A DNA stretch of 64,000 bases from Patescibacteria group bacterium (GCA_035692185.1 DASSIE010000023.1:8259-72258); one strand, 5' to 3'; counted from the first letter of the stretch, positions 1-64,000 are shown. The notes: a model not told the origin generated them from the letters alone. Translations and numbers: made by a program.

Positions 1-354
1 AATTAAGAAAAATAGAGAATTTAAATTAGCGCTTATAAGTAGGGCAGTTGCACCTAGGAAAAAAGCTTCTAGGACTGCAATGAAAATTGGTAAAGATCCG
101 GAGGCAATTGGTCGATCCTTTTTTCTTGGGTGTAATCTGTCGCGTTTTGCATCTAACAAATCATTAACTACATAAGTTGCTGATGAAGCAAAACAAAAGG
201 CAACAAATGCTTGAAAAGCGAGTCCAAACAATCCTTTTTCAAACATTATTCCAGATAAGAAAAGGGCAGCGAAAATAGAAACATTTTTAATCCAATGAAT
301 TGGCCTCGCGACTTTTATTATCGCTGTAATTAAATTATCCTTCGAGTTTTGCAT
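1..354 (-). CDS. UbiA-family polyprenyl-phosphate prenyl/phosphoribosyl-transferase, N-terminal part. The gene runs off the window edge. Resembles decaprenyl-phosphate phosphoribosyltransferase.
   Basis: Reverse-strand ATG at 352-354. Translation MQNSKDNLITAIIKVARPIHWIKNVSIFAALFLSG...NDLLDAKRDRLHPRKKDRPIASG carries the UbiA Asp-rich NDxxDxxxD motif followed by HPxKxxRPIAxG. It is missing from the ORF track because it is truncated by the window edge. Confidence 0.5.
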   Translation of the reverse strand, partial: MQNSKDNLITAIIKVARPIHWIKNVSIFAALFLSGIMFEKGLFGLAFQAFVAFCFASSATYVVNDLLDAKRDRLHPRKKDRPIASGSLPIFIAVLEAFFLGATALLISANLNSLFFLI

Positions 355-355
355 A

Positions 356-1441
356 TTAGAGATCTTGTTTTTGATTTGTATTTCTTTTGGTAAGGAATAA
401 AAATAATCCCGCCAAAAATACCGCTATACCTATCATTGTATAAACCTTTGCCCCAGTATTCAAATTTATTGCAAAGATTGCAAGTATTGCAGTAATTCCC
501 CAGTAGAAAATTGCAACTTGGCCTTTTGTGAAACCAGCATCTAGGAGCTTGTGGTGTAAATGATCCCTGTCTCCCCAAACCGGGGATTTACCTTTTAACA
601 TTCTTTTGATTACAACATAACCTGTGTCAATAAGTGGAATTCCTAGAACAACAAGTAATATTCCCACTTTGGCGGTTGCGAGTATTGATAATACTCCGAG
701 TAAGTATCCGGCAAGTGTACTACCACCATACCCCGGCATTATTTTTTGAGGGAATATATGCCATGGCAAAAAACCAAAATATGATCCAGCTGTAATTGCT
801 GCCAAAATTATGACGGGCCATTGCGCGGCGTCTGATGAATATTTTAAAGAAACAAAAGCAATAGTTAGAGCTGAAATTACCACAACTCCACTTAATTGAC
901 CGTCAACACCTTTGGCTCCCATGTTAATCATATTCATTAAAAAAGTTATCCAAAATATGGCAAATATGTCGGAAACAAGCCAAATACTATGTGGCGATCC
1001 AAACAAGAAAAAATTGATTTGTGGATGTGCTAAATCTATTATTCCACCGAATGGATTTGTAATAAACGAAATTCCAATTCCAAAAGCAACAGGAATAGAG
1101 GCAGCTAAAAGCCCCAACAATAGTCGCAAATATGGATTTAAGTTATATTTGTCGTCAATTAGACCCATTGCAACCAATACAATTGCTCCCAAAAAAATAC
1201 CTAAAATATGTTTATCAAATGGCAAGTAAAGGTAAGAAGCGATAGCAATTGCTATAAAAATTGCCAAACCACCTGCCCGGGGCACCGGATATGTATGAAT
1301 AACTTTTGGATGCTTATTTATTTTTGGGTCATCAACAATACCTAACTTGTTTGCAAATTTAATAACCAGAGGGGTTACTAAAAAAGCCGAAATTGCAGCA
1401 ACAATCCAGGGAAGCAAAAATATATAACGTATGTCACCCAT
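356..1441 (-). CDS. Glycosyltransferase family 4 polyprenyl-phosphate sugar-1-phosphate transferase (MraY/WecA family)
   Basis: 361 aa multi-pass membrane protein. Has the LIDDKYNL Asp-Asp motif, a MINMGAKGVDGQLSG motif (NxxNxxDGxDGL-like) and a HHKLLDAGF His cluster. Its stop abuts the UbiA-like gene start. Confidence 0.6.
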   Translation of the reverse strand: MGDIRYIFLLPWIVAAISAFLVTPLVIKFANKLGIVDDPKINKHPKVIHTYPVPRAGGLAIFIAIAIASYLYLPFDKHILGIFLGAIVLVAMGLIDDKYNLNPYLRLLLGLLAASIPVAFGIGISFITNPFGGIIDLAHPQINFFLFGSPHSIWLVSDIFAIFWITFLMNMINMGAKGVDGQLSGVVVISALTIAFVSLKYSSDAAQWPVIILAAITAGSYFGFLPWHIFPQKIMPGYGGSTLAGYLLGVLSILATAKVGILLVVLGIPLIDTGYVVIKRMLKGKSPVWGDRDHLHHKLLDAGFTKGQVAIFYWGITAILAIFAINLNTGAKVYTMIGIAVFLAGLFLFLTKRNTNQKQDL

Positions 1442-1456
1442 TTTATTTAATTTAAA

Positions 1457-1882
1457 TTAGAAAAAGCCTACAAGAAAGATTATTTTAAGTATTGTGATAG
1501 TTGTCAAAAGTGAAACTAAAAATGACGCGGCAATATAGACCTTTTTAGTAAATACATCTTGGCTTTTAAAACTCAAATATAAGTTAAGTAAAGTTATCAA
1601 AAAAGAAATACCCGGGGCAACAAGTAGCCCATAAACTGGAATAAGTTGATCGGGCCCAACTGCTCTACCATAAAAAAGAGGCACCGTTGGTGGAAGTAAA
1701 TTTTTAAAAATAAGTACAACAAACAATGTGCCAAAATTCATAAAAAAAGATAGGTAAACGTAACTTTTAAACGGGGCATCTTTGAGGCTTTGTGCTAGCT
1801 GTGTTTTTACCGACATAATATAGGGAGATTGTACACCTGTTGTATTACCGAGCCAAATCAATTCGGGTGTAAATATCGGCAT
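1457..1882 (-). CDS. Small polytopic membrane protein of unknown function
   Basis: Hydrophobic ORF. The track start at 1906 overlaps the upstream gene by 62 nt. Internal ATGs at 1882 (MPIFTPE) or 1816 (MSVKT) are more plausible starts. Confidence 0.3.
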   Translation of the reverse strand: MPIFTPELIWLGNTTGVQSPYIMSVKTQLAQSLKDAPFKSYVYLSFFMNFGTLFVVLIFKNLLPPTVPLFYGRAVGPDQLIPVYGLLVAPGISFLITLLNLYLSFKSQDVFTKKVYIAASFLVSLLTTITILKIIFLVGFF

Positions 1883-3347
1883 TTTCAATTTGATGCAATA
1901 ATACATAACGGCTATTTAAGAGAGATCTAATTTCAACAATAGAATTCCCCGAGGTGAGAATTATAAATTTTGGGGGATTTTGTTTAAGCAGACCAACTAG
2001 ATCTTTTTTGTTCGAGTAGTCGTTAACGTGGTATGGAATGGTCCATTTAACAGGGGGAAGCCTGTGAGATAGGGCATAGACTGTAGCCGAGTCTGGATCC
2101 CACATAAACACACGATCGGAGGACTTACTTGACTCGGTTAAAAACTCAGCAATCTTGTAGTTTCTGTTAACTGTGGACCCAAATTCTGTAAAATATTCTC
2201 CTTTTGTGGTTTTATGTATGGCAAAGTTAATAAATCTTTGGTAATAAGTAGCCGTTGGATAAAACCAAAATCTGTAATAAACAGGTACAAAAAAAGTTAA
2301 GGCTAGTGGAATAACAACCAAAGCTTGTTCAAAGTTTTTTTCTGTAAAGAACATTGCCAAAAGAAATGAAAGTGGGGCGACTGTTTGGATCAGGTAATGT
2401 GGATATGGTCTTTCGGACAGTGTTACTGCAAAAAGGGCAAACAAACTCCAAACACAAAACAAAATAAACTTTTTTGAGAGCTTATTTTTAAAGATAAACA
2501 GAACCCCTGATCCAAGAAGGACTATTAAACCGCGAATAAGGAGTGGAGCATTTTTTTCGATAAATGATTTTTGAACATCTCCCGGCCTAAAACTACTTAA
2601 ATAGCCTACGTTTTGCAAAAATGCCGCCTTAATGTATTCCGATAGTGCACCTTTAAAAAAGTACCAAACAAAGGTGAGAAGTATTGGTAATAAGAATCCC
2701 AAGCCTAAAATAACTGTATTTTTAAAAATTTCTTTCCACTCATTTTTAAGGTCACGGGTAATAATCCAATAAAAAACTATGACTGGTAAATCAAACAATG
2801 CTGGTATTTTAAAAAGTGCAGAAATACCAAAAAGCATGCCTGTTAAGAATATTTTCTTAGAGTTCAAATTCTTACTTAGGAGTATCAAAATAGCAAGAAT
2901 ACTTGGCGCGACCATAAATAGCTCTGAATTAACAATGTTTCCTTCCAAAAGAGGAATTGTTGTTAACATCGCAAAAATTGAAGTTGCTACTTGCTGAGTT
3001 TTTTCATTTTCAAATAATAGCTTTGAAAGTTTATAAAAAATGGCAACGGTAAACAAAATCCAAAAAGTTAATATTGCTTTAAACCAAAACAAGTTTCCAG
3101 CAATTGCTGCTGTTAAATAAAGTAGGGGAGGTTTATTGTCATATATATCTTTATAAAGCGTTAAACCCTGCCTTACCCCTTGGCCGAGTGTCACATAAAT
3201 CATTTCATCTCCATAATAATAGGGTTCAAAAAACGAAGGGATGCGGAGGATAAGAACCAAGGCCAAAAGTCCTAGAACCCAAGCAGGAAAATCCGGAAGG
3301 TGAAGAATATCACCAACTCTGTGGAGTTTCTGCCAAATGTTTTTCAT
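1845..3347 (-). CDS. GT-C fold glycosyltransferase, ArnT/PMT-like (GT39/GT83 family)
   Basis: 500 aa with about 12 TM segments. N-terminal loop motif YYYGDEMIYVTLGQG is typical of polyprenyl-phosphate-sugar dependent GT-C enzymes. Genuine ATG start at 3345-3347. Confidence 0.55.
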   Translation of the reverse strand: MKNIWQKLHRVGDILHLPDFPAWVLGLLALVLILRIPSFFEPYYYGDEMIYVTLGQGVRQGLTLYKDIYDNKPPLLYLTAAIAGNLFWFKAILTFWILFTVAIFYKLSKLLFENEKTQQVATSIFAMLTTIPLLEGNIVNSELFMVAPSILAILILLSKNLNSKKIFLTGMLFGISALFKIPALFDLPVIVFYWIITRDLKNEWKEIFKNTVILGLGFLLPILLTFVWYFFKGALSEYIKAAFLQNVGYLSSFRPGDVQKSFIEKNAPLLIRGLIVLLGSGVLFIFKNKLSKKFILFCVWSLFALFAVTLSERPYPHYLIQTVAPLSFLLAMFFTEKNFEQALVVIPLALTFFVPVYYRFWFYPTATYYQRFINFAIHKTTKGEYFTEFGSTVNRNYKIAEFLTESSKSSDRVFMWDPDSATVYALSHRLPPVKWTIPYHVNDYSNKKDLVGLLKQNPPKFIILTSGNSIVEIRSLLNSRYVLLHQIENADIYTRIDLAR

Positions 3348-3392
3348 CTCAAATTAAGTATACTATATTGATAAACAAAAACTCTAACTCGA

Positions 3393-4133
3393 ATGTTGGC
3401 TTCAATAATTATAATTACAAAAAACCAAAAAGACCTACTTCAAAGATCTCTACCTATTCTTTTGAAGCAAGAATTGAAAGGTGAATATGAAATTATAATT
3501 GTTGATTCTGGTTCAACCGATGGAGCCGTTGAATACATAAAGTCCTTGCCAGTCAAATTAATACAAATCTTGCCTGAAGATTTTAGGTTTGCAAATGCTT
3601 TTAATACAGGAGCCAAGTTTGCAAATGGTGAATTTTTAGTTCGTCTTTCTGGAGACGTTGTTCCAAGGGATAAAAAGTTTCTATCCGAAATAATAAAACC
3701 TTTCAAAGATAAAAAAGTCGGAGGAACGTACGGGAGATATATTCAAACTGGTAAAAAAGGTTATTCACACCCCAATTTTTGGCCACCGGAAAGGTTTTCT
3801 GACAAGATTGTTCGTTTTAGAGTAAAACCCAATTTACTAAAAATTATTTTTAACATAGACCATTTGACATCTTTAACAAATTTTGCTGGAGCTTGTTGTG
3901 CTATCAGAAAAAGTATTTGGATGACCCGCCATTTTAACGAAAATATATTAGGGGGTGAGGATGCTGAATATGCAATTTATTTACATATGAAAGGTTTCGA
4001 TATCATATACAACCCCAATGCAGAAGTTATACACGAACATAAAATAGAAAATTTAAATGCTGGTTTTTGGAAGGAGTTATCCTGGAGAATCGTTTTTTCT
4101 ATAGAAATTTTTAAACTTTTTCTAAAGTCGTAG
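3393..4133 (+). CDS. GT2 family glycosyltransferase (soluble, DPM-synthase-like)
   Basis: IIITKNQKDLLQRSLPILLKQ...EIIIVDSGSTDG N-terminal Rossmann GT-A signature. Has a DxD-like GGEDAEY motif. Confidence 0.6.
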   Translation: MLASIIIITKNQKDLLQRSLPILLKQELKGEYEIIIVDSGSTDGAVEYIKSLPVKLIQILPEDFRFANAFNTGAKFANGEFLVRLSGDVVPRDKKFLSEIIKPFKDKKVGGTYGRYIQTGKKGYSHPNFWPPERFSDKIVRFRVKPNLLKIIFNIDHLTSLTNFAGACCAIRKSIWMTRHFNENILGGEDAEYAIYLHMKGFDIIYNPNAEVIHEHKIENLNAGFWKELSWRIVFSIEIFKLFLKS

Positions 4134-4136
4134 CGT

Positions 4137-5630
4137 TTACACTTTCTCCGTAACCTTATACTCAATATACTTTCCAAGCATTAAGCGTGTGTGCGCATCC
4201 AGGCCGGGGAGGGCCGAAAAGAAAAATCCAGCAATAGGCATTAAAATAAATTCAAAAGGGGTTAAAATCGCTCTCCACAAAGGGAACGACTCTGGCCTTT
4301 TTGGTTTATGGATATTATCAATCACAATCATGACAACTAAAAATACTAATGATATGGTTAAGATAAATGAGGAAAGTTTAGGAACTGTGTAGCCTAAGGC
4401 AGTTCTGCCAAATGCAGGATTTAAAAATGTTGGGATGGTAAGCCCGATTGTAATTAAAAACCAATTAACTGGCCACAAAAAATGGGACCAAATAACACGA
4501 AACAAACGAGTAGTTTTATCCCAAAAAGGAACATCACGAGCTAGGAAATAACTTTTAATTATCCAAGGATCGTCAGATACACCCCAAGCCCATCTTTGAA
4601 TTTGTTGATATTGATTTTGTAAGGTTTTCCAAAAAGACGGCGACTGAGCAGCATCAGCCAATAGTGGGAGATAAATGGGTTCGACTTCAATTCCACCACC
4701 GACTTTGTAAAACGCTTTAAAAAATATTCCCCAATCCTCAGGAATTTTATCTGGATCCCAGTAATCAACTTGGTGCAATAATTTAAAAGACAAAGAATAA
4801 TTTTGGGCGTTAATAAGTCGATCTCGGCGGGGGAGCTGGGAAAGGTTCCAAATGGTCATAAAAGTATTTAAGACCCGGGTTATGGCTGGAATTTCCCAAA
4901 TATTGTTGTAAAACATAACAGCCGGTTGCCAGAACATTTTGTACCTGTTTGGATTGTCTAAAAATTTGAAAGCCAGGTTTGCAAAGTGTTTTGGATGATA
5001 TTTATGGTCTGCATCACAAGATGTAACTGTAAAGTAATCTAAATTTAATTTGTTTTTTGAGATGTAATTTTTCTCTACCCAAATTGCGGCAAACCTCTCA
5101 TTAGATGCTTTCCCAGCCACCTCACCAACTTTTAATTCATGGACTGTCATGTAAAATTTTTCGAATAAATTGCCGTATTTTTCTTTTAAATATTTAAATT
5201 TAGAGTTTCTGTCCTCATCTGGTTCTTTAAACTCCATAGCAAGTACCGGAATAATTTGTTTTGTAGGAAAATCTTGGTCTGCAATAGACTTGATCGTTCG
5301 CTCCAGAATATGGATAGGCTCTTTATATGTTGGAATAATTACAACATGTATTAATTTTTCCCAGTCAGGAAAACCCTTAACGTCAGCCATCCAGTTATAA
5401 ACTTTTGCAGCTTGAATGCGGGTGTGGGAAATTATTGAACTTATTGCAATTTGAAAGGATTGATAAAACCAATAAATATTAAAGAAAAGTATAAAGTAGG
5501 CAACTACCACTGGAATTACAAATATTCCCCAGTAGGGGAATAGAATTAAGTTCCAAGAAACAAACCCTGGCAAAATCTCAAGAGCCCGGAGGATACCTTT
5601 GTCGTGTTTGATAATAAAAGCTCTAAACAT
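4137..5630 (-). CDS. Membrane-embedded processive GT2 glycosyltransferase (cellulose/chitin-synthase-like)
   Basis: TM helices at both ends. Has VVIIPTYKEP, a TSCDADH DxD motif and a QQIQRWAWG (QxxRW) processivity motif. Confidence 0.55.
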   Translation of the reverse strand: MFRAFIIKHDKGILRALEILPGFVSWNLILFPYWGIFVIPVVVAYFILFFNIYWFYQSFQIAISSIISHTRIQAAKVYNWMADVKGFPDWEKLIHVVIIPTYKEPIHILERTIKSIADQDFPTKQIIPVLAMEFKEPDEDRNSKFKYLKEKYGNLFEKFYMTVHELKVGEVAGKASNERFAAIWVEKNYISKNKLNLDYFTVTSCDADHKYHPKHFANLAFKFLDNPNRYKMFWQPAVMFYNNIWEIPAITRVLNTFMTIWNLSQLPRRDRLINAQNYSLSFKLLHQVDYWDPDKIPEDWGIFFKAFYKVGGGIEVEPIYLPLLADAAQSPSFWKTLQNQYQQIQRWAWGVSDDPWIIKSYFLARDVPFWDKTTRLFRVIWSHFLWPVNWFLITIGLTIPTFLNPAFGRTALGYTVPKLSSFILTISLVFLVVMIVIDNIHKPKRPESFPLWRAILTPFEFILMPIAGFFFSALPGLDAHTRLMLGKYIEYKVTEKV

Positions 5631-5634
5631 GGCG

Positions 5635-7077
5635 TTATTTTACTAACCGAGGAAAAAGTGGCTCGGCTGATTTTATTTTTGGTCCTTTAAATTGGTCATC
5701 AATTTTCTGAGCTGTCTCGGGGATAAAAGGATAGAGATTTAATGAAATGGCGCGAATTGTATCAACTGCTTTTTTAAGAAAGTCGTTTAACTCATCGCCC
5801 GTTAGTTTCCAGGGTTCGATTTTATTTATATCTTGATCCAGTTTTGTTATGTAACTCTCAAAAATATATCTAGTAGCTTCATCGAATCTATATATATCTA
5901 AAAACTTCGTAACATTCTCGTCCAATTTCCACTCTGTTCCTGGAATGACAGGAAATTCAAAACCTGAATTCTCACAGAGTTTAGCTACTCGGGAGACCAG
6001 ATTTCCCAGCCCGTTGGCAAGATCGCCGTTATAAACATCTTTTAATTTTTCTTCAGAAAAGTCACCGTCTGTGAATGGAGAAAACTTAGCAAGTAAGTAA
6101 TAACGCAATCCATCTACTCCATATTTTTCTATCATCTCAACCGGATCGATAACGTTTCCTAATGTTTTACTCATCTTTTGACCGTTAACAGTGAAATAAC
6201 CATGAACAAACAAGGCCTTTGGAAGTTTAAGCCCTGCAGACAAAAGAAAAGAAGGCCAGTAAATTGCATGGAAACGACTAATTCCTTTTCCAATTACATG
6301 TAAGTCTGCTGGCCACCATTTATTGTATTTTTCGTCGTCCCAGCCAAAACCAATTCCTGATTGATAAATGTTTAAAGCATCAAACCAAACATACATTCTT
6401 TGCTTGTCGTCTCCGGGAACCGGGACGCCCCAGTTTTTAGCACGCTCATTACTTCTACTGATACTGATATCTTGAAGTGGTTCTTTTAAGAAAGATAGCA
6501 TTTCATTCTTTCTCTCTTCGGGGCTGATTTTTAGTTTGTCTGATTTAATTAACTCGATCAGTTGTTTTTGATACTTTGAAAGTTTGAAGAAATAATTTTC
6601 CTCGGAAACATTTTCCAGTTTTTTACCTGGGTGTTCAAAACATTCTCCGTTCTCGTTTAGTTCGGAAGGAAGGTAGAACTGCTCACAACCTACACAGTAA
6701 AGTCCTTCATAGGTTTTTTTGTAGATATCACCGGCTTTATCGCAAAGTTCCCAAAGTTTTTGAGAGGAAGGAAAATGAGTTTTTTGATCACTCCCTTTTT
6801 GCCAAACTGTAAAATCACAATTCAGTTTTTTTGTTAGTTCCAGAAAAAGATTATTGTTTTTATCTACAAATCTTTGGACATCGTCCCCTGCCTTTTCTGC
6901 CGCCTGGACATTTTTAAGTGCATTTTCGTCTCCACCCGATAAAGAAAGTACGTCTTCGCCTAACAGTTTGTGATACCTGGCAATTGCATCAGTCTGCACA
7001 AGCTCAAGTGCGTGGCCAATATGAGGAGCTGCGTTAACGTAAGGAATAGCCGCGGTTATGTAATATTTCTTGGTCAT
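5635..7077 (-). CDS. metG: Methionyl-tRNA synthetase (short form without C-terminal tRNA-binding domain)
   Basis: AIPYVNAAPHIGHALE (HIGH motif), KMSKTLGN (KMSKS motif), and a CxxC...CxxC zinc knuckle (CVGCEQF...CFEHPG). Confidence 0.9.
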   Translation of the reverse strand: MTKKYYITAAIPYVNAAPHIGHALELVQTDAIARYHKLLGEDVLSLSGGDENALKNVQAAEKAGDDVQRFVDKNNNLFLELTKKLNCDFTVWQKGSDQKTHFPSSQKLWELCDKAGDIYKKTYEGLYCVGCEQFYLPSELNENGECFEHPGKKLENVSEENYFFKLSKYQKQLIELIKSDKLKISPEERKNEMLSFLKEPLQDISISRSNERAKNWGVPVPGDDKQRMYVWFDALNIYQSGIGFGWDDEKYNKWWPADLHVIGKGISRFHAIYWPSFLLSAGLKLPKALFVHGYFTVNGQKMSKTLGNVIDPVEMIEKYGVDGLRYYLLAKFSPFTDGDFSEEKLKDVYNGDLANGLGNLVSRVAKLCENSGFEFPVIPGTEWKLDENVTKFLDIYRFDEATRYIFESYITKLDQDINKIEPWKLTGDELNDFLKKAVDTIRAISLNLYPFIPETAQKIDDQFKGPKIKSAEPLFPRLVK

Positions 7078-7116
7078 ATGTCATATTGTACAACCTGGAG
7101 TAGGTTTGAAGCTAGT

Positions 7117-7344
7117 TTATTTTTTGTAGACGATAACTTTTTTGCCAGGCTTTGCGTTTGGGTCAAGATTGTCAGGGGTGACAGTTTCACCTTTTACGAC
7201 TACTGTTTTACCATCTTCATTTAACTTTCCAATACGAATATATTTTCCCAAGATAGAATAATCTAAGAAAGCAAAAACTACATTCCCTAAAGTTAATTCA
7301 TCTGCATTTGTAATGTATCTAAATCGATCTTGTGACATGGTCAT
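7117..7344 (-). CDS. Hypothetical small protein
   Basis: 75 aa ORF. Its stop overlaps the start of the upstream gene (ATGA coupling at 7341-7344). Confidence 0.3.
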   Translation of the reverse strand: MTMSQDRFRYITNADELTLGNVVFAFLDYSILGKYIRIGKLNEDGKTVVVKGETVTPDNLDPNAKPGKKVIVYKK

Positions 7345-7676
7345 ATTTTAGCACTAATTTTCTTAATTTTCTCACTCCATACGTTTGCCCATTCTTCTGC
7401 CTCCATTTTCTTCAAAGCTAATTTAAACCCATCTTTATTCATTAGTTTTTTTACTTCCAAAATCTCTTTTGAGGTTGCACCCAAGTTTCTTTTGATATTT
7501 TCTTCGTCCCTTCCTTTTTTAATCCAGTAACCAATAGAAATTCGTTTAATATATTTTTCTAGTTCATCTTCAGAAAAAAAGTCTGACAGAAATAATTCAA
7601 TTTCTTGTTTGTTTTTAAGGTCTTCTATCATCTGAACAAAAGTTTGGAGAAGTTGGCGTTTAAGTGAGGGATTCAT
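7341..7676 (-). CDS. TrpR-like YerC/YecD family helix-turn-helix protein
   Basis: 111 aa. The pattern ...KRISIGYWIKKGRDEENIKRNLGATSKEILEVKK resembles the Trp-repressor-like YerC family. Confidence 0.4.
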   Translation of the reverse strand: MNPSLKRQLLQTFVQMIEDLKNKQEIELFLSDFFSEDELEKYIKRISIGYWIKKGRDEENIKRNLGATSKEILEVKKLMNKDGFKLALKKMEAEEWANVWSEKIKKISAKI

Positions 7677-7679
7677 GGA

Positions 7680-8015
7680 TTATGTACGGCTGAAATATAC
7701 TTCAACACAGATTGCTATTGCAAGAATCAAAAATATATTAAGAATATTGCCAACCCCTAAGTACAAAAGAACAGAGAAAAGAGTTAGAGACAGAGAAGTA
7801 ATAAGTCCACGGCGGGTGCTGGCAAATAAAAGTGAAAACATAAACAAGAAGCTAGCAAATAATAAAACAAAAAATAAAGGTAGTGCCCCAAAAGTGCTTG
7901 GATCAACAAAATAAATAAGTAAACCTAGAAGACTCCATAAAAATATTGTTATTAGTAAGGTCGGTAAAAAGTTTTTTCTTTTAAGTTGTTGCTCTTTTCG
8001 TATATTGCTTCGCAT
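7680..8015 (-). CDS. Small membrane protein (3 TM)
   Basis: Hydrophobic 111 aa ORF with an ATG start. Divergent from rmuC. Confidence 0.3.
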   Translation of the reverse strand: MRSNIRKEQQLKRKNFLPTLLITIFLWSLLGLLIYFVDPSTFGALPLFFVLLFASFLFMFSLLFASTRRGLITSLSLTLFSVLLYLGVGNILNIFLILAIAICVEVYFSRT

Positions 8016-8031
8016 GATTTATAATTAAACA

Positions 8032-8955
8032 ATGGAACTAACTTTGTTAATTATAGTATTAATTGCTCTTGTTGTACTTATCTACGTAACTGTTAATAAA
8101 AAACCAAGCGACGAGATTGTTGAGTGGTTAAAATCAACCTCTACAAGAATCGAAGGCCAAAACAACTCTTTTAACGAGCGCTTAGATAACGCTGCACGCG
8201 TAATTTCCCAAGTTCAAAAAAATATAGGTGAATTTTCTGAAATTGGCCGAGGAATACGCGACCTGCAAGAATTTTTAAACTCGCCAAAATTAAGAGGAAA
8301 CATGGGGGAGCAAGTACTTAAAGAACTTCTTAAACAATTTTTACCACATGGATCGTTTGAACTTCAGTATGTTTTTAAAAGTGGAGAAAAAGTAGATGCG
8401 GCCATAAAAACTAGCGGTGGAATAATTCCAATTGATTCGAAGTTTCCACTCGAAAACTTTAGGAAGATGGCAGGGGACGATGATGTTATAAAAAAAGTTG
8501 CAGCCAAAGATTTTTTTAGCGATGTTAAAAAACATGTTGATGATATAAGTCGCAAATATATTTTGGTTGATGAGGGAACGGTGGATTACGCTTTAATGTA
8601 TATTCCTTCAGAATCTATTTATTACGAAATTGTAAATAATTCGGATCTGTTTGATTATGCTACTCAAAAACGTGTTTTATATGTTTCTCCAAGCACATTT
8701 TACGCTTACATGAAGGCAATTTTAATGAGTTTTGAAGGACAAAAAATAGAAGCACAAGCCAAGCAGATTCTATCCTCGCTTCGCTCGATCCAGAATGACT
8801 ATCAAAAAGTTGAAAATAATTTGTCGGTAATGCAAAAACATTTAACAAACGCTTACAACATGATGGGGAATGTCTTTTCATCATTTAATACCTTGGGGCA
8901 AAAGATTACTTTTACACAAAGATTGGGAAGTGGTGTAAAAGAAAAAGATGGATAA
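8032..8955 (+). CDS. rmuC: DNA recombination protein RmuC
   Basis: N-terminal TM, coiled-coil region, then conserved RmuC core (IPIDSKFPLENF ... YVSPSTFYAYMKAILMSFEGQKIEAQAKQI). Confidence 0.7.
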   Translation: MELTLLIIVLIALVVLIYVTVNKKPSDEIVEWLKSTSTRIEGQNNSFNERLDNAARVISQVQKNIGEFSEIGRGIRDLQEFLNSPKLRGNMGEQVLKELLKQFLPHGSFELQYVFKSGEKVDAAIKTSGGIIPIDSKFPLENFRKMAGDDDVIKKVAAKDFFSDVKKHVDDISRKYILVDEGTVDYALMYIPSESIYYEIVNNSDLFDYATQKRVLYVSPSTFYAYMKAILMSFEGQKIEAQAKQILSSLRSIQNDYQKVENNLSVMQKHLTNAYNMMGNVFSSFNTLGQKITFTQRLGSGVKEKDG

Positions 8956-9454
8956 CTTTTTAGACTTAGCCATAAAAGAAGCAGAAAAATCTTTTGAAAA
9001 TGGAGACTACCCAGTTGGGGCTGTTTTGGTAATTGATAACAAACTGGTTGCAGTTAAAAACAACTCAGGCGAGTCAACTAAAAACTATTCAAATCACGCA
9101 GAAACTCAGTTAATTCTAGACAATGCCAAAGACTTGCTTGTAGCTTGGAAACAAAATAAGGAAATAATTCTTTATTCAACTTTAGAACCATGCTTAATGT
9201 GTTTGGGTGTGGCTACTATGAATAAGATTTCAAAAATTTTTTATATTCAAAAAGATCCTCACGCCGGAGCGTGTGGAATTGATGTCAAGAGTTTAGGAGT
9301 CAGGTATCAAGAAAGTTTTCCGAAAATTGAATATGTTAACTATTCCCAAAGGCCAAAAGAATTAATCATGGAATTTTTGAGCAATCAAATCGAAAAAGGC
9401 GTAAGAGTTGAGTGGAGTAAAAAGTTTTTAGAATTGTTAGAAAATAAATCATGA
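8948..9454 (+). CDS. CMP/dCMP-type zinc deaminase, TadA-like (tRNA adenosine deaminase family)
   Basis: HAETQLI ... TLEPCLMCLGVA (H-A-E and PCxxC zinc ligands). Its ATG overlaps the rmuC stop by 8 nt. Confidence 0.6.
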   Translation: MDNFLDLAIKEAEKSFENGDYPVGAVLVIDNKLVAVKNNSGESTKNYSNHAETQLILDNAKDLLVAWKQNKEIILYSTLEPCLMCLGVATMNKISKIFYIQKDPHAGACGIDVKSLGVRYQESFPKIEYVNYSQRPKELIMEFLSNQIEKGVRVEWSKKFLELLENKS

Positions 9455-9466
9455 TACAATCTGCTT

Positions 9467-12397
9467 GTGCCTAAAGACTCTTCAGAAAAGAAATTAAACA
9501 AAGAACAAATTGACGCTATTAAATTTGGTGATGGGCCACTTTTAATTATTGCAGGTGCAGGAACCGGTAAGACAACTGTCATAACTGAACGGGTAAAACA
9601 TTTAATAATGACGGGCAAAGCAAAACCTGAGGAAATTTTAGCATTAACTTTTACAGAAAAGGGTGCCCGCGAGATGGAAGAAAGAATTGATGTAGCTATG
9701 CCATATGGTTACACGCAAATGTGGGTTATGACTTTCCACTCTTTTTGTGATCAAATACTACGCGACAACGCAATCCACATTGGTTTATCTCCAACTTATA
9801 AATTAATGACAACTGCACAAAGTATAGATTTAATTCGTAAGAATTTATTTGAATTAGATTTAGATTATTTTAGGCCACTGGGAAATCCTAACAAGTTCAT
9901 TGACGGATTACTTAATCATTTCTCAAGGCTCCAGGACGAGTGTGTTAGTCCAACTGAATATATTAGTTGGGTAAATTCGAAGCACAAATCTCGAAACCCG
10001 AAACAAACTATTGAAGAAAAATTGGAAATTCAAAAAGCTAAGGAATTGGCAAGTGCTCATAAAAAATATAATGAATTAAAAATTAAGGAAAATGTTATGG
10101 ACTTTGGAGATTTAATTACAAACACAATTAAGTTATTTAAGGAGAGACCAAATATCCTCAAAATTTACCAAGGAAAATTTAAATATGTTTTAATAGATGA
10201 GTTTCAGGACACAAACTTTGCTCAAAACCAATTGGCAATAATGCTAGCGGGTAAGAACCAAAACATTACAGTAGTGGGAGATGATGACCAGTCTATTTAT
10301 AGATTTCGTGGTGCGGCTATAAGCAACATTATTCAATTTAGAAAACATTTCCCAAAAACTAAAGTTGTAGTTCTTACAAAAAATTACAGAAGCACGCAAG
10401 AAATTTTGGACAGAAGTTATGATTTAATTCAACACAATAATCCAGATAGGTTGGAAGTGGTGGAAAAAATTAGCAAGAAACTTGTTGCAGAGACAAGAAA
10501 CAAAAAACAAAAAATAAAATTTATACACACAGAAACAGCGGGGGATGAAGCACGTGAGGTAATAAAGACAATAATTCAATTAGCCAGTAAAGACAAACAT
10601 GAATATAAAGATATAGCGATACTGGTCAGGGCGAATAACCACTCCGATCCATTTATAAGAGAGATGGAAAGACAAGGGATTCCAAATCAGTTTTTAGGTC
10701 CTTCTAATCTTTTTGAAAAAGAAGAAATAATGGATTTAATTAGTTATCTTAAGGTTTTATATAACCCGAATGACTCAGAATCTTTTTACAGACTTTTGTC
10801 GTCAGATATTTTTAACATTAGTCCGATTGATCTCATTAAAATTTCGAGTCATGCAAAAAAAACCAGTCTTTCAATTTTTGAGGTTGTTACAGAAAGCGAC
10901 CCTCCTTCGCATAAAGCTACGGAAGGGCAAGTGCAGATTAAGAAAATATTGGAATTAATTAATAAGCACTTGAAACTAATTAAAAAACAAACCGCCGGGG
11001 AGATTTTATATGACTATATTAATGAAGTTGGACTATTACAGAAGCTCGTAGAAAATTCGGAGGATATTAAAGCTAAAAATATTGCAAAGTTTTTTGAAAA
11101 GATTAAAGCCTACGAAGACTCCAATAAAAATGCAGGAGTAACTGCAGTCGTCGATTACATAGATCTATTAATAGAGGTTGGGGAGAGCCCAAATGTAACA
11201 GACGGGGACTGGCAAGAAAATAACGCGGTAAACATACTAACCGTTCATAGTTCTAAAGGCCTTGAGTTTCCAATTGTATTTTTGGCTAACTTGGTAGGGG
11301 AGCGGTTTCCGGGACGTGAACGCCACGAACAAATTCCAATTCCAGCAGAGTTAATAAAAGAAGTTCTACCAATGGGGGACTTTCATCTACAAGAAGAGCG
11401 AAGACTGTTCTACGTAGGGATGACCAGGGCAAAAGAAAAACTTTATTTCTCTGCTGCCGATTTCTATGGCGAGGCAAAAAGAAAGAAAAAGATCAGCCCA
11501 TTTGTATATGAAGCGTTAGGAGAAATATCGAATATCGAAACACGAAATCCGAAACAAATTCCAAACCTAAAAATCCAAAATCCGAAATTGGAAATTAATA
11601 AAGAAGAAAATAAAAAAATAAAAATTGATTATTTATCCGTCAGCCAAATTGAAACTTTTCAAACATGCCCATTGCACTACAAACTGAAATATATTTACAA
11701 ACTCCCAACCAAACCTTCTGCGTCATCCAGTTTTGGAATATCAATCCACGAGACCCTAAAAGAATTTTATCAAGAGATGTTATTGAGCCCCACTTCGCCA
11801 AAGGCTTCGAGGGGTTCTTCGGAAAGATTGATTGAAATTTATAAAAAATCTTTCCTTGAAGATGGGTATTTAAACAAAAAACACAAGCAGGAATTTTTCA
11901 AAAAAGGGGAGAGTTATCTATTAGGGTTTATTAAAAATGGTTACGATAAGCAGAGCTTGTCACTGCACGATAAAAAAATAAAAACTATTTTATTGGAAGA
12001 AAAATTTGTGATGCCGATTGATACAACATTAAAGATCGGCGGTACGATAGATCGCGTTGACGACCTGGGTAATGGAAAAATAGAAATTATTGATTACAAA
12101 ACAGGAGCTAATATTCCGACTCAAAAAGAAGTGGATAAAGATCTTCAGCTCTCGTTCTATGCATTAGCAATAAGTAACATTAAAAAAATAAAACCGGAAA
12201 ATATAAAGCTCTCACTTTATTATTTAGACAATCAAGAAAAAATTACGACGAACCGAACAACCAGTCAGTTAGAAAAAGTTAAGGAAGAAATTTTGGCAAT
12301 TCGAGAGGAAATAGAAAACAGCGACTTTAAGTGTAATAACAATTTCTTCTGCCAAGGGAAGTGTGAATATTCAATGTTTTGTAAAAGTGACTCATAA
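9467..12397 (+). CDS. UvrD/PcrA-family SF1 helicase fused to a C-terminal Cas4/AddB-like PD-(D/E)xK nuclease with a 4-Cys Fe-S cluster
   Basis: N-terminus GPLLIIAGAGTGKT (Walker A), DEFQDTN, VVGDDDQSIYRFRGA, YRSTQEIL. C-terminus TCPLHYKLKY ... IDRVDD ... EIIDYKTG (D-EIID-YK nuclease motif) ... CNNNFFCQGKCEYSMFC. The track start is GTG. Confidence 0.7.
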   Translation: MPKDSSEKKLNKEQIDAIKFGDGPLLIIAGAGTGKTTVITERVKHLIMTGKAKPEEILALTFTEKGAREMEERIDVAMPYGYTQMWVMTFHSFCDQILRDNAIHIGLSPTYKLMTTAQSIDLIRKNLFELDLDYFRPLGNPNKFIDGLLNHFSRLQDECVSPTEYISWVNSKHKSRNPKQTIEEKLEIQKAKELASAHKKYNELKIKENVMDFGDLITNTIKLFKERPNILKIYQGKFKYVLIDEFQDTNFAQNQLAIMLAGKNQNITVVGDDDQSIYRFRGAAISNIIQFRKHFPKTKVVVLTKNYRSTQEILDRSYDLIQHNNPDRLEVVEKISKKLVAETRNKKQKIKFIHTETAGDEAREVIKTIIQLASKDKHEYKDIAILVRANNHSDPFIREMERQGIPNQFLGPSNLFEKEEIMDLISYLKVLYNPNDSESFYRLLSSDIFNISPIDLIKISSHAKKTSLSIFEVVTESDPPSHKATEGQVQIKKILELINKHLKLIKKQTAGEILYDYINEVGLLQKLVENSEDIKAKNIAKFFEKIKAYEDSNKNAGVTAVVDYIDLLIEVGESPNVTDGDWQENNAVNILTVHSSKGLEFPIVFLANLVGERFPGRERHEQIPIPAELIKEVLPMGDFHLQEERRLFYVGMTRAKEKLYFSAADFYGEAKRKKKISPFVYEALGEISNIETRNPKQIPNLKIQNPKLEINKEENKKIKIDYLSVSQIETFQTCPLHYKLKYIYKLPTKPSASSSFGISIHETLKEFYQEMLLSPTSPKASRGSSERLIEIYKKSFLEDGYLNKKHKQEFFKKGESYLLGFIKNGYDKQSLSLHDKKIKTILLEEKFVMPIDTTLKIGGTIDRVDDLGNGKIEIIDYKTGANIPTQKEVDKDLQLSFYALAISNIKKIKPENIKLSLYYLDNQEKITTNRTTSQLEKVKEEILAIREEIENSDFKCNNNFFCQGKCEYSMFCKSDS

Positions 12398-12414
12398 CTA
12401 TTACAATAACTCCA

Positions 12415-12702
12415 ATGTCTGACATTCTTGATAATAATGAAACCAATTTCGACGGTATTGAGATAACACTTCAAAAGGACACTTTCGTTTTTAAGAAAAC
12501 AAAAGAAAATCTTGCTTTACGAGACGGTGTAATAGAAAAGGGAGAGACTATTATTGTCGGCGATTACACTGACATAGTCAGATTGTATTATGATCACGAT
12601 AAGCATGAATTTACTCCTTGGATGGATAACCCAGATGTAATTCATGGAGATGAAACCACAGTGAGATATATAAGGACTCAAGACCTTCCTCAGGATTTTT
12701 AA
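12415..12702 (+). CDS. Hypothetical protein
   Basis: 95 aa ORF with an ATG start and no recognisable motif. Confidence 0.25.
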   Translation: MSDILDNNETNFDGIEITLQKDTFVFKKTKENLALRDGVIEKGETIIVGDYTDIVRLYYDHDKHEFTPWMDNPDVIHGDETTVRYIRTQDLPQDF

Positions 12703-13577
12703 ACAGGTAGCCGGAATTTGGTATAACAGCCAGGGTACAGGATCTCAGTGCCCCCAAAAGAGCGCTTGAAGTGGGTGAAGCCGAGCCAGCTTTTGATGGG
12801 GAAGCGAGAGTCGTAGATTCCTTCGAAATCGAAAATCCTACAACTCTGCCTTTTGGCCCATAGTATTCCGTAATAGAGGAGAGTGTACTGGGATAGGGAA
12901 GTGCGACCTTCTGAATTTGTAAATCCGTACCAATAATAACTGATATAGTTTGATCCGCCGTGTAAAGATGTCGTGAAAAGCGCTCCACCTATAATTCTGC
13001 CAAATATATTGTGCGACGCAAGGAATATGGACTTATTACCTGGGAAACTTTTGCGTAGATTAATTAATTGCCCCTCCCCTGGCACATAACGCGAAAAGTT
13101 AACAGAATTTTTCCATGCATCTCGCCAGATTTTGATTTTATTTGGAGAAGAATATTCTTTTATGTTCTCGGCATTCATGATTTGACCACTTCCCTGCCGG
13201 ATTGCCCTTCTCGTATCTTTTTTAAAGTGGCTTAGTATTGTTTCCTTGCTTTGAGTAAGGTCAATCTGAAGAGTTATTGTGGGTAAATACGGGCTTTTTG
13301 AGAGATTGAATCCATGTGATAGCATTAATATATGATTCTTTTCGGTGATGGTACTGGAAGCTAAGTTAGGCTCGATAATAATCTGAAAAACGCGGTATTT
13401 TCGGGCTAATTTATCAATTACTCCGAAATCAATTGTATCTGATCTTTGAAGCTTCAAAATACTTCCAACGATCGGCAATTTTTTAATGAAGTAATTTGTA
13501 TTATCAACCCTTTCTACGATCCAGCCCTCTGATGACAGATAGTTAGCATATTGAATTGTTTGTCTGATATCTGTCAT
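12699..13577 (-). CDS. FemAB-family aminoacyl-tRNA-dependent peptidoglycan bridge peptidyltransferase paralog
   Basis: C-terminal GGSNYISYYWYG...YGILWAKRQSCRIFDFEGI matches the FemX/FemAB acyltransferase core. ATG start. Confidence 0.5.
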   Translation of the reverse strand: MTDIRQTIQYANYLSSEGWIVERVDNTNYFIKKLPIVGSILKLQRSDTIDFGVIDKLARKYRVFQIIIEPNLASSTITEKNHILMLSHGFNLSKSPYLPTITLQIDLTQSKETILSHFKKDTRRAIRQGSGQIMNAENIKEYSSPNKIKIWRDAWKNSVNFSRYVPGEGQLINLRKSFPGNKSIFLASHNIFGRIIGGALFTTSLHGGSNYISYYWYGFTNSEGRTSLSQYTLLYYGILWAKRQSCRIFDFEGIYDSRFPIKSWLGFTHFKRSFGGTEILYPGCYTKFRLPV

Positions 13578-13689
13578 AAATTCGAAATTACAAATAACAA
13601 ATTCGAAACAATACCAAAATTCTAATGTTTAAAATTTAAAACTTTTATATTTTGAATTTGTTTAGGATTTCGAGTTTGGTACTTCGAAT
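13578..13689 (+). repeat. MITE-like AT-rich intergenic repeat, copy 1 (TTCGAA-type ends)
   Basis: The 5' end AAATTCGAAATT...CGAAACAATA and internal TTGAATTTGTTTAGGATTT are shared with the copy at 51371. The 3' end TTCGAATTTAGA is the inverted complement of the 5' end. Confidence 0.45.
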
Positions 13690-14697
13690 TTAGAAACGAT
13701 GTTTAGATAATCCGAACCTTGCAACAATTTTTAAGGTTGGCCATCTTATCCATTCAAGAATTCTATAAACTACGTAAATTGGTTTATTAATTACCAAATC
13801 CCAAGTCCCCAAGAATTCAATTACTTTGGGACTGTAACCTTCTTTGAATTTTGTAAAACCCTTTCCGGTCTCTCTCCCCCACAGATCAAAGGTTTTGAGT
13901 CCCATTTTTTTGCCAAACTTAATTGCCTCCCACATCATTAAATTATTTGCCATGACATTTTTGTGCTCTTCCGTGGAGGCACCATACGGATAGTACAGGA
14001 AATCTTTCCATGCAAATAGTATCCAAGTGGTGATTACTTGCCCTTCCGAATCCTTTGGCGAAGGAGGGTTGAACCTTGCTACTAAAAGGTGTGCGATTCC
14101 GGCTTTTTTAAGAATCTCCCACATTAATTTATGGTATTTTCTGGTGTGAGCGTAAAAACCTTGACGATTTACGGTTTCGCTTGTTAACTCAAGATATTTG
14201 CTAAATGCCTTGTCGGAATTATCCTCTTTTATTTTTACCCCGTTTCTTTCTGCTACTCGAATGTTATAACGTGTTTTACTTGAAAAACTTTTAAGTAGAT
14301 TCTCCTCCGATAGGGTTAAATCAATCCAAAAAGTAGTTGGGGTAAAAAGCGTTTTACCCCCTGTTGCTCCATTTTGTTTTAGTAATTTTATTAGTTTGGA
14401 TTTAATTGGAAATTGGAAATTGGAAATTGGAAATTCCCAGCCAAAATTAGGTTCTAATTTGATGAAAACAAGGTTGTTCTTTTTACCAATAATTTTCAGT
14501 TCGTCTAACATTGGCTGGGTAGGGGTTGGGCCCTTTTCAAAGATACCAATTTTATATTTAGTTCCTGGAATTTTATGAGCAGTTATAATTCCGTATTTAG
14601 TCTCAATTACCTCGTTTCCCCACTCGCGCCTAAACTCAGCCCATGCCGAAGTTTGAAGTGGATGTGTAGCAATTTTATCTAAGTTGTTTATATTCAT
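13690..14697 (-). CDS. FemAB-family (FemX-like) peptidoglycan interpeptide bridge-forming enzyme
   Basis: MNINNLDKIATHPLQTSAWAEF...GIFEKGP resembles the FemX N-terminus. Choosing the internal ATG at 14697 gives a 335 aa product; the track start at 14766 is TTG. Confidence 0.6.
   Translation of the reverse strand: MNINNLDKIATHPLQTSAWAEFRREWGNEVIETKYGIITAHKIPGTKYKIGIFEKGPTPTQPMLDELKIIGKKNNLVFIKLEPNFGWEFPISNFQFPIKSKLIKLLKQNGATGGKTLFTPTTFWIDLTLSEENLLKSFSSKTRYNIRVAERNGVKIKEDNSDKAFSKYLELTSETVNRQGFYAHTRKYHKLMWEILKKAGIAHLLVARFNPPSPKDSEGQVITTWILFAWKDFLYYPYGASTEEHKNVMANNLMMWEAIKFGKKMGLKTFDLWGRETGKGFTKFKEGYSPKVIEFLGTWDLVINKPIYVVYRILEWIRWPTLKIVARFGLSKHRF
14404..14431 (+). repeat. Heptanucleotide tandem repeat (AATTGGA) x4 inside the FemX-like CDS
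   Basis: aattgga aattgga aattgga aattgga, followed by aatt. On the coding strand it encodes NFQFPISNFQFPI. Confidence 0.6.
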
Positions 14698-14753
14698 AAC
14701 CCAATTATACATTGAATTTGAGTATTTACGTTTTGGGCTGTAAAGTATGGCCA

Positions 14754-15605
14754 ATGGAAAGACCAATCACATTTACGACAGAAATGCTCCAATCTGCGGC
14801 CAAAGGAAAACTTCTAAAGTTCTGGAAACTGAACTCACCCGATAGGCCAAGAAAATTTCCATGGAAACCAGTAGAAATATTACCGCAAAAAGATCCTGAG
14901 CAAATGAGTAGAGTAATAGAAATTATCGGCCCGTCGGGTGCCGGCAAAACGGAAGCGGTTAACTTTTTGGGACATAAATTTAGTCAAAATTTGAATATTA
15001 TTATCGCTCCCGAACTTGTGGTATATGACGGGGAAGGAAATGTCGAAGATTGGGGAAAAGACCATAAACTAAAGGGCTTAATGTTGGGAGAGTTTGGAAT
15101 TAAACACCAAATGCTGATTTGGGACAATATTAAATTATTGTCTCATATGTACCATGTTGCAGAATTAATTAAAAACAGAATGCAAAAACGGTTAATTATT
15201 GAAAGAGGTGCTAATGACGCCATATCTACACAACCCTTCACTCAACCCGAGCATTATAGTATTCGGTATGATCCGATATACGAACGAGATTTTTTAACTC
15301 ACACGTTCCAGTCAATTGCTTTAGCTGAGGACGTAGACGCGGTTATTCTATTTGGAACCAATTGGAAGACAACCAGGAAAAGGAGAGTTGATAGCGGTGA
15401 AAAACCAGAAGGGAATTTGATTAATAGGAAAAATTGGCCGGAAATAATGTCCGGCTATGAATGGTGGTTGGGTTCATTTTACCCAATTTTCAGAAAGCGA
15501 AACGGTATGGGTTTACTGATAGTTGATGGTAGAGACGATCTAAACGCCAACAATCAAAAAATTCTGGAATACTGTCAAAAGGTTTTTGTAATGCAGGGCA
15601 GTTAA
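14754..15605 (+). CDS. P-loop deoxynucleoside/nucleotide kinase-like protein
   Basis: IIGPSGAGKTEAVNFL Walker A, IIERGANDAIS (ERS-like motif), TTRKRRVDSGE arginine-rich LID-like motif. The track start is TTG at 14712; an ATG lies at 14754. Confidence 0.4.
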   Translation: MERPITFTTEMLQSAAKGKLLKFWKLNSPDRPRKFPWKPVEILPQKDPEQMSRVIEIIGPSGAGKTEAVNFLGHKFSQNLNIIIAPELVVYDGEGNVEDWGKDHKLKGLMLGEFGIKHQMLIWDNIKLLSHMYHVAELIKNRMQKRLIIERGANDAISTQPFTQPEHYSIRYDPIYERDFLTHTFQSIALAEDVDAVILFGTNWKTTRKRRVDSGEKPEGNLINRKNWPEIMSGYEWWLGSFYPIFRKRNGMGLLIVDGRDDLNANNQKILEYCQKVFVMQGS

Positions 15606-17545
15606 TCCTTTTCCAAATACTTCTCTATTATATCGTCAAATGTACCGCCTATATCCTCTTTGGCTACCGAAAATGTTGACTCTCCGCCTATATTCTCTAA
15701 CAAATTCTCTGGAATGTCACTTAAAAATCTTGAAGGAGCATTACTTAACCTCTCCCCAAAATATAAACGGGAGTTAGCATAAGTTAAATATAATAATTCT
15801 TTAGCTCGAGTAATGCCAACATAAGCAAGTCTTCTTTCCTCTTCTAGTTGTGAACTGTCCATCAAACTTCTGGAATGTGGGAAGAGACCCTCCTCGAGTC
15901 CCACAATAAAGACGATTGGAAACTCAAGTCCTTTGGCAGAGTGGAGGGTCATGAGTGTTACGAGGTCTGATTCGCCACTCCCTTGTTTTCTCAATTTTCC
16001 TTTTGAATTTTGCTCAGCTTCAACAAGTGCAACATTTTCCAAAAATTCAGTAATGTCCGGGAATTCTGTGGCAACTGACCGCAACTCTTTAATATTTTCG
16101 AGTCTTGCTATGTTTTCTTCTGATTCTTTTGCAAAAAGCGATAGGTAGTCAGTTTTTTGCAAAACAACGTCTAAAATATCTAGAGTAGTTAAGCCGTCAA
16201 AATTTGGAACCCCGGCCCTAAATTCTTCTAATCTTTCAAACCTCCTTTGCCCAATTTTTTCAATTCTTTTTTTGGAAACTGAATCTTTTGGATTTGTTAA
16301 ATATCTGATGTAACTAATTACATCCTTAACTTCTTTTCTGTCGTAAAACCTTGTGCCACCAATTAATGTATATGGAATACCAGAATGAAGTAGAGCTTCT
16401 TCCAAGACGCGGGACTGGGCGTTGGTTCGGTAAAGTACAGCAATATCGCTGTAGCTGACAGTCGACAGGCTACCGACTACAGCTGTAGACCGTAGACTGT
16501 AGTCTGTAAGCCTTTTGATTTCATCAACAACAAAATCTCCCTCGTCGAAACCATTTTTGGCTGAATAGAGTTTAATTTTTGCGCCGGCCAATTTTTCCGT
16601 CCACAGTTTTAAAACCGGATGGCTAGTATTTTTGGAGATTACATCGTTTGCGGCATCCAAGATGTTTTTAGTTGAACGATAATTTTGTTCCAAATTAATT
16701 ACCTTTATGTCAGGGTAATCCCTTATTAAATAATTTATATTTTTGTAGTCTGCACCGCGCCAAGAATAAATAGACTGACTAGCATCCCCCACCGCAGTTA
16801 TGTTTCGGTTCTTTCCCACCAATAATTTTGTTAAAGAATACTGAATTTTGTTTGTATCCTGCCATTCGTCAACAAAAATATGAGTAAGGTTTCTTTGCCA
16901 TTTGGCTAACACCTCTGGCACTTCTTTAAAAAGTTTTACGGTTTTAATCATAAGGTCATCAAAGTCTAGTGCTCCGTTTTCCCTCAACTCCTTTTCGTAA
17001 GCCATATAAACTTTATATACAACCTCTTGCCAATCTCCTTTAACAAACTCCGAATATTGTTCGGGGGTAAACATCTGATTTTTTGCCTCACTAATACCAT
17101 TTAAAATAGAGGCTGGATTATACTGGTCGGTTGAAAGATTCATGCTATCTAATATTTGTTTAACTAAATCCTTTTGATCAGTGGCGTCATAAATAATGAA
17201 GTTAACAGGAATTCCAATATTGTGGCCTTCCATTCTTAGCACCTTTGCACAAAAAGAATGAAACGTTCCAGCCGTCGGTAAACCTTTGACGGGCAAGCCA
17301 GCCTCTTCCAATATTTTGCTCATTCGCGATTTCATTTCACTAGCTGCTTTATTTGTAAAAGTTAAAAGAAGAGCGTTTTCAGGACGGCACAATCCCTGGC
17401 CGATAAAATAAGCTACTCTGTGAGTTAATACTTTGGTTTTACCACTACCTGCACCGGCCAAAATCAAAAGTGGTCCCGAGGTGTAGGTTACAGCTTCTAG
17501 TTGGTCTTTATTTAAGGTTGCTAAAAGCTTGTCAGAGTTAGTCAT
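15602..17545 (-). CDS. pcrA: ATP-dependent DNA helicase PcrA/UvrD
   Basis: GPLLILAGAGSGKTKVLTHRVAYFI, DEWQDTN, YRSTKNIL, VLYRTNAQSRVLEEALL, GLEFPIVFIVGLEEGLFPH and RRLAYVGITRAKE motifs. Confidence 0.85.
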   Translation of the reverse strand: MTNSDKLLATLNKDQLEAVTYTSGPLLILAGAGSGKTKVLTHRVAYFIGQGLCRPENALLLTFTNKAASEMKSRMSKILEEAGLPVKGLPTAGTFHSFCAKVLRMEGHNIGIPVNFIIYDATDQKDLVKQILDSMNLSTDQYNPASILNGISEAKNQMFTPEQYSEFVKGDWQEVVYKVYMAYEKELRENGALDFDDLMIKTVKLFKEVPEVLAKWQRNLTHIFVDEWQDTNKIQYSLTKLLVGKNRNITAVGDASQSIYSWRGADYKNINYLIRDYPDIKVINLEQNYRSTKNILDAANDVISKNTSHPVLKLWTEKLAGAKIKLYSAKNGFDEGDFVVDEIKRLTDYSLRSTAVVGSLSTVSYSDIAVLYRTNAQSRVLEEALLHSGIPYTLIGGTRFYDRKEVKDVISYIRYLTNPKDSVSKKRIEKIGQRRFERLEEFRAGVPNFDGLTTLDILDVVLQKTDYLSLFAKESEENIARLENIKELRSVATEFPDITEFLENVALVEAEQNSKGKLRKQGSGESDLVTLMTLHSAKGLEFPIVFIVGLEEGLFPHSRSLMDSSQLEEERRLAYVGITRAKELLYLTYANSRLYFGERLSNAPSRFLSDIPENLLENIGGESTFSVAKEDIGGTFDDIIEKYLEKD

Positions 17546-17563
17546 TCCAAATACAATAGTAAC

Positions 17564-18532
17564 ATGACTCTTAAGAAAATTGGCTTGGTATTGGTAGGAA
17601 TAGTTATAGTATTTATCGCAATTTTATTTGTTTTTTTTAGGCCCCAAATAAGCCTTGCCAAAAATTTTACATTCCCAGACATTTCAAAGATAAGTAGCTT
17701 TGAGGGAAGAACAAACATTTTAATATTGGGTAAAGCTGGTAAGGATCATGCGGGTGGAGATTTAACCGATACCATGATATTGGTTTCTTTATCTATAAAT
17801 TCCCCAAATATTGCTATGGTTTCCCTCCCACGAGACCTTTGGATTGCCCAAATTCGAGCAAAAATTAATAGTTCGTATCATTATGGTGGACTTAGTCTTG
17901 CCAAATCAAATACAGAGCTAGTGTTAGGGATTCCTGTGCATTACGGACTTGTTTTAGATTTTTCAGGGTTTAAAGATATTGTGGATGTATTAGGTGGAAT
18001 CAGTGTTAATGTTGAAAATACTTTCACAGATAATTTGTATCCAATTGCAGGACGCGAAAATGATTTGTGCGACGGTGACATTTTATTTAAATGCCGCTAC
18101 GAAAGCATCACTTTTACGTCTGGTCTCCAGACAATGGACGGAGCGACTGCCTTAGAGTTTGTTCGTTCAAGACATGCGGAAGGCACTGAGGGAACAGATA
18201 TCGCCCGTGAAGCAAGGCAGCAAAAAATAATAGGGGCAATTGAAAATAAAATTATGGACCCCAAGGTTTTCTTAAATTTTAAAAAAGACCTTGCGGTGTG
18301 GAAAGTAGTTATGGCATCAATTGAAACCGATATAAGTAGCGATGGTGGAGCAATACTTGCAAGAAAAGTTTTTGATAGTATGAAGACGATTAATAAATAT
18401 TTAATTCCAGATGAGCTGTTAGTTAATCCAAAGCCTTTGGCGCTATATGACAAACAATATGTATTCATTCCCAAACTTGGAAATGGAAAGTGGAGCGATG
18501 TTCATAAGTGGGTGAATGAAATATTGAAGTAG
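17564..18532 (+). CDS. LytR-CpsA-Psr (LCP) family cell-wall glycopolymer ligase
   Basis: N-terminal TM, then NILILGKAGKDHAGGDLTDTMILVSL...MVSLPRDLW, which is the LCP core. Confidence 0.75.
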   Translation: MTLKKIGLVLVGIVIVFIAILFVFFRPQISLAKNFTFPDISKISSFEGRTNILILGKAGKDHAGGDLTDTMILVSLSINSPNIAMVSLPRDLWIAQIRAKINSSYHYGGLSLAKSNTELVLGIPVHYGLVLDFSGFKDIVDVLGGISVNVENTFTDNLYPIAGRENDLCDGDILFKCRYESITFTSGLQTMDGATALEFVRSRHAEGTEGTDIAREARQQKIIGAIENKIMDPKVFLNFKKDLAVWKVVMASIETDISSDGGAILARKVFDSMKTINKYLIPDELLVNPKPLALYDKQYVFIPKLGNGKWSDVHKWVNEILK

Positions 18533-18535
18533 ACC

Positions 18536-19621
18536 TCAAAAGGCCCACTGCCCCCGAGTAAAGAGTGTTGCTAAAGAAATAAGTAGTCCAATGGAAACAA
18601 ATCTCCAAATTAATTTAAAACTAGCATTTCTTTCGGCTAGTGCAATTAAAACAAAAAATGGCGGAATGGAAAGAATGTATCTCGGAGTACTTAAGATAAA
18701 ACTGGTTGAAGAAAATAAAATTACACTTAATAAGTAATATATTGCCCAAGATTTCCTTAAAAATTTAAATACATATGGAATTAAAATCCAAGAAAAAATA
18801 ACTGTAATTCCTTCTGCCCAACCAACCATTATTCCAAAACTGTTTAAACTTCCAGAAAATGCAATTCTCCAAGTGTCTGTGATACTGGCTAAGGGGGAAA
18901 CAAAACGTTTTTGCCAATGATTTAGTAGAATGTTTTGAAATTCAAAAGCATTTCCGTATATCAAGTGATTTAGATATAAATATGCAAAAACTGCAACTAC
19001 AGATGGAAAAACAATAATTGGTAAAGATTTCCAACTTTTGTTTTTACTCATTAGCCATTCAATTAAAATTGCTGGCAGTAAAAGTATCCCGAATGGTCTG
19101 GTGATAGCACCCAACGCAGTTAATAGTCCTGCAACTATCCAATTGTTTTTTCTTGCTGTGTAAAAAGAAGTTGCGAACAAAAATAAGAATAAAGATTCGG
19201 TATAAGGTGCATTAAAAAAGTATGAGGTGGGAAAAATAGCCATTGCGACAATCGTCCAAGTGGCAATTTTTTCAGAGTAATCAAGCCTGACAAGTTTGTA
19301 AAAGAAATAGCTACCCAAAACATATAAAACCACAGACGTCATTATTCCCACAATGACTGGATTAAAAGAAAAAAGTAAGGTTTTAATTATCAATGGATAC
19401 AGAGGGAAAAATACTATAAAATTGGCTTCATCGCCAATATTTGTATACCAGTGTTGGGCTAGGTAGATATAATGTGGGGCGTCCCACCTGTTCCAGGCCG
19501 ATATTGTAAAATCAAAAAAATTTTGAGAATGATTTTCAGGGTAAAGAAGGGTGATGAGTAGCCAGGGAATAACCAAAATTAGGAAACGCGAGATGATTAC
19601 AAAAATTAAAAGCTTTTTCAT
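18536..19621 (-). CDS. Polytopic membrane glycosyltransferase-like protein (GT-C / DUF2029 / PIG-V-like)
   Basis: About 9 TM helices. Conserved WDAPHYIYLAQHWY loop. The track start is TTG at 19741; internal ATGs at 19663 and 19621 are alternatives. Confidence 0.4.
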   Translation of the reverse strand: MKKLLIFVIISRFLILVIPWLLITLLYPENHSQNFFDFTISAWNRWDAPHYIYLAQHWYTNIGDEANFIVFFPLYPLIIKTLLFSFNPVIVGIMTSVVLYVLGSYFFYKLVRLDYSEKIATWTIVAMAIFPTSYFFNAPYTESLFLFLFATSFYTARKNNWIVAGLLTALGAITRPFGILLLPAILIEWLMSKNKSWKSLPIIVFPSVVAVFAYLYLNHLIYGNAFEFQNILLNHWQKRFVSPLASITDTWRIAFSGSLNSFGIMVGWAEGITVIFSWILIPYVFKFLRKSWAIYYLLSVILFSSTSFILSTPRYILSIPPFFVLIALAERNASFKLIWRFVSIGLLISLATLFTRGQWAF

Positions 19622-19637
19622 TTCTAATATTAGTATT

Positions 19638-22055
19638 ATGACAGCTATATTTATAGTTTTCATAATACGTTTTTTACTCTCCAACCTCCCCAGCTTTGGT
19701 TTTGATATGGGAACTTGGTTTGGTTGGGCGAACAGGCTCAATTCACTTGGCCTTTCTAAGTTTTATTCTGATACTGATTGGACGCAATACACGCCAGGAT
19801 ATATGTATTGGCTTTGGACGATTGGCAAATTGGGTTGGACAAATGAATTTGCAATTAAAATCCCGGTTTTACTTGCCGACCTTGGAGTCGGGGTTTTAAT
19901 ATGGTCATTAATTCGAAAAGTAAATTTAAAACTTGCTTACTTATCTTTCTTTTTATATACGTTAAATCCTGTTGTTATTTTTGATGGTAGTATTTGGGGA
20001 CAAATAGACGGCTTACTTACCTTATTTCTATTTCTGTCTGCCTACTACTTGATAGAGAAAAAGAATTTTGTTTTATCAGTTTTATTTTGGTCTTTTGCTT
20101 TTCTTATTAAACCACAATCAATTGCGGTTTTGCCCGCACTATTAATGGCAGTTTTAATTAAAAAATTCAAATTAAAAGAAATTGTTATAGCAGGAATAGT
20201 GGGGACTATCACAATACTTATTTTGTCCTGGCCATTTTTTGTAGATGATCCAGTTTTAGGGTTACCACGCTTAGTTATTAAAATGACACAGTATTATACC
20301 TACACCTCAGTAAACGCTTTTAATATTTGGTCATGGGTTGGAATGTGGAAAAGCGATACCCAATTATTCCTCGGAATAAGTCTTGCTAGTTGGGGAGCAA
20401 TTTTGCTTGGATCCTCAGTAGTTTTAACCTTGTTTTCGTTCAGAAAAAAATTAGATCAAAAATCAAACTATTATCTTTTGTTTGCTATTCTTAGTCTTTG
20501 TTTTTTCCTCTTTCCAACTAAAGTTCATGAAAGATATCTTTTTCCTTTTTTTGCATTCCTTTTGACTTCAGCAGGACTCTCTAAATCCATAAATCTTATT
20601 GGTATTTATATTGTGACTTCAATTGCGTCTTTCTTAAATCTCTATTATCCATATTCCTATTACTATCCGACACAACTGCGATCTGATTTTTTATATAATC
20701 TAAGCGAAAATCTGACAAAGTTGGTAGGCTTTGTTTTTCTTATGGCGTATTTTGCACTTTTGTTTTGGGAAAAATTGCCAAAAATTAATTTTCCTAACTT
20801 TTTCTGGCAGAGCCAGATCCTGCTTCGCAGGACAAATACAGGATTTCCAAAACTTTCTTTATCTAAAAAAACGACAAAGATAATTATTGGTTTAATTTTA
20901 ATTTTTGCATTTGCAACAAGAGTCTTTGAGCTAGGTTCTCCCCCAAAAGAATATTTTGATGAGGTTTATCATGCCTTTACTGCCCGATCAATACTAAACG
21001 GCGACATTAAGGCGTGGGAGTGGTGGAATACCCCACCTGAAGGGTTTGCATATGAATGGACACATCCACCGATCGCAAAACTTGGAATGGTATTGGGGAT
21101 GAAAATATTTGGCGAAAACTCTTTTGGTTGGAGAATTCCTGGTGCACTTTTAGGTGTGGGGAGCGTTTTTATGGTTTACTTGATTGCTAAAAGATTATTT
21201 GATGATGAGGCGATTGGTCTTATCGCTGCGGGAGTGTTTAGTTTGGATGGTCTTCCTTTGGTTTTAAGTAGAATCGGAATGAATGATTCATATTTATTAT
21301 TTTTTATACTTCTTTCTATCTATTTATTTTTAAAAGAAAAGAATTTTGCCTCAGCAATTGTTTTTGGTTTAGCACTTGCTTCCAAATGGAGCGCTATTTG
21401 GGCAATTCCAATTCTTGGAGTGATTTGGCTAAGGCGTTTAATCAAAAATAAATCATTCAAAATTTCTACTCTTTGGTTTTTAGTACTTCCTTTTTTGGTC
21501 TATTTTCTTAGTTATTTACCAATGTTTTTATCAAACCACTCGTTATCTATTTGGTGGGAGATGCAGAAGCAAATGTGGTGGTACCACACAGGCCTACGTG
21601 CTACTCACCCTTACAGTTCTTCATGGTGGAGTTGGCCTTTTCTTCTTCGCCCAATTTACCTTTACACAAGTGATGAGGTTGGCGGATGGGTAGCTAGAAT
21701 TTATTCGATGGGTAATCCGTTGGTGTTTTGGTTTGGCTTAACGTCAATAATTATGAGTTTTATTTACGCTCGCGTTGAGCGAAATAAAAATTTGGGTTTT
21801 GTAGTTTTTTCCTATTTAATATTTTTTGTACCCTGGGCCCTCTCGCCTAGAATAATGTTTTTGTATCACTACCTTCCATCCATTCCATTCATGTGTATTG
21901 CAATTGCTTATGTTTTGCGCCGTAATCCTAAATTGATATTGGGCTATCTGCTTATTTGTTTATTGGTATTTATTTATTTCTATCCACATTGGGCCGGGCT
22001 TCAAGTCCCACTTTGGCTAGACAAAAGTTACTATTGGATTGGAAGTTGGAGATAA
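19638..22055 (+). CDS. Large two-module membrane glycosyltransferase: N-terminal GT-C/DUF2029-like module plus C-terminal PMT/ArnT-family (GT39-like) module
   Basis: More than 20 TM segments. The second module begins ELGSPPKEYFDEVYHAFTARSIL (DE motif of PMT/GT39). The track start is GTG at 19551, which overlaps the divergent gene; ATGs at 19593 and 19638 are alternatives. Confidence 0.5.
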   Translation: MTAIFIVFIIRFLLSNLPSFGFDMGTWFGWANRLNSLGLSKFYSDTDWTQYTPGYMYWLWTIGKLGWTNEFAIKIPVLLADLGVGVLIWSLIRKVNLKLAYLSFFLYTLNPVVIFDGSIWGQIDGLLTLFLFLSAYYLIEKKNFVLSVLFWSFAFLIKPQSIAVLPALLMAVLIKKFKLKEIVIAGIVGTITILILSWPFFVDDPVLGLPRLVIKMTQYYTYTSVNAFNIWSWVGMWKSDTQLFLGISLASWGAILLGSSVVLTLFSFRKKLDQKSNYYLLFAILSLCFFLFPTKVHERYLFPFFAFLLTSAGLSKSINLIGIYIVTSIASFLNLYYPYSYYYPTQLRSDFLYNLSENLTKLVGFVFLMAYFALLFWEKLPKINFPNFFWQSQILLRRTNTGFPKLSLSKKTTKIIIGLILIFAFATRVFELGSPPKEYFDEVYHAFTARSILNGDIKAWEWWNTPPEGFAYEWTHPPIAKLGMVLGMKIFGENSFGWRIPGALLGVGSVFMVYLIAKRLFDDEAIGLIAAGVFSLDGLPLVLSRIGMNDSYLLFFILLSIYLFLKEKNFASAIVFGLALASKWSAIWAIPILGVIWLRRLIKNKSFKISTLWFLVLPFLVYFLSYLPMFLSNHSLSIWWEMQKQMWWYHTGLRATHPYSSSWWSWPFLLRPIYLYTSDEVGGWVARIYSMGNPLVFWFGLTSIIMSFIYARVERNKNLGFVVFSYLIFFVPWALSPRIMFLYHYLPSIPFMCIAIAYVLRRNPKLILGYLLICLLVFIYFYPHWAGLQVPLWLDKSYYWIGSWR

Positions 22056-22070
22056 TAGTTGGTGTACTGA

Positions 22071-22358
22071 TTATGCTGGTTTCAAATAAAAATCCCCTTT
22101 TGCTAGTAAAAAAATAAGTAGCCCCAAAGCAATAATTACTATAAAAAAATAACCAATAGACCAAGCGCCACCTTGTGGGAAAAAAAGATCGAAAGGGTAA
22201 GAAGAAAAAATAATAGTTTTTAACTTTTTCAGAGAATTTGTAGTTACATAAAAAACAAAACAAAATATCGCAATTAATATAACCCCTGCGATTATGTTTA
22301 CATAATTTGTTTTTAAAAATTGAATGACTGGGGAGATTAGTAAAGATAATTTATTCAT
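22071..22358 (-). CDS. Small membrane protein (last gene of the surface operon)
   Basis: Hydrophobic 95-97 aa ORF. First ATG at 22358. Confidence 0.25.
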   Translation of the reverse strand: MNKLSLLISPVIQFLKTNYVNIIAGVILIAIFCFVFYVTTNSLKKLKTIIFSSYPFDLFFPQGGAWSIGYFFIVIIALGLLIFLLAKGDFYLKPA

Positions 22359-22371
22359 AATCAACTACTGC

Positions 22372-23031
22372 TTAGAGAGCAATTAGAAGCGAAGTTAATA
22401 TTACAAATATTCCCAGTGTGGCACCCACGATTGTTGGCCAAGTGGTACCTGATTGTGGCAAGGTTGGGGCTGGAGTCCCGGTTGGTCCAGGAGTGCCTGA
22501 ACAAGCACAGTTTGCGCTTGTGGTACAAGATGGGTTTCTACAGAAACCCTGTGAACAAATTAATCCATTTGCACAATTACTATTACTTCCGCAAGTTCCA
22601 TTACATGAGTTTGGAGTTGGTACCGGTGTTGCAGTAGGCGTTGCTGTTGCACAAGTACAATCTGCCTCGGTTAAGCATTGTGTATTCCTGCAGTTTCCAG
22701 TTGTTGCACCAGTTGGAATGTTACAAGTTAATCCAGATGAACACTGAGCGCTTGTTGTACAGACATCATTACATTGTGGAACTGGAGTAGCCGTTGGTGT
22801 TGGGCTTGGCGACGCCGTAGCCACAAGTGAAAAAGTTAGGACACAAGAAGATGGGGGAACTGTTGGCGTTACCTCTTGTGCCTTTGGAATACTGCTAGGC
22901 ACATTAGGGGCCACTGGTTGGCTCCTTAATTGGTAAAGTCTAATGGCCGTAAAAATAGCAACTCCCGCTAGCACTAGGGTTGCTAAAATTATTAAAAATG
23001 TTCCTACTTTACCTTTAAAAAAATTTTTCAT
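22372..23031 (-). CDS. Cysteine-rich, Thr/Pro-rich surface protein with N-terminal signal-anchor and C-terminal LPQSG + hydrophobic tail (possible sortase substrate)
   Basis: N-terminal TM, PT-rich linker, then about 20 Cys in ~100 aa (CNDVCTTSAQCSSGLTCN...CRNPSCTTSANCACSG), then TLPQSGTTWPTIVGATLGIFVILTSLLIAL. Confidence 0.4.
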   Translation of the reverse strand: MKNFFKGKVGTFLIILATLVLAGVAIFTAIRLYQLRSQPVAPNVPSSIPKAQEVTPTVPPSSCVLTFSLVATASPSPTPTATPVPQCNDVCTTSAQCSSGLTCNIPTGATTGNCRNTQCLTEADCTCATATPTATPVPTPNSCNGTCGSNSNCANGLICSQGFCRNPSCTTSANCACSGTPGPTGTPAPTLPQSGTTWPTIVGATLGIFVILTSLLIAL

Positions 23032-23074
23032 GCTATTTTGGCTATCTTTAAGTTTACTTTAGACCGCTCCAAAT

Positions 23075-24439
23075 TTATTTATAACCCAAAGTTACGTGAT
23101 GAATTTGGGCTGATATATTAAACGTTGTTACTGCAGCTGGAATTGTATAAGCCTGACAAAAATCTTGTGTAGTTGGTCTTTTGGTTGTTGTTTCAGTTTG
23201 GGCGACTCCATTAATTGTAAATTTAGCCTTATCAAAGGCAGATCCATCGCTAGCAGATCCTACAACACAGAAGTTAACAGCTGTAGTTGGAGCTAGAGCC
23301 GAAAGTTGCGCCGCGGTAAGCGCTGTCCAAGTAGCAGAATAGGCTTTTATGTTCTGACACTGGGCAGTGAGTGTTGTTGTTTCTTCCCCACCTGAAGTAC
23401 AAGGCACAACTGTTGTTTTAAATCCTTGGCATGCAGTGTCGGTTTGAATAGTTCCACAGAAATTTGTTGGACGATTGTTTAAGTTTTGCTGACAACCACC
23501 TGAGGTATCTTGTGACCCAACACAATAATATGTGCTTACGGTTCCACAAGCAGCCCCCCCTGCACCCCCGGAAGTTTGGGAATTGGAAAAAACTGCGCAA
23601 AGCCCATCAGTACCGCCACACTGCGTACTAAATCCTCTATCAAAACAAACCTTACCTTTAGTTGAAGTAGCGCATGGACATTCCGCGGATTGAAATCCTG
23701 ACGGGCATGCATCTTTTGAGCCAACTTCTACGTAATTTGCACCTCTCACAGGTTCAAAATTACATTCCTGTCGCAACATGTCATCGCAAGTTTTGTCCAC
23801 CGGGAGAATACAAAAACCACCGCAACCACTTGGTGTGACACCACACTGTTTTGCTCCCGAGGCACCACAGCTCACAATAGTGGTAGTAGCGTTTCCGTTG
23901 TCATCTTGAGCACGTTCGCTACATCTGTTTGTTCCCTCATTGTAACCTGATGGACAACCACATCCCCCATTAGAAAGACAGGTACCATTGATTGTCGCCC
24001 CTTGATCCGATTTACAAGCACATGCGCCTATTCCAACAGCTTTCTCACTAATATTCTGATCTTGTTGAGTTAAAATTACTCCTCCTGCAACTCCACCAAT
24101 AAGCAAGAAAAGTCCTAATATTGTTGCAATAATTTTGCCGCCGCCAAACTTTTTCTTTGGAGTTGCCGAAACCATAGTTGGGAATGAATCTTTTGGTAAA
24201 TTTTGGGGAGCTGCTGAACCCGCCTTTGCTGAAGCTTCGGCTGGCACGCCAGGTTGCTCTGTATTCTGGAAATCTGGTGGGAGTGGGGGTAGATCTGTAT
24301 GGTGTAAAAAAGAAGGAACCTCAGCTGGCTGTTGAACTGTTGGACTGTTAGGAATCAGCGGAACAACTGGACTGCTGGGGGCAGCTACAGGTGGTGTAGT
24401 TGTATTTTGATTTGGATCTGTTTGATTTGGGTCAGGCAT
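23075..24439 (-). CDS. Type II membrane protein with Pro-rich N-terminal region and a large cysteine/glycine-rich ectodomain
   Basis: Pro-rich N-terminus, a TM helix (IIATILGLFLLIGGVAGGVIL), then about 40 Cys spread over ~330 aa (ACACKSD...CGCPSG...CGGFC...). Confidence 0.4.
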   Translation of the reverse strand: MPDPNQTDPNQNTTTPPVAAPSSPVVPLIPNSPTVQQPAEVPSFLHHTDLPPLPPDFQNTEQPGVPAEASAKAGSAAPQNLPKDSFPTMVSATPKKKFGGGKIIATILGLFLLIGGVAGGVILTQQDQNISEKAVGIGACACKSDQGATINGTCLSNGGCGCPSGYNEGTNRCSERAQDDNGNATTTIVSCGASGAKQCGVTPSGCGGFCILPVDKTCDDMLRQECNFEPVRGANYVEVGSKDACPSGFQSAECPCATSTKGKVCFDRGFSTQCGGTDGLCAVFSNSQTSGGAGGAACGTVSTYYCVGSQDTSGGCQQNLNNRPTNFCGTIQTDTACQGFKTTVVPCTSGGEETTTLTAQCQNIKAYSATWTALTAAQLSALAPTTAVNFCVVGSASDGSAFDKAKFTINGVAQTETTTKRPTTQDFCQAYTIPAAVTTFNISAQIHHVTLGYK

Positions 24440-24440
24440 T

Positions 24441-25781
24441 TTAATCTTCAGCTATTTTTAAGATAGCAAACGAGAACAGTAATACTGCTATTCCAATAAT
24501 AGATAGTAGGATAGTTCCCGTCAAGGATCCAGTAACAGGAACAGGTTGAGAGGTAGCAGCTGGGGTAGGGTTTGGTGTACTTGTTGGTTTTATAGTAGCC
24601 GAACCCGAAGATGTTGGTGTTGCAATTATAGAGGGCGTTGATGTAGCAGAAGAAGAAGCTTCAAAGGCTGGTAATTCACTAGCTTGGACCACAAAACTTC
24701 TGGTTAAACTTCGTGTAATTCCAGTTGCGTCAACCCAAGAAATATTAATTGTATGAGCGCCGGGGGCTAGGTTAGCAGGAACGTTCCAATTCCATGAACC
24801 GTTTTTAGGAATTTCAATAACATCAGTTATTGGAGTTTCTGAGTTAACAGTAATTGTAATTGTTTCCCCACCCGGACCTTTGCCAAAAAACTGTGGCTGA
24901 TCTGTAGTTATAACCTCTCCTTCTTTTAAACTCTCCAAAATAACACTAGAAGAAGGGGTGGCGGTACCACCCTCAACATTAAATTTTGATGATGCAGTAG
25001 CGTCTTCTGGTAAATTTAAACTGGCCTCCGGAATTTGTCCCTCCGCGTTTATTGGAAGACTTCTAAAATCGTAAACCTGCCCCAATATTATTGTAGGAAC
25101 TGGATGGGCTGATTGTGGAAATACTTTAGCGGTTGATACGCCGTCAACCCCCCCCACAACTGAAATCTCCAGCAAAGTTTGAGCTGGATCGATCTGGGCA
25201 TAGCTAAGTAAGTCCGTGGTTCTGGTGTTGCCTATCTGGAAAACGTAATTACCATTGTCTGAAGTTAATGTCGACAGAAGGTACCCATTTATAGTCATAT
25301 AAACTAATGCTCTTTTAGCGGGAAGACCTGAAGCATTAATTACTGCACCCGAAACTGTATTTGTATTTTGATTTACATTTAATGTAGGACCAGTTGAGAC
25401 TTCCCAAGCAATACCTTTATTGTCGTAATTTGTCCCGTCTGAATTTATCTTGTAGAAGAATTTTTTACCAGGGGTAAGGCCTGTTAGTGTAATGCTATGT
25501 GTTACAAATTTTTGATCTGCTTCAGTTTCCTTTTCAATTTTTGGTAAGCTGTTTGCACTCTCTCCCCAACTAATAAAATTGAGAGATTCTTTATCGGTAG
25601 TCCAAGAAATAGTTGCTGAATTATCACTTATATTACTCACTCTTATATCAGTTGGTGCGGTTTTAACGTCAGCCCCAATTCTAAAAACCTGATTCATATT
25701 TAAGAAGAAGACTCCAGCAAAAATTCCTACTACGAGCATTACTATTCCTATAATTGTCGGAATCCTATTTGTTTTTTTCAT
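24441..25781 (-). CDS. Cell-surface protein with N-terminal TM, fibronectin type III-like domain and C-terminal TM anchor
   Basis: DIRVSNISDNSATISWTT...FFYKINSDGTNYD is Fn3/PAP-N-like. The C-terminus is a Thr/Pro/Ser-rich stalk ...VPVTGSLTGTILLSIIGIAVLLF. Confidence 0.4.
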   Translation of the reverse strand: MKKTNRIPTIIGIVMLVVGIFAGVFFLNMNQVFRIGADVKTAPTDIRVSNISDNSATISWTTDKESLNFISWGESANSLPKIEKETEADQKFVTHSITLTGLTPGKKFFYKINSDGTNYDNKGIAWEVSTGPTLNVNQNTNTVSGAVINASGLPAKRALVYMTINGYLLSTLTSDNGNYVFQIGNTRTTDLLSYAQIDPAQTLLEISVVGGVDGVSTAKVFPQSAHPVPTIILGQVYDFRSLPINAEGQIPEASLNLPEDATASSKFNVEGGTATPSSSVILESLKEGEVITTDQPQFFGKGPGGETITITVNSETPITDVIEIPKNGSWNWNVPANLAPGAHTINISWVDATGITRSLTRSFVVQASELPAFEASSSATSTPSIIATPTSSGSATIKPTSTPNPTPAATSQPVPVTGSLTGTILLSIIGIAVLLFSFAILKIAED

Positions 25782-26123
25782 TTATTGTGTGGTACCTGAT
25801 TCAGATGCGGGCGAGGAAACAGGAATTGCAGATGGGCTAGCAACAGCAGTTGCAGTTGGTATAGGAATAATAGTAGGGATAGGTGTTGCAACAACAAAGT
25901 TTGAACTAGGAATTTGTGAGTCATCAAGAAAAATCTTTGTATTAATTTGGTTTAAAGTAGCAGTATCTAGGCTAGGAGTTAAAGGTTCTGAAATTTCAGG
26001 TGGCACAACAGGCGCTGGTTTTGTAGCTATTGCTCTATAAACATTAAAACTAACCCACATGACTGCGGTCAGAAGAGTTAAAACAAGAACTGAAATAAAA
26101 TTTGGTATTTTTGTTTTTTGCAT
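25782..26123 (-). CDS. Small membrane-anchored Pro/Thr-rich protein (PilP-position gene)
   Basis: N-terminal TM followed by a PT-rich segment. Coupled with no gap to its neighbours. Confidence 0.3.
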   Translation of the reverse strand: MQKTKIPNFISVLVLTLLTAVMWVSFNVYRAIATKPAPVVPPEISEPLTPSLDTATLNQINTKIFLDDSQIPSSNFVVATPIPTIIPIPTATAVASPSAIPVSSPASESGTTQ

Positions 26124-26139
26124 ATTTATAAATTCTTAA

Positions 26140-26793
26140 TCATTGTCCCAAAAATGGTACCCGACCAGACAACGTAGTAACAATTACAAGACCTTTTTCA
26201 GTAGAGGACGCTGTTATTCCAACAACGTCCATTTTTACAGGAATCTTAATATTTTCAAGGTCTTTTAGAAACAACATTAAGCTTGGATAATCACCCTTTG
26301 CGCTAATTGAAATTGGCATTTCTTTTGCGTTTCCAGGAAGCGGTTTAACATCCCCAGAACTTTTCTTAACAGGAGAAGTTCCTACAAGGGTGACTTGTCC
26401 AATTGAAATTCCTAAAATAGATACATTATCTTTTGCAGCGATCCCCGCCACTTGTTTAGAAATAACGTCTGGTTTAGCAGTAGTTCCAACTGCAGAGTCA
26501 ACTCCAACGATAAGATTTTGATTTTGAGAAAAAACCGTACTCGCGGTTTTTAAGTCATTGATTTTTTGGTCAAGCCCCGCGACTGTTGTTTGTTTTTCCC
26601 GAATCTCTTTTAAAAGACTAATAATGGTTAAGGCGGTTGGCTTTAGGGCAAAAAGTAAAAATATTATTATTGTTGAAAGAGATAGTATAACTTCTAAAAA
26701 CACGCGAAGGTCTGCCCTTTTTTTGTAAAGAGACATTATATTTAGGAAAAAATCCCTGTATCTTAAATATTGTCCTCTCCAGCCTAGTGCCAT
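26140..26793 (-). CDS. PilO-like type IV pilus assembly protein
   Basis: N-terminal TM, coiled-coil (LLKEIREKQTTVAGLDQKINDLK), and C-terminal domain. Located immediately downstream of the PilN-like gene. Confidence 0.45.
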   Translation of the reverse strand: MALGWRGQYLRYRDFFLNIMSLYKKRADLRVFLEVILSLSTIIIFLLFALKPTALTIISLLKEIREKQTTVAGLDQKINDLKTASTVFSQNQNLIVGVDSAVGTTAKPDVISKQVAGIAAKDNVSILGISIGQVTLVGTSPVKKSSGDVKPLPGNAKEMPISISAKGDYPSLMLFLKDLENIKIPVKMDVVGITASSTEKGLVIVTTLSGRVPFLGQ

Positions 26794-26794
26794 G

Positions 26795-27338
26795 TTAAAA
26801 AATAATGTTTACAGTAAATATTGATAGTGACGGATTGTTTTCAGACGAATTAACCTGAGATAAATTAACCTCTTTAAATTGGGGAACAGATTTTAAGTTA
26901 GAAATAAATTGTGCGATTGCAATTTCTGATCCAGCAGTTCCTTTAACTTGCCCTAAACTGTCCTGAACAGAAACTGTGGAAAGCACGATACCACTTGGTA
27001 ATTTGGATGATATTGCATCAATCTTTTCTGTAGATTTAGTGCCTTGGGTAATAAGTTTTACAATATTAAGTTTTGATTGAAGACCTCTGAATTGTTTTTC
27101 AAAATCGGCCTGATTTGAAATCTGGGCGGTTCTATTTTTTATCGTATCGTTTAGGTCTGAATTCTGCGCATCGAGCCAAAAACGGGAAAGAAAGGCGGCC
27201 ATTACAATCATTTCAGTAATGATAACGATAATTCTAAAAGTTCCCATTGCCCACTTCAAAATCCGGCCAACTACCGATGTGTCGAATTCCTCTTGAGGCA
27301 GAAGATTTATATTGCTATTTTTGGGCATGATACAACTC
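26795..27338 (-). CDS. PilN-like type IV pilus assembly protein
   Basis: From the ATG at 27338 the protein starts MPKNSNINLLPQEE, with the INLLP signature of PilN. A TM helix and coiled-coil follow. Confidence 0.5.
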
Positions 27339-27398
27339 ACATTCAATATAACATATGAAACATCTCGTCGGAAGGCTTAAGGAGAATGGGGTTTAAGG

Positions 27399-27683
27399 CT
27401 ATTTCTTTTTAGCGACCTTTTTAACTGTTTTTTTAGCTTTTGGAGTAGATTTTGGCATTAACTTAGCAAGTTGAGATTTAATTCTTGCGGCTTTATTTTT
27501 GTGCATAACTCCTTTTTTCGCGGCACGATCAGTTAAAGAAATTGCTTTAGTCACTAAATCTCTGGTTTTGAGTTTTTTAGCTTGTCTTACGGCAAATTCG
27601 AGATTGCTTACAATAATCTTGTTTATAGATTCTTTTTCTTTAGAACTTCTTAGTGCTCTTTTGGCGGTTTTAGTTACTGGCAT
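27399..27683 (-). CDS. rpsT: 30S ribosomal protein S20
   Basis: 94 aa. MPVTKTAKRALRSSKEK ... KGVMHKNKAARIKSQLAKL matches bS20. Confidence 0.8.
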   Translation of the reverse strand: MPVTKTAKRALRSSKEKESINKIIVSNLEFAVRQAKKLKTRDLVTKAISLTDRAAKKGVMHKNKAARIKSQLAKLMPKSTPKAKKTVKKVAKKK

Positions 27684-27758
27684 GTCGATAGTATAATCGA
27701 ACCAGGATCAGAAGGCAATAATGAGCAGATGGCTTAGAATGCTGTATTATACAAAACT

Positions 27759-29483
27759 ATGAATGACATAATCGCAAAAGGTAAAAAACTAATTAACTCG
27801 CAGCAAAACACTGTTCTTTCAGCTGCTTCTTTGATTATGGTTATGATTGTTGTGTCTCGGGTTTTGGGGCTTATTCGCCAAAGAGTTTTAGCCAATTATT
27901 TTGCTCCTACTGATTTGTCACTTTTCTTTGCCGCCTTTAGGCTTCCAGACACAATTTTTGAGGTTTTAGTTTTTGGTACTTTTTCGTCAGCTTTTATTCC
28001 GGTTTTTACAAAAGCCTTAAAAGATGGTGAGAAAAAGGCTTGGGAAATAGCAGGAAGGGTTGTAACCATTGGTCTTCTAATTTTTGGAGTTGCTGCAATT
28101 GTTTTTGCTATTTGGGCACCCCAAATTTATACTGTAATAGCCCCCGGCTATGGGGAGGCAGAAACAGTTCAAATTGCAAATTTAGCTAGAATATTATTTG
28201 CAGCCCAAGGATTTTTTGTAATAAGTTATGTTTTGACAGGAGTTTTAGAGTCCCTTCGTCGATTTTTAGTTCCAGCTTTAGCTCCTCTTTTTTACAATAT
28301 TGGAATAATTTTAGGTACAGTATTTTTAACCCCATATTTAGGGTTGCTGGCCCCAGCTATTGGTGTTGTAATTGGAGCACTTGCCCATTTTTTAATTCAA
28401 TATCCTCTTTCAAGGAAACTCGGATTTAGATTTATATGGAGTGCAAAACCCGATGCAGGTGTTAAACAAATTGGATCACTTGCCCTGCCCCGTGTTGTTG
28501 ATTTAGCATTCGATCAGGTAGGTAAAACCACAGAACTTTTCCTTTCTTCATTAATTTCTCAGGCTTCCTATACCTATTATATTTTTGCAAACACTTTACA
28601 ACTTCTTCCAGTTACCCTTTTTGGAACCTCGCTAGCTAAGGCAGTTCTGCCTATGTTGTCTCGCGTCGATGGAGACCAAAAAGAATACAGAAGAATATTG
28701 TTAACCGCTATTTACCAAGCAATATTTTTTACTCTTCCACTTGCGGCAGTTTTAATAGTTTTAAGGATACCAATTGTCCGTTTAGTTTACGGAACTAAAA
28801 TCTTTGATTGGGAAGCAACAGTCCAAACAGGTATGGTTTTATCGGTTTATGCACTTGGAATTGTCTCCCAAACTTTAATGTCAATTTTAGCCAGAGCTTT
28901 TTTTGCACTGCACGACACCAAAACCCCAGTAAAAGTCTCTTTTTTGGGATTAGGATTGTTAATTATTGGGGATTTTATATTAGTTAAAGGTTTAGGGTTT
29001 CCTGTCTGGGCATTAGCTGCGTCCTTCGCATTTAGCACAGTTGTCGAGGCTATAATTCTTCTAATCTTGATTAATAAAAAGGTCGGGGGAATTTTAAATT
29101 TCAAGTTTATTGCTCATATGCTAAAAGTTTTAACTGCAACACTTATATCTGGAACATCGATGTATTTTTTGATTAAGTTTTTTGACAGAAGTGTTTGGGT
29201 TAAACAACTTTCATTCTTAAGCAACGTAGATTCCCTAAGTTACATTCCATTCCAAAGGTTTGTTTTGGACACCCGCTATACGGGAAACTTGTTAATTTTA
29301 ACAATAATGACTTTTATTATTGGAATAGTGATTTATATTTGTTTTACCCTTCTTTTTAAAGTGGAAGAATCCAGATATTTCCTGGAGGTAATTAGGAAAG
29401 CAATTGTAGATAAAACCTTGCCACAATTGCCAAAAGAACAAGAGCCGGTAAGCCCAACCACAACAGATACTCATGAACAGTAA
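27759..29483 (+). CDS. murJ: Lipid II flippase MurJ/MviN
   Basis: 574 aa with 14 TM. The N-terminus LSAASLIMVMIVVSRVLGLIRQRVLANYFAPTDLSLFFAAFRLPD is the MurJ signature. Confidence 0.8.
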   Translation: MNDIIAKGKKLINSQQNTVLSAASLIMVMIVVSRVLGLIRQRVLANYFAPTDLSLFFAAFRLPDTIFEVLVFGTFSSAFIPVFTKALKDGEKKAWEIAGRVVTIGLLIFGVAAIVFAIWAPQIYTVIAPGYGEAETVQIANLARILFAAQGFFVISYVLTGVLESLRRFLVPALAPLFYNIGIILGTVFLTPYLGLLAPAIGVVIGALAHFLIQYPLSRKLGFRFIWSAKPDAGVKQIGSLALPRVVDLAFDQVGKTTELFLSSLISQASYTYYIFANTLQLLPVTLFGTSLAKAVLPMLSRVDGDQKEYRRILLTAIYQAIFFTLPLAAVLIVLRIPIVRLVYGTKIFDWEATVQTGMVLSVYALGIVSQTLMSILARAFFALHDTKTPVKVSFLGLGLLIIGDFILVKGLGFPVWALAASFAFSTVVEAIILLILINKKVGGILNFKFIAHMLKVLTATLISGTSMYFLIKFFDRSVWVKQLSFLSNVDSLSYIPFQRFVLDTRYTGNLLILTIMTFIIGIVIYICFTLLFKVEESRYFLEVIRKAIVDKTLPQLPKEQEPVSPTTTDTHEQ

Positions 29484-29519
29484 ATCCAATTTGCAAAATC
29501 TATCCTATAGGCATATAAT

Positions 29520-29864
29520 ATGCTCATGGACGGACAGTTTAAAACTTTACAAAAAGTAATTGAGACAATTGTATCAACAGGGCCTATATTTACTTCAGTA
29601 GACCTTCTAGCTAACTTAGAAGGTGTACAGAAGACTGAAGTTGATGTGGCGCTAAATTCTTTGGTCCATGAAGGTATCCTTCAAAAAGACCAAAGTTTTG
29701 GTAAAAGCACTGTATATATAAGATCTAAAATCGGAGATGAACAAGATTACTTTTTGGTCATGTCCGCTAGATATTTAGTAGAGATGGAAAAGGCCGATGA
29801 GAATAGCATTAAAAATGAAGCTATTGAAATGGCAATGAGAAAGTACAACAATAAAGAGAGTTAA
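29520..29864 (+). CDS. Hypothetical protein (winged-helix-like)
   Basis: 114 aa ORF. A TATAAT hexamer at 29514-29519 sits directly against the ATG, so a leaderless transcript from the second ATG at 29526 is possible. Confidence 0.3.
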   Translation: MLMDGQFKTLQKVIETIVSTGPIFTSVDLLANLEGVQKTEVDVALNSLVHEGILQKDQSFGKSTVYIRSKIGDEQDYFLVMSARYLVEMEKADENSIKNEAIEMAMRKYNNKES

Positions 29865-29884
29865 ATTCAGTTCTTCACAACCCC

Positions 29885-29914
29885 TTGACATCTCCTTAGC
29901 ACTCATTGTAGTAT
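29885..29914 (+). promoter_or_regulatory. Sigma70-like promoter for hrcA-grpE-dnaK
   Basis: TTGACA at 29885-29890, an 18 nt spacer, then TAGTAT at 29909-29914. The -10 overlaps the CIRCE element. Confidence 0.4.
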
Positions 29915-29922
29915 ACTGCTAA
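29896..29922 (+). promoter_or_regulatory. CIRCE-like HrcA operator (inverted repeat)
   Basis: TTAGCACTC-attgtagta-TACTGCTAA compared with the consensus TTAGCACTC-N9-GAGTGCTAA: the left arm is perfect and the right arm matches 7/9. It sits directly upstream of hrcA. Confidence 0.55.
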
Positions 29923-29947
29923 TCACAGCAGTGTGAACATTACTGAT

Positions 29948-30703
29948 ATGACAGACGCACTTACATCCCGCCAGACTCAAATTTTAAAAACCATAATCGA
30001 TGAATACATCGAGACCGCCGAAGCGGTCGGCTCCGAAGCATTGGATAAAAAATATAACTTGGGAGTCTCCCCAGCTACAATTAGAAACGAAATGGTAGCA
30101 CTAACTAAGTCCGGTTATTTAAGACAACCCCACACCTCGTCTGGCCGTATTCCCTCCCCCCATGCAATGAAGTTCTACATTAATCAATTGATGGAAGAAA
30201 AACAAATGAGTTTGGTTGACGAAGTTAAAGCCAAAGAACAAGTTTGGGACTTTAGAAACGATATAGATGAATTAATGGAAGAAGCAACTCGCGCTTTGGC
30301 TTTTAAAACAAAATCCTTAGCAGTGGCTGCTTTAAAAGATCCAATGGCACCAAGTGGTAAAAAAGACAGATTTTGGCAAGCAGGACATTCTTATGTTTTT
30401 GCCAATCCAGAATTTGGCGAGGTCCAAGCTTGCGCTGATTTGTTCTCAATTTTTAATGAACTTGATAAACTGGACAGACTTTTTTTTGGAACTTCCCAAA
30501 CTCCATCTTCACTCGACGTTTTATTTGGCGAGGAATTAAATTGGCCAGAACTTGCCCCAACTGGCATTGTTTCTACACATTTTAATTTAAGGGGAAAGTC
30601 GGGAGCGTTGTGTGTAATTGGTCCAGCAAGGGTTGATTACGAAACTGTAATCCCAATCCTCAGGTATTTTGGTAATATGATTGAAGAAGTTGCAAATCAA
30701 TGA
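29948..30703 (+). CDS. hrcA: Heat-inducible transcription repressor HrcA
   Basis: MTDALTSRQTQILKTIIDEYIETAEAVGSEAL... The track start is GTG at 29933; an ATG lies at 29948. Confidence 0.8.
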   Translation: MTDALTSRQTQILKTIIDEYIETAEAVGSEALDKKYNLGVSPATIRNEMVALTKSGYLRQPHTSSGRIPSPHAMKFYINQLMEEKQMSLVDEVKAKEQVWDFRNDIDELMEEATRALAFKTKSLAVAALKDPMAPSGKKDRFWQAGHSYVFANPEFGEVQACADLFSIFNELDKLDRLFFGTSQTPSSLDVLFGEELNWPELAPTGIVSTHFNLRGKSGALCVIGPARVDYETVIPILRYFGNMIEEVANQ

Positions 30704-31170
30704 AAAAAATTAAGAAGGAAGAATTAATAATTAAGAATGAGGAAGCAGAGGCTATCAAGAATCAGTTAGCAAGGACGTTGGCGGATTATGACAACTTAGT
30801 TAAAAGAGTTGAAAGAGAAAGAGACGAAGTTAAAAAAGTTCTTTCACTGCGACTCATTCTTAAATTATTATCAGTCCTAGATGGACTTGAGAATGCCCAA
30901 GAGCATTTGAAAGATCAAGGCTTAGCAATTACTATAATTGAGTTTAAGAAAGTTTTAAATGAAGAGGGTTTAACTGAAATTAAGTCTAGTGTTGGAAATG
31001 AGTTTGATGAAAATACAATGGAAGCAGTTGAAGTTGTACCCGGCAAGAGCGATAATACAGTAGCTAGCACAGCATTAGTTGGTTATAAATTTAGCGATGG
31101 GACAGTAGTAAGACACGCGAGGGTTGTGGTAACCAAATCCGAAGCACGAAATACGAAATCCGAAGTTTGA
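30700..31170 (+). CDS. grpE: Nucleotide exchange factor GrpE
   Basis: LADYDNLVKRVERERDEV... and C-terminal beta domain. ATGA overlap with the hrcA stop. Confidence 0.85.
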   Translation: MKKIKKEELIIKNEEAEAIKNQLARTLADYDNLVKRVERERDEVKKVLSLRLILKLLSVLDGLENAQEHLKDQGLAITIIEFKKVLNEEGLTEIKSSVGNEFDENTMEAVEVVPGKSDNTVASTALVGYKFSDGTVVRHARVVVTKSEARNTKSEV

Positions 31171-31249
31171 AACAAGTTTTGAATTTTTGAAAATTTAGAT
31201 TTAAGATTTGTTTCGAGTTTCGATGTTAGCGATTCGAATTTAGACATAT
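31130..31249 (+). repeat. Intergenic repeat, copy 2 (overlaps the grpE 3' end, upstream of dnaK)
   Basis: CGAAATACGAAATCCGAAG...TTGAATTTTTG...GATTTGTTTCGAGTTTCG...GATTCGAATTTAGAC. Confidence 0.4.
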
Positions 31250-33154
31250 ATGGGAAAAATAATCGGTATTGATTTAGGAACAACAAATTCATGCCTTTCT
31301 GTAATGGAGGCAGGACGTCCTGTGATAATTTCGGCCAGTGACACTGGACGAAATACCACCCCTTCTGTTGTGGAGCCAGTTAAAAATTTAGTTGGTGACG
31401 TTGCAAAACGCCAGATGATTTTAAACTCCAAAAATACAATTTATTCTGCAAAACGTTTGATGGGCAGAAGATTTGACGATAAAGAAGTCAAAAGAACAAT
31501 CGAGATGGTTCCTTACAAAATAGTTTCAGGTAAAAGCGGAATGGCAGACATTGAAGTAGAGGGCAAAGTTTATACTCCACAAGAAATTGGAGCCAGAGTC
31601 CTCATGAAACTCAAAGCTGACGCTGAAAAGTATTTAGGTGAAAAAGTTACCCAAGCTGTTATCACAGTTCCTGCTTACTTTGACGATGCACAACGCCAAG
31701 CTACAAAACAAGCGGGGGAGATTGCAGGCCTTACTGTTGAAAGAATAATTAACGAGCCAACTGCCGCCGCCCTAGCTTATGGAATGGATAAGAAAAACGC
31801 GCACAAAATTGTGGTTTACGATTTAGGAGGCGGAACATTTGACGTTTCAGTACTTGAGCTAGGCGAGGGGGTTTTTGAAGTTAAAGCAACTAACGGCGAT
31901 ACTCACTTAGGAGGCGACGACTTTGACGCAGTAATTGTTGACCATATAGTTTCTGAATTTAAGAAAGAAAACGCAGTTGACCTAAAAGCTGACTCGCAGG
32001 CTTATCAAAGAGTAAGAGACGCTGCAGAAAAAGCAAAAATCGAACTCTCGGCTGCAAATGAGGTTGAAATTAATCAGCCATACATTACCCAGAAAGATGG
32101 CCAGCCAATGCATTTGACCATGAAATTAACCCGCGCAAAGCTAGAAAGCTTGGTGGATGAATTAATTCAAAAAACAATTAAGCCAGTTGAAGCTTGTCTT
32201 AAAGATGCCAAACTTGATGCGCACGACATTGACGAAGTAATTATGGTTGGTGGAATGACTAGAATGCCGAAAGTAGTTGAAGTAGTTAAGAATTTCTTCG
32301 GTAAAGATGCGAACCAATCAGTTAACCCAGACGAAGTTGTTGCAATTGGAGCAGCTATCCAGGGTGGAGTTTTAGGGGGCGAAGTAAAAGATATTTTGCT
32401 TTTGGACGTTACCCCATTAACTTTAGCCATTGAAACCATGGGCAACATTGCTACACCTATGATTCCAAGAAATACAACAGTTCCAACAAGTAAAACCGAA
32501 GTTTTCTCAACTGCGGCTGACAATCAAACTCAAGTTGAAATTAATGTTACCCAAGGTGAGCGTCCAATGTCAGCAGATAACAAATCATTAGGTAGGTTTA
32601 CTTTGGACGGTATTCCACCAGCCCCAAGAGGAGTTCCACAAGTTGAAGTTACTTTTGATATGGACGCTAGTGGAATTCTTACGGTCACAGCCAAGGATAA
32701 AGCAACCAATAAAACCACAAATATTAAGATTACTGGTGCGGTAGGCCTAAGTGATGAGGAAGTAAAAAGAATGCAGGAAGAAGCCGAAAAGCACAAAGAT
32801 GAGGATGAAAAGAAAGCTGAAACTATTAAGGCTAAGAATAATGCAGACGCATTGGTCGCAACCGCCGAAAAATCCTTAAAAGATGCAGGCGACAAAGCTC
32901 CAGCTGATATAAAAGAAAAAGTTGAAGAAAAAATTAAAGCTGTAAAAGAAGTATCAGGAAAAGAAGGTGCAACAAAAGAAGAAATTGAAACTGCAACAAA
33001 TGAATTGTCAGAAGTTTTAAGTTCAGTTGGACAAGCGATGTACGCTGATAAATCTCAAAATCCAAATGACAAATCTCAAACTGAAGAAGCCAAATCTGAA
33101 GAAAAATCTGACAAAAAGGATGAGAAGGTTGAAGAAGGACAAGTAGTTGAATAA
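31250..33154 (+). CDS. dnaK: Molecular chaperone DnaK (Hsp70)
   Basis: [34 protein letters not shown] and the C-terminal lid are all present. Confidence 0.95.
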
Positions 33155-33507
33155 TGGAAACAAAAGACATAGGAATTAATTTTGGTGAAGATATCATGGG
33201 GGTTAGAGAAGCTTTTTATTCTTCTGATAAAGGAACACATCTAACCGTTAGACCACATACCGTAATGCAAGATGACGGTACCTTTAAGGATCATGGATTG
33301 GAAGTTGAATTCTGGGGAGACAAACAAGGTAAAAGAGATCCAGATAACCTTCTTGCATCCAATGTTATTCCGGGAACCGGGGAAGATTTGGAAGAAGTAG
33401 CTGACACTTACGCTAGAAGGCTTGATCGCGGAGTAGCTCCAGAACACATGTTCGATGACATTATTGAAAATAATCGTAAAGCTGATGAGGATAAAGTTGT
33501 TCAATAA
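33154..33507 (+). CDS. Acidic hypothetical protein translationally coupled to dnaK
   Basis: 117 aa ORF. Its ATG overlaps the dnaK TAA (taATGg). No known motif. Confidence 0.35.
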   Translation: METKDIGINFGEDIMGVREAFYSSDKGTHLTVRPHTVMQDDGTFKDHGLEVEFWGDKQGKRDPDNLLASNVIPGTGEDLEEVADTYARRLDRGVAPEHMFDDIIENNRKADEDKVVQ

Positions 33508-33600
33508 ATCTATCCAGTCTCTAATCTGATACATCCGTAACACATTTGATTTCTGTATTTCCTCTTGACAGACAGTTTATGTCGGATATATACTTCAGAA

Positions 33601-34146
33601 ATGAATAGTATAGGGACATTGAATGAGTTTGTAGATATGGCGCTTCGCAATCGAAAATATGCGTCAAATTCTGCGTATGGCTATAAAGCTGCATTAAAAA
33701 TATTTGATGAAGAGTTAAGCGACGAAGAAAGAAACTCATTGGACCTGTTCAAGGAGCGCTTTGATCAGATATTCTCCACAATAGTTAATAAAAAGTCCAA
33801 GGTTTTCAGCATCTCATCTTTACAGACATATAAATTTAGAGTTTTGAAGGTGTTATCAGATTACGAGAAATATGGAAAAGATCCTTCTAAGATGTCGAGT
33901 TGGTCTCCAAATGTCAGGAAAATCAATCCATCTAAGATAAAGATAGAACGTGATAATGAATCAAAACAATTAGAGGCTGAATCAGAAACAATCTCAGAAG
34001 TTGGTTATAGTAGACATGAATATTCGTTACGTCCTTCGAAAAAATTAATTATTTCCTACCCTTCAGATTTTACCTTGGAAGAGGCAAATTCTGTTAAATC
34101 ATTTGCAGAGTATCTTATTTCAATGAAGAGTGAGAACAAATCTTGA
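33601..34146 (+). CDS. Hypothetical protein
   Basis: The track starts at TTG 33565. That TTGACA (33565-33570) fits better as a -35 box, followed by a TATATA-like -10 about 17 nt later. The first ATG is at 33601. Confidence 0.3.
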   Translation: MNSIGTLNEFVDMALRNRKYASNSAYGYKAALKIFDEELSDEERNSLDLFKERFDQIFSTIVNKKSKVFSISSLQTYKFRVLKVLSDYEKYGKDPSKMSSWSPNVRKINPSKIKIERDNESKQLEAESETISEVGYSRHEYSLRPSKKLIISYPSDFTLEEANSVKSFAEYLISMKSENKS

Positions 34147-34161
34147 GTTAAGTACTCATAA

Positions 34162-34240
34162 GCTGGCAGGAGTTCTCTTGTTAAACCACAACTGCATTTG
34201 TACGTAAGTCTGGTATCTAGATTAACAAATTCCTGCCAGC
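34162..34240 (+). promoter_or_regulatory. Long imperfect hairpin upstream of the dnaJ-like gene (terminator or thermosensor-like structure)
   Basis: GCTGGCAGGA (34162-34171) pairs perfectly with TCCTGCCAGC (34231-34240). Inner arms TTGTTAA (34178-34184) and TTAACAA (34222-34228). A TATAAT follows at 34250-34255. Confidence 0.3.
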
Positions 34241-34269
34241 CATTTATTCTATAATGGTATTATACCTTC

Positions 34270-35139
34270 ATGGCTACAAAAACTGATTATTATGACATTC
34301 TAGGAGTTTCCAAATCTGCTTCTGCTGATGATATTAAAAAAGCATACAGAAAGCAGGCTTTAGAGTGGCATCCTGATCGCCATAAAGATAATAAAGAAGC
34401 TGCTGAAAAACGTTTTAAAGAAATAAACGAAGCCTATCAAGTTCTATCTAACCCTCAAAAGAAAAGTTCATATGATCAGTTTGGTAGTGCAGGACCTCAA
34501 GGTTTCCCGGGTGGAGGAAATCCATTTGCAGGAGGTGGAAGTCCGTTTACATATACTTATTCAACAGGTGGAGGAAATCCATTCGGAAATGCAGACTTTG
34601 GCGACCCATTTGATATTTTTGAAAGTTTCTTTGGTTCCTCCTTCGCACAAGGCTTCGGAGGACAAGGGCGTCAGAGACAAATGCCTAGATATTCATTGGA
34701 CATTGATTTTATGGATGCAGTAAAAGGAGTAAGTAAAGAAGTTAGCATTGATGGCAAAAAAAGAAAAATAAAAATCCCAGCAGGGATTCATGAGGGTGCA
34801 CGCATAAATTTTGGAGACTTTACACTTTCAGTAAATATTAAACCCAGTAAAATTTTTGAGCGGGAAGACGATGATGTTTATGTAACAGTCGGCATCCCTT
34901 TTAGTTTGGCTATTTTAGGTGGGGAAATTAAAGTTCCAACAATAGACGGAGAAATTAAAATTAGAGTTAGACCAGGCACACAAAGTGGCACTATGATGAG
35001 GCTAAAAGAACAAGGTGCTCCGCATTTGCAAGGTCGTGGCCGGGGTGATGAATATATTAAAATCACAATTGCAACTCCAGAAAAGTTAACACGAACTCAG
35101 AAAAGTTTGGTTGATGAAATGAAAGAAGAAGGTCTCTAA
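34270..35139 (+). CDS. J-domain co-chaperone, CbpA/DnaJ class II (J domain + G/F region + C-terminal domains, no zinc finger)
   Basis: [33 protein letters not shown] (J domain with HPD), a G/F-rich linker, and no CxxCxGxG repeats. Confidence 0.7.
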
Positions 35140-35195
35140 ATTCCGGTTTACCTTGCCGAAAAGCTTCAAATAGGTTAGAATAGGCTTCAATTACT

Positions 35196-36389
35196 ATGCA
35201 ACAAACAGCAAGAACCGAATTTAGTCAGGCATTAAAAGCAATCGCACAAGAGCGAGGGCTTGATCCTGATGTTATTATCGACACCATTAAACAGGCAATT
35301 ATTGCTGCTTTTAAACGTGACGCAAAAGAGAATGGAATTGAGGTCGAACTTAATGATTACGAGGCTGTGATTGATCCAGTTTCGGGTGAGACTAGAGTTT
35401 TTGGGTGGGCGCTTCCAGCGGAAGACGCAACTGACGAGGAAAAGGCTCTTGCTAAGAAAACCAAAAAAGACGTTACCCCACCAGGATTTGGCCGCATTGC
35501 CGCCCAAACTGCAAAACAGGTTATTCACCAAAAAATAAGAGAAGCAGAAAAGGGAGCTATTATGGAAGAATTTGAAGCCAAAGTAGGTTCTTTAGCTTCC
35601 GGACTTATTTTACGCTTTGATGGCCCAAATGTTAGGGTAGACCTAGGTAGAACTGAAGCTTTTATGTTGGCTGAAGATAGAATTCCAAACGAGAGACTAG
35701 ACTTAAACCAAAGACTAATATTCCTCGTTAAATCAATTACAGATACTCCAAGAGGCAAAGAAATTTTGCTTTCTAGGTCTGATCCTGATTTTGTAGCAAA
35801 ATTATTTGCAAGAGAAGTTCCAGAGGTTTCTTCCAAATCTGTTGAAATTAAAGCAATTGCAAGGGAAGCCGGAGTAAGAACAAAAGTAGCCGTACATTCC
35901 AGCCAGTCCGGCGTTGACCCAGTTGGAAGCTGTGTTGGGCAAAAAGGAGTCAGAGTTCAAGCGGTTACTAATGAAATTGGTGGTGAGAGAGTTGACGTTA
36001 TTGCTTGGAGCGATGACACTGCAGAGCTAATTAAATCGTCCCTCTCCCCAGCTGACAATCTAACTGTAAAACTAGATAAAACTGCCAAAATTGCAAAGGT
36101 AAGTGCCCCTGAGGATCAACTTTCAATGGCAATTGGTAAAGATGGCCAAAATGTACGTTTAACTGCAAAGTTAACTGGTTACAGAATAGAAGTAGAAGGA
36201 ACAGGTGAATATTCACCAGAGCCAGAACCTGAGGTTGCAGTCGTTGAGAAGCCAAAAGTAAAGGAAATCACAAAAACAAAAGCCAAAAAATTAGCCAAAA
36301 AGGCTAAGAAAGTTGAGAAAAAGGAAGAATCCAACGTCCCTGAAGCTATCGTGGACAAGCATGAATTTCCAAAAGTAAAGTCTGAATAA
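35196..36389 (+). CDS. nusA: Transcription termination/antitermination factor NusA with Lys/Glu-rich C-terminal tail
   Basis: NusA N-terminal domain, S1 and two KH domains (GSCVGQKGVRVQAV, GKDGQNVRLTAKLTG), and a K/E-rich tail. Confidence 0.85.
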   Translation: MQQTARTEFSQALKAIAQERGLDPDVIIDTIKQAIIAAFKRDAKENGIEVELNDYEAVIDPVSGETRVFGWALPAEDATDEEKALAKKTKKDVTPPGFGRIAAQTAKQVIHQKIREAEKGAIMEEFEAKVGSLASGLILRFDGPNVRVDLGRTEAFMLAEDRIPNERLDLNQRLIFLVKSITDTPRGKEILLSRSDPDFVAKLFAREVPEVSSKSVEIKAIAREAGVRTKVAVHSSQSGVDPVGSCVGQKGVRVQAVTNEIGGERVDVIAWSDDTAELIKSSLSPADNLTVKLDKTAKIAKVSAPEDQLSMAIGKDGQNVRLTAKLTGYRIEVEGTGEYSPEPEPEVAVVEKPKVKEITKTKAKKLAKKAKKVEKKEESNVPEAIVDKHEFPKVKSE

Positions 36390-36436
36390 TATGTTAATTA
36401 ACAAATTGTTCAATCTTAAAATTTCACTCAAAATAA

Positions 36437-37831
36437 ATGATAAACAGACAACCAATTGTAGTAGTTTTAGGTCACGTAGACCACGGTAAGACCACGCTTC
36501 TTGATGCCTTAAGAAAGACCACTGTTGCAGATCGTGAAGCCGGTGGAATTACACAAGCAATTGGAGCTTCAGTTGTAGTAACCCCAAGCGGAAAACCAAT
36601 TACATTCATAGACACTCCCGGACATGCTGCTTTTACTAAAATGCGTGGACGTGGCGCAAAAGTAGCTGACATCGCTATTTTAGTTGTAGCTCAGGATGAC
36701 GGAGTTAAGCCACAAACCAAAGAAGCCTTACAGATTATTAAAGACACCAAAATCCCCTTTATTGTTGCAGGAACAAAAGCTGATGTTAACGGAGTTACTC
36801 CTGAGGTTGTTCTTGGGCAGTTGGAAAAAGAAGAAGTCTTTTTTGAAGGCCGTGGTGGACAAGTTCCATTTATCTCGGTTTCTGCAAAAAATAATATTGG
36901 TTTAACCGAACTTTTGGAAACATTAATTTTAATGTCGGAAGTTGCAGGTTTAAATGGGGACGAGAAAGCTGACTTGGAAGCTGTGGTAATTGAATCAGGG
37001 CAGGACAAAATGGGTAAAATGGCCACAGTTGTAGTTAGAAACGGCAGTATTAAAGTGGGGCAAACAATTTACACAGAAGAGGTTGAATGCAAGGTCCGTG
37101 CTTTAATTGATGACAAAGGAAAGCCAACCAAATTAATTAAACCAGGTGAGCCCGCTCGAGTTTTTGGATTTAATGAAGTTCCGCCGGTTGGGGCGTTTGT
37201 AACAAATAGTGCAGAAAAAGCAGCCGCAGTTTTGGTTAAACAAAAAGGAGTTTTTGATTTAAGACGCTTGGCTGACGATGAAATCCCAATTGTTTTAAAA
37301 GCCGACAACGCTGGTGCGCTGGAAGCTATAATTGCAGCCCTGCCACCAAAAATTATTGCAATATCTACTGGCGTTGGGGATGTTAATGGGTCGGACATTT
37401 TAGCCGCATCCTCATCTAAAGCTTATGTTTTTGTGTTTGAAAGCAAAATTCCAAACGATATAGCAAAACTTGCGGAAGCCGAAAAAGTAAAAGTTGCTAG
37501 ATTTACAATAATTTACGAACTTCTACAAAATTTAGATGAAATTCTTAAAAAAGGTTTAGTAGACATTAAAGGTCATGCTCAAATTTTGGCTAGTTTTCCA
37601 TTTAATAACAAAAAAGTAGCGGGAAGCAAAGTCATTGACGGTAAACTTACAAAAGGAGATAGTCTTTTACTCATGAGAGGCGAAAAAGAGGTGGGTAAAT
37701 CTCGTATTTCATCTATTAAAAAACAAAAACAAGAAGTCGGCGTTGTTGGTCAGGGTGAAGAGTGCGGAATAATTTTAGAACCTCAACTTGATTTTGAGAT
37801 AGGCGACGTGTTAGTATCGGTCTCTAAATGA
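36437..37831 (+). CDS. infB: Translation initiation factor IF-2 (short form lacking the N-terminal region)
   Basis: VVVLGHVDHGKTTLLDAL (G1), DTPGHAAF (G3), then the IF2 domains II-IV. Only 464 aa. Confidence 0.85.
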   Translation: MINRQPIVVVLGHVDHGKTTLLDALRKTTVADREAGGITQAIGASVVVTPSGKPITFIDTPGHAAFTKMRGRGAKVADIAILVVAQDDGVKPQTKEALQIIKDTKIPFIVAGTKADVNGVTPEVVLGQLEKEEVFFEGRGGQVPFISVSAKNNIGLTELLETLILMSEVAGLNGDEKADLEAVVIESGQDKMGKMATVVVRNGSIKVGQTIYTEEVECKVRALIDDKGKPTKLIKPGEPARVFGFNEVPPVGAFVTNSAEKAAAVLVKQKGVFDLRRLADDEIPIVLKADNAGALEAIIAALPPKIIAISTGVGDVNGSDILAASSSKAYVFVFESKIPNDIAKLAEAEKVKVARFTIIYELLQNLDEILKKGLVDIKGHAQILASFPFNNKKVAGSKVIDGKLTKGDSLLLMRGEKEVGKSRISSIKKQKQEVGVVGQGEECGIILEPQLDFEIGDVLVSVSK

Positions 37832-38766
37832 CGGATACAAGCTTTACATCTTTAATCAGCAGCGCACAATCTATTTTAATCGTTCTTCCAACCAAGCCTT
37901 ACTTTGATCAAGTTGCCTCAGCCCTGGCTTTATATCTTTCCTTAAAAGACAAAGCAAACATAAACCTATTTTGTCCAATCCCAATGAATGTGTCTTTTAA
38001 TAGGCTGGTTGGCATTAACATGGTTAAAAGTGAAGTTGGAAACAAAAATTTAACTTTAAAGTTTGTAGGATATGACGCTAACAATATAGAAAAAGTTAGT
38101 TATGATATTGAAAATAGTGAATTTAAGCTTACAGTTGTTCCAAAAGCTGGTCTTCCGGCACCCGAAAAAGAGCAATTAGATTTAAGTTTTAGTGGAGCCT
38201 CGGCTGACCTGGTAATTTTAATTGGTGGGGCAAACGATACACATTTTCCAATTTTGGCGTCAGAGGAACTAGCAAACTTAAAAATAGCCCACATTGGAAC
38301 CCGAGTTTTGGCTTCATCCCGTGACATACTTTCTTTTGCTAAGCCAGGTTCTTCCGCTTCCGAGCTTGTTGCTAATTTAATTAAAGAAGGAGGATTAGAA
38401 CTAGACGCGGATACTGCAACAAACTTAGTAATGGGAGTTGAGGAGGGAAGCAATCATTTTGAAAGTAGTGAAGTAACCCCGGAGACTTTTGAAACTTTTG
38501 CACATCTTCTCCGAAGTGGCGGAAAACGCCCTTTGCGTGAGAGATTAAGCCCAACTAATTTTCCAGCAGGTTCAATCCCAACTCAACCATTTGATAAACC
38601 AGTAATGCAGGCCCCCGTAATTAATGAATCAGAAACTACGGACCCGGAAAATACTCAAGAGACTGAGCAAGTAATTAATCCCCCAGCCGACTGGCTAGCC
38701 CAACCTAAGGTGTATAAAGGGGCTTCTTCAACCCAGCCAGATTCTTACAGTGAAAATAAGGGCTGA
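37828..38766 (+). CDS. DHH/DHHA1-fold (NrnA-like) protein with degenerate catalytic motifs
   Basis: The architecture aligns with NrnA, but the DHH motifs are replaced: PTKPYFDQ in place of the RPDPD..G motif, and KIAHIGTR in place of IDHH. Confidence 0.35.
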   Translation: MTDTSFTSLISSAQSILIVLPTKPYFDQVASALALYLSLKDKANINLFCPIPMNVSFNRLVGINMVKSEVGNKNLTLKFVGYDANNIEKVSYDIENSEFKLTVVPKAGLPAPEKEQLDLSFSGASADLVILIGGANDTHFPILASEELANLKIAHIGTRVLASSRDILSFAKPGSSASELVANLIKEGGLELDADTATNLVMGVEEGSNHFESSEVTPETFETFAHLLRSGGKRPLRERLSPTNFPAGSIPTQPFDKPVMQAPVINESETTDPENTQETEQVINPPADWLAQPKVYKGASSTQPDSYSENKG

Positions 38767-38821
38767 TACAGCTAAAGGGTAATTTTACAAAAAGACAGGT
38801 GTAAGTTAGAATTTAAACGAC

Positions 38822-39403
38822 ATGTCTGATAAAAAATATAGTGAGATATATCCCATGATGGATGAACTTCGTAAAGCGGTTGATCCATTGATAAAACTAA
38901 AGGAAATAGACCAAGAGAAAGAACGAAAAAGAATTGAAGAAATTGAATCCCGATTTAAAGAAATTAGTATAAAAGCAGAGAATATTCACTCAGAACTTCT
39001 AGCACGGAAAAAAGAAGGCTTACCAAAGAAAAAATTGACAGACAATGGTGATGGAACATTTGGACTTTTTAATCCTGAGACGGAAAGTGCCCATCTATTA
39101 ATTATTGACACAATGAATGTTCAATCAGATTACACTGCCTATTTTCAGTATAGAAAAATGGAAGAACATGTTGAATTTCAGTTTGACAAAGACGATAAAT
39201 TGAAACAGGTAAGTTTCATAGATGTAAAAGCCATGCAAAGGAATGAGGCACATGAACCAAGCTTTTATGAGTACAGAACAACCTACAAAATGGAGGCAAA
39301 AGATCTTATTGAATCACAAAAATTGGTTGATCAATTGTCCCCCAGATTACAACCCCTCTTTGACTCGTTCAACAAGCCAGAGATTAAACCGTTAGATCAG
39401 TAG
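38822..39403 (+). CDS. Hypothetical protein
   Basis: 193 aa ORF with a coiled-coil-like N-terminus. Confidence 0.3.
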   Translation: MSDKKYSEIYPMMDELRKAVDPLIKLKEIDQEKERKRIEEIESRFKEISIKAENIHSELLARKKEGLPKKKLTDNGDGTFGLFNPETESAHLLIIDTMNVQSDYTAYFQYRKMEEHVEFQFDKDDKLKQVSFIDVKAMQRNEAHEPSFYEYRTTYKMEAKDLIESQKLVDQLSPRLQPLFDSFNKPEIKPLDQ

Positions 39404-39493
39404 AATTCCCTCTTTGAGTTATCCACAGAGTGTGCTAAAATACCCTAGATGTTGGCGAGGTTTAACCACTTTGGCCACACATGACTACACAAA

Positions 39494-39763
39494 ATGGCAT
39501 TAAAATTAGACGAGAAAAAAGATTTAATAAAAAAGTTTGCCCGCGAGAAGGGTGACACAGGTTCACCTGAAGTCCAAATTGCCCTTCTTTCTATCCAAAT
39601 CGACAAGCTCATAGCTCACCTTAAAGAGCACAAAAAAGACGTACATAGTAGACGTGGACTTCTGAGTATGGTCGCAAAACGCAGAAGGCTCTTAAGTTAT
39701 TTGCAAAGACGAGACGAAGATAGATACAAAAAGTTGGTTAGTGACTTAAAGTTTGACAAGTAG
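39494..39763 (+). CDS. rpsO: 30S ribosomal protein S15
   Basis: 89 aa. [38 protein letters not shown] is the bS15 signature. Confidence 0.85.
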
Positions 39764-39907
39764 TAAAATATACGAAGTGTGAACATGGAAGTTTGAAGTC
39801 GGAAACGATGTCTGAAAATAGAAATTAGAATTCAGACCTCAAAATTCAACTTCAAATTTCATTATCGAATTTCAGAATTCAAACATCTCACTTCATAAAA
39901 CAAAAAG
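39764..39907 (+). repeat. Intergenic repeat, copy 3 (more diverged, upstream of pnp)
   Basis: TACGAAGT...GAAGTTTGAAG...GGAAACGATGT...TCGAATTTCAGAATTCAAAC. Confidence 0.3.
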
Positions 39908-42244
39908 ATGAAAAAGATCGAAAAATCAATTAAATTAGGAACAGGAACCCTTAGTTTAACCACAGGAGAACTTGCCGAACAAGCAGCTGGTTCAATAATG
40001 GCGCGAATGGGTGACACTGTAGTTCTTGCCACCGTAGCTTCCGCTCCACTTAAAGGCGAACTTGATTATTTTCCACTCTCTGTTGAATACCTTGAAAGAC
40101 TTTATGCCGGTGGACGCATTAAAGGTTCTAAATGGGTTAAAAAAGAAGGCAGACCAACTGACGAGGAAATCCTCTCCGCCAGGTTAATAGACCGCTCAAT
40201 TCGCCCACTTTTCCCAAAGACTTATAAACGAGAAGTTCAAATAATCGTTACCGTGTTAGCAGTGGACATGGAAAACGACCCAACTATTTTGGGCGCAATT
40301 GCAGCCTCGGCCGCGGTTCATGTCTCTTCCCTTCCTTGGAAAGGCCCAGTAGCCCCACTTACAATCGGACTTATCGACGGCAAATACCAAGTAAACCCGG
40401 TAAATGCAGAGATGAAAAAGTCCTTAATGGACTTAACAGTTTCTTCAACCAAAGAAGCGGTTTTAATGGTCGAAGCTGGAGCCAATGAAGTAACTGAAGA
40501 CCAAATAGTAAAAGGTGTTGAGTTTGCACAAAAAGAATCAAAAGCAGTTTTAAAACTTATTGAAGAAATTGCAAAAGAAGTTGGGAGAACCCGTGATGTT
40601 TATGAAGAGGAAAAACCTTCAGAAGAACTTGAAACTAAAGTTAAAAAATTAGTTGGAACTAAAATTGCTGGGGTTGTAGAAAGTTTGGTTCATGTAGAAA
40701 ATGGAAGAAGTAACGAACTCCAGGATTTAATTGATTTAGTTACAAAAGATATAGACGAACTCGAAGCAAAATGGGTTCCAGAAATAATCGATCATATGAA
40801 GAAAGATTATATTAGGGAACAAATCCTTAAAAAGGGAGTCAGGCCAGATGGTAGAAAATTAACTGAAGTCCGCAAATTATCAGGGGAGGTTGGGTATTTA
40901 CCAAGGGTTCATGGATCAGCCTTATTTAAAAGAGGTGAGACTCATGTTTTGTCAGTTGCAACACTTGGCCCACAATCAGGAGGACAGCTTTCAGAGTCTG
41001 CCGAAGGTGAATTTGAAAAGAGCTACATGCACCAGTATTCAATGCCACCTTACGCATCTGGTGAGACTGGAAGATTTGGTAACCCTGGTAGACGAGAAAT
41101 CGGCCACGGTGCACTTGCTGAACGCGCTTTAGTTCCAGTTATCCCTGATCAAGCAGTATTCCCTTATGCAATCCGAGTAGTCTCTGAAGTTATGAGTTCA
41201 AACGGTTCTACTTCGATGGCTTCGGTAGTAGGCTCAACATTATCTTTAATGGATGCTGGTGTCCCACTTAAATCTCCCGTTGCTGGAATTGCAATGGGTC
41301 TTATTATCGAGTCGGAAAAAGAATTTGCGGTGTTATCAGACATTATGGGGATTGAGGACTTTAATGGAGATATGGACTTTAAAGTTGCGGGAACTGCTAA
41401 AGGAATTACAGCCTTACAGCTTGATGTTAAAACGTTAAACTTAACCTCGGCAATTTTAGCAACAGCACTAGAACAATCAAAAGACGCAAGAGCACAAGTT
41501 ATGAAAGTTATTTTAGACACACTTTCCGAGTCCCGTAAAGAAGTTTCTAAATATGCACCAAAAATTATGGTTGTTAAAATTCCAGCCGACAGAATTGGTG
41601 AATTTGTAGGCCCAGGGGGAAAGAATATCAAAAAGTTAATTGCAGACACTGGAACTCAAATTGAAGTTAATGATGATGGAAATGTAAGCGTCTCAGGAGT
41701 TGACCCAGAAGCAATGGCCAAAGCAGTAGCTTGGGTAGAAGGATTTGCAAAAGAAGTAGCCCCAGGAGAGGTTTACGAAGGAGAAGTCGTACGCATTATG
41801 CCTTTTGGAGCATTTGTTAACATTTTGCCAAACAAAGATGGAATGGTACACGTTTCCGACATGGGTCAGGAAGGTTTTGTAAATAGTGCCGAGGATGTAG
41901 TTCACATTGGTCAAAAAGTTACAGTTCGTGTTAAGAAGATTGACGATATGGGAAGAATTAATTTGTCTATGAATATTGATCCTGCAAAGGACGCTGAAAT
42001 AGAAGCTGCAAAGCAAGCAAAATTTGGTGATAGACCAGCAAGAACTGGCGGCAATTTTGGTGGAGGTTCCCGTGGTGGCCCAAGAAGATTTGATAGTAGA
42101 GGTGGTGGGAGGTCTGGTGGATTTTCAAGAGGAAATGACAGGCCAGGTTTTTCCAGACAAGATAATAATGGCGGAGCAGGTGGTCCACATTTCCCAACAA
42201 GTAGATTAGTTGACGATAGCGCCAAAAAAGACTTCAATAGATAA
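39908..42244 (+). CDS. pnp: Polyribonucleotide nucleotidyltransferase (PNPase) with RGG-rich C-terminal tail
   Basis: Two RNase PH domains, KH and S1 domains, then RPARTGGNFGGGSRGGPRRFDSRGGGRSGGFSRGNDRPGFS. Confidence 0.9.
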   Translation: MKKIEKSIKLGTGTLSLTTGELAEQAAGSIMARMGDTVVLATVASAPLKGELDYFPLSVEYLERLYAGGRIKGSKWVKKEGRPTDEEILSARLIDRSIRPLFPKTYKREVQIIVTVLAVDMENDPTILGAIAASAAVHVSSLPWKGPVAPLTIGLIDGKYQVNPVNAEMKKSLMDLTVSSTKEAVLMVEAGANEVTEDQIVKGVEFAQKESKAVLKLIEEIAKEVGRTRDVYEEEKPSEELETKVKKLVGTKIAGVVESLVHVENGRSNELQDLIDLVTKDIDELEAKWVPEIIDHMKKDYIREQILKKGVRPDGRKLTEVRKLSGEVGYLPRVHGSALFKRGETHVLSVATLGPQSGGQLSESAEGEFEKSYMHQYSMPPYASGETGRFGNPGRREIGHGALAERALVPVIPDQAVFPYAIRVVSEVMSSNGSTSMASVVGSTLSLMDAGVPLKSPVAGIAMGLIIESEKEFAVLSDIMGIEDFNGDMDFKVAGTAKGITALQLDVKTLNLTSAILATALEQSKDARAQVMKVILDTLSESRKEVSKYAPKIMVVKIPADRIGEFVGPGGKNIKKLIADTGTQIEVNDDGNVSVSGVDPEAMAKAVAWVEGFAKEVAPGEVYEGEVVRIMPFGAFVNILPNKDGMVHVSDMGQEGFVNSAEDVVHIGQKVTVRVKKIDDMGRINLSMNIDPAKDAEIEAAKQAKFGDRPARTGGNFGGGSRGGPRRFDSRGGGRSGGFSRGNDRPGFSRQDNNGGAGGPHFPTSRLVDDSAKKDFNR

Positions 42245-42269
42245 CAACTTCGTGCTAGGATGAATTAGT

Positions 42270-42375
42270 CTAATTAACCTAATTATACTAATTATTCTAA
42301 ATAAATCCCAAATACCAATTGGTACTTTTAGAATTGGAGCTTATTTAGGTCAATTAGAAATTAGAACAATTAGAA
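42270..42375 (+). promoter_or_regulatory. Direct-repeat and palindrome cluster upstream of the Lon-like gene
   Basis: Three CTAATTA copies at 9 bp spacing (42270, 42279, 42288). A perfect 12 bp palindrome TACCAATTGGTA (42313-42324). Three TTAGAA copies (42354-42375) just before the ATG at 42386. Confidence 0.35.
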
Positions 42376-42385
42376 ATTTTAAAAT

Positions 42386-43432
42386 ATGGATTCTGCCTCC
42401 CAAGAAATTGTTACGTTAATAGACCGAATTAAACGAGCCGATTTGCCAGACAAACTTCGTGAAATGGTTCTGATTCGCCTTAACCAATTAACTAAATTAA
42501 CCAATTCCCCCTCTTTTTTACCAGAGTTTGATAGCATAGAAAAATATATTGATTGGATTACGGCGTTGCCGTGGAACAAAAAAACTCAAGATACACTAGA
42601 TTTGGAAAACGCTAAGAAAATTTTAGAAAAACATCATTATGGTTTAGCTGACATTAAAGAGAGGGTACTAGAGTACATGTCTGTTATGAAGTTAAAACAA
42701 GAAAAAGGTGAAGCGGCGGACATTTACAGAGCTCCAATATTGTGTTTTGTGGGACTAGTTGGAACCGGTAAAACTACAATTGCATATTCTATTGCGGAAG
42801 CTCTTGGAAGGCCAATTGCCCGTATTCCTTTTGGAGGAATGGGAGACCCTTTGGACCTTCGTGGACAAAGCCGTATGCACTCAGAAGCTGAACCTGGGAA
42901 AATTATTAAGTCCCTTAGAGATACCCAAAGCCGTAATCCTGTAATACTGTTGGATGAAATTGACCGCGTAACGGAACAAGGAAGAAGCTCCATAATGGGT
43001 GTTTTGGTTGAACTGTTGGACCCTAAACAGAACCACGCATTTAGTGATCATTATATTGATTTTCCATTTGATCTATCCGAAGCACTCTTTATTGCAACCG
43101 CGAATAATACGACCAACATCGCAACCGCTGTTATGGATAGGTTGGAGCCTATCAGCATGCCAAGCTATTCCGATGCAGAGAAAATTGTTATCGCACAAAA
43201 GTATATTTTACCAACCGCGATGAAAGCCTCGGGGCTTCCTGACGGATCCTTAAAAATTGCGGATGATGTTTGGGCAAATATAGTTAGACCTCTGGGTTAT
43301 GATGGTGGTATTCGTACATTGGAGCGCAATATTGATGGAATTGTGAGAAAAGTTGCTAAATTGATTGTGGAAGGAAAAACTACTGCCGTTGAGATTAATT
43401 CCACAAATGTCAAGACGTTCTTGCCTCAGTAA
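42386..43432 (+). CDS. Lon-like AAA+ ATPase module lacking the N-terminal LAN and C-terminal protease domains
   Basis: EKYIDWITALPWNKKTQD...HHYGLADIKERVLEYMSV, then ILCFVGLVGTGKTTIAYSIAEALGRP (Walker A), ILLDEIDRV (Walker B), and sensor 2 GGIRTLER. The protein ends right after the AAA module. Confidence 0.6.
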   Translation: MDSASQEIVTLIDRIKRADLPDKLREMVLIRLNQLTKLTNSPSFLPEFDSIEKYIDWITALPWNKKTQDTLDLENAKKILEKHHYGLADIKERVLEYMSVMKLKQEKGEAADIYRAPILCFVGLVGTGKTTIAYSIAEALGRPIARIPFGGMGDPLDLRGQSRMHSEAEPGKIIKSLRDTQSRNPVILLDEIDRVTEQGRSSIMGVLVELLDPKQNHAFSDHYIDFPFDLSEALFIATANNTTNIATAVMDRLEPISMPSYSDAEKIVIAQKYILPTAMKASGLPDGSLKIADDVWANIVRPLGYDGGIRTLERNIDGIVRKVAKLIVEGKTTAVEINSTNVKTFLPQ

Positions 43433-43446
43433 TGTAAAATAGCCGT

Positions 43447-43923
43447 ATGAAGATTTTAGTTATTTCAGACAGTCACGGCAATATTGCAAACATAAAGCAT
43501 GTAATGGGGTTTGCCAAAAATATTAAAGTTAGTGCCGTAATTCACTGTGGGGATTGGGATAATGAAGAATCAGTTGAAGCAGTTTTATCTTTTGGAATTC
43601 CACTTTATTCAATTCTAGGAAATGCGGATGTCGACTCCAAATTAGAAGACATGTTGAAATTTGAGTGCAAAAAATTTGAAGAAAATTTACTTCAATTTGA
43701 ACTTGATAGCCGAAAAATTTCTGTCATTCACCAAGTAAAACTGGATGACGAAAGATTAAAGAACCAAGATGTAGTTTTTTCTGGCCATTACCATTCCAAA
43801 GAAATTAAAGAAATCAATTTTGTAAAATTTGTGCGCCCCGGGGCACTTATTAATGGAAACGACTTTGCAGTTTATGAAACTACAAATAATGAGATAGAAT
43901 TCTTTACAGATGTCGAAATTTGA
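43447..43923 (+). CDS. Metallophosphoesterase (YfcE/MJ0936 family)
   Basis: MKILVISDSHGN ... HCGDWDN ... GHYH are the calcineurin-like motifs. Confidence 0.6.
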   Translation: MKILVISDSHGNIANIKHVMGFAKNIKVSAVIHCGDWDNEESVEAVLSFGIPLYSILGNADVDSKLEDMLKFECKKFEENLLQFELDSRKISVIHQVKLDDERLKNQDVVFSGHYHSKEIKEINFVKFVRPGALINGNDFAVYETTNNEIEFFTDVEI

Positions 43924-44527
43924 CGAACTTCACAATCTTAAAGACAAAATGGAAAAGGATGACGCACTGCCTCTTAAAAAGGGTGCTACCAAACTAGTTT
44001 TTGGTAGTGGAAACACAGAAGCAAAAGTTCTTTTAATTGGGGAAGGGCCTGGGAGAAATGAAGATGCTACAGGTTTACCATTTGTTGGCCAAGCGGGAAA
44101 ACTTTTGGATAAACTTTTAATCTTGGCGGGACTGGAAAGAAAGAAGGTTTTCATCACGAACGTAGTTCACCACAGACCTCCGGAAAATCGCGACCCACTC
44201 CCAAACGAAATTGAAGCTTACGGAAAATATTTAGATGAAATTATCAAAATCATTAATCCTAAATTAATAATAACCTTGGGGAGGTTTTCCATGGCTAAAT
44301 TTTTACCAGATGTTTTCATTTCAAATGTTCACGGCAAAATATTTCCGATTCAGTTCAACAGTCGACAGTTAACAGTTCTACCTATGTATCACCCAGCGGC
44401 ATCTCTCAGAAATGGCACAATATTAAAGTCCGAAGAGGCAGACTTTATTAATTTAAAAACTATGTTACCCGAGCTTTTGAGCGCAAAAAGTGATATAGTA
44501 GGGGTTCAACAAGAGAATCTTGTTTAA
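43910..44527 (+). CDS. Uracil-DNA glycosylase, family 4
   Basis: The GEGPGRNEDATGLPFVGQAGKLL motif (GEAPG...PFVG.AG) and a C-terminal HPAASLRN motif. Confidence 0.7.
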   Translation: MSKFDELHNLKDKMEKDDALPLKKGATKLVFGSGNTEAKVLLIGEGPGRNEDATGLPFVGQAGKLLDKLLILAGLERKKVFITNVVHHRPPENRDPLPNEIEAYGKYLDEIIKIINPKLIITLGRFSMAKFLPDVFISNVHGKIFPIQFNSRQLTVLPMYHPAASLRNGTILKSEEADFINLKTMLPELLSAKSDIVGVQQENLV

Positions 44528-44625
44528 ATTTACAATTTTCAGTTTTCAATTGTCATTGAATTTTCAATGTTTCAATTTTTGAAAATTATATAATTGCAAA
44601 TTTATTGTAAATTGATAATTAATAA

Positions 44626-46293
44626 TTGAAAATTATGGAAAAACAACTGAAATTTATTGCATTATCAGGAACCACCGACGTTACAGAAAACTTGTACGTC
44701 TACGAATATGGGGACAGCATGATGATTGTTGACTGCGGCGTTGGGTTTCCGGACTTGGAAATGCCTGGGGTTGAGTTGGTTATTCCGGACTTTTCCTACA
44801 TCGTAAAAAACAAACACAAACTAAAAGGAATAGTTCTGTCTCAAGGTCATGACGATCACGTTGGTGCACTTCCATTTCTTTTTAAACAAATCCCGGTGGT
44901 ACCCATTTGGTGCCCACCAATAGTTACCGAATTTTTAAAAGTTAAATTTAAAGATTACAAAGTTTTTGATTACAAATTAAATACTTTTAATCCCGACACA
45001 GATGTATTCGAAGTTGGTCCTTTTAAAATTACTCCCTTCCGCGTTACCCATTCAGTTCCCGATACTGTAGGGTTTGCAATTGACACGCCAGAGGGCAGAA
45101 TTTTCCATGTGGCCGAGCACAAGATGGATCAAACTTCAGTCGATGGAATGAGTTTTGATATTGTCAAAGCTAAAAAATTAGCGGCAGAAAAACCGGTTTT
45201 GTGTCTAATGTCGGACTGCCTGGGTTCAAATCACCCTGGAATGGCTCCAAGCAGTGTTGGAATCGAAAACAATATGTTTAATATTGTAAGAAGTGCAAAG
45301 CAAGCGGTTTATATGACTGCGATTTCTTCTTCAATCGGGAGGTTCCAGCAAATGATCAGAGTAGCCGAAAGAGTTAACAGAAAAGTTGTATTAGTTGGCC
45401 GTTCAATTCAAAGCAAAATCGAAATTTCTGAAAAATTGGGTTACATAAAAATATTGCCAGATCAAATAGTTAACTTGAGAGACGCGGGGAACTATCATCC
45501 AGAAAAACTTTTATACATCGTCGCCGGTTGTTACGGCCAGCCCGGAAGTTCGGTTTACAGAATGGCATTAGGGGAACACGAGAAAGTTGAAATAAATAAA
45601 GACGATACCTTTATTTTCTCAGCTGACCCGGGCCCGGCATACTCTAAAGAGAGTATCGATTTTATGGTAGATAAATTAACAGAGAAAGAAGTCGATGTGC
45701 ATTATTATGATTTAAACGAAGGTTTGCATGTATCTGGCCACGGTGGACAGGCCGACATTGTTGAGTTATTTAATATCGTAAAACCAAAGTATTTTGTTCC
45801 AACCGGCGGGACAATTCGTTATATGAAATCTTATGAAAACCTTGTGGTAGCTAATGGTTCACCAAAGGAAAATGTGTTTAGGTTAAAACCCGGCGAAAGT
45901 GTAATTTTTGATAAAGGTAATGCCCATCGCGGTGAAACAATTTCTGTTAAAGAGGTTTTTGTACATGGTTTGGGGATTGGGGATATCGGTAAGGTTGTAT
46001 TGGAGGATAGGACTGCATTGGGTAAGGAAGGTGTTGTCGTTGCTGCGATTAAAGTTAGTAAAGATGGAAATGTTGTTGGAATGCCAGAGTTAACAAGTCG
46101 TGGATTTGTTTTTGAACAAAGATATGGAAAAGTTTTAGACGACGCATCATACGAACTAAGTAACGTATTTAAAAAGAAGAAATTAGGGGACGCTACAACT
46201 GTAAGAAATTTTGCAAATAAGTTCTTGGAAAAATATTTCTTCGATAAAACCCGCAGAAGCCCAATGATTCTACCTTTGGTTGTTGAAGTTTAG
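44626..46293 (+). CDS. rnj: Ribonuclease J (metallo-beta-lactamase / beta-CASP)
   Basis: HGHDDHVGALPFL (HxHxDH) and the beta-CASP region. 555 aa. Confidence 0.8.
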   Translation: MKIMEKQLKFIALSGTTDVTENLYVYEYGDSMMIVDCGVGFPDLEMPGVELVIPDFSYIVKNKHKLKGIVLSQGHDDHVGALPFLFKQIPVVPIWCPPIVTEFLKVKFKDYKVFDYKLNTFNPDTDVFEVGPFKITPFRVTHSVPDTVGFAIDTPEGRIFHVAEHKMDQTSVDGMSFDIVKAKKLAAEKPVLCLMSDCLGSNHPGMAPSSVGIENNMFNIVRSAKQAVYMTAISSSIGRFQQMIRVAERVNRKVVLVGRSIQSKIEISEKLGYIKILPDQIVNLRDAGNYHPEKLLYIVAGCYGQPGSSVYRMALGEHEKVEINKDDTFIFSADPGPAYSKESIDFMVDKLTEKEVDVHYYDLNEGLHVSGHGGQADIVELFNIVKPKYFVPTGGTIRYMKSYENLVVANGSPKENVFRLKPGESVIFDKGNAHRGETISVKEVFVHGLGIGDIGKVVLEDRTALGKEGVVVAAIKVSKDGNVVGMPELTSRGFVFEQRYGKVLDDASYELSNVFKKKKLGDATTVRNFANKFLEKYFFDKTRRSPMILPLVVEV

Positions 46294-46297
46294 TTTT

Positions 46298-46327
46298 AAT
46301 ATTTCTTTGCTCGCACAAAGAAATATT
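46298..46327 (+). terminator. Perfect 12-13 bp stem hairpin immediately after the rnj stop
   Basis: AATATTTCTTTG-ctcgca-CAAAGAAATATT. A GC-rich element follows (AAAGTGCGCGCTTTTT, 46333-46348). Confidence 0.35.
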
Positions 46328-46539
46328 AGAAAGAAAGTGCGCGCTTTTTCCTCGTCATCCATTCATTCACTCGCTCATATCATGCAAAAGAACTCTGCTT
46401 GCTCAAGGCAAGCCTTAAACATACTTTTGCTCTTTTGAATTCGCTCGTTCACTCATGGAGTCCTCACAAACGCTTGAGAGATAAAATATTTATTGTTTTG
46501 CTTTTCAAATTTTATTTCAAATAGGTATAATGTATTGGT

Positions 46540-48645
46540 ATGTCTAAGAAACACCACAAAAGAAGAATAGATAAAAGAGGCTTTAAATTAAAACTTAAAA
46601 AAGAAACTGCATTTTCAATATCTAGAATATTCTTTTTTGCTCTCGCCGGACTTATATTGATTTCATTTTCCCGCCAAGGGGCAATACTTCTTAAATTAAA
46701 CGACCTGTTAATTACTTATTTTTCTTGGTCTGCAATTTTCCTACCATTTATATTTTTATCTTTTGCTTTTTTGGTTTCTAAATCTAAATTTATTTTAGGT
46801 CAGCCCAATGTTATTGTCGGGGGACTTTTGTTCTTTATCTCTGTAATGTCACTAGGACGTGCTGGTGTTTTAGGAGTCACTTCCTGGGAAGGAATTTCAG
46901 CATTAATTACAGGAGTTGGTGCGGCATTGGTTTTAGTGGGAACTGCACTAGTAGGTCTAATTATCCTTTTTAATACATCAATCGACCAAGTTTTTAAGTA
47001 TATTTCCTCCATGTTTAAAAGTGCCGGGGGTTATGTTTATTCAGGCAACACCATAAAAATGGGAGGAGCTTTTTCTAAATCCCCATTAAAAGTTTCTGGA
47101 GGGTTTCAGCAACCAACCCCAACTGCAAATAGGCCAGTAATGGAATCACCCAAAGAACCACTTGAACAAAAACTGGTTAGCAATGTCCCAGGGGAGGAAG
47201 CAATTTGGAAATATCCATCAATCGACCTATTGTCTGAGGCTGAAAATGGTAAAGCAGACAGGGGGGATATTAAGGGTAATGCCGGAATTATAGAAAAAAC
47301 TCTTGAGTCCTTTGGAATTACTGCTCGTGTAGTTGAGGTTAATTTAGGCCCCGCCGTAACCCAATATGCAATTGAAGTTGCTCTCGGCACAAAATTAAGT
47401 AAAATCACTGGTCTTGAGCGCGATCTGGCCCTAGCTCTCTCCGCTCCCACCGGGACTATCAGAATAGAAGCCCCAATCCCGGGCCGAAACTTAGTTGGAA
47501 TAGAACTTCCTAACCGTGGAGCTGAGTTTGTAAATTTGAAAAAGATGATGGAATCAGAAACTATGCTTGGTATGAAGTCCAAACTTGCTGTTGCACTCGG
47601 ATTTGATGTCAGCGGTAAGCCAATTGTTGCCGACATTGCCAAAATGCCACACGTACTTATTGCAGGTCAAACCGGAAGCGGAAAGTCGGTTTGCATTAAC
47701 GTATTTTTGGCTTCAATTCTATTTCGCGCCGCTCCTACTGAAGTGAAACTTATTTTGGTTGATCCTAAGCGCGTCGAACTTACGGGATATAATGGTATAC
47801 CACATTTATTGTCTCCAGTGATAGTTGAGCCTGAAAAAGTAATTTCGGCCTTAAGATGGGTAATGGCCGAGATGGACAGAAGATACAAACTCTTTGCAGA
47901 AGGTGGAGCAAGAAATATCGATTCATACAACGAAATGTCTGGTTTTCAGGCATTACCTTATATCGTTTTAGTAATAGATGAGTTGGCCGACATTATGCTT
48001 TTTGCACCGGTCGAGGTTGAGGATGCAATTACCCGTATTGCTCAAATGAGCCGTGCTACTGGAATTCATATGGTACTAGCTACCCAAAGACCGTCGGTTG
48101 ATGTTATTACAGGTTTAATTAAGGCCAACGTTCCAAGTCGCATTGCTTTTGCTGTTTCTTCCCAAATCGATTCAAGAGTTATATTAGATACTCAAGGAGC
48201 CGAGAAGCTACTCGGCAAAGGGGATATGCTTTATATGCCTCCAGAACAGGCCAAACCACTTAGAATTCAGGGAGCTTTTGTTAACGACAAAGAAATAAAT
48301 GCATTGGTTTCTTTCCTTAAGAATCAAGGTATTCCAGTGCAATATACAGATGAAGTTACAACAATGAGCAAGGCTGGATCAGTTTCTGTTCCAGGAATGG
48401 TGGGGGACATTGATAATTTATTTAAAGAAGCTGTAAAAGTCGTTTGCCAATACGATAGAGCAAGCGCCTCGCTTCTTCAAAGGCGACTTTCAATAGGCTA
48501 CGCAAGAGCCGCAAGAATTGTGGATCAATTGGAAGCAACAGGGGTAATTGCCACAAGCGACGGAAGCAGTAAGCCAAGAGAAGTTTTAGTTCAAAATGCC
48601 GAAGAATTTTTAGCTACTCTTGGGAACCCTCCTGCCCAGCCTTAA
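46540..48645 (+). CDS. ftsK: DNA translocase FtsK/SpoIIIE
   Basis: N-terminal TM helices, motor domain (LIAGQTGSGKSV, LVIDELAD, ATQRPSVDV), and a gamma domain. Confidence 0.85.
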   Translation: MSKKHHKRRIDKRGFKLKLKKETAFSISRIFFFALAGLILISFSRQGAILLKLNDLLITYFSWSAIFLPFIFLSFAFLVSKSKFILGQPNVIVGGLLFFISVMSLGRAGVLGVTSWEGISALITGVGAALVLVGTALVGLIILFNTSIDQVFKYISSMFKSAGGYVYSGNTIKMGGAFSKSPLKVSGGFQQPTPTANRPVMESPKEPLEQKLVSNVPGEEAIWKYPSIDLLSEAENGKADRGDIKGNAGIIEKTLESFGITARVVEVNLGPAVTQYAIEVALGTKLSKITGLERDLALALSAPTGTIRIEAPIPGRNLVGIELPNRGAEFVNLKKMMESETMLGMKSKLAVALGFDVSGKPIVADIAKMPHVLIAGQTGSGKSVCINVFLASILFRAAPTEVKLILVDPKRVELTGYNGIPHLLSPVIVEPEKVISALRWVMAEMDRRYKLFAEGGARNIDSYNEMSGFQALPYIVLVIDELADIMLFAPVEVEDAITRIAQMSRATGIHMVLATQRPSVDVITGLIKANVPSRIAFAVSSQIDSRVILDTQGAEKLLGKGDMLYMPPEQAKPLRIQGAFVNDKEINALVSFLKNQGIPVQYTDEVTTMSKAGSVSVPGMVGDIDNLFKEAVKVVCQYDRASASLLQRRLSIGYARAARIVDQLEATGVIATSDGSSKPREVLVQNAEEFLATLGNPPAQP

Positions 48646-48658
48646 TTTATCAAACTAT

Positions 48659-49285
48659 ATGAAGACAATCGGCCAGTTATTAAAATATGCACGCGACAAT
48701 AAAGGCTATTCCTTAAGGAGGATTGAAGATATTACCAAGATTAAAGCATCATTTATTGATGCTATTGAAAAAGAAAAATGGGAAAATTTACCCCCTTTCC
48801 CAACAATTTTGGGATTTGTCAAAAGTATTTCGACAGCTCTTAACATTGATGAAAAAATGACGGTCGCGATACTTAAACGTGATTATCCACCAAAGAAGTT
48901 AAATATTAACCCCAAACCAGATGTCGCCTCAAAGTTTAGCTGGAGTCCAAAATTAACATTTGCAGTCGGAATTGGAGTATTTTTATTCTTTATTTTCGGT
49001 TATCTATTTTTCCAATATGCAAAGTCAATTTCCGCACCAAGCTTGGAGGTTGAAAGTCCAAAAGATGGGCAGATAATTGTTGGGAATTCAGTTTTAGTTT
49101 TTGGCAAGACAGATTTGGATGCCAAAATTGTTATTAACAATCAACCAATAATAATAGATGAAAATGGAAAATTTTCAGTTAGTATTGAGGTAGTGCCTAG
49201 TACAAAAGAAATTGATGTTGTGGCAACCAGTAGGTCTGGTAAAATAACAGAAGTGAAGAGACAGATACTAGTTACTAGCAACTAG
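48659..49285 (+). CDS. RodZ-like HTH (XRE) membrane protein
   Basis: MKTIGQLLKYARDNKGYSLRRIEDITKIKASFIDAIE is an HTH motif. A single TM helix and a C-terminal beta domain follow. Confidence 0.45.
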   Translation: MKTIGQLLKYARDNKGYSLRRIEDITKIKASFIDAIEKEKWENLPPFPTILGFVKSISTALNIDEKMTVAILKRDYPPKKLNINPKPDVASKFSWSPKLTFAVGIGVFLFFIFGYLFFQYAKSISAPSLEVESPKDGQIIVGNSVLVFGKTDLDAKIVINNQPIIIDENGKFSVSIEVVPSTKEIDVVATSRSGKITEVKRQILVTSN

Positions 49286-49305
49286 ATACTAGATTCTAAA
49301 AAAAT

Positions 49306-49539
49306 ATGGATAACATTCAAACACTTTTAGTAATTGTTGTAATTAGTTTAACTTTTCTTCTTGTTGTTGTTGGAGTACAAGTAATGCTTATTATCATTGA
49401 TTTAAGGAAGGCAATTAAGAGATTAAATAGCATTCTTGAGGATTCTATTTTGGGCGGGGGTTTAATCCGACCCGAGAAACTAACTTCAGTTATGGAGATC
49501 TTACGCAAAAACAAACGCCTCGAAACTCACGGAGGTTAA
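49306..49539 (+). CDS. Small membrane protein
   Basis: 77 aa. N-terminal TM helix and a charged tail. Confidence 0.25.
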   Translation: MDNIQTLLVIVVISLTFLLVVVGVQVMLIIIDLRKAIKRLNSILEDSILGGGLIRPEKLTSVMEILRKNKRLETHGG

Positions 49540-49573
49540 CAATTAAGCTTGCTCCTGTTATACTTTAGCCACA

Positions 49574-51370
49574 ATGACAACATCTGACATCAGAAAAAAA
49601 TATATTGAGTTTTTTGTTAAACGTGGACATAAAGAAATTGCTCCCTCCCCTTTGATTTTAGAAAACGACCCGACAACTTTATTTACTTCAAGCGGTATGC
49701 AACAGATGGTGCCATATCTCAAAGGGGAAAAACACGATTTGGGAACCAGGCTTGTTGATTCGCAACCATCCCTCCGTATGCAGGATTTGGAAGAAGTTGG
49801 GGATAACAGACATACTACTTTTTTTGAAATGTTAGGTAACTGGAGTTTAGGGGATTATTTTAAGGAAGAACAGCTTAAATGGGTTTGGGAGTTTTTTACA
49901 AAAGAACTAGGACTCAACTCAAAACATTTGCATGTTACTGTCTTTGTGGGCAACGATGACGTTCCAAAAGACACTGAGACCTTCGGTCTGTGGAAAAAAA
50001 TAGGACTTCCAGAAGGTCATATTCATTTCTATGACGCCACAAAAAATTGGTGGAGCAGGGCAGGAACGCCAGATAAAATGCCGGTTGGCGAAATTGGTGG
50101 GCCAGACAGTGAAATATTTTTTGAATTTGAGAATATACCTCACAATCCAGATTTTGGTAAATTTTGTCATCCAAATTGTGATTGTGGTAAGTTTTTGGAA
50201 ATTGGTAACTCCGTTTTTATGCAGTACAAAAAAGAAGAAGATGGAAGTTTAAAAGAACTTCCACAAAAAAATGTTGATTTTGGTGGAGGTTTGGAGAGAA
50301 TTGTGGCAGCTTTAAACAACGACCCGGATGTTTTTAGAATTGATATTTTTTCTGGTATTTTAAGAAAAATTGAAAAAGAGGCTGGTTTAAATTACGGATC
50401 TAATTCTAAAAAAGATAAATCGTTTAGGATTATTGCAGACCACTTAAGGGCATCATGCAATTTATTAGCAGAAGGGGTGTTCCCATCAAATAAACTTCAA
50501 GGATATGCTCTAAGGCGTTTAATTAGGAGGGCCATGTTTCATTTTCATCTACTCGGAAGCGGAATTAGTGGTACTGCCGTTGCCACGGTTGCCTCCGACC
50601 TCAAAAACAATTATCCAAATATAAAGAAAAATTGGGAGTTTATAGAAGAAAATTTAACTTCGGAGGCTACAAAATTCGAACTTGCACTAAAACGCGGACT
50701 TGCGAAATTAACTTCTGCGGTTGCCAAAGCTGAAAAAATCGATGGCAAATTTGCTTTTGATCTTTTCCAGAACGATGGATTTCCCTTGGAACTTACGATG
50801 GAAATTTTATCTCAAAATGGGATGAAATTTGATGAAAAACAGAAGAATGCCTTTCAAAATGAGTTTGAAAGGCACAAAGAAAACTCAAGAAGTATGTCAG
50901 CGGGACTATTTAAAGGTGGACTGGAAAGCAAAAGTGATGAGACGATAACTAAGCTTCATACTGCAACACATTTACTTCATGCCTCCCTTAGGAAAATTTT
51001 AGGTGAACATGTTTCCCAAAAAGGGAGCCATATTACAAATGAAAGACTGAGATTTGATTTTTCTCACCCCAATAAATTAAATGAAGATGAACTTAAGCAA
51101 GTTGAAGATCTTATGAATGATCAAATAAAAAAAGATTTGCCGGTGAGCTTTGAAACAACAACGCTGGACGATGCAATCAAAAAAGGAGCACTACATTTTT
51201 TTGCAGAGAAGTATGGAAAGGAAGTAAAGGTGTACTCGATCGGAGATTTTTCAAAAGAAATATGTGGTGGCCCACACGTGGAACACACCAATGTGATTGG
51301 ACGTGTTAAGATTATTAAGCAAGAAAAGATAGGATCCGGTGTTGTTAGACTTTATGTAAGTCTAACTTAA
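49574..51370 (+). CDS. alaS: Alanyl-tRNA synthetase (catalytic + editing domains; C-terminal C-Ala domain absent)
   Basis: Class II core (FTSSGMQQ, WSLGDYF), the editing-site motif HTATHLLHASLRKILGEHVSQKGSHI, and CGGPH. 598 aa. Confidence 0.85.
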   Translation: MTTSDIRKKYIEFFVKRGHKEIAPSPLILENDPTTLFTSSGMQQMVPYLKGEKHDLGTRLVDSQPSLRMQDLEEVGDNRHTTFFEMLGNWSLGDYFKEEQLKWVWEFFTKELGLNSKHLHVTVFVGNDDVPKDTETFGLWKKIGLPEGHIHFYDATKNWWSRAGTPDKMPVGEIGGPDSEIFFEFENIPHNPDFGKFCHPNCDCGKFLEIGNSVFMQYKKEEDGSLKELPQKNVDFGGGLERIVAALNNDPDVFRIDIFSGILRKIEKEAGLNYGSNSKKDKSFRIIADHLRASCNLLAEGVFPSNKLQGYALRRLIRRAMFHFHLLGSGISGTAVATVASDLKNNYPNIKKNWEFIEENLTSEATKFELALKRGLAKLTSAVAKAEKIDGKFAFDLFQNDGFPLELTMEILSQNGMKFDEKQKNAFQNEFERHKENSRSMSAGLFKGGLESKSDETITKLHTATHLLHASLRKILGEHVSQKGSHITNERLRFDFSHPNKLNEDELKQVEDLMNDQIKKDLPVSFETTTLDDAIKKGALHFFAEKYGKEVKVYSIGDFSKEICGGPHVEHTNVIGRVKIIKQEKIGSGVVRLYVSLT

Positions 51371-51480
51371 ATTCGAAATTCGAATATCGAAACTCGAAAC
51401 AATAAATAAACAAAGAATTTAGGATTTAGAAATTTGAATTTGTTTAGGATTTTGTATTTCGTGCTTCGAGTTTAATATAT
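51371..51480 (+). repeat. Intergenic repeat, copy 4 (between alaS and the FtsA-like gene)
   Basis: AAATTCGAAATTCGAATATCGAAACTCGAAACAATA...TTGAATTTGTTTAGGATTTTGTATTTCGTGCTTCGAGTTT. Contains an exact 19-mer shared with copy 1. Confidence 0.45.
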
Positions 51481-53697
51481 ATGAACCTCAAAGACTTTCT
51501 ACCAAATAAAGAAAAGTCCCCAGAACTTTTTTGGTCTTTGGTTATTGAGCAAGGGTGGGTTCAAGCGGGAATTTGGTACATTGGCGAACCTTCTGCGGAA
51601 GTTGTTAGTATTGGCCCAGGAACAGTATGGGAAACACCTGATGAATTAATAGACGCGGTTGACGCTGCACTTTCCTCCGCCGTCCAAAAATTACCAGAAC
51701 ACTACACCGAACCTACTAAAACTGTTTTTGGAGTTACCTCCAGTTGGGTTAAAGATGGAGAAATAACCGAGGAAAAACTCACAGTTATTAAAAAGATCTG
51801 TGCAGATCTTTCTCTTACCCCGGTGGGATTCGTTGTTTTATCGGAAGCTATCGCCCACCTATATAAATCAGAAGAGGGATCACCCCTAAGCGCAATTATT
51901 TTAGGACTTGGAAAAGATACTTTAGAGATTTCAGTATTCCAAATGGGGAATTTAGTTGGGACAACACAAGTAGCAAAAAGCGTCTCTTTAATAGATGACG
52001 TTAAAGAAGGTCTAACCAGATTTGATGGGGCCTCACCCCTGCCGTCCCGATTTGTAGTTTATGATGGAAAAGGTGGCGAGCTAGCTGAGGCCAAAGAAAC
52101 TCTAATGCAGGAAGTTTGGGAAGACTCTCAGGGGGATGCAAGCACAAAGGGTGTAAAGTTTTTACACACCCCAAAAGCAGAAATTCTTGTAACAGATAGA
52201 AAAGTATTGGCTACAAGTTTGGCCGGCGCGAACGAAATTGGTAATGTAGCCTTTATAAAGTCAAACGAGTCCCCGGTTGAAGAAATAGTTGCCGAATCTG
52301 TTGCGAATGACAAAGATTTAACTCAAGAAACTACTAGTGCTGAAGATTTAGGTTTTGCACTTGGACAAGATGTTACGCTTAACACCCCAAATGTTGAGAA
52401 CGTTGTTCAAATACCACAACCACAAGCCCAGCGTGTGATGCAACAAGAAGCATATGGAACTCAGTTTAATACTGAATCAAAAGCCAGTGAGTATTTTCAA
52501 AAAACAAAAAACATATTTCATAATTTTTCTCACAAAATTTTTTCAAGACAAAACACCCCCCCAACCGGCAAGAAGCCATTAATTGCGTTCGGAGCCATTT
52601 TGGGAATCATTTTAATTGCTGGATTTTTAAGTTGGTGGTTTTTACCTAAAGCAGATGTAACGATTTATGCCTCCCCAAAGGCGTTTCAGCAAGAAGTGGA
52701 GGTTACATTTAACACAAATGGTGAATTTGACCCCACAAAAGGGATTATTCCTTCTCAGGTTGTAACATCCCAAGTGTCGGGAGATAAAACTAAAACTACA
52801 ACCGGAAAAAAGACAATTGGCGACAAAGCAAAAGGAACAGTACAAATTCAGAATGGCACGGCGTTCCCCATAAACATACAATCTTCAACCTTTTTGGTTT
52901 CTTCTGGAAATTTAAAATTTGCAATGGATTCTTCGGCCTCAGTTTCTGCTGCGCTTTCACCCACCTCACCAGGCACAACTGTTGTTTCGGTTACAGCAGA
53001 CTTAATTGGTTCCGGATACAACCTAGCAAAAGGTGAAGTTTTTAAGATTGGCAATTATCCAAAAGCAGAGGTTGATGGAACATCAACGGCAGACTTCTCG
53101 GGTGGAAGTAGCCAGGAAATCGCGGCCGTAGGTAAGGAGGATCAAACAGCACTTGTGACCCAATTAGAAGATGAATTGACACAAAAAGTAAAAGCTGATT
53201 TACTTGGAAAAGTCTCTGAAGGGTCCATTTTTATTGATGATTTAGCGGGTCTTAATAACATTTCTGAAACTTTTGATCACAAAATTGGGGATGAAGCTAG
53301 TAGCTTAAAACTTTCTCTAAAAGTTGAAGCAAAGGCAGTTATGGCAGATAAAACTAAACTCTTGGAATACGCTAGGGGGATTTTAAAAGACAAAATTCCA
53401 TCCGGGTTTGTGCTCCGTGACAGCCAAATAGATTTTAAATTTGTATTTATAGATGAAGAAGATGGCAACTTTAACTATAGATTAGTAGTTAGTGCAAACT
53501 TTTTACCAGAAATTAGTACAAACAATCTTATAAAACAAATTGCGGGAAAGACTTCAACTGTTGTTGAAAAATACTTGACCAATATCCCTGGGTTTACCAG
53601 GGCAAGTATTGTTCTAAAACCACAGCTCCCTGGTTTTTTGGGGACTCTCCCACATATCCATAAAAACATAACTATTCAGATAACTGCAGAAAAGTAA
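51481..53697 (+). CDS. FtsA/PilM-like actin-fold ATPase domain fused through one TM helix to a ~360 aa extracytoplasmic domain
   Basis: The N-terminal ~330 aa show actin-fold motifs (VGFVVLSEAIAHLY; SAIILGLGKDTLEISVFQMGNLVGTTQV). The TM helix is LIAFGAILGIILIAGFLSWWF. The C-terminal region has no recognisable motifs. Confidence 0.35.
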   Translation: MNLKDFLPNKEKSPELFWSLVIEQGWVQAGIWYIGEPSAEVVSIGPGTVWETPDELIDAVDAALSSAVQKLPEHYTEPTKTVFGVTSSWVKDGEITEEKLTVIKKICADLSLTPVGFVVLSEAIAHLYKSEEGSPLSAIILGLGKDTLEISVFQMGNLVGTTQVAKSVSLIDDVKEGLTRFDGASPLPSRFVVYDGKGGELAEAKETLMQEVWEDSQGDASTKGVKFLHTPKAEILVTDRKVLATSLAGANEIGNVAFIKSNESPVEEIVAESVANDKDLTQETTSAEDLGFALGQDVTLNTPNVENVVQIPQPQAQRVMQQEAYGTQFNTESKASEYFQKTKNIFHNFSHKIFSRQNTPPTGKKPLIAFGAILGIILIAGFLSWWFLPKADVTIYASPKAFQQEVEVTFNTNGEFDPTKGIIPSQVVTSQVSGDKTKTTTGKKTIGDKAKGTVQIQNGTAFPINIQSSTFLVSSGNLKFAMDSSASVSAALSPTSPGTTVVSVTADLIGSGYNLAKGEVFKIGNYPKAEVDGTSTADFSGGSSQEIAAVGKEDQTALVTQLEDELTQKVKADLLGKVSEGSIFIDDLAGLNNISETFDHKIGDEASSLKLSLKVEAKAVMADKTKLLEYARGILKDKIPSGFVLRDSQIDFKFVFIDEEDGNFNYRLVVSANFLPEISTNNLIKQIAGKTSTVVEKYLTNIPGFTRASIVLKPQLPGFLGTLPHIHKNITIQITAEK

Positions 53698-53701
53698 ATT
53701 T

Positions 53702-54379
53702 ATGTCTAGAAAAACAATATTGCGAATCGCAGCATCAATCTCTGGTATTTCCGGAATTATTATTTTGGTTGGGGTAATTTATCCAATAGTCTCATACAAT
53801 TCCACATATACTAAAAATTATACAAAACTTATTTCACCAATCTCTGACACAAAAAAGAATGTAAAAGGAATTACCACAACATCAAAATCAGATTTTACCC
53901 AAGCTTCAAGTTGGTTTCCAAATGGAGCCGACAAAGAAGATTTTAGGTCCTCAAAAGTCGAATACTATACACTTAGTATTCCAAAACTAAGAATTGATAA
54001 AGCGGTTGTAGCTATTGGTGGTGAGGATCTTTCCAAACATATTATTCACTACCCAGGTACTGCACTCCCCGGAAAAAGAGGAAACTCTGCACTTTTTGGC
54101 CATTCAATTCTTCCCATTTTATATAATCCCAAAAACTCCATTTCAGTTTTTTCACTTTTACCAACTCTTAAAAAAGGGGACGAAATTTTTATAGACTATG
54201 ATGGAATTTCATATACATACCAAGTTGAATCAATGTTTGAGGTAATGCCTACAGATATTCAGGTTTTAGATCAAGATTCTTCTGATTCCTTCTTAACCTT
54301 GGTTACCTGTGTTCCACCAGGGGATCCAGGGAACCCAAAAAGACTTATCGTAAGGGCACGTGTGGTTCCACCCCAATAG
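53702..54379 (+). CDS. Sortase family transpeptidase
   Basis: N-terminal TM anchor, LFGHS (catalytic His), FLTLVTCVP (TLxTC Cys), and LIVRARVV (Arg). Confidence 0.65.
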   Translation: MSRKTILRIAASISGISGIIILVGVIYPIVSYNSTYTKNYTKLISPISDTKKNVKGITTTSKSDFTQASSWFPNGADKEDFRSSKVEYYTLSIPKLRIDKAVVAIGGEDLSKHIIHYPGTALPGKRGNSALFGHSILPILYNPKNSISVFSLLPTLKKGDEIFIDYDGISYTYQVESMFEVMPTDIQVLDQDSSDSFLTLVTCVPPGDPGNPKRLIVRARVVPPQ

Positions 54380-54433
54380 TGACAAGTCAAAGTATTCTCT
54401 TGTATCTTGTTTCCTGTTACTATTAGCGCATAT

Positions 54434-54874
54434 ATGCGCGTACTCGGTATAGATTATGGAAGAGTAAAAATAGGGCTAGCAATTAGTGGTGGCACCCTTT
54501 CCGAACCATTGGAAGTAATTAGATATAAGCAAAGCTTGTTAGGATATCATAAACAGGTGTTGGGGGGCGGAGCTGAGAAAAATATAAAATTACTTTCTGA
54601 GCAACTTAAGCAAATTATAGAAAGAGAGAATATAGAAAAAATAGTTGTGGGAATTTCGGAAGGAGCGATGGGTGTGGAGTCAATGGAATTTAGTGTAAAT
54701 TTAGGCAAAGTTTTAAATACTCCAATAGAAACGTTTGATGAAACACTTTCCACTCGCGATGCCCAAGATTTGTCCCGCGTGGCTGGAATAAATAGAAAAA
54801 AACGCCGAGATATGGAAGATGCTTTTGCCGCCTCAATAATGCTCCAAAATTATTTGGATTCGAATACAGCTTGA
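54434..54874 (+). CDS. ruvX: Holliday-junction resolvase-like YqgF/RuvX
   Basis: MRVLGIDYGRVKIGLAIS ... The track start is TTG at 54407; an ATG lies at 54434. Confidence 0.7.
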   Translation: MRVLGIDYGRVKIGLAISGGTLSEPLEVIRYKQSLLGYHKQVLGGGAEKNIKLLSEQLKQIIERENIEKIVVGISEGAMGVESMEFSVNLGKVLNTPIETFDETLSTRDAQDLSRVAGINRKKRRDMEDAFAASIMLQNYLDSNTA

Positions 54875-54955
54875 TTTAAGTTTATTCATGGTATACTTTG
54901 TATAGAACCTTGTTCAAAACTCGGTAGCCTCGTTTTGAGAGCTACGCTAGGTTAT

Positions 54956-55168
54956 ATGAACAAGTTCATAGATATGTTTAAGAATGTAATAGCTCCAATT
55001 CAGGCTTGGTTAATGAGCCAAGGCAAGTGTGTTGGTTGTGGAACAGATTTATCACAAGGAACAGCTAAAAAAACGAAAACTGGCGAACTTGTTACTTGCA
55101 AAAAATGTGGAAGAATTTTCGTTAAAAAAGATGGAAAATACAGGCGTGCACTTCTTTCTGAAATTTAA
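54956..55168 (+). CDS. Small zinc-ribbon protein
   Basis: CVGCG ... CKKCG (CxxC-x20-CxxC). ATG at 54956. Confidence 0.3.
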   Translation: MNKFIDMFKNVIAPIQAWLMSQGKCVGCGTDLSQGTAKKTKTGELVTCKKCGRIFVKKDGKYRRALLSEI

Positions 55169-55183
55169 TTTTTTTAAATTCCA

Positions 55184-56140
55184 ATGATCAAAAAATTTCT
55201 TCTTTTAATTTTTTTACTCATCGTTTTGATTTCGGGCGGAATATTTTGGTTGTATCAAAACACTAAATCGGTCTCAGCCACCAAAACATTTCAGAATTTC
55301 TTGATTACCAAAGGGCAATCGGGAGCTTCAGTCGCTACTAAACTTCAAAGTGCTGGACTTATTAAAAACGCTTTAGCTTTTAGAATATACGTTCGTTTAA
55401 CTGGACAATCCGGTAAAATTCAGGCAGGTGAGTTTCGTTTGTCGCCTTCTTATTCCCTTTTCCAAACTGTGGATCAGTTATTAAGTGGCCCAATTGAAAT
55501 TTGGGTAACAATTCCGGAAGGTTTAAGAAGAGAAGAAATTGCTGGTAGGTTTGCAACAACTTTAGAGCGCGATCAAACTTTTATTAACGCGTTTTTAGCT
55601 TCATCTAAAGGACAAGAAGGTTATTTATTTCCAGACACTTATCTTTTTGCCAAAGATGCATCAGCTTCAGCCATTGTTAAAAAAATGGCGAATACATTTG
55701 ACGCGAAAGTTGCAAATATTGTGCCTAATGGGACCGCACTTACTCCAAAAGACTTAATTATTTTAGCTTCGATATTGGAAAGAGAAACTAAAACAAACAC
55801 AGAACGGCCAATTGTTGCGGGAATATTAATAAACAGGCTTGAGGCGGGTATGCCACTTCAGGTTGACGCGTCTGTACAATATGCGGTTGGAACTTCTAAA
55901 AACTGGTGGCCGATTTTAACCCGAGCTGACCTAGGTATAAATTCCAAATACAATACTTACAAATTTGCAGGGCTTCCACCATCCCCAATCGCAAGCCCTG
56001 GAATTTCCTCAATTATGGCTAGCTATAATCCGACAGCAAATGATTATTGGTATTACATTCACGACGACTCTGGCCAAATTCATTATGCAAAAACTTTAGA
56101 TGAACATAATGCTAATATTAGAAAATATTTAGGCAAATAA
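55184..56140 (+). CDS. mltG: Endolytic murein transglycosylase MltG (YceG family)
   Basis: N-terminal TM, a LysM-like region, and the YceG core LASILERETKTNTERPIVAGILINRLEAGMPLQVDASVQY. Confidence 0.75.
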   Translation: MIKKFLLLIFLLIVLISGGIFWLYQNTKSVSATKTFQNFLITKGQSGASVATKLQSAGLIKNALAFRIYVRLTGQSGKIQAGEFRLSPSYSLFQTVDQLLSGPIEIWVTIPEGLRREEIAGRFATTLERDQTFINAFLASSKGQEGYLFPDTYLFAKDASASAIVKKMANTFDAKVANIVPNGTALTPKDLIILASILERETKTNTERPIVAGILINRLEAGMPLQVDASVQYAVGTSKNWWPILTRADLGINSKYNTYKFAGLPPSPIASPGISSIMASYNPTANDYWYYIHDDSGQIHYAKTLDEHNANIRKYLGK

Positions 56141-56148
56141 TTACCCTC

Positions 56149-56176
56149 TTGACATAGCCTCAGATTTCACTATAAT
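56149..56176 (+). promoter_or_regulatory. Consensus sigma70 promoter for rpoB-rpoC
   Basis: TTGACA (56149-56154), a 16 nt spacer, then TATAAT (56171-56176). Confidence 0.5.
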
Positions 56177-56224
56177 CCTCCCTAGGCGTACATTAACTGG
56201 TACGCTCGTCCTACTTCTACTAAA

Positions 56225-59200
56225 GTGGATTTTAGCGTCTCATTCAAGCCTAACAAACTCATGATGTCTCAAAAACCAAACCGCCGAAACTTTGGAAAAG
56301 AAGAAAAAAATCTTCCTGAGATCAACCTATCCCAAGTCCAAAGAGAAAGCTGGCAATGGTTTTTAACCGAAGGAATTAGAGAAGAATTAGTTCAAGTTTC
56401 CCCAATCGACGATTTTACAGGTAAAAATTGGCAATTAGTTTTAGGAGATCATTCATTAGGTTCCCCAACAATTTCCCCTCGACTTGCTCAGAAAAAAGGA
56501 GTCACTTATTCATCCCCACTTAAAATAAGAGCCACCTTAACTAACAAAAAAACAGGAAAAGAAGTCACTCAAGATGTGTTTTTGGGAGATATTCCACAGA
56601 TGACAACTCGTGGAACATTTATAGTTAACGGAATTGAACGCGCGGTTATCAATCAAATTGTAAGAGCTCCTGGAGCCTATTTTTCAGGCGAGCTCGATCC
56701 GTCTAGTGGTCGAATTTTGTACAAAGCTGAAGTAAGGCCACTTCATGGAAGCTGGTTGGAGTTTGAAACTACCCGTGGAGATTTAATTTACGCAAGAATT
56801 GATAGGCGTCGCAAAGTACTAGCCACAACATTCTTAAGAGCAATGGGGGTAACCTCTGATCAAGAGATTATTGCCGCTTTTGCAGACGTTGACAAAAGCC
56901 CAGACCACAAGTACATTGCAGCAACCCTAAATAAAGATACAACCAAAACTCAGCAAGAAGCATTAATCGAAGTTTACAGAAAAATGAGGCCAGGTGAGCC
57001 TGCAGTTTTGGACAATGCTGAGGCTTTGTTCGCAACGTTGTTTACTGATGGCAGGCGTTATGACTTGGGTAAAGTCGGAAGATTCAAGATCAATAAGAGA
57101 CTTGGGGTTAATATTCCTAATGAAAAATCAAATTGGGTGTTAACCAGACAAGATGCAGTTGCAGCCATTAGCTACCTTATAGGACTTCAAAACGGAAACG
57201 GAAGATTGGACGACATTGACCATCTAAGTAACCGCAGACTTCGCCGTGTTGGAGAACTTGTTGCCGTTAACGCTTTTCGTGTGGGGTTACTTAGACTTGA
57301 AAGATCGGTTAAAGAAAAAATGTCTCTTATTTCCCAAGACGATAAGCCACTTCCAGCAAATTTAATCAACGCAAGACCCCTAATAGCCTCACTTAACGAA
57401 TTCTTTAGAAGCAACCAGCTTTCAACAATTTTAGACGACACAAATCCACTTTCCGAGGTTGATAACTTGCGACGCGTTTCAGTATTGGGTACAGGTGGAA
57501 TTAACAGGGAAAGAGCATCTTTCTCTATTCGTGACGTTAATGCAAGTCAGTACGGAAGAATTGACCCAGTAAGGTCTCCTGAAGGGCCTAACATTGGGCT
57601 TGTTACTTACTTGGCACTTTACGCTAAGGTTGATGAATTTGGGTTTATACAAGCTCCTTATAGGAGAGTTGAAAAGATTAAAAAAGGGAATAAAGTCACC
57701 GCTCGTGTAACTGATGAGGTAGTTTACTTAACAGCCGATGATGAAGAAGCAACTTATGTTACTCATTCTGGTATAAATGTTGATAATGACGGAACAATCT
57801 TAGACAAACGTGTTCCACTTAGATATAAAGGTAAATTTATAGAAGGTCTTGCTGAACTTGTTGATTATATAGATGTAACCCCAAGAGAAGTAGTTGGGGC
57901 TTCCGCTTCACTCATTCCATTTTTAGCTAACGACGAAGGAAACCGCGCTTTAATGGGATCTAACATGCAATGTCAGTCAGTTCCGCTAGTCAACCCCGAG
58001 TCCCCAGTGGTTGGAACCGGAATGGAAAGAGTAATTTCAGAAGGAATGCAAAGAGTAATAAGAGCAAGGCACGCCGGAGTTGTTGAATATATTGACGGAG
58101 AAAAAGTAGTAGTTTTGTTAGACAAAAAAGCTGAAGCAGATGCCACAAGCGACATTGAAGATGTCGAAATTATTGATGGCGGAAAGCGTGAAGTCTTTTA
58201 CTTAATGAAGTTTAAGCGCACTGCCCATTCAACTTGCTATAACCAAATTGCCCGTGCCCTTCCAGGACAAAGGGTCGCAGCGGGAGATTTGTTAGTAGAC
58301 GGGCCAGCAAGTCAGCTTGGAGAACTTGGCCTTGGACGCAACCTAGTTGTAGCTTATGCTAACTATTTAGGTTACGGATTTGAGGACGCAATTTTAATTT
58401 CAGACCGCCTTGTTAAAGAAGATTTGTTAACCTCAGTTCACATAGAAGAATACGATGCAGAAGTAGTAGACACCAAGTTGGGGCCCGAGGAAATTACAAA
58501 CGATATTCCAAACGTATCAGACAATGAACTCTCAAACCTTGCGGGAGACGGAATAGTCATGCTTGGAGCTGAGGTCAAACCAAACGATATATTAGTAGGC
58601 AAGATTGCTCCAAAAGGTGAAACAGAACTCACATCTGAGGAAAGACTCTTAAGAGCAATATTTGGTGAAAAGGCCAGAGAAGTAAGGGACACCTCACTTC
58701 GTGTTCCACACGGAGAGCGTGGAATTGTAGTTGATGTTCAAACACTTGACCGAGATAAAGGGGATGAATTAGGCCCTGGAGTAATTAAAAAAGTTATAGT
58801 TAGAGTTGCTCAGATCAGAAAGATTACAGTTGGAGATAAAATTGCAGGACGACACGGAAACAAAGGTGTTGTAAGTAAAATAATGCCTATTGCAGACATG
58901 CCACACATGGCCGATGGAACACCGGTTGATGTTATTATTTCTCCACTTTCAGTTATTTCTCGTATGAACTTGGGGCAACTTATGGAGGTTCATTTGGGTT
59001 GGGCACTTTCCAAAAAAGGTGAAAAAGGAGCATTACCAGTTTTTGACAAAATTGGTGGAGACGTTATTGCTCAAGAACTTGAAAGCGCCGGGCTTCCAGT
59101 TAACGGAAAAACAAGACTTTACGATGGCCGAACAGGGGAAGCATTTAAGGAAGATACAGTAGTTGGTGTTGGTTACATCATGAAACTTACCCACATGGTC

Positions 59201-59722
59201 GAGGACAAGACCCATGCTAGAAGCACTGGTCCATACTCCCTCGTTACTCAGCAACCACTTGGAGGAAAAGCACAAATGGGAGGTCAGCGCTTGGGAGAAA
59301 TGGAGGTCTGGGCACTTGAATCTCACCGCGCAAGCCACACATTACAAGAGATGCTTACAATTAAATCCGACGACGTTTTGGGCCGAGCTAAAGCATTTGA
59401 GGCAATTGTAAAAGGAATTGAAATTCCAGAGTCTACAATTCCAGAATCATTTAAGGTTTTGGTACGTGAGCTTAACTCATTAAGCCTTGCAATTGATCCT
59501 AAAGGTGTAAGTTTGGCAAAAGTTGAAGATGTAGAAGTAGTTGAAGGTGCTGAGCTAGCTAGTGCAGCTGGAGCAGAAGTAATTCCAACAGATGATTTAG
59601 TAGCCGAAAGTGAAATTAAAGAAGAAGAACCTGCAACTCTAGAGGAAGAAGTGGTACTAAACATAGAAAAAGAAATTGACATGCCAGAAGACATACTAGA
59701 GCCTGAGGAGGTAACAGTATAA
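56225..59722 (+). CDS. rpoB: DNA-directed RNA polymerase subunit beta
   Basis: Full-length rpoB signature blocks are present (GTFIVNGIERAVINQIVRAPG, NRRLRRVGEL, ...). The start may instead be MMSQK at 56261. Confidence 0.95.
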   Translation: MDFSVSFKPNKLMMSQKPNRRNFGKEEKNLPEINLSQVQRESWQWFLTEGIREELVQVSPIDDFTGKNWQLVLGDHSLGSPTISPRLAQKKGVTYSSPLKIRATLTNKKTGKEVTQDVFLGDIPQMTTRGTFIVNGIERAVINQIVRAPGAYFSGELDPSSGRILYKAEVRPLHGSWLEFETTRGDLIYARIDRRRKVLATTFLRAMGVTSDQEIIAAFADVDKSPDHKYIAATLNKDTTKTQQEALIEVYRKMRPGEPAVLDNAEALFATLFTDGRRYDLGKVGRFKINKRLGVNIPNEKSNWVLTRQDAVAAISYLIGLQNGNGRLDDIDHLSNRRLRRVGELVAVNAFRVGLLRLERSVKEKMSLISQDDKPLPANLINARPLIASLNEFFRSNQLSTILDDTNPLSEVDNLRRVSVLGTGGINRERASFSIRDVNASQYGRIDPVRSPEGPNIGLVTYLALYAKVDEFGFIQAPYRRVEKIKKGNKVTARVTDEVVYLTADDEEATYVTHSGINVDNDGTILDKRVPLRYKGKFIEGLAELVDYIDVTPREVVGASASLIPFLANDEGNRALMGSNMQCQSVPLVNPESPVVGTGMERVISEGMQRVIRARHAGVVEYIDGEKVVVLLDKKAEADATSDIEDVEIIDGGKREVFYLMKFKRTAHSTCYNQIARALPGQRVAAGDLLVDGPASQLGELGLGRNLVVAYANYLGYGFEDAILISDRLVKEDLLTSVHIEEYDAEVVDTKLGPEEITNDIPNVSDNELSNLAGDGIVMLGAEVKPNDILVGKIAPKGETELTSEERLLRAIFGEKAREVRDTSLRVPHGERGIVVDVQTLDRDKGDELGPGVIKKVIVRVAQIRKITVGDKIAGRHGNKGVVSKIMPIADMPHMADGTPVDVIISPLSVISRMNLGQLMEVHLGWALSKKGEKGALPVFDKIGGDVIAQELESAGLPVNGKTRLYDGRTGEAFKEDTVVGVGYIMKLTHMVEDKTHARSTGPYSLVTQQPLGGKAQMGGQRLGEMEVWALESHRASHTLQEMLTIKSDDVLGRAKAFEAIVKGIEIPESTIPESFKVLVRELNSLSLAIDPKGVSLAKVEDVEVVEGAELASAAGAEVIPTDDLVAESEIKEEEPATLEEEVVLNIEKEIDMPEDILEPEEVTV

Positions 59723-59809
59723 AATACGAAGTTCGAAGTACGAAACTCGAAATGTTTCGGATTTCGGTATATGAACAATATGACTGTCGGATTTAGAATT
59801 TAAATAAAT
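59723..59809 (+). repeat. Intergenic repeat, copy 5 (between rpoB and rpoC)
   Basis: AATACGAAGTTCGAAGTACGAAACTCGAAATGTTTCGGATTTCGG...GGATTTAGAATTT. Confidence 0.35.
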
Positions 59810-62800
59810 ATGGAACAATTAGCTGACTTAAAAAACTTAACAGATTTCAAAAGCTTACTTATTAGGCTAGCGTCCCCCGAAGAAATTCGGGCTTGGAGTC
59901 GTGGTGAAATCCTAAAACCAGAAACTATTAATTACAGAACCCTTAAGCCCGAAAAAGACGGTCTTTTTGATGAAAGAATTTTCGGCCCAACTAAAGATTG
60001 GGAATGTTACTGCGGAAAGTACAAGAGAATTAGATATAAAGGCGTAATCTGCGATAAATGTGGAGTTGAAGTCACCCAGGCTCGTGTCAGGCGCGAGAGA
60101 ATGGGTCACATTACTCTTGCCACACCTGTAGCTCACGTCTGGTTCTTTAAAGGAGCACCAAGTAAAATCTCACTTCTTTTGGGTGTAGCTCCAAGAGGTA
60201 TTGAGCAAGTAGTTTACTTTGCCAGATATTTAGTAACAGAAATTGATGACGTTAAGAAAAAGGAAGCATTAATGAATGTTCAAACTGCTAAAGAAGAAAG
60301 ACTTCAAGAAATTGTTGATGGTTTTAAAGGAAGTCGTGACGCTTTAAAGATTGAAGAAAAAGAAGCAAAAGAAAAAATTGCTTTAAAAATTAAAGACAAA
60401 GAACAAGCAGCCCTTGCAGTCAGCGAAATTGAACTAAGTCTTAGAAAGAAAGAAGCTGCAATTAATGAGGAAGAGAGGTCCACCACAAATAAAACTGGAG
60501 ACTTGTTTGATAACCTAAGCTCGGTTGTAAAAAGTCTTAAGATTCTTAGTATTATTTCTGAAGAAGAATATGACGAACTTTATCAACATGGTGCAGCAGA
60601 CTTCTTTACCGCCAAAATGGGAGCAGACGCTATTTTGGGAGCAGTCGAGAAGATTAATTTGGAAGAAATTTCTAAGTCGTTAAGAGAAGAAATTCCATCA
60701 ATAAAAGGTGGAACTAGCAAATATGTAAAATTGGTTAAAAGACTTAAGTTGGTCGATGGCTTAAGACGCGCAAAAATCAATTCCGCTTGGATGATTCTTA
60801 AAGTTTTGCCAGTTTTACCACCAGATCTTCGCCCAATGGTCCAGCTTTCAGGAGGACGTTTTGCAACCAGTGATTTAAACGACTTGTATAGGCGCGTAAT
60901 TAATAGAAATAACCGACTTAAACATTTAATTTCTTTAGGAGCTCCTGAAATAATTCTTAGAAACGAAAAAAGAATGTTGCAAGAAGCTGTTGACTCTCTT
61001 ATTGATCAATCTCAGAGAAAAGCTACAAGAAAATCTAGAGGTAGGCAGCCACTTCGCTCTCTTTCCGACATGCTTCGTGGAAAACAAGGAAGATTTAGAC
61101 AAAACTTGCTTGGAAAACGTGTTGATTATTCAGGACGCTCCGTTGTTATAGTAGGGCCAGAACTTAAATTAACTCAATGTGGACTACCTAAAGACATGGC
61201 CCTTGAGATGTTTAAGCCCTTTGTGCTCAGAGAAATGATTGCAAGGGGAATTGCACCAAACGTTAAAAGCGCAAAGAATATGTTGGATCGTAGGCCACCT
61301 GAGGTTTTTGATATTTTGGAAGAAATCACAAAAGACCATCCAGTTCTATTAAATCGTGCACCAACTTTACATAGACTTTCTATCCAATCCTTCTACCCAG
61401 TTTTAATTGAAGGAAGTGCAATCCGCCTTCACCCAGCGGTCTGCTCTGGTTTTAATGCTGACTTTGACGGAGATCAAATGGCCGTTCATGTTCCACTTTC
61501 TACAAAAGCAATTGAAGAAGCAAAGACCCTTATGTTACCAACCAATAATTTGCTTAAACCAAGTGACGGAGCTCCAGCTGCAACACCGTCAAGTAAGGAA
61601 ATTGCACTGGGAGCTTACTACTTAACTTGTGATGACGCCAGAATCCCAGCCCATTTGTCAATTTTTGGCGATAAAGATGAAGCTATTTACGCTTACCAAT
61701 GTGACATGGTTGAAATAAGACAAAAAATTAAAGTCATGGTAAATAAAGAAATAATGGAAACCACAGTTGGAAGAATTTTATTTAACGAAGCATTGCCTGA
61801 AAACTTCGATTTTGTGAACGTTGCCGCAACTTCATCGGTTATTAAAAATCTTTTTGTTAAAGCGTATTCAACAGTTTCTAGGGAACGTGTAGTTCAATTG
61901 GTTGATGACGTTAAGGACTTAGGTTTCTTTGGTGGCACAATTAGTGGAATTTCATTTGGTATATTTGATGCCAAAATCTATCCAGGGAAAACCAAGATTT
62001 TGGAAGCCGCTGACAAAAGAGTTTCTGAAATCGATGACTATTTTGCACAAGGACTTATTACTTCCGAGGAAAAAAGACGCCAAGCTCAAGAAGTTTGGAT
62101 CGAAGTATCTGATGACTTGGCTGACAAAACTTGGGCAGAGCTTGAAGAAACAAATCCAATCCGTATAGTAATTGATGCTAAAGTCGGACGTGCATCCAGG
62201 GACCAAGTTAAACAGTTGTCAGCTATTCGTGGTTTGGTTGTTGATCCGCTTGGTAAAATCGTTGATCTTCCAATTAAATCTAACTTCCGTGAAGGTCTTT
62301 CAGTTTTTGAATACGTAACCTCAAGCCGTGGATCTAGAAAAGGTCTAACTGACACCGCCATTAAAACTGCTGATGCTGGATACTTAACTCGCAGGTTAGT
62401 TGACGTAGCACACGACGTTTTAATTAGAAGCGAAGATTGTGGAACAAAAGACGGAATCGAAATATTAAGAAGCGTCAGGTCTCACGCATTTGTAGCCCGT
62501 ATTGTTGGCCGATTTGCAGCCAAGGATGTAATGGACAAAACTGGTAAAAAAGTAGTTCTTAAATCTGGAGAGTTAATAGATGAAGAAACGGCCAAGAAAA
62601 TTGACGAAAGTGGAGCCTCAGTTGTTATTATCAGATCACCATTAACTTGCCAAGCTAGATATGGAATGTGTGTTAAGTGTTACGGTTGGGATCTTGGAAC
62701 AAAAAATTTGGTTGATATCGGAATGCCAGTTGGAGTTGTTGCCGCTCAGTCCATTGGTGAACCTGGAACTCAGCTTACATTAAAGACTAAACACGCAGCC

Positions 62801-63532
62801 GGAGTAGTTGGAGCTGTCGACGTTACACAAGGACTTCCAAGAGTAGAAGAAATAGTAGAAGCTCGTTTGCCTAAAGTAGTCTCAGCCTTAGCTGAAATCA
62901 CAGGAAAAGTAACAATTAGTGAAGTTGACACTGGTTGGAAAGTATTGGTTGTTGCTAAAGGCACTCCAAAAGAAGAAAAAGAATATATTATTCCTAAGAC
63001 TTTGGAGTTAATAGTTGAGGATGGTGGTTTAGTTTCAGCCGGAGACGCACTAGCAAAAGGCCCATTAGACATTAAAGACGTACTTTCTATTAAAGGATTA
63101 CGTGCGGCACAAGAATACTTGGTCGCCGAAATCCAAAAGGTTTATGAATCTCAAGGAATTCCAATAAACGACAAACATTTTGAAGTAATAGTCCGCAAAA
63201 TGAGTGATGAAGTTAGGGTTGTCACAACTGGTGACACTCCATTCTTGCCAGGAGAGTTAACAAGCCGTGCTGTATTTGAGGAAGAAAATGAAAAGGCAAT
63301 AGTAGCGGGTGGAGAGCCATCAAGCGCACAACAAGTAGTACTTGGTATTACACGAAGAGCTTTGTACACCGACAGCTGGTTGTCAGCAGCCTCATTTGAG
63401 CAGACAACAGACGTCTTAACCGAAGCCGCTCTATTGGGACGCGAAGATAAACTTATTGGGCTTAAGGAGAATGTTATTATTGGAAGACTTATTCCAGTCT
63501 CGCCGGAGCGAGCTATGATGATCGAAAACTAA
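59810..63532 (+). CDS. rpoC: DNA-directed RNA polymerase subunit beta prime
   Basis: Zn finger [34 protein letters not shown] (catalytic DFDGD), and trigger-loop regions. Confidence 0.95.
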
Positions 63533-63533
63533 T

Positions 63534-63959
63534 ATGCCAACAATTAATCAACTCGCACGAAAAGGTAGAAAAAGCACAATCAAGAAAGTTAAAACAACTT
63601 CTTTGAAAAAGTGGTTTAACGGAATGGATAGGACTTTTGCAGAAAATTCATCCTCATTTAAAAGAGGAGTAGTTTTAGCGGTTCGTACCATGACTCCCAG
63701 AAAACCTAACTCAGCTTTGCGTAAAGTTGCCCGTGTAAGGTTATCTAACAAACAAGAAGTTACAGCCTATATTCCTGGTGAAGGACATGAACTAGCTGAG
63801 CATTCAATCGTTATGATCAGGGGTGGTCGTGTTAAGGATTTAGCTGGTGTAAAATACCATGTAGTTAGGGGTAAATTCGACACAACCGGAGTTAGTGGTC
63901 GCATGAACGGCAGAAGCAAATACGGAGCAAAGAAAACAGCGATGATTGCCAAAAAATAA
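63534..63959 (+). CDS. rpsL: 30S ribosomal protein S12 (with ~15 aa insertion near the N-terminus)
   Basis: [13 protein letters not shown] ... [16 protein letters not shown] ... [10 protein letters not shown] ... GAKK. Confidence 0.9.
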
Positions 63960-63973
63960 TTTATTAAAATAAC

Positions 63974-64000
63974 ATGAGAAAAGGACAAGCAAAACCAAGA
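63974..64000 (+). CDS. rpsG: 30S ribosomal protein S7, first codons only (runs off window)
   Basis: ATG at 63974 gives MRKGQAKPR. The rpsL-rpsG order is conserved. Confidence 0.35.

Follow-up and report, generated by a model that had tools for sequence, protein, structure and literature searches.

A conserved Microgenomates envelope operon around PilN and PilO: a candidate wall-attached outer module of the type IV pilus machine

Four genes encoding homologues of PilN and PilO, a small bitopic membrane protein and an Ig/Fn3 surface protein (G1 to G4) form an invariant, translationally packed core in many lineages. They belong to an operon of seven densely packed minus-strand open reading frames, G1 to G7, within a 64 kb window (the whole stretch of DNA that was analysed). 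We tentatively read it as an envelope operon specific to Microgenomates, built around PilN/PilO, that gives the type IV pilus machine an outer module attached to the wall; we favour this reading while stopping a little short of calling it probable. Its starting point is that PilN and PilO, two membrane proteins that ordinarily align this machine, stand apart from other pilus genes and in the company of disulfide-rich partners that look wall-anchored, which suggests that the operon may supply an outer portion of the pilus apparatus so far missing in bacteria that have no outer membrane.

Results

The preliminary description had placed seven minus-strand genes in this region, and all seven open reading frames are indeed present at their assigned positions. 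The intergenic distances are 1, 16, 0, 1, 43 and 7 nt, so that the spacing ranges from 0 to 43 nt instead of the 0-35 nt first claimed. Across loci, the median spacing between operon genes is -4 to 7 nt, with a median of 2 nt between G1 and G2 (37 loci).

G1 (26795-27328, minus strand; 177 aa counted from its ATG) is identified as a PilN homologue by both Pfam and an orthologue profile. It matches the Pfam PilN family PF05137 at E=5.7e-11 (42.8 bits; cut-off 22.8), and the profile of its orthologues matches the PilN chain 3jc8_N at 1.4e-6. The open reading frame list had started the gene at TTG 27346; we prefer the ATG at 27328 (MPKNSNINLLP...), which is most likely the true start because orthologues start likewise. 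PilN proteins have a short cytoplasmic N-terminus with an (I/L)NLLP motif that binds PilM, followed by a single TM. G1 consists of a cytoplasmic N-terminus with INLLP (residues 7-11; 27296-27310), one TM and a PilN ectodomain; the N-terminal stretch reads MPKNSNINLLPQEEF, and the TM follows at 32-58. The motif I-(N/E)-(L/F)-(L/I)-P is kept across all clades, as INLLP or IEF(I/L)P. G1 therefore retains an N-terminal motif of the PilM-binding type, and with it a putative capacity to bind PilM.

G2 (26140-26793, minus strand; 217 aa), 1 nt downstream of G1, encodes a PilO-like bitopic membrane protein with a TM at 27-62 and a coiled coil. The single protein from the window reaches only 14.2 bits against the Pfam PilO family PF04350 (E=0.05; cut-off 22). 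The assignment comes from profile A2, built from 38 G2 orthologues, which matches Myxococcus xanthus PilO (3jc8_O) at 1.4e-6 and Pseudomonas aeruginosa PilO weakly. Orthologues from Pacebacteria, recognized by the G2 HMM at E-values of 5e-33 and 2e-37, also carry an unmarked Pfam PilO match. By sequence, then, G1 and G2 are PilN and PilO homologues, the latter at the level of the orthologue profile only. Both names given in the preliminary description are thus recognized in HMM searches: PilN stands by Pfam and by INLLP, and PilO by the orthologue profile, the single protein staying below the Pfam cut-off.

Between G2 and G4 in all loci compared lies G3 (25782-26123, minus strand; 113 aa), a small bitopic membrane protein for which no Pfam or NCBIfam family was matched. 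An alignment of 38 orthologues defines its conserved core as an N-terminal TM plus P-L-x-P-x-L-D-x-x-T-I-x-x-I-E, followed by an optional Pro/Thr tail.

The surface protein encoded by G4 (24441-25781, minus strand; 446 aa) begins with a signal/TM helix and continues with three Ig/Fn3-like domains: Fn3 at 25392-25652, a further beta-sandwich at 25062-25358 and an Ig-like Big_13 domain at 24687-24917. After a Ser/Thr/Pro linker come the motif VPVTG (24528-24542) and a TM, and the tail is short and charged. Matches to the Pfam families fn3/Pur_ac_phosph_N and Big_13 exceed their cut-offs, and Foldseek returns tandem FnIII and adhesin stalks for the AF2 model (pLDDT 84). Of the earlier picture of a TM-Fn3-TM stalk, the Fn3 domain and the N-terminal signal/anchor survive; there are three Ig-like domains, and the C-terminal TM belongs to a sortase-type signal instead of being a plain second anchor.

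G6 (22372-23031, minus strand; 219 aa), characterized by comparison of orthologues, starts with an N-terminal TM and the motif VAPNVPSS (22891-22914). A single conserved Cys in SCVLTFSL (22825-22848) and two 8-Cys modules (22651-22773 and 22501-22605) with Thr/Pro linkers follow, and the protein ends in LPQSG (22447-22461), TTWPT and a hydrophobic tail. Sorting-signal tails occur in two unrelated families, and LPQSG also ends some G4 proteins. G4 (37 orthologues plus about 100 distant homologues) and G6 (35 orthologues) keep a motif [ILVT]P-x-[STAV]-G followed by a TM tail, which in G4 reads [ILVT]P-x-[STA]-G, and G6 orthologues of Pacebacteria end in ELPQTG, with the canonical LPQTG, plus a TM. 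We conclude that G4 and G6 end in putative sortase-type sorting signals. They are variant ones: the end of G6 (...LLIAL) is uncharged and lacks a positive tail, and G4 tails are only of the W-K-x-x-E type. The NCBIfam LPXTG-anchor model TIGR01167 matched no window protein at E<=1, and a G4-like protein from Pacebacteria scored 11.5 bits (cut-off 15.9).

There is no sortase gene inside the operon; a gene with a sortase domain (Pfam, 1.6e-26) lies elsewhere in the window, at 53702-54379, and sortase is near-ubiquitous in Microgenomates (PMC6744442). Model searches placed this gene in no sortase class; with the class C model it scores 61.6 bits (cut-off 160). A sortase-assembled (Gram-positive) pilus, marked by a class C sortase next door and by a pilin-motif Lys (YPKN) and an E-box in the subunit, does not fit the operon: no class C sortase is adjacent, and the candidate pilin-motif Lys, in the IPKNG of G4, is unconserved among orthologues.

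G5 (23075-24439, minus strand; 454 aa) encodes a type II membrane protein, described here from 237 homologues and from alignment A1. Its Pro-rich cytoplasmic N-terminus carries the conserved motifs MPDPNQ and DLPPLPPDFQ (24266-24295), after which come PKKKFGGGKIIATILG plus the TM at 24113-24160. The Cys-rich region that follows is hypervariable (23399-24022), and the C-terminal beta-sandwich (23078-23371) is conserved; AF2 models residues 357-454 with pLDDT >90, and this structure matches generic Ig-like folds only.

The cysteine content of G5 and G6 had been overestimated, at about 40 and about 20. We count 27 in G5, all in the ectodomain (residues 140-428), and 17 in G6, whose LPQSG and hydrophobic tail are as first described. 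Even so, Cys makes up about 8% of both proteins, far above chance, compared with 0.4% (60 of 15011 residues) in 27 other window proteins, and the other five operon proteins have 0-1 Cys each. The number is odd in 134 of 135 G5 orthologues and in all 35 of G6, a pattern that recurs in distant clades. This parity speaks for disulfides that truly form and that leave one Cys of either protein unpaired, and we take G5 and G6 to be genuine disulfide-rich ectoproteins of this kind. Possibly, the two are joined by an intermolecular disulfide. In four species G6 has one Cys only, so that an abundance of Cys is not conserved across the G6 family. Conservation of the families and strict odd parity also imply that these reading frames are not low-complexity artefacts, a concern raised at the outset.

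The last gene, G7 (22071-22364, minus strand; 97 aa), encodes a small two-TM membrane protein without a family match in Pfam or NCBIfam. Orthologue comparison reveals a conserved loop, YPFD-x-F-x-P...WS-x-x-YF.

The cluster is conserved in about 100 or more Microgenomates loci, from Woesebacteria, Pacebacteria and other clades. G1-G4 are present in all 37 Woesebacteria-type loci, and G1-G3 precede G4 in 36 of the 37 distant loci that have room upstream. This four-gene unit stays intact under three upstream neighbours (rpsT, UvrD and MurJ, on the same strand) and with varied downstream genes. G5 and G6 usually follow G4, and in some clades are absent beside it; both occur in 17 loci, G5 alone in one and G6 alone in none. 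G7 was detected in 17 of the 37 Woesebacteria-type loci. What stands of the seven-gene unit in the preliminary description is therefore a deeply conserved PilN-PilO-G3-G4 part, to which G5 and G6 are usual, not constant, additions and G7 an optional one. The proposed association of the Cys-rich genes with pilN and pilO is itself conserved, in about 100 loci of several Microgenomates lineages.

Pilus machinery is missing from the vicinity. No pilin, PilM or secretin gene had been seen next to the operon, and we find none of these, nor an ATPase, anywhere in the 64 kb window, where Pfam likewise gave no match for a PilC platform protein, prepilin peptidase, ATPase or pilin. At about 110 loci, genes for a pilin, a GspE-type ATPase or PilM are likewise absent from the 7-10 kb around the cluster, and the 1.14 Mb of window plus loci contains neither a GspE Walker A motif nor a prepilin N-terminus. 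Because no pilus genes are nearby, the link to the pilus runs only through homology and the N-terminal motif.

Discussion

One of the closest known systems is the alignment subcomplex PilMNOPQ of type IVa pili (Pseudomonas aeruginosa, Myxococcus xanthus 3JC8, Thermus thermophilus), with whose PilN and PilO G1 and G2 are homologous. In both, pilN-pilO precede first the gene of a small anchored protein and then that of a large envelope protein with several domains, and PilN carries INLLP at its N-terminus. The operon described here differs in that it has no upstream pilM, that G3 has neither a PilP beta-domain nor a family match, and that G4 is no secretin but a stalk of the Ig/Fn3 type carrying a sortase signal; moreover, the organism lacks an outer membrane, and pilins and ATPases are not encoded nearby. 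In monoderm type IV pili (Clostridium, Streptococcus sanguinis) and in the Saccharibacteria strain TM7x, which also have monoderm envelopes, the platform requires PilM, PilN and PilO; there, pilM-pilN-pilO lie within pilus loci and no wall-anchored partner has been described, whereas here pilN-pilO are detached and share an operon with sortase-type and Cys-rich proteins.

G4 and G6 also invite comparison with the sortase-anchored LPXTG surface proteins and the MdbA/VKOR disulfide pathway of Actinobacteria (Actinomyces oris, Corynebacterium). The resemblance extends to the N-terminal signal/anchor, domains of the Ig-like or small disulfide type, linkers rich in Pro/Thr that span the wall, [LV]PxxG, hydrophobic tail and a sortase gene in the window. 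In contrast to those proteins, they have variant motifs in this genome (VPVTG and LPQSG), an uncharged end in G6, sub-threshold scores with the LPXTG-anchor HMM, no pilin motif and no class C sortase beside them. CPR bacteria are enriched in MdbA-like and VKOR families (PMC6744442). We found no account of this arrangement in the literature searched, in agreement with the earlier remark that the architecture is undescribed; we know of no precedent for sortase-type proteins co-transcribed with PilN/PilO.

If the operon does encode an outer module of the pilus machine, the conserved INLLP N-terminus of PilN would dock on PilM, whose gene would sit at a distance within the main pilus locus, and G4, with its Ig-like stalk, would be kept in place by the PilN/PilO ectodomains together with bitopic G3. 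The window's own sortase would join G4 and G6 to peptidoglycan, and the membrane protein G5 would be bound to wall-linked G6 through the unpaired cysteines. Such a module would couple the inner-membrane pilus platform to the cell wall, in place of the PilP/PilQ that pilMNOPQ operons encode where an outer membrane is present, and would expose a hypervariable disulfide-rich domain on the cell surface. CPR bacteria are without PilQ (PMC6744442). One complete Microgenomates genome has just one pilus locus, for which PilA, PilB, PilC, PilD, PilT and PilM are listed but PilN/PilO are not (PMC7143001); this suggests that the PilN/PilO of this operon may be the missing pair.

That published locus also tells against the idea that the PilN/PilO-fold proteins G1 and G2 are no longer pilus parts and build, with G3-G6, a separate complex of the envelope, such as a tether from membrane to wall or an anchor for a surface layer, maybe tied to another actin-like protein, for instance FtsA or MreB, instead of PilM. 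The idea draws on the fact that the cluster never adjoins pilus genes and is regularly flanked by wall-synthesis genes (MurJ, LCP, PMT, FemAB, PBP1a), on a weak DivIC match in the TM/coiled-coil region of G2 (E=0.0056), and on the presence of pilM, pilN and pilO inside the pilus loci of other CPR groups (PMC11623550; PMC6744442). G1 nevertheless keeps its PilM-binding-type motif, and we consider such repurposing unlikely. To our knowledge, PF05137 and PF04350 are found solely in type IV filament systems.

About equally unlikely, in our view, is a role of G4, the G5 ectodomain and G6 as cargo, Ig-like and disulfide-rich proteins that, once folded, the pilus machine, as a Gram-positive analogue of type II secretion, would push through peptidoglycan; PilN/PilO would then be co-expressed because they are the docking part of the piston. 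There is a precedent in Clostridium perfringens, where efficient release of the folded matrix proteins BsaC/BsaA requires pilins, PilB, PilC, PilD, PilM, PilN and PilO, and where a sortase gene adjoins the bsa operon (bioRxiv 10.1101/2024.11.04.621531). The two cases share a monoderm envelope, folded surface proteins and a sortase gene; the Bsa proteins, however, are TasA family members encoded apart from pilN/pilO, and we saw no homology between them and G3-G6. It also fits that G4-G6 are folded ectoproteins with several domains, 20-50 kDa or larger and reaching 851 aa in Pacebacteria, and strictly co-encoded with PilN/PilO. The uncleaved N-terminal anchor and conserved cytoplasmic tail of G5, on the other hand, do not suit a released cargo, and ATPase and pseudopilin genes are not co-encoded. 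Nor do sortase substrates need a piston, since they are normally attached while membrane-tethered.

Finally, pilN-pilO and the surface-protein genes might be separate units, left adjacent by slow rearrangement of small genomes. In Woesebacteria the whole 20 kb neighbourhood is collinear (hrcA-murJ/rpsT...PMT-LCP-uvrD), so that synteny there is weak evidence by itself; six loci have a 2 kb insertion between G4 and G5, and both G5 and G6 are missing in some clades. Coincidence is nonetheless highly improbable, given that G1-G4 remain contiguous in three upstream and several downstream contexts, that spacing is a few bases or an overlap in essentially all loci, and that distant G4 homologues with upstream sequence so regularly have G1-G3 ahead of them.

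Microgenomates are ultra-small uncultured bacteria without an outer membrane. CPR bacteria rely on type IV pili for their epibiotic life. In monoderms the pilus has to cross a thick wall and be braced against it, and we know of no PilP/PilQ counterpart there. A bolder proposal, which we regard as rather doubtful, is that Microgenomates, and perhaps other monoderms with analogous proteins, possess an unrecognised sortase-anchored, Ig-domain, disulfide-locked collar (G3-G6) that covalently links the PilN/PilO platform to peptidoglycan and functionally replaces PilP/PilQ, with a hypervariable domain usable for host or partner recognition. If the outer-module reading is true, PilM should bind the N-terminal peptide of G1, sortase should cleave G4 and G6 at [LV]PxxG, and one disulfide should connect G5 with G6. 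The odd-Cys parity illustrates neatly that selection acts on disulfide pairing even where surface proteins are otherwise hypervariable. Overall, the operon joins the genes of the PilN/PilO platform to those of sortase-type and disulfide-rich proteins of the envelope. Its products, conserved across a large group of uncultured bacteria, are concrete candidates for the outer portion that the pilus has so far lacked.

Conserved Layout of the Operon

Seven open reading frames, G1 to G7, lie on the minus strand at 22071-27346 (ORF listing) and are separated, in transcription order, by 1, 16, 0, 1, 43 and 7 nt. The gene rpsT, for ribosomal protein S20, is 52-70 nt upstream of the operon, and the orthologues point to the ATG at 27328 as the most likely start of G1. 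Scans for promoters and terminators gave scores no higher than those of shuffled controls. GC content in the window is 35-41%, and NCBI protein VFI61_03230, encoded on a 142 kb Patescibacteria contig, has the same sequence as G5. Hydropathy gives a single N-terminal transmembrane segment each for G1, G2, G3 and G5, a hydrophobic segment at both the N and the C terminus of G4 and G6, and two or three such segments in G7. The 64 kb window holds neither a tRNA gene nor an Rfam family at gathering score, yet it includes the rpsT, dnaK, nusA-infB, pnp and rpoB-rpoC regions.

The preliminary description had called the first two genes PilN-like and PilO-like. For G1 this is borne out: the protein matches Pfam PilN at E=5.7e-11, well over the cut-off, and a profile of 38 G1 orthologues retrieves M. 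xanthus PilN (1.4e-6) from all PDB sequences. The N terminus of G1 is MPKNSNINLLPQEEF; PilN motifs of this type bind PilM in the systems studied (Thermus PilM-PilN structure). The PilO identity of G2 stands at the level of the family but not of the single protein, which is sub-threshold against Pfam PilO (E=0.05). The G2 orthologue profile retrieves M. xanthus PilO (1.4e-6) and, weakly, P. aeruginosa PilO, and the Pacebacteria orthologues match both Pfam PilO, clearly, and the G2 HMM (5e-33 and 2e-37); these matches support G2 as a PilO. PilN and PilO are families already known, and G3, G5, G6 and G7 match no curated family. G3 is a small bitopic protein in which ~40 residues next to the membrane are conserved and a Pro/Thr tail is optional; neither Pfam nor NCBIfam gave a family match for it. 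We rejected it as a prepilin or PilP, since neither a prepilin motif nor a beta-domain is present and the family matches were noise only.

At least 237 homologues of the Cys-rich G5 exist, every source-named one from Patescibacteria, evident mis-binning aside, and the same gene order is found on five long contigs. Scanning one genome per species yielded 34 loci under the names Woesebacteria, Microgenomates or Microgenomatus; by HMM annotation, all of them read hrcA-murJ / rpsT-G1-G2-G3-G4-G5-G6-(G7) / PMT...LCP-uvrD. Because this Woesebacteria-type neighbourhood is wholly collinear, those loci alone argue only weakly for coupling, and we therefore used the surface protein G4 to find distant loci. 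Against a 50%-identity representative library it gave 3511 matches at E<=1e-3, of which 546 reached E<=1e-30; 67 metagenome loci were taken for a distant clade. Among the 37 distant loci whose sequence reaches far enough upstream, 36 have G1-G2-G3 ahead of G4. Further upstream lies rpsT in 20 loci, UvrD in 3 and a same-strand MurJ in 3, and the genes downstream of the cluster vary. G5 and G6 come next in 17 of 26 distant loci with downstream room; clades that do not have them after G4 carry glycosyltransferases or PBP1a instead. Two Pacebacteria contigs (1.08 Mb and 281 kb) show MurJ-PilN-PilO-G3-G4-G5-G6. Within the unit the median gaps run from -4 to 7 nt. The gene for the small membrane protein G7 was found in 17 of 37 loci. 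The invariant core is thus PilN-PilO-G3-G4, with G5-G6 a frequent paired add-on and G7 optional. The expected synteny of the Cys-rich genes with PilN/PilO in relatives holds for this frequent pair and breaks down in the clades that do not have it. We regard the anatomy and conservation of the operon as solid.

In six Woesebacteria loci, 2 kb are inserted between G4 and G5. In L009 (5108-7091), L011, L020, L028 and L036 the insert (~2 kb) is of the L009 type, encoding a membrane-anchored ~330 aa protein and a ~220 aa protein, with a PEP-utiliser swivel-like motif, GIIFxNGxxTSHGAIxARE. The insert of L032 differs: at this position it encodes an additional protein of 343 aa, 20 of them Cys. Two metagenome loci (L045, 1-2559; L048, 3-2537) carry a second G4-like and G6-like pair upstream of murJ, paralogues outside the main cluster, and in another, L090, a G4-like gene has no G1-G3 ahead of it.

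Sorting Signals in G4 and G6

G4 matches Pfam fn3/Pur_ac_phosph_N and Big_13. Its AF2 model (mean pLDDT 84) has a helix at each terminus and, between them, three beta-sandwich domains, spanning residues 44-130, 142-240 and 289-365, together with two disordered linkers; its Foldseek matches are tandem FnIII arrays and adhesin stalks. We rejected a sortase-polymerised pilin, as the pilin-motif Lys is not kept in orthologues.

The tails of G4 and G6 are otherwise of low complexity and are best conserved at the C terminus. G6 ends in LP-x-(S/V/A)-G-T-x-W-P-T followed by ~20 hydrophobic residues, and G4 in (V/T/L)P-x-(T/S)-G-x-L-T-P-T followed by a transmembrane segment and W-K. The exact G6-type motif occurs in G4 of several species (LPQSG, LPESG, LPKSG); [ILV]P-x-[STA]-G plus a transmembrane segment is kept in ~100 distant G4 homologues (30-45% identity), and in Pacebacteria the G6 orthologues close with a canonical ELPQTG and a transmembrane segment. 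These motifs imply an LPXTG-type signal common to two unrelated families of one operon. Counting against membership among sortase substrates, the G6 tail has no charged residues; proteins of the G4 and G6 type also score below the cut-off of the curated LPXTG-anchor model. The only sortase gene in the window (Pfam; 53702-54379, plus strand) is 27 kb from the operon, and sortase is reported to be near-ubiquitous in Microgenomates (PMC6744442).

Ending 4 nt ahead of the sortase gene, at 51481-53697 on the plus strand, is the gene for a 738-aa membrane protein with a cytoplasmic N-domain of ~370 aa, a transmembrane segment and an ectodomain that matches Baseplate_J weakly; a C-terminal sorting signal is absent. 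Its 51 homologues carry no annotation, and the source-named ones are nearly all from Patescibacteria. The N-domain looks actin-like by eye; we rejected a hidden PilM, as Pfam gave no match even at E<=10, and there was no PDB match either singly or as a 16-sequence profile.

Side by side on the minus strand at 12699-14766, adjoining UvrD and near MurJ, lie two FemAB-family genes, one a strong and one a weak match. They indicate an interpeptide-bridged peptidoglycan, the usual acceptor of sortase-linked proteins. Convergent to the operon, at 17564-22055, are an LCP (LytR_cpsA_psr) gene and two PMT-family GT-C glycosyltransferase genes (18536-19741, minus; 19551-22055, plus). The longest-ORF calls of the latter two overlap by 190 nt, so the plus-strand gene probably starts further downstream. 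The proximity of LCP and PMT-family O-mannosyltransferases suggests, as a weak lead, glycosylation of the Thr/Pro linkers of G3-G6. This arrangement is kept in Woesebacteria-type loci and not in Pacebacteria, and we rejected PMT as a functional partner because the adjacency is lost there.

Odd Cysteine Counts in G5 and G6

G5 has a Pro-rich cytoplasmic N terminus with conserved MPDPNQ and DLPPLPPDFQ, a very conserved transmembrane segment, PKKKFGGGKIIATILG, a Cys-rich region that is not alignable among orthologues, and a C-terminal beta-sandwich of ~95 residues, 60-75% identical across the family (AF2 pLDDT >90). No specific fold could be given to this last domain, for which Foldseek against the PDB returned generic Ig-like, CARDB and Fn3 matches only, at E>0.1. 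The Pro-rich N terminus is present in Woesebacteria G5 and in one Pacebacteria counterpart (L110). The other (L109, 13684-16239; 851 aa, 69 Cys) does not have it, and the cytoplasmic tail is therefore not universal. G6 begins with a conserved transmembrane segment, then RLYQLRxQPVAPNVPSS and a single conserved Cys in S-C-x-L-x-F-T-L; these are followed by Thr/Pro linkers, 0-3 copies of an 8-Cys module and the conserved tail. The conserved Cys lies ~25 residues beyond the hydrophobic segment, and we rejected it as a lipobox. Stig1 was likewise set aside as the G5 family, with a match in only 2 of 30 G5 homologues, and NCBIfam gave no match to a known Cys-rich family for G5 or G6.

G5 has 27 Cys and G6 17, fewer than first estimated; their share is ~8%, vs 0.4% in 27 other window proteins. 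The number is odd in 134 of 135 full-length G5 orthologues (5-45 Cys) and in all 35 G6 orthologues (1-25), as it is in 10 of 12 G5 and 20 of 21 G6 proteins from distant clades. Pacebacteria also follow this parity, with 69 or 21 Cys in G5-like and 35 or 27 in G6-like proteins. The parity rule is striking, and it excludes the concern that the Cys-rich frames are low-complexity artefacts. Odd counts over so wide a range imply that Cys are gained and lost pairwise, as selection on intramolecular disulfides predicts.

By this parity, one unpaired Cys appears to be kept in each of G5 and G6. In four species the sole Cys remaining in G6 is that of S-C-x-L-x-F-T-L, which is probably the unpaired one; the conserved set in G5 is C361 (invariant), C391, C428, C142 and C245. 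Given an unpaired Cys in each protein and the co-occurrence of the two, the simplest reading would be a single intermolecular G5-G6 disulfide, with homodimers or a free thiol as alternatives.

Relation to the Pilus Machinery

Pfam scans of ~40 other proteins found no pilin, GspE-type ATPase, PilC, PilD or PilM in the window, and none of these genes lies within 7-10 kb of the cluster across 1.14 Mb of related loci, in agreement with the initial observation that pilin and PilM are not adjacent. The window flanks, over 6-10 kb each side, hold UbiA, PEGA and M23 genes on the left and a ribosomal protein operon on the right. In Saccharibacteria, pilM-pilN-pilO lie within pilus loci (PMC11623550); across CPR, pilus families are reported to lie together in numerous genomes, with PilQ absent (PMC6744442). 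The single pilus locus of one complete Microgenomates genome lists PilA, minor pilins, PilD, PilB, PilT, PilC and PilM, and PilN and PilO are not among its listed genes (PMC7143001). Because that locus has PilM without PilN and PilO, G1 and G2 would fit as the missing pair. The positional parallel to pilM-N-O-P-Q may be drawn by analogy only. In the literature searched we found no description of PilN/PilO co-transcribed with sortase-type and disulfide-rich proteins, and the preliminary description of the architecture as not a described system holds to that extent.

Several explanations of this association can be weighed. That the genes are neighbours by coincidence is very improbable, because the surroundings change while the G1-G4 core stays intact. 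The folded co-encoded proteins might instead be cargo of a Gram-positive type II-like piston, a role with a proposed precedent in the Bsa proteins of C. perfringens (bioRxiv 10.1101/2024.11.04.621531); we consider this unlikely. It is also doubtful that PilN and PilO now serve, as a repurposed pair, an envelope complex independent of the pilus. Our tentative preference, held with somewhat less than even confidence, is that the operon couples a PilN/PilO platform pair to lineage-specific extracytoplasmic partners, fixed to the wall by sortase, that brace the pilus platform.

In this bracing model, G3 and the Ig-like stalk of G4 would bind the PilN/PilO ectodomains, sortase would fix G4 and G6 to the wall, and membrane-bound G5 would be disulfide-linked to wall-bound G6. 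We infer a tie of the operon to pilus function and to host contact. In this model the module would brace the pilus platform against the wall and would expose a hypervariable disulfide-rich domain.
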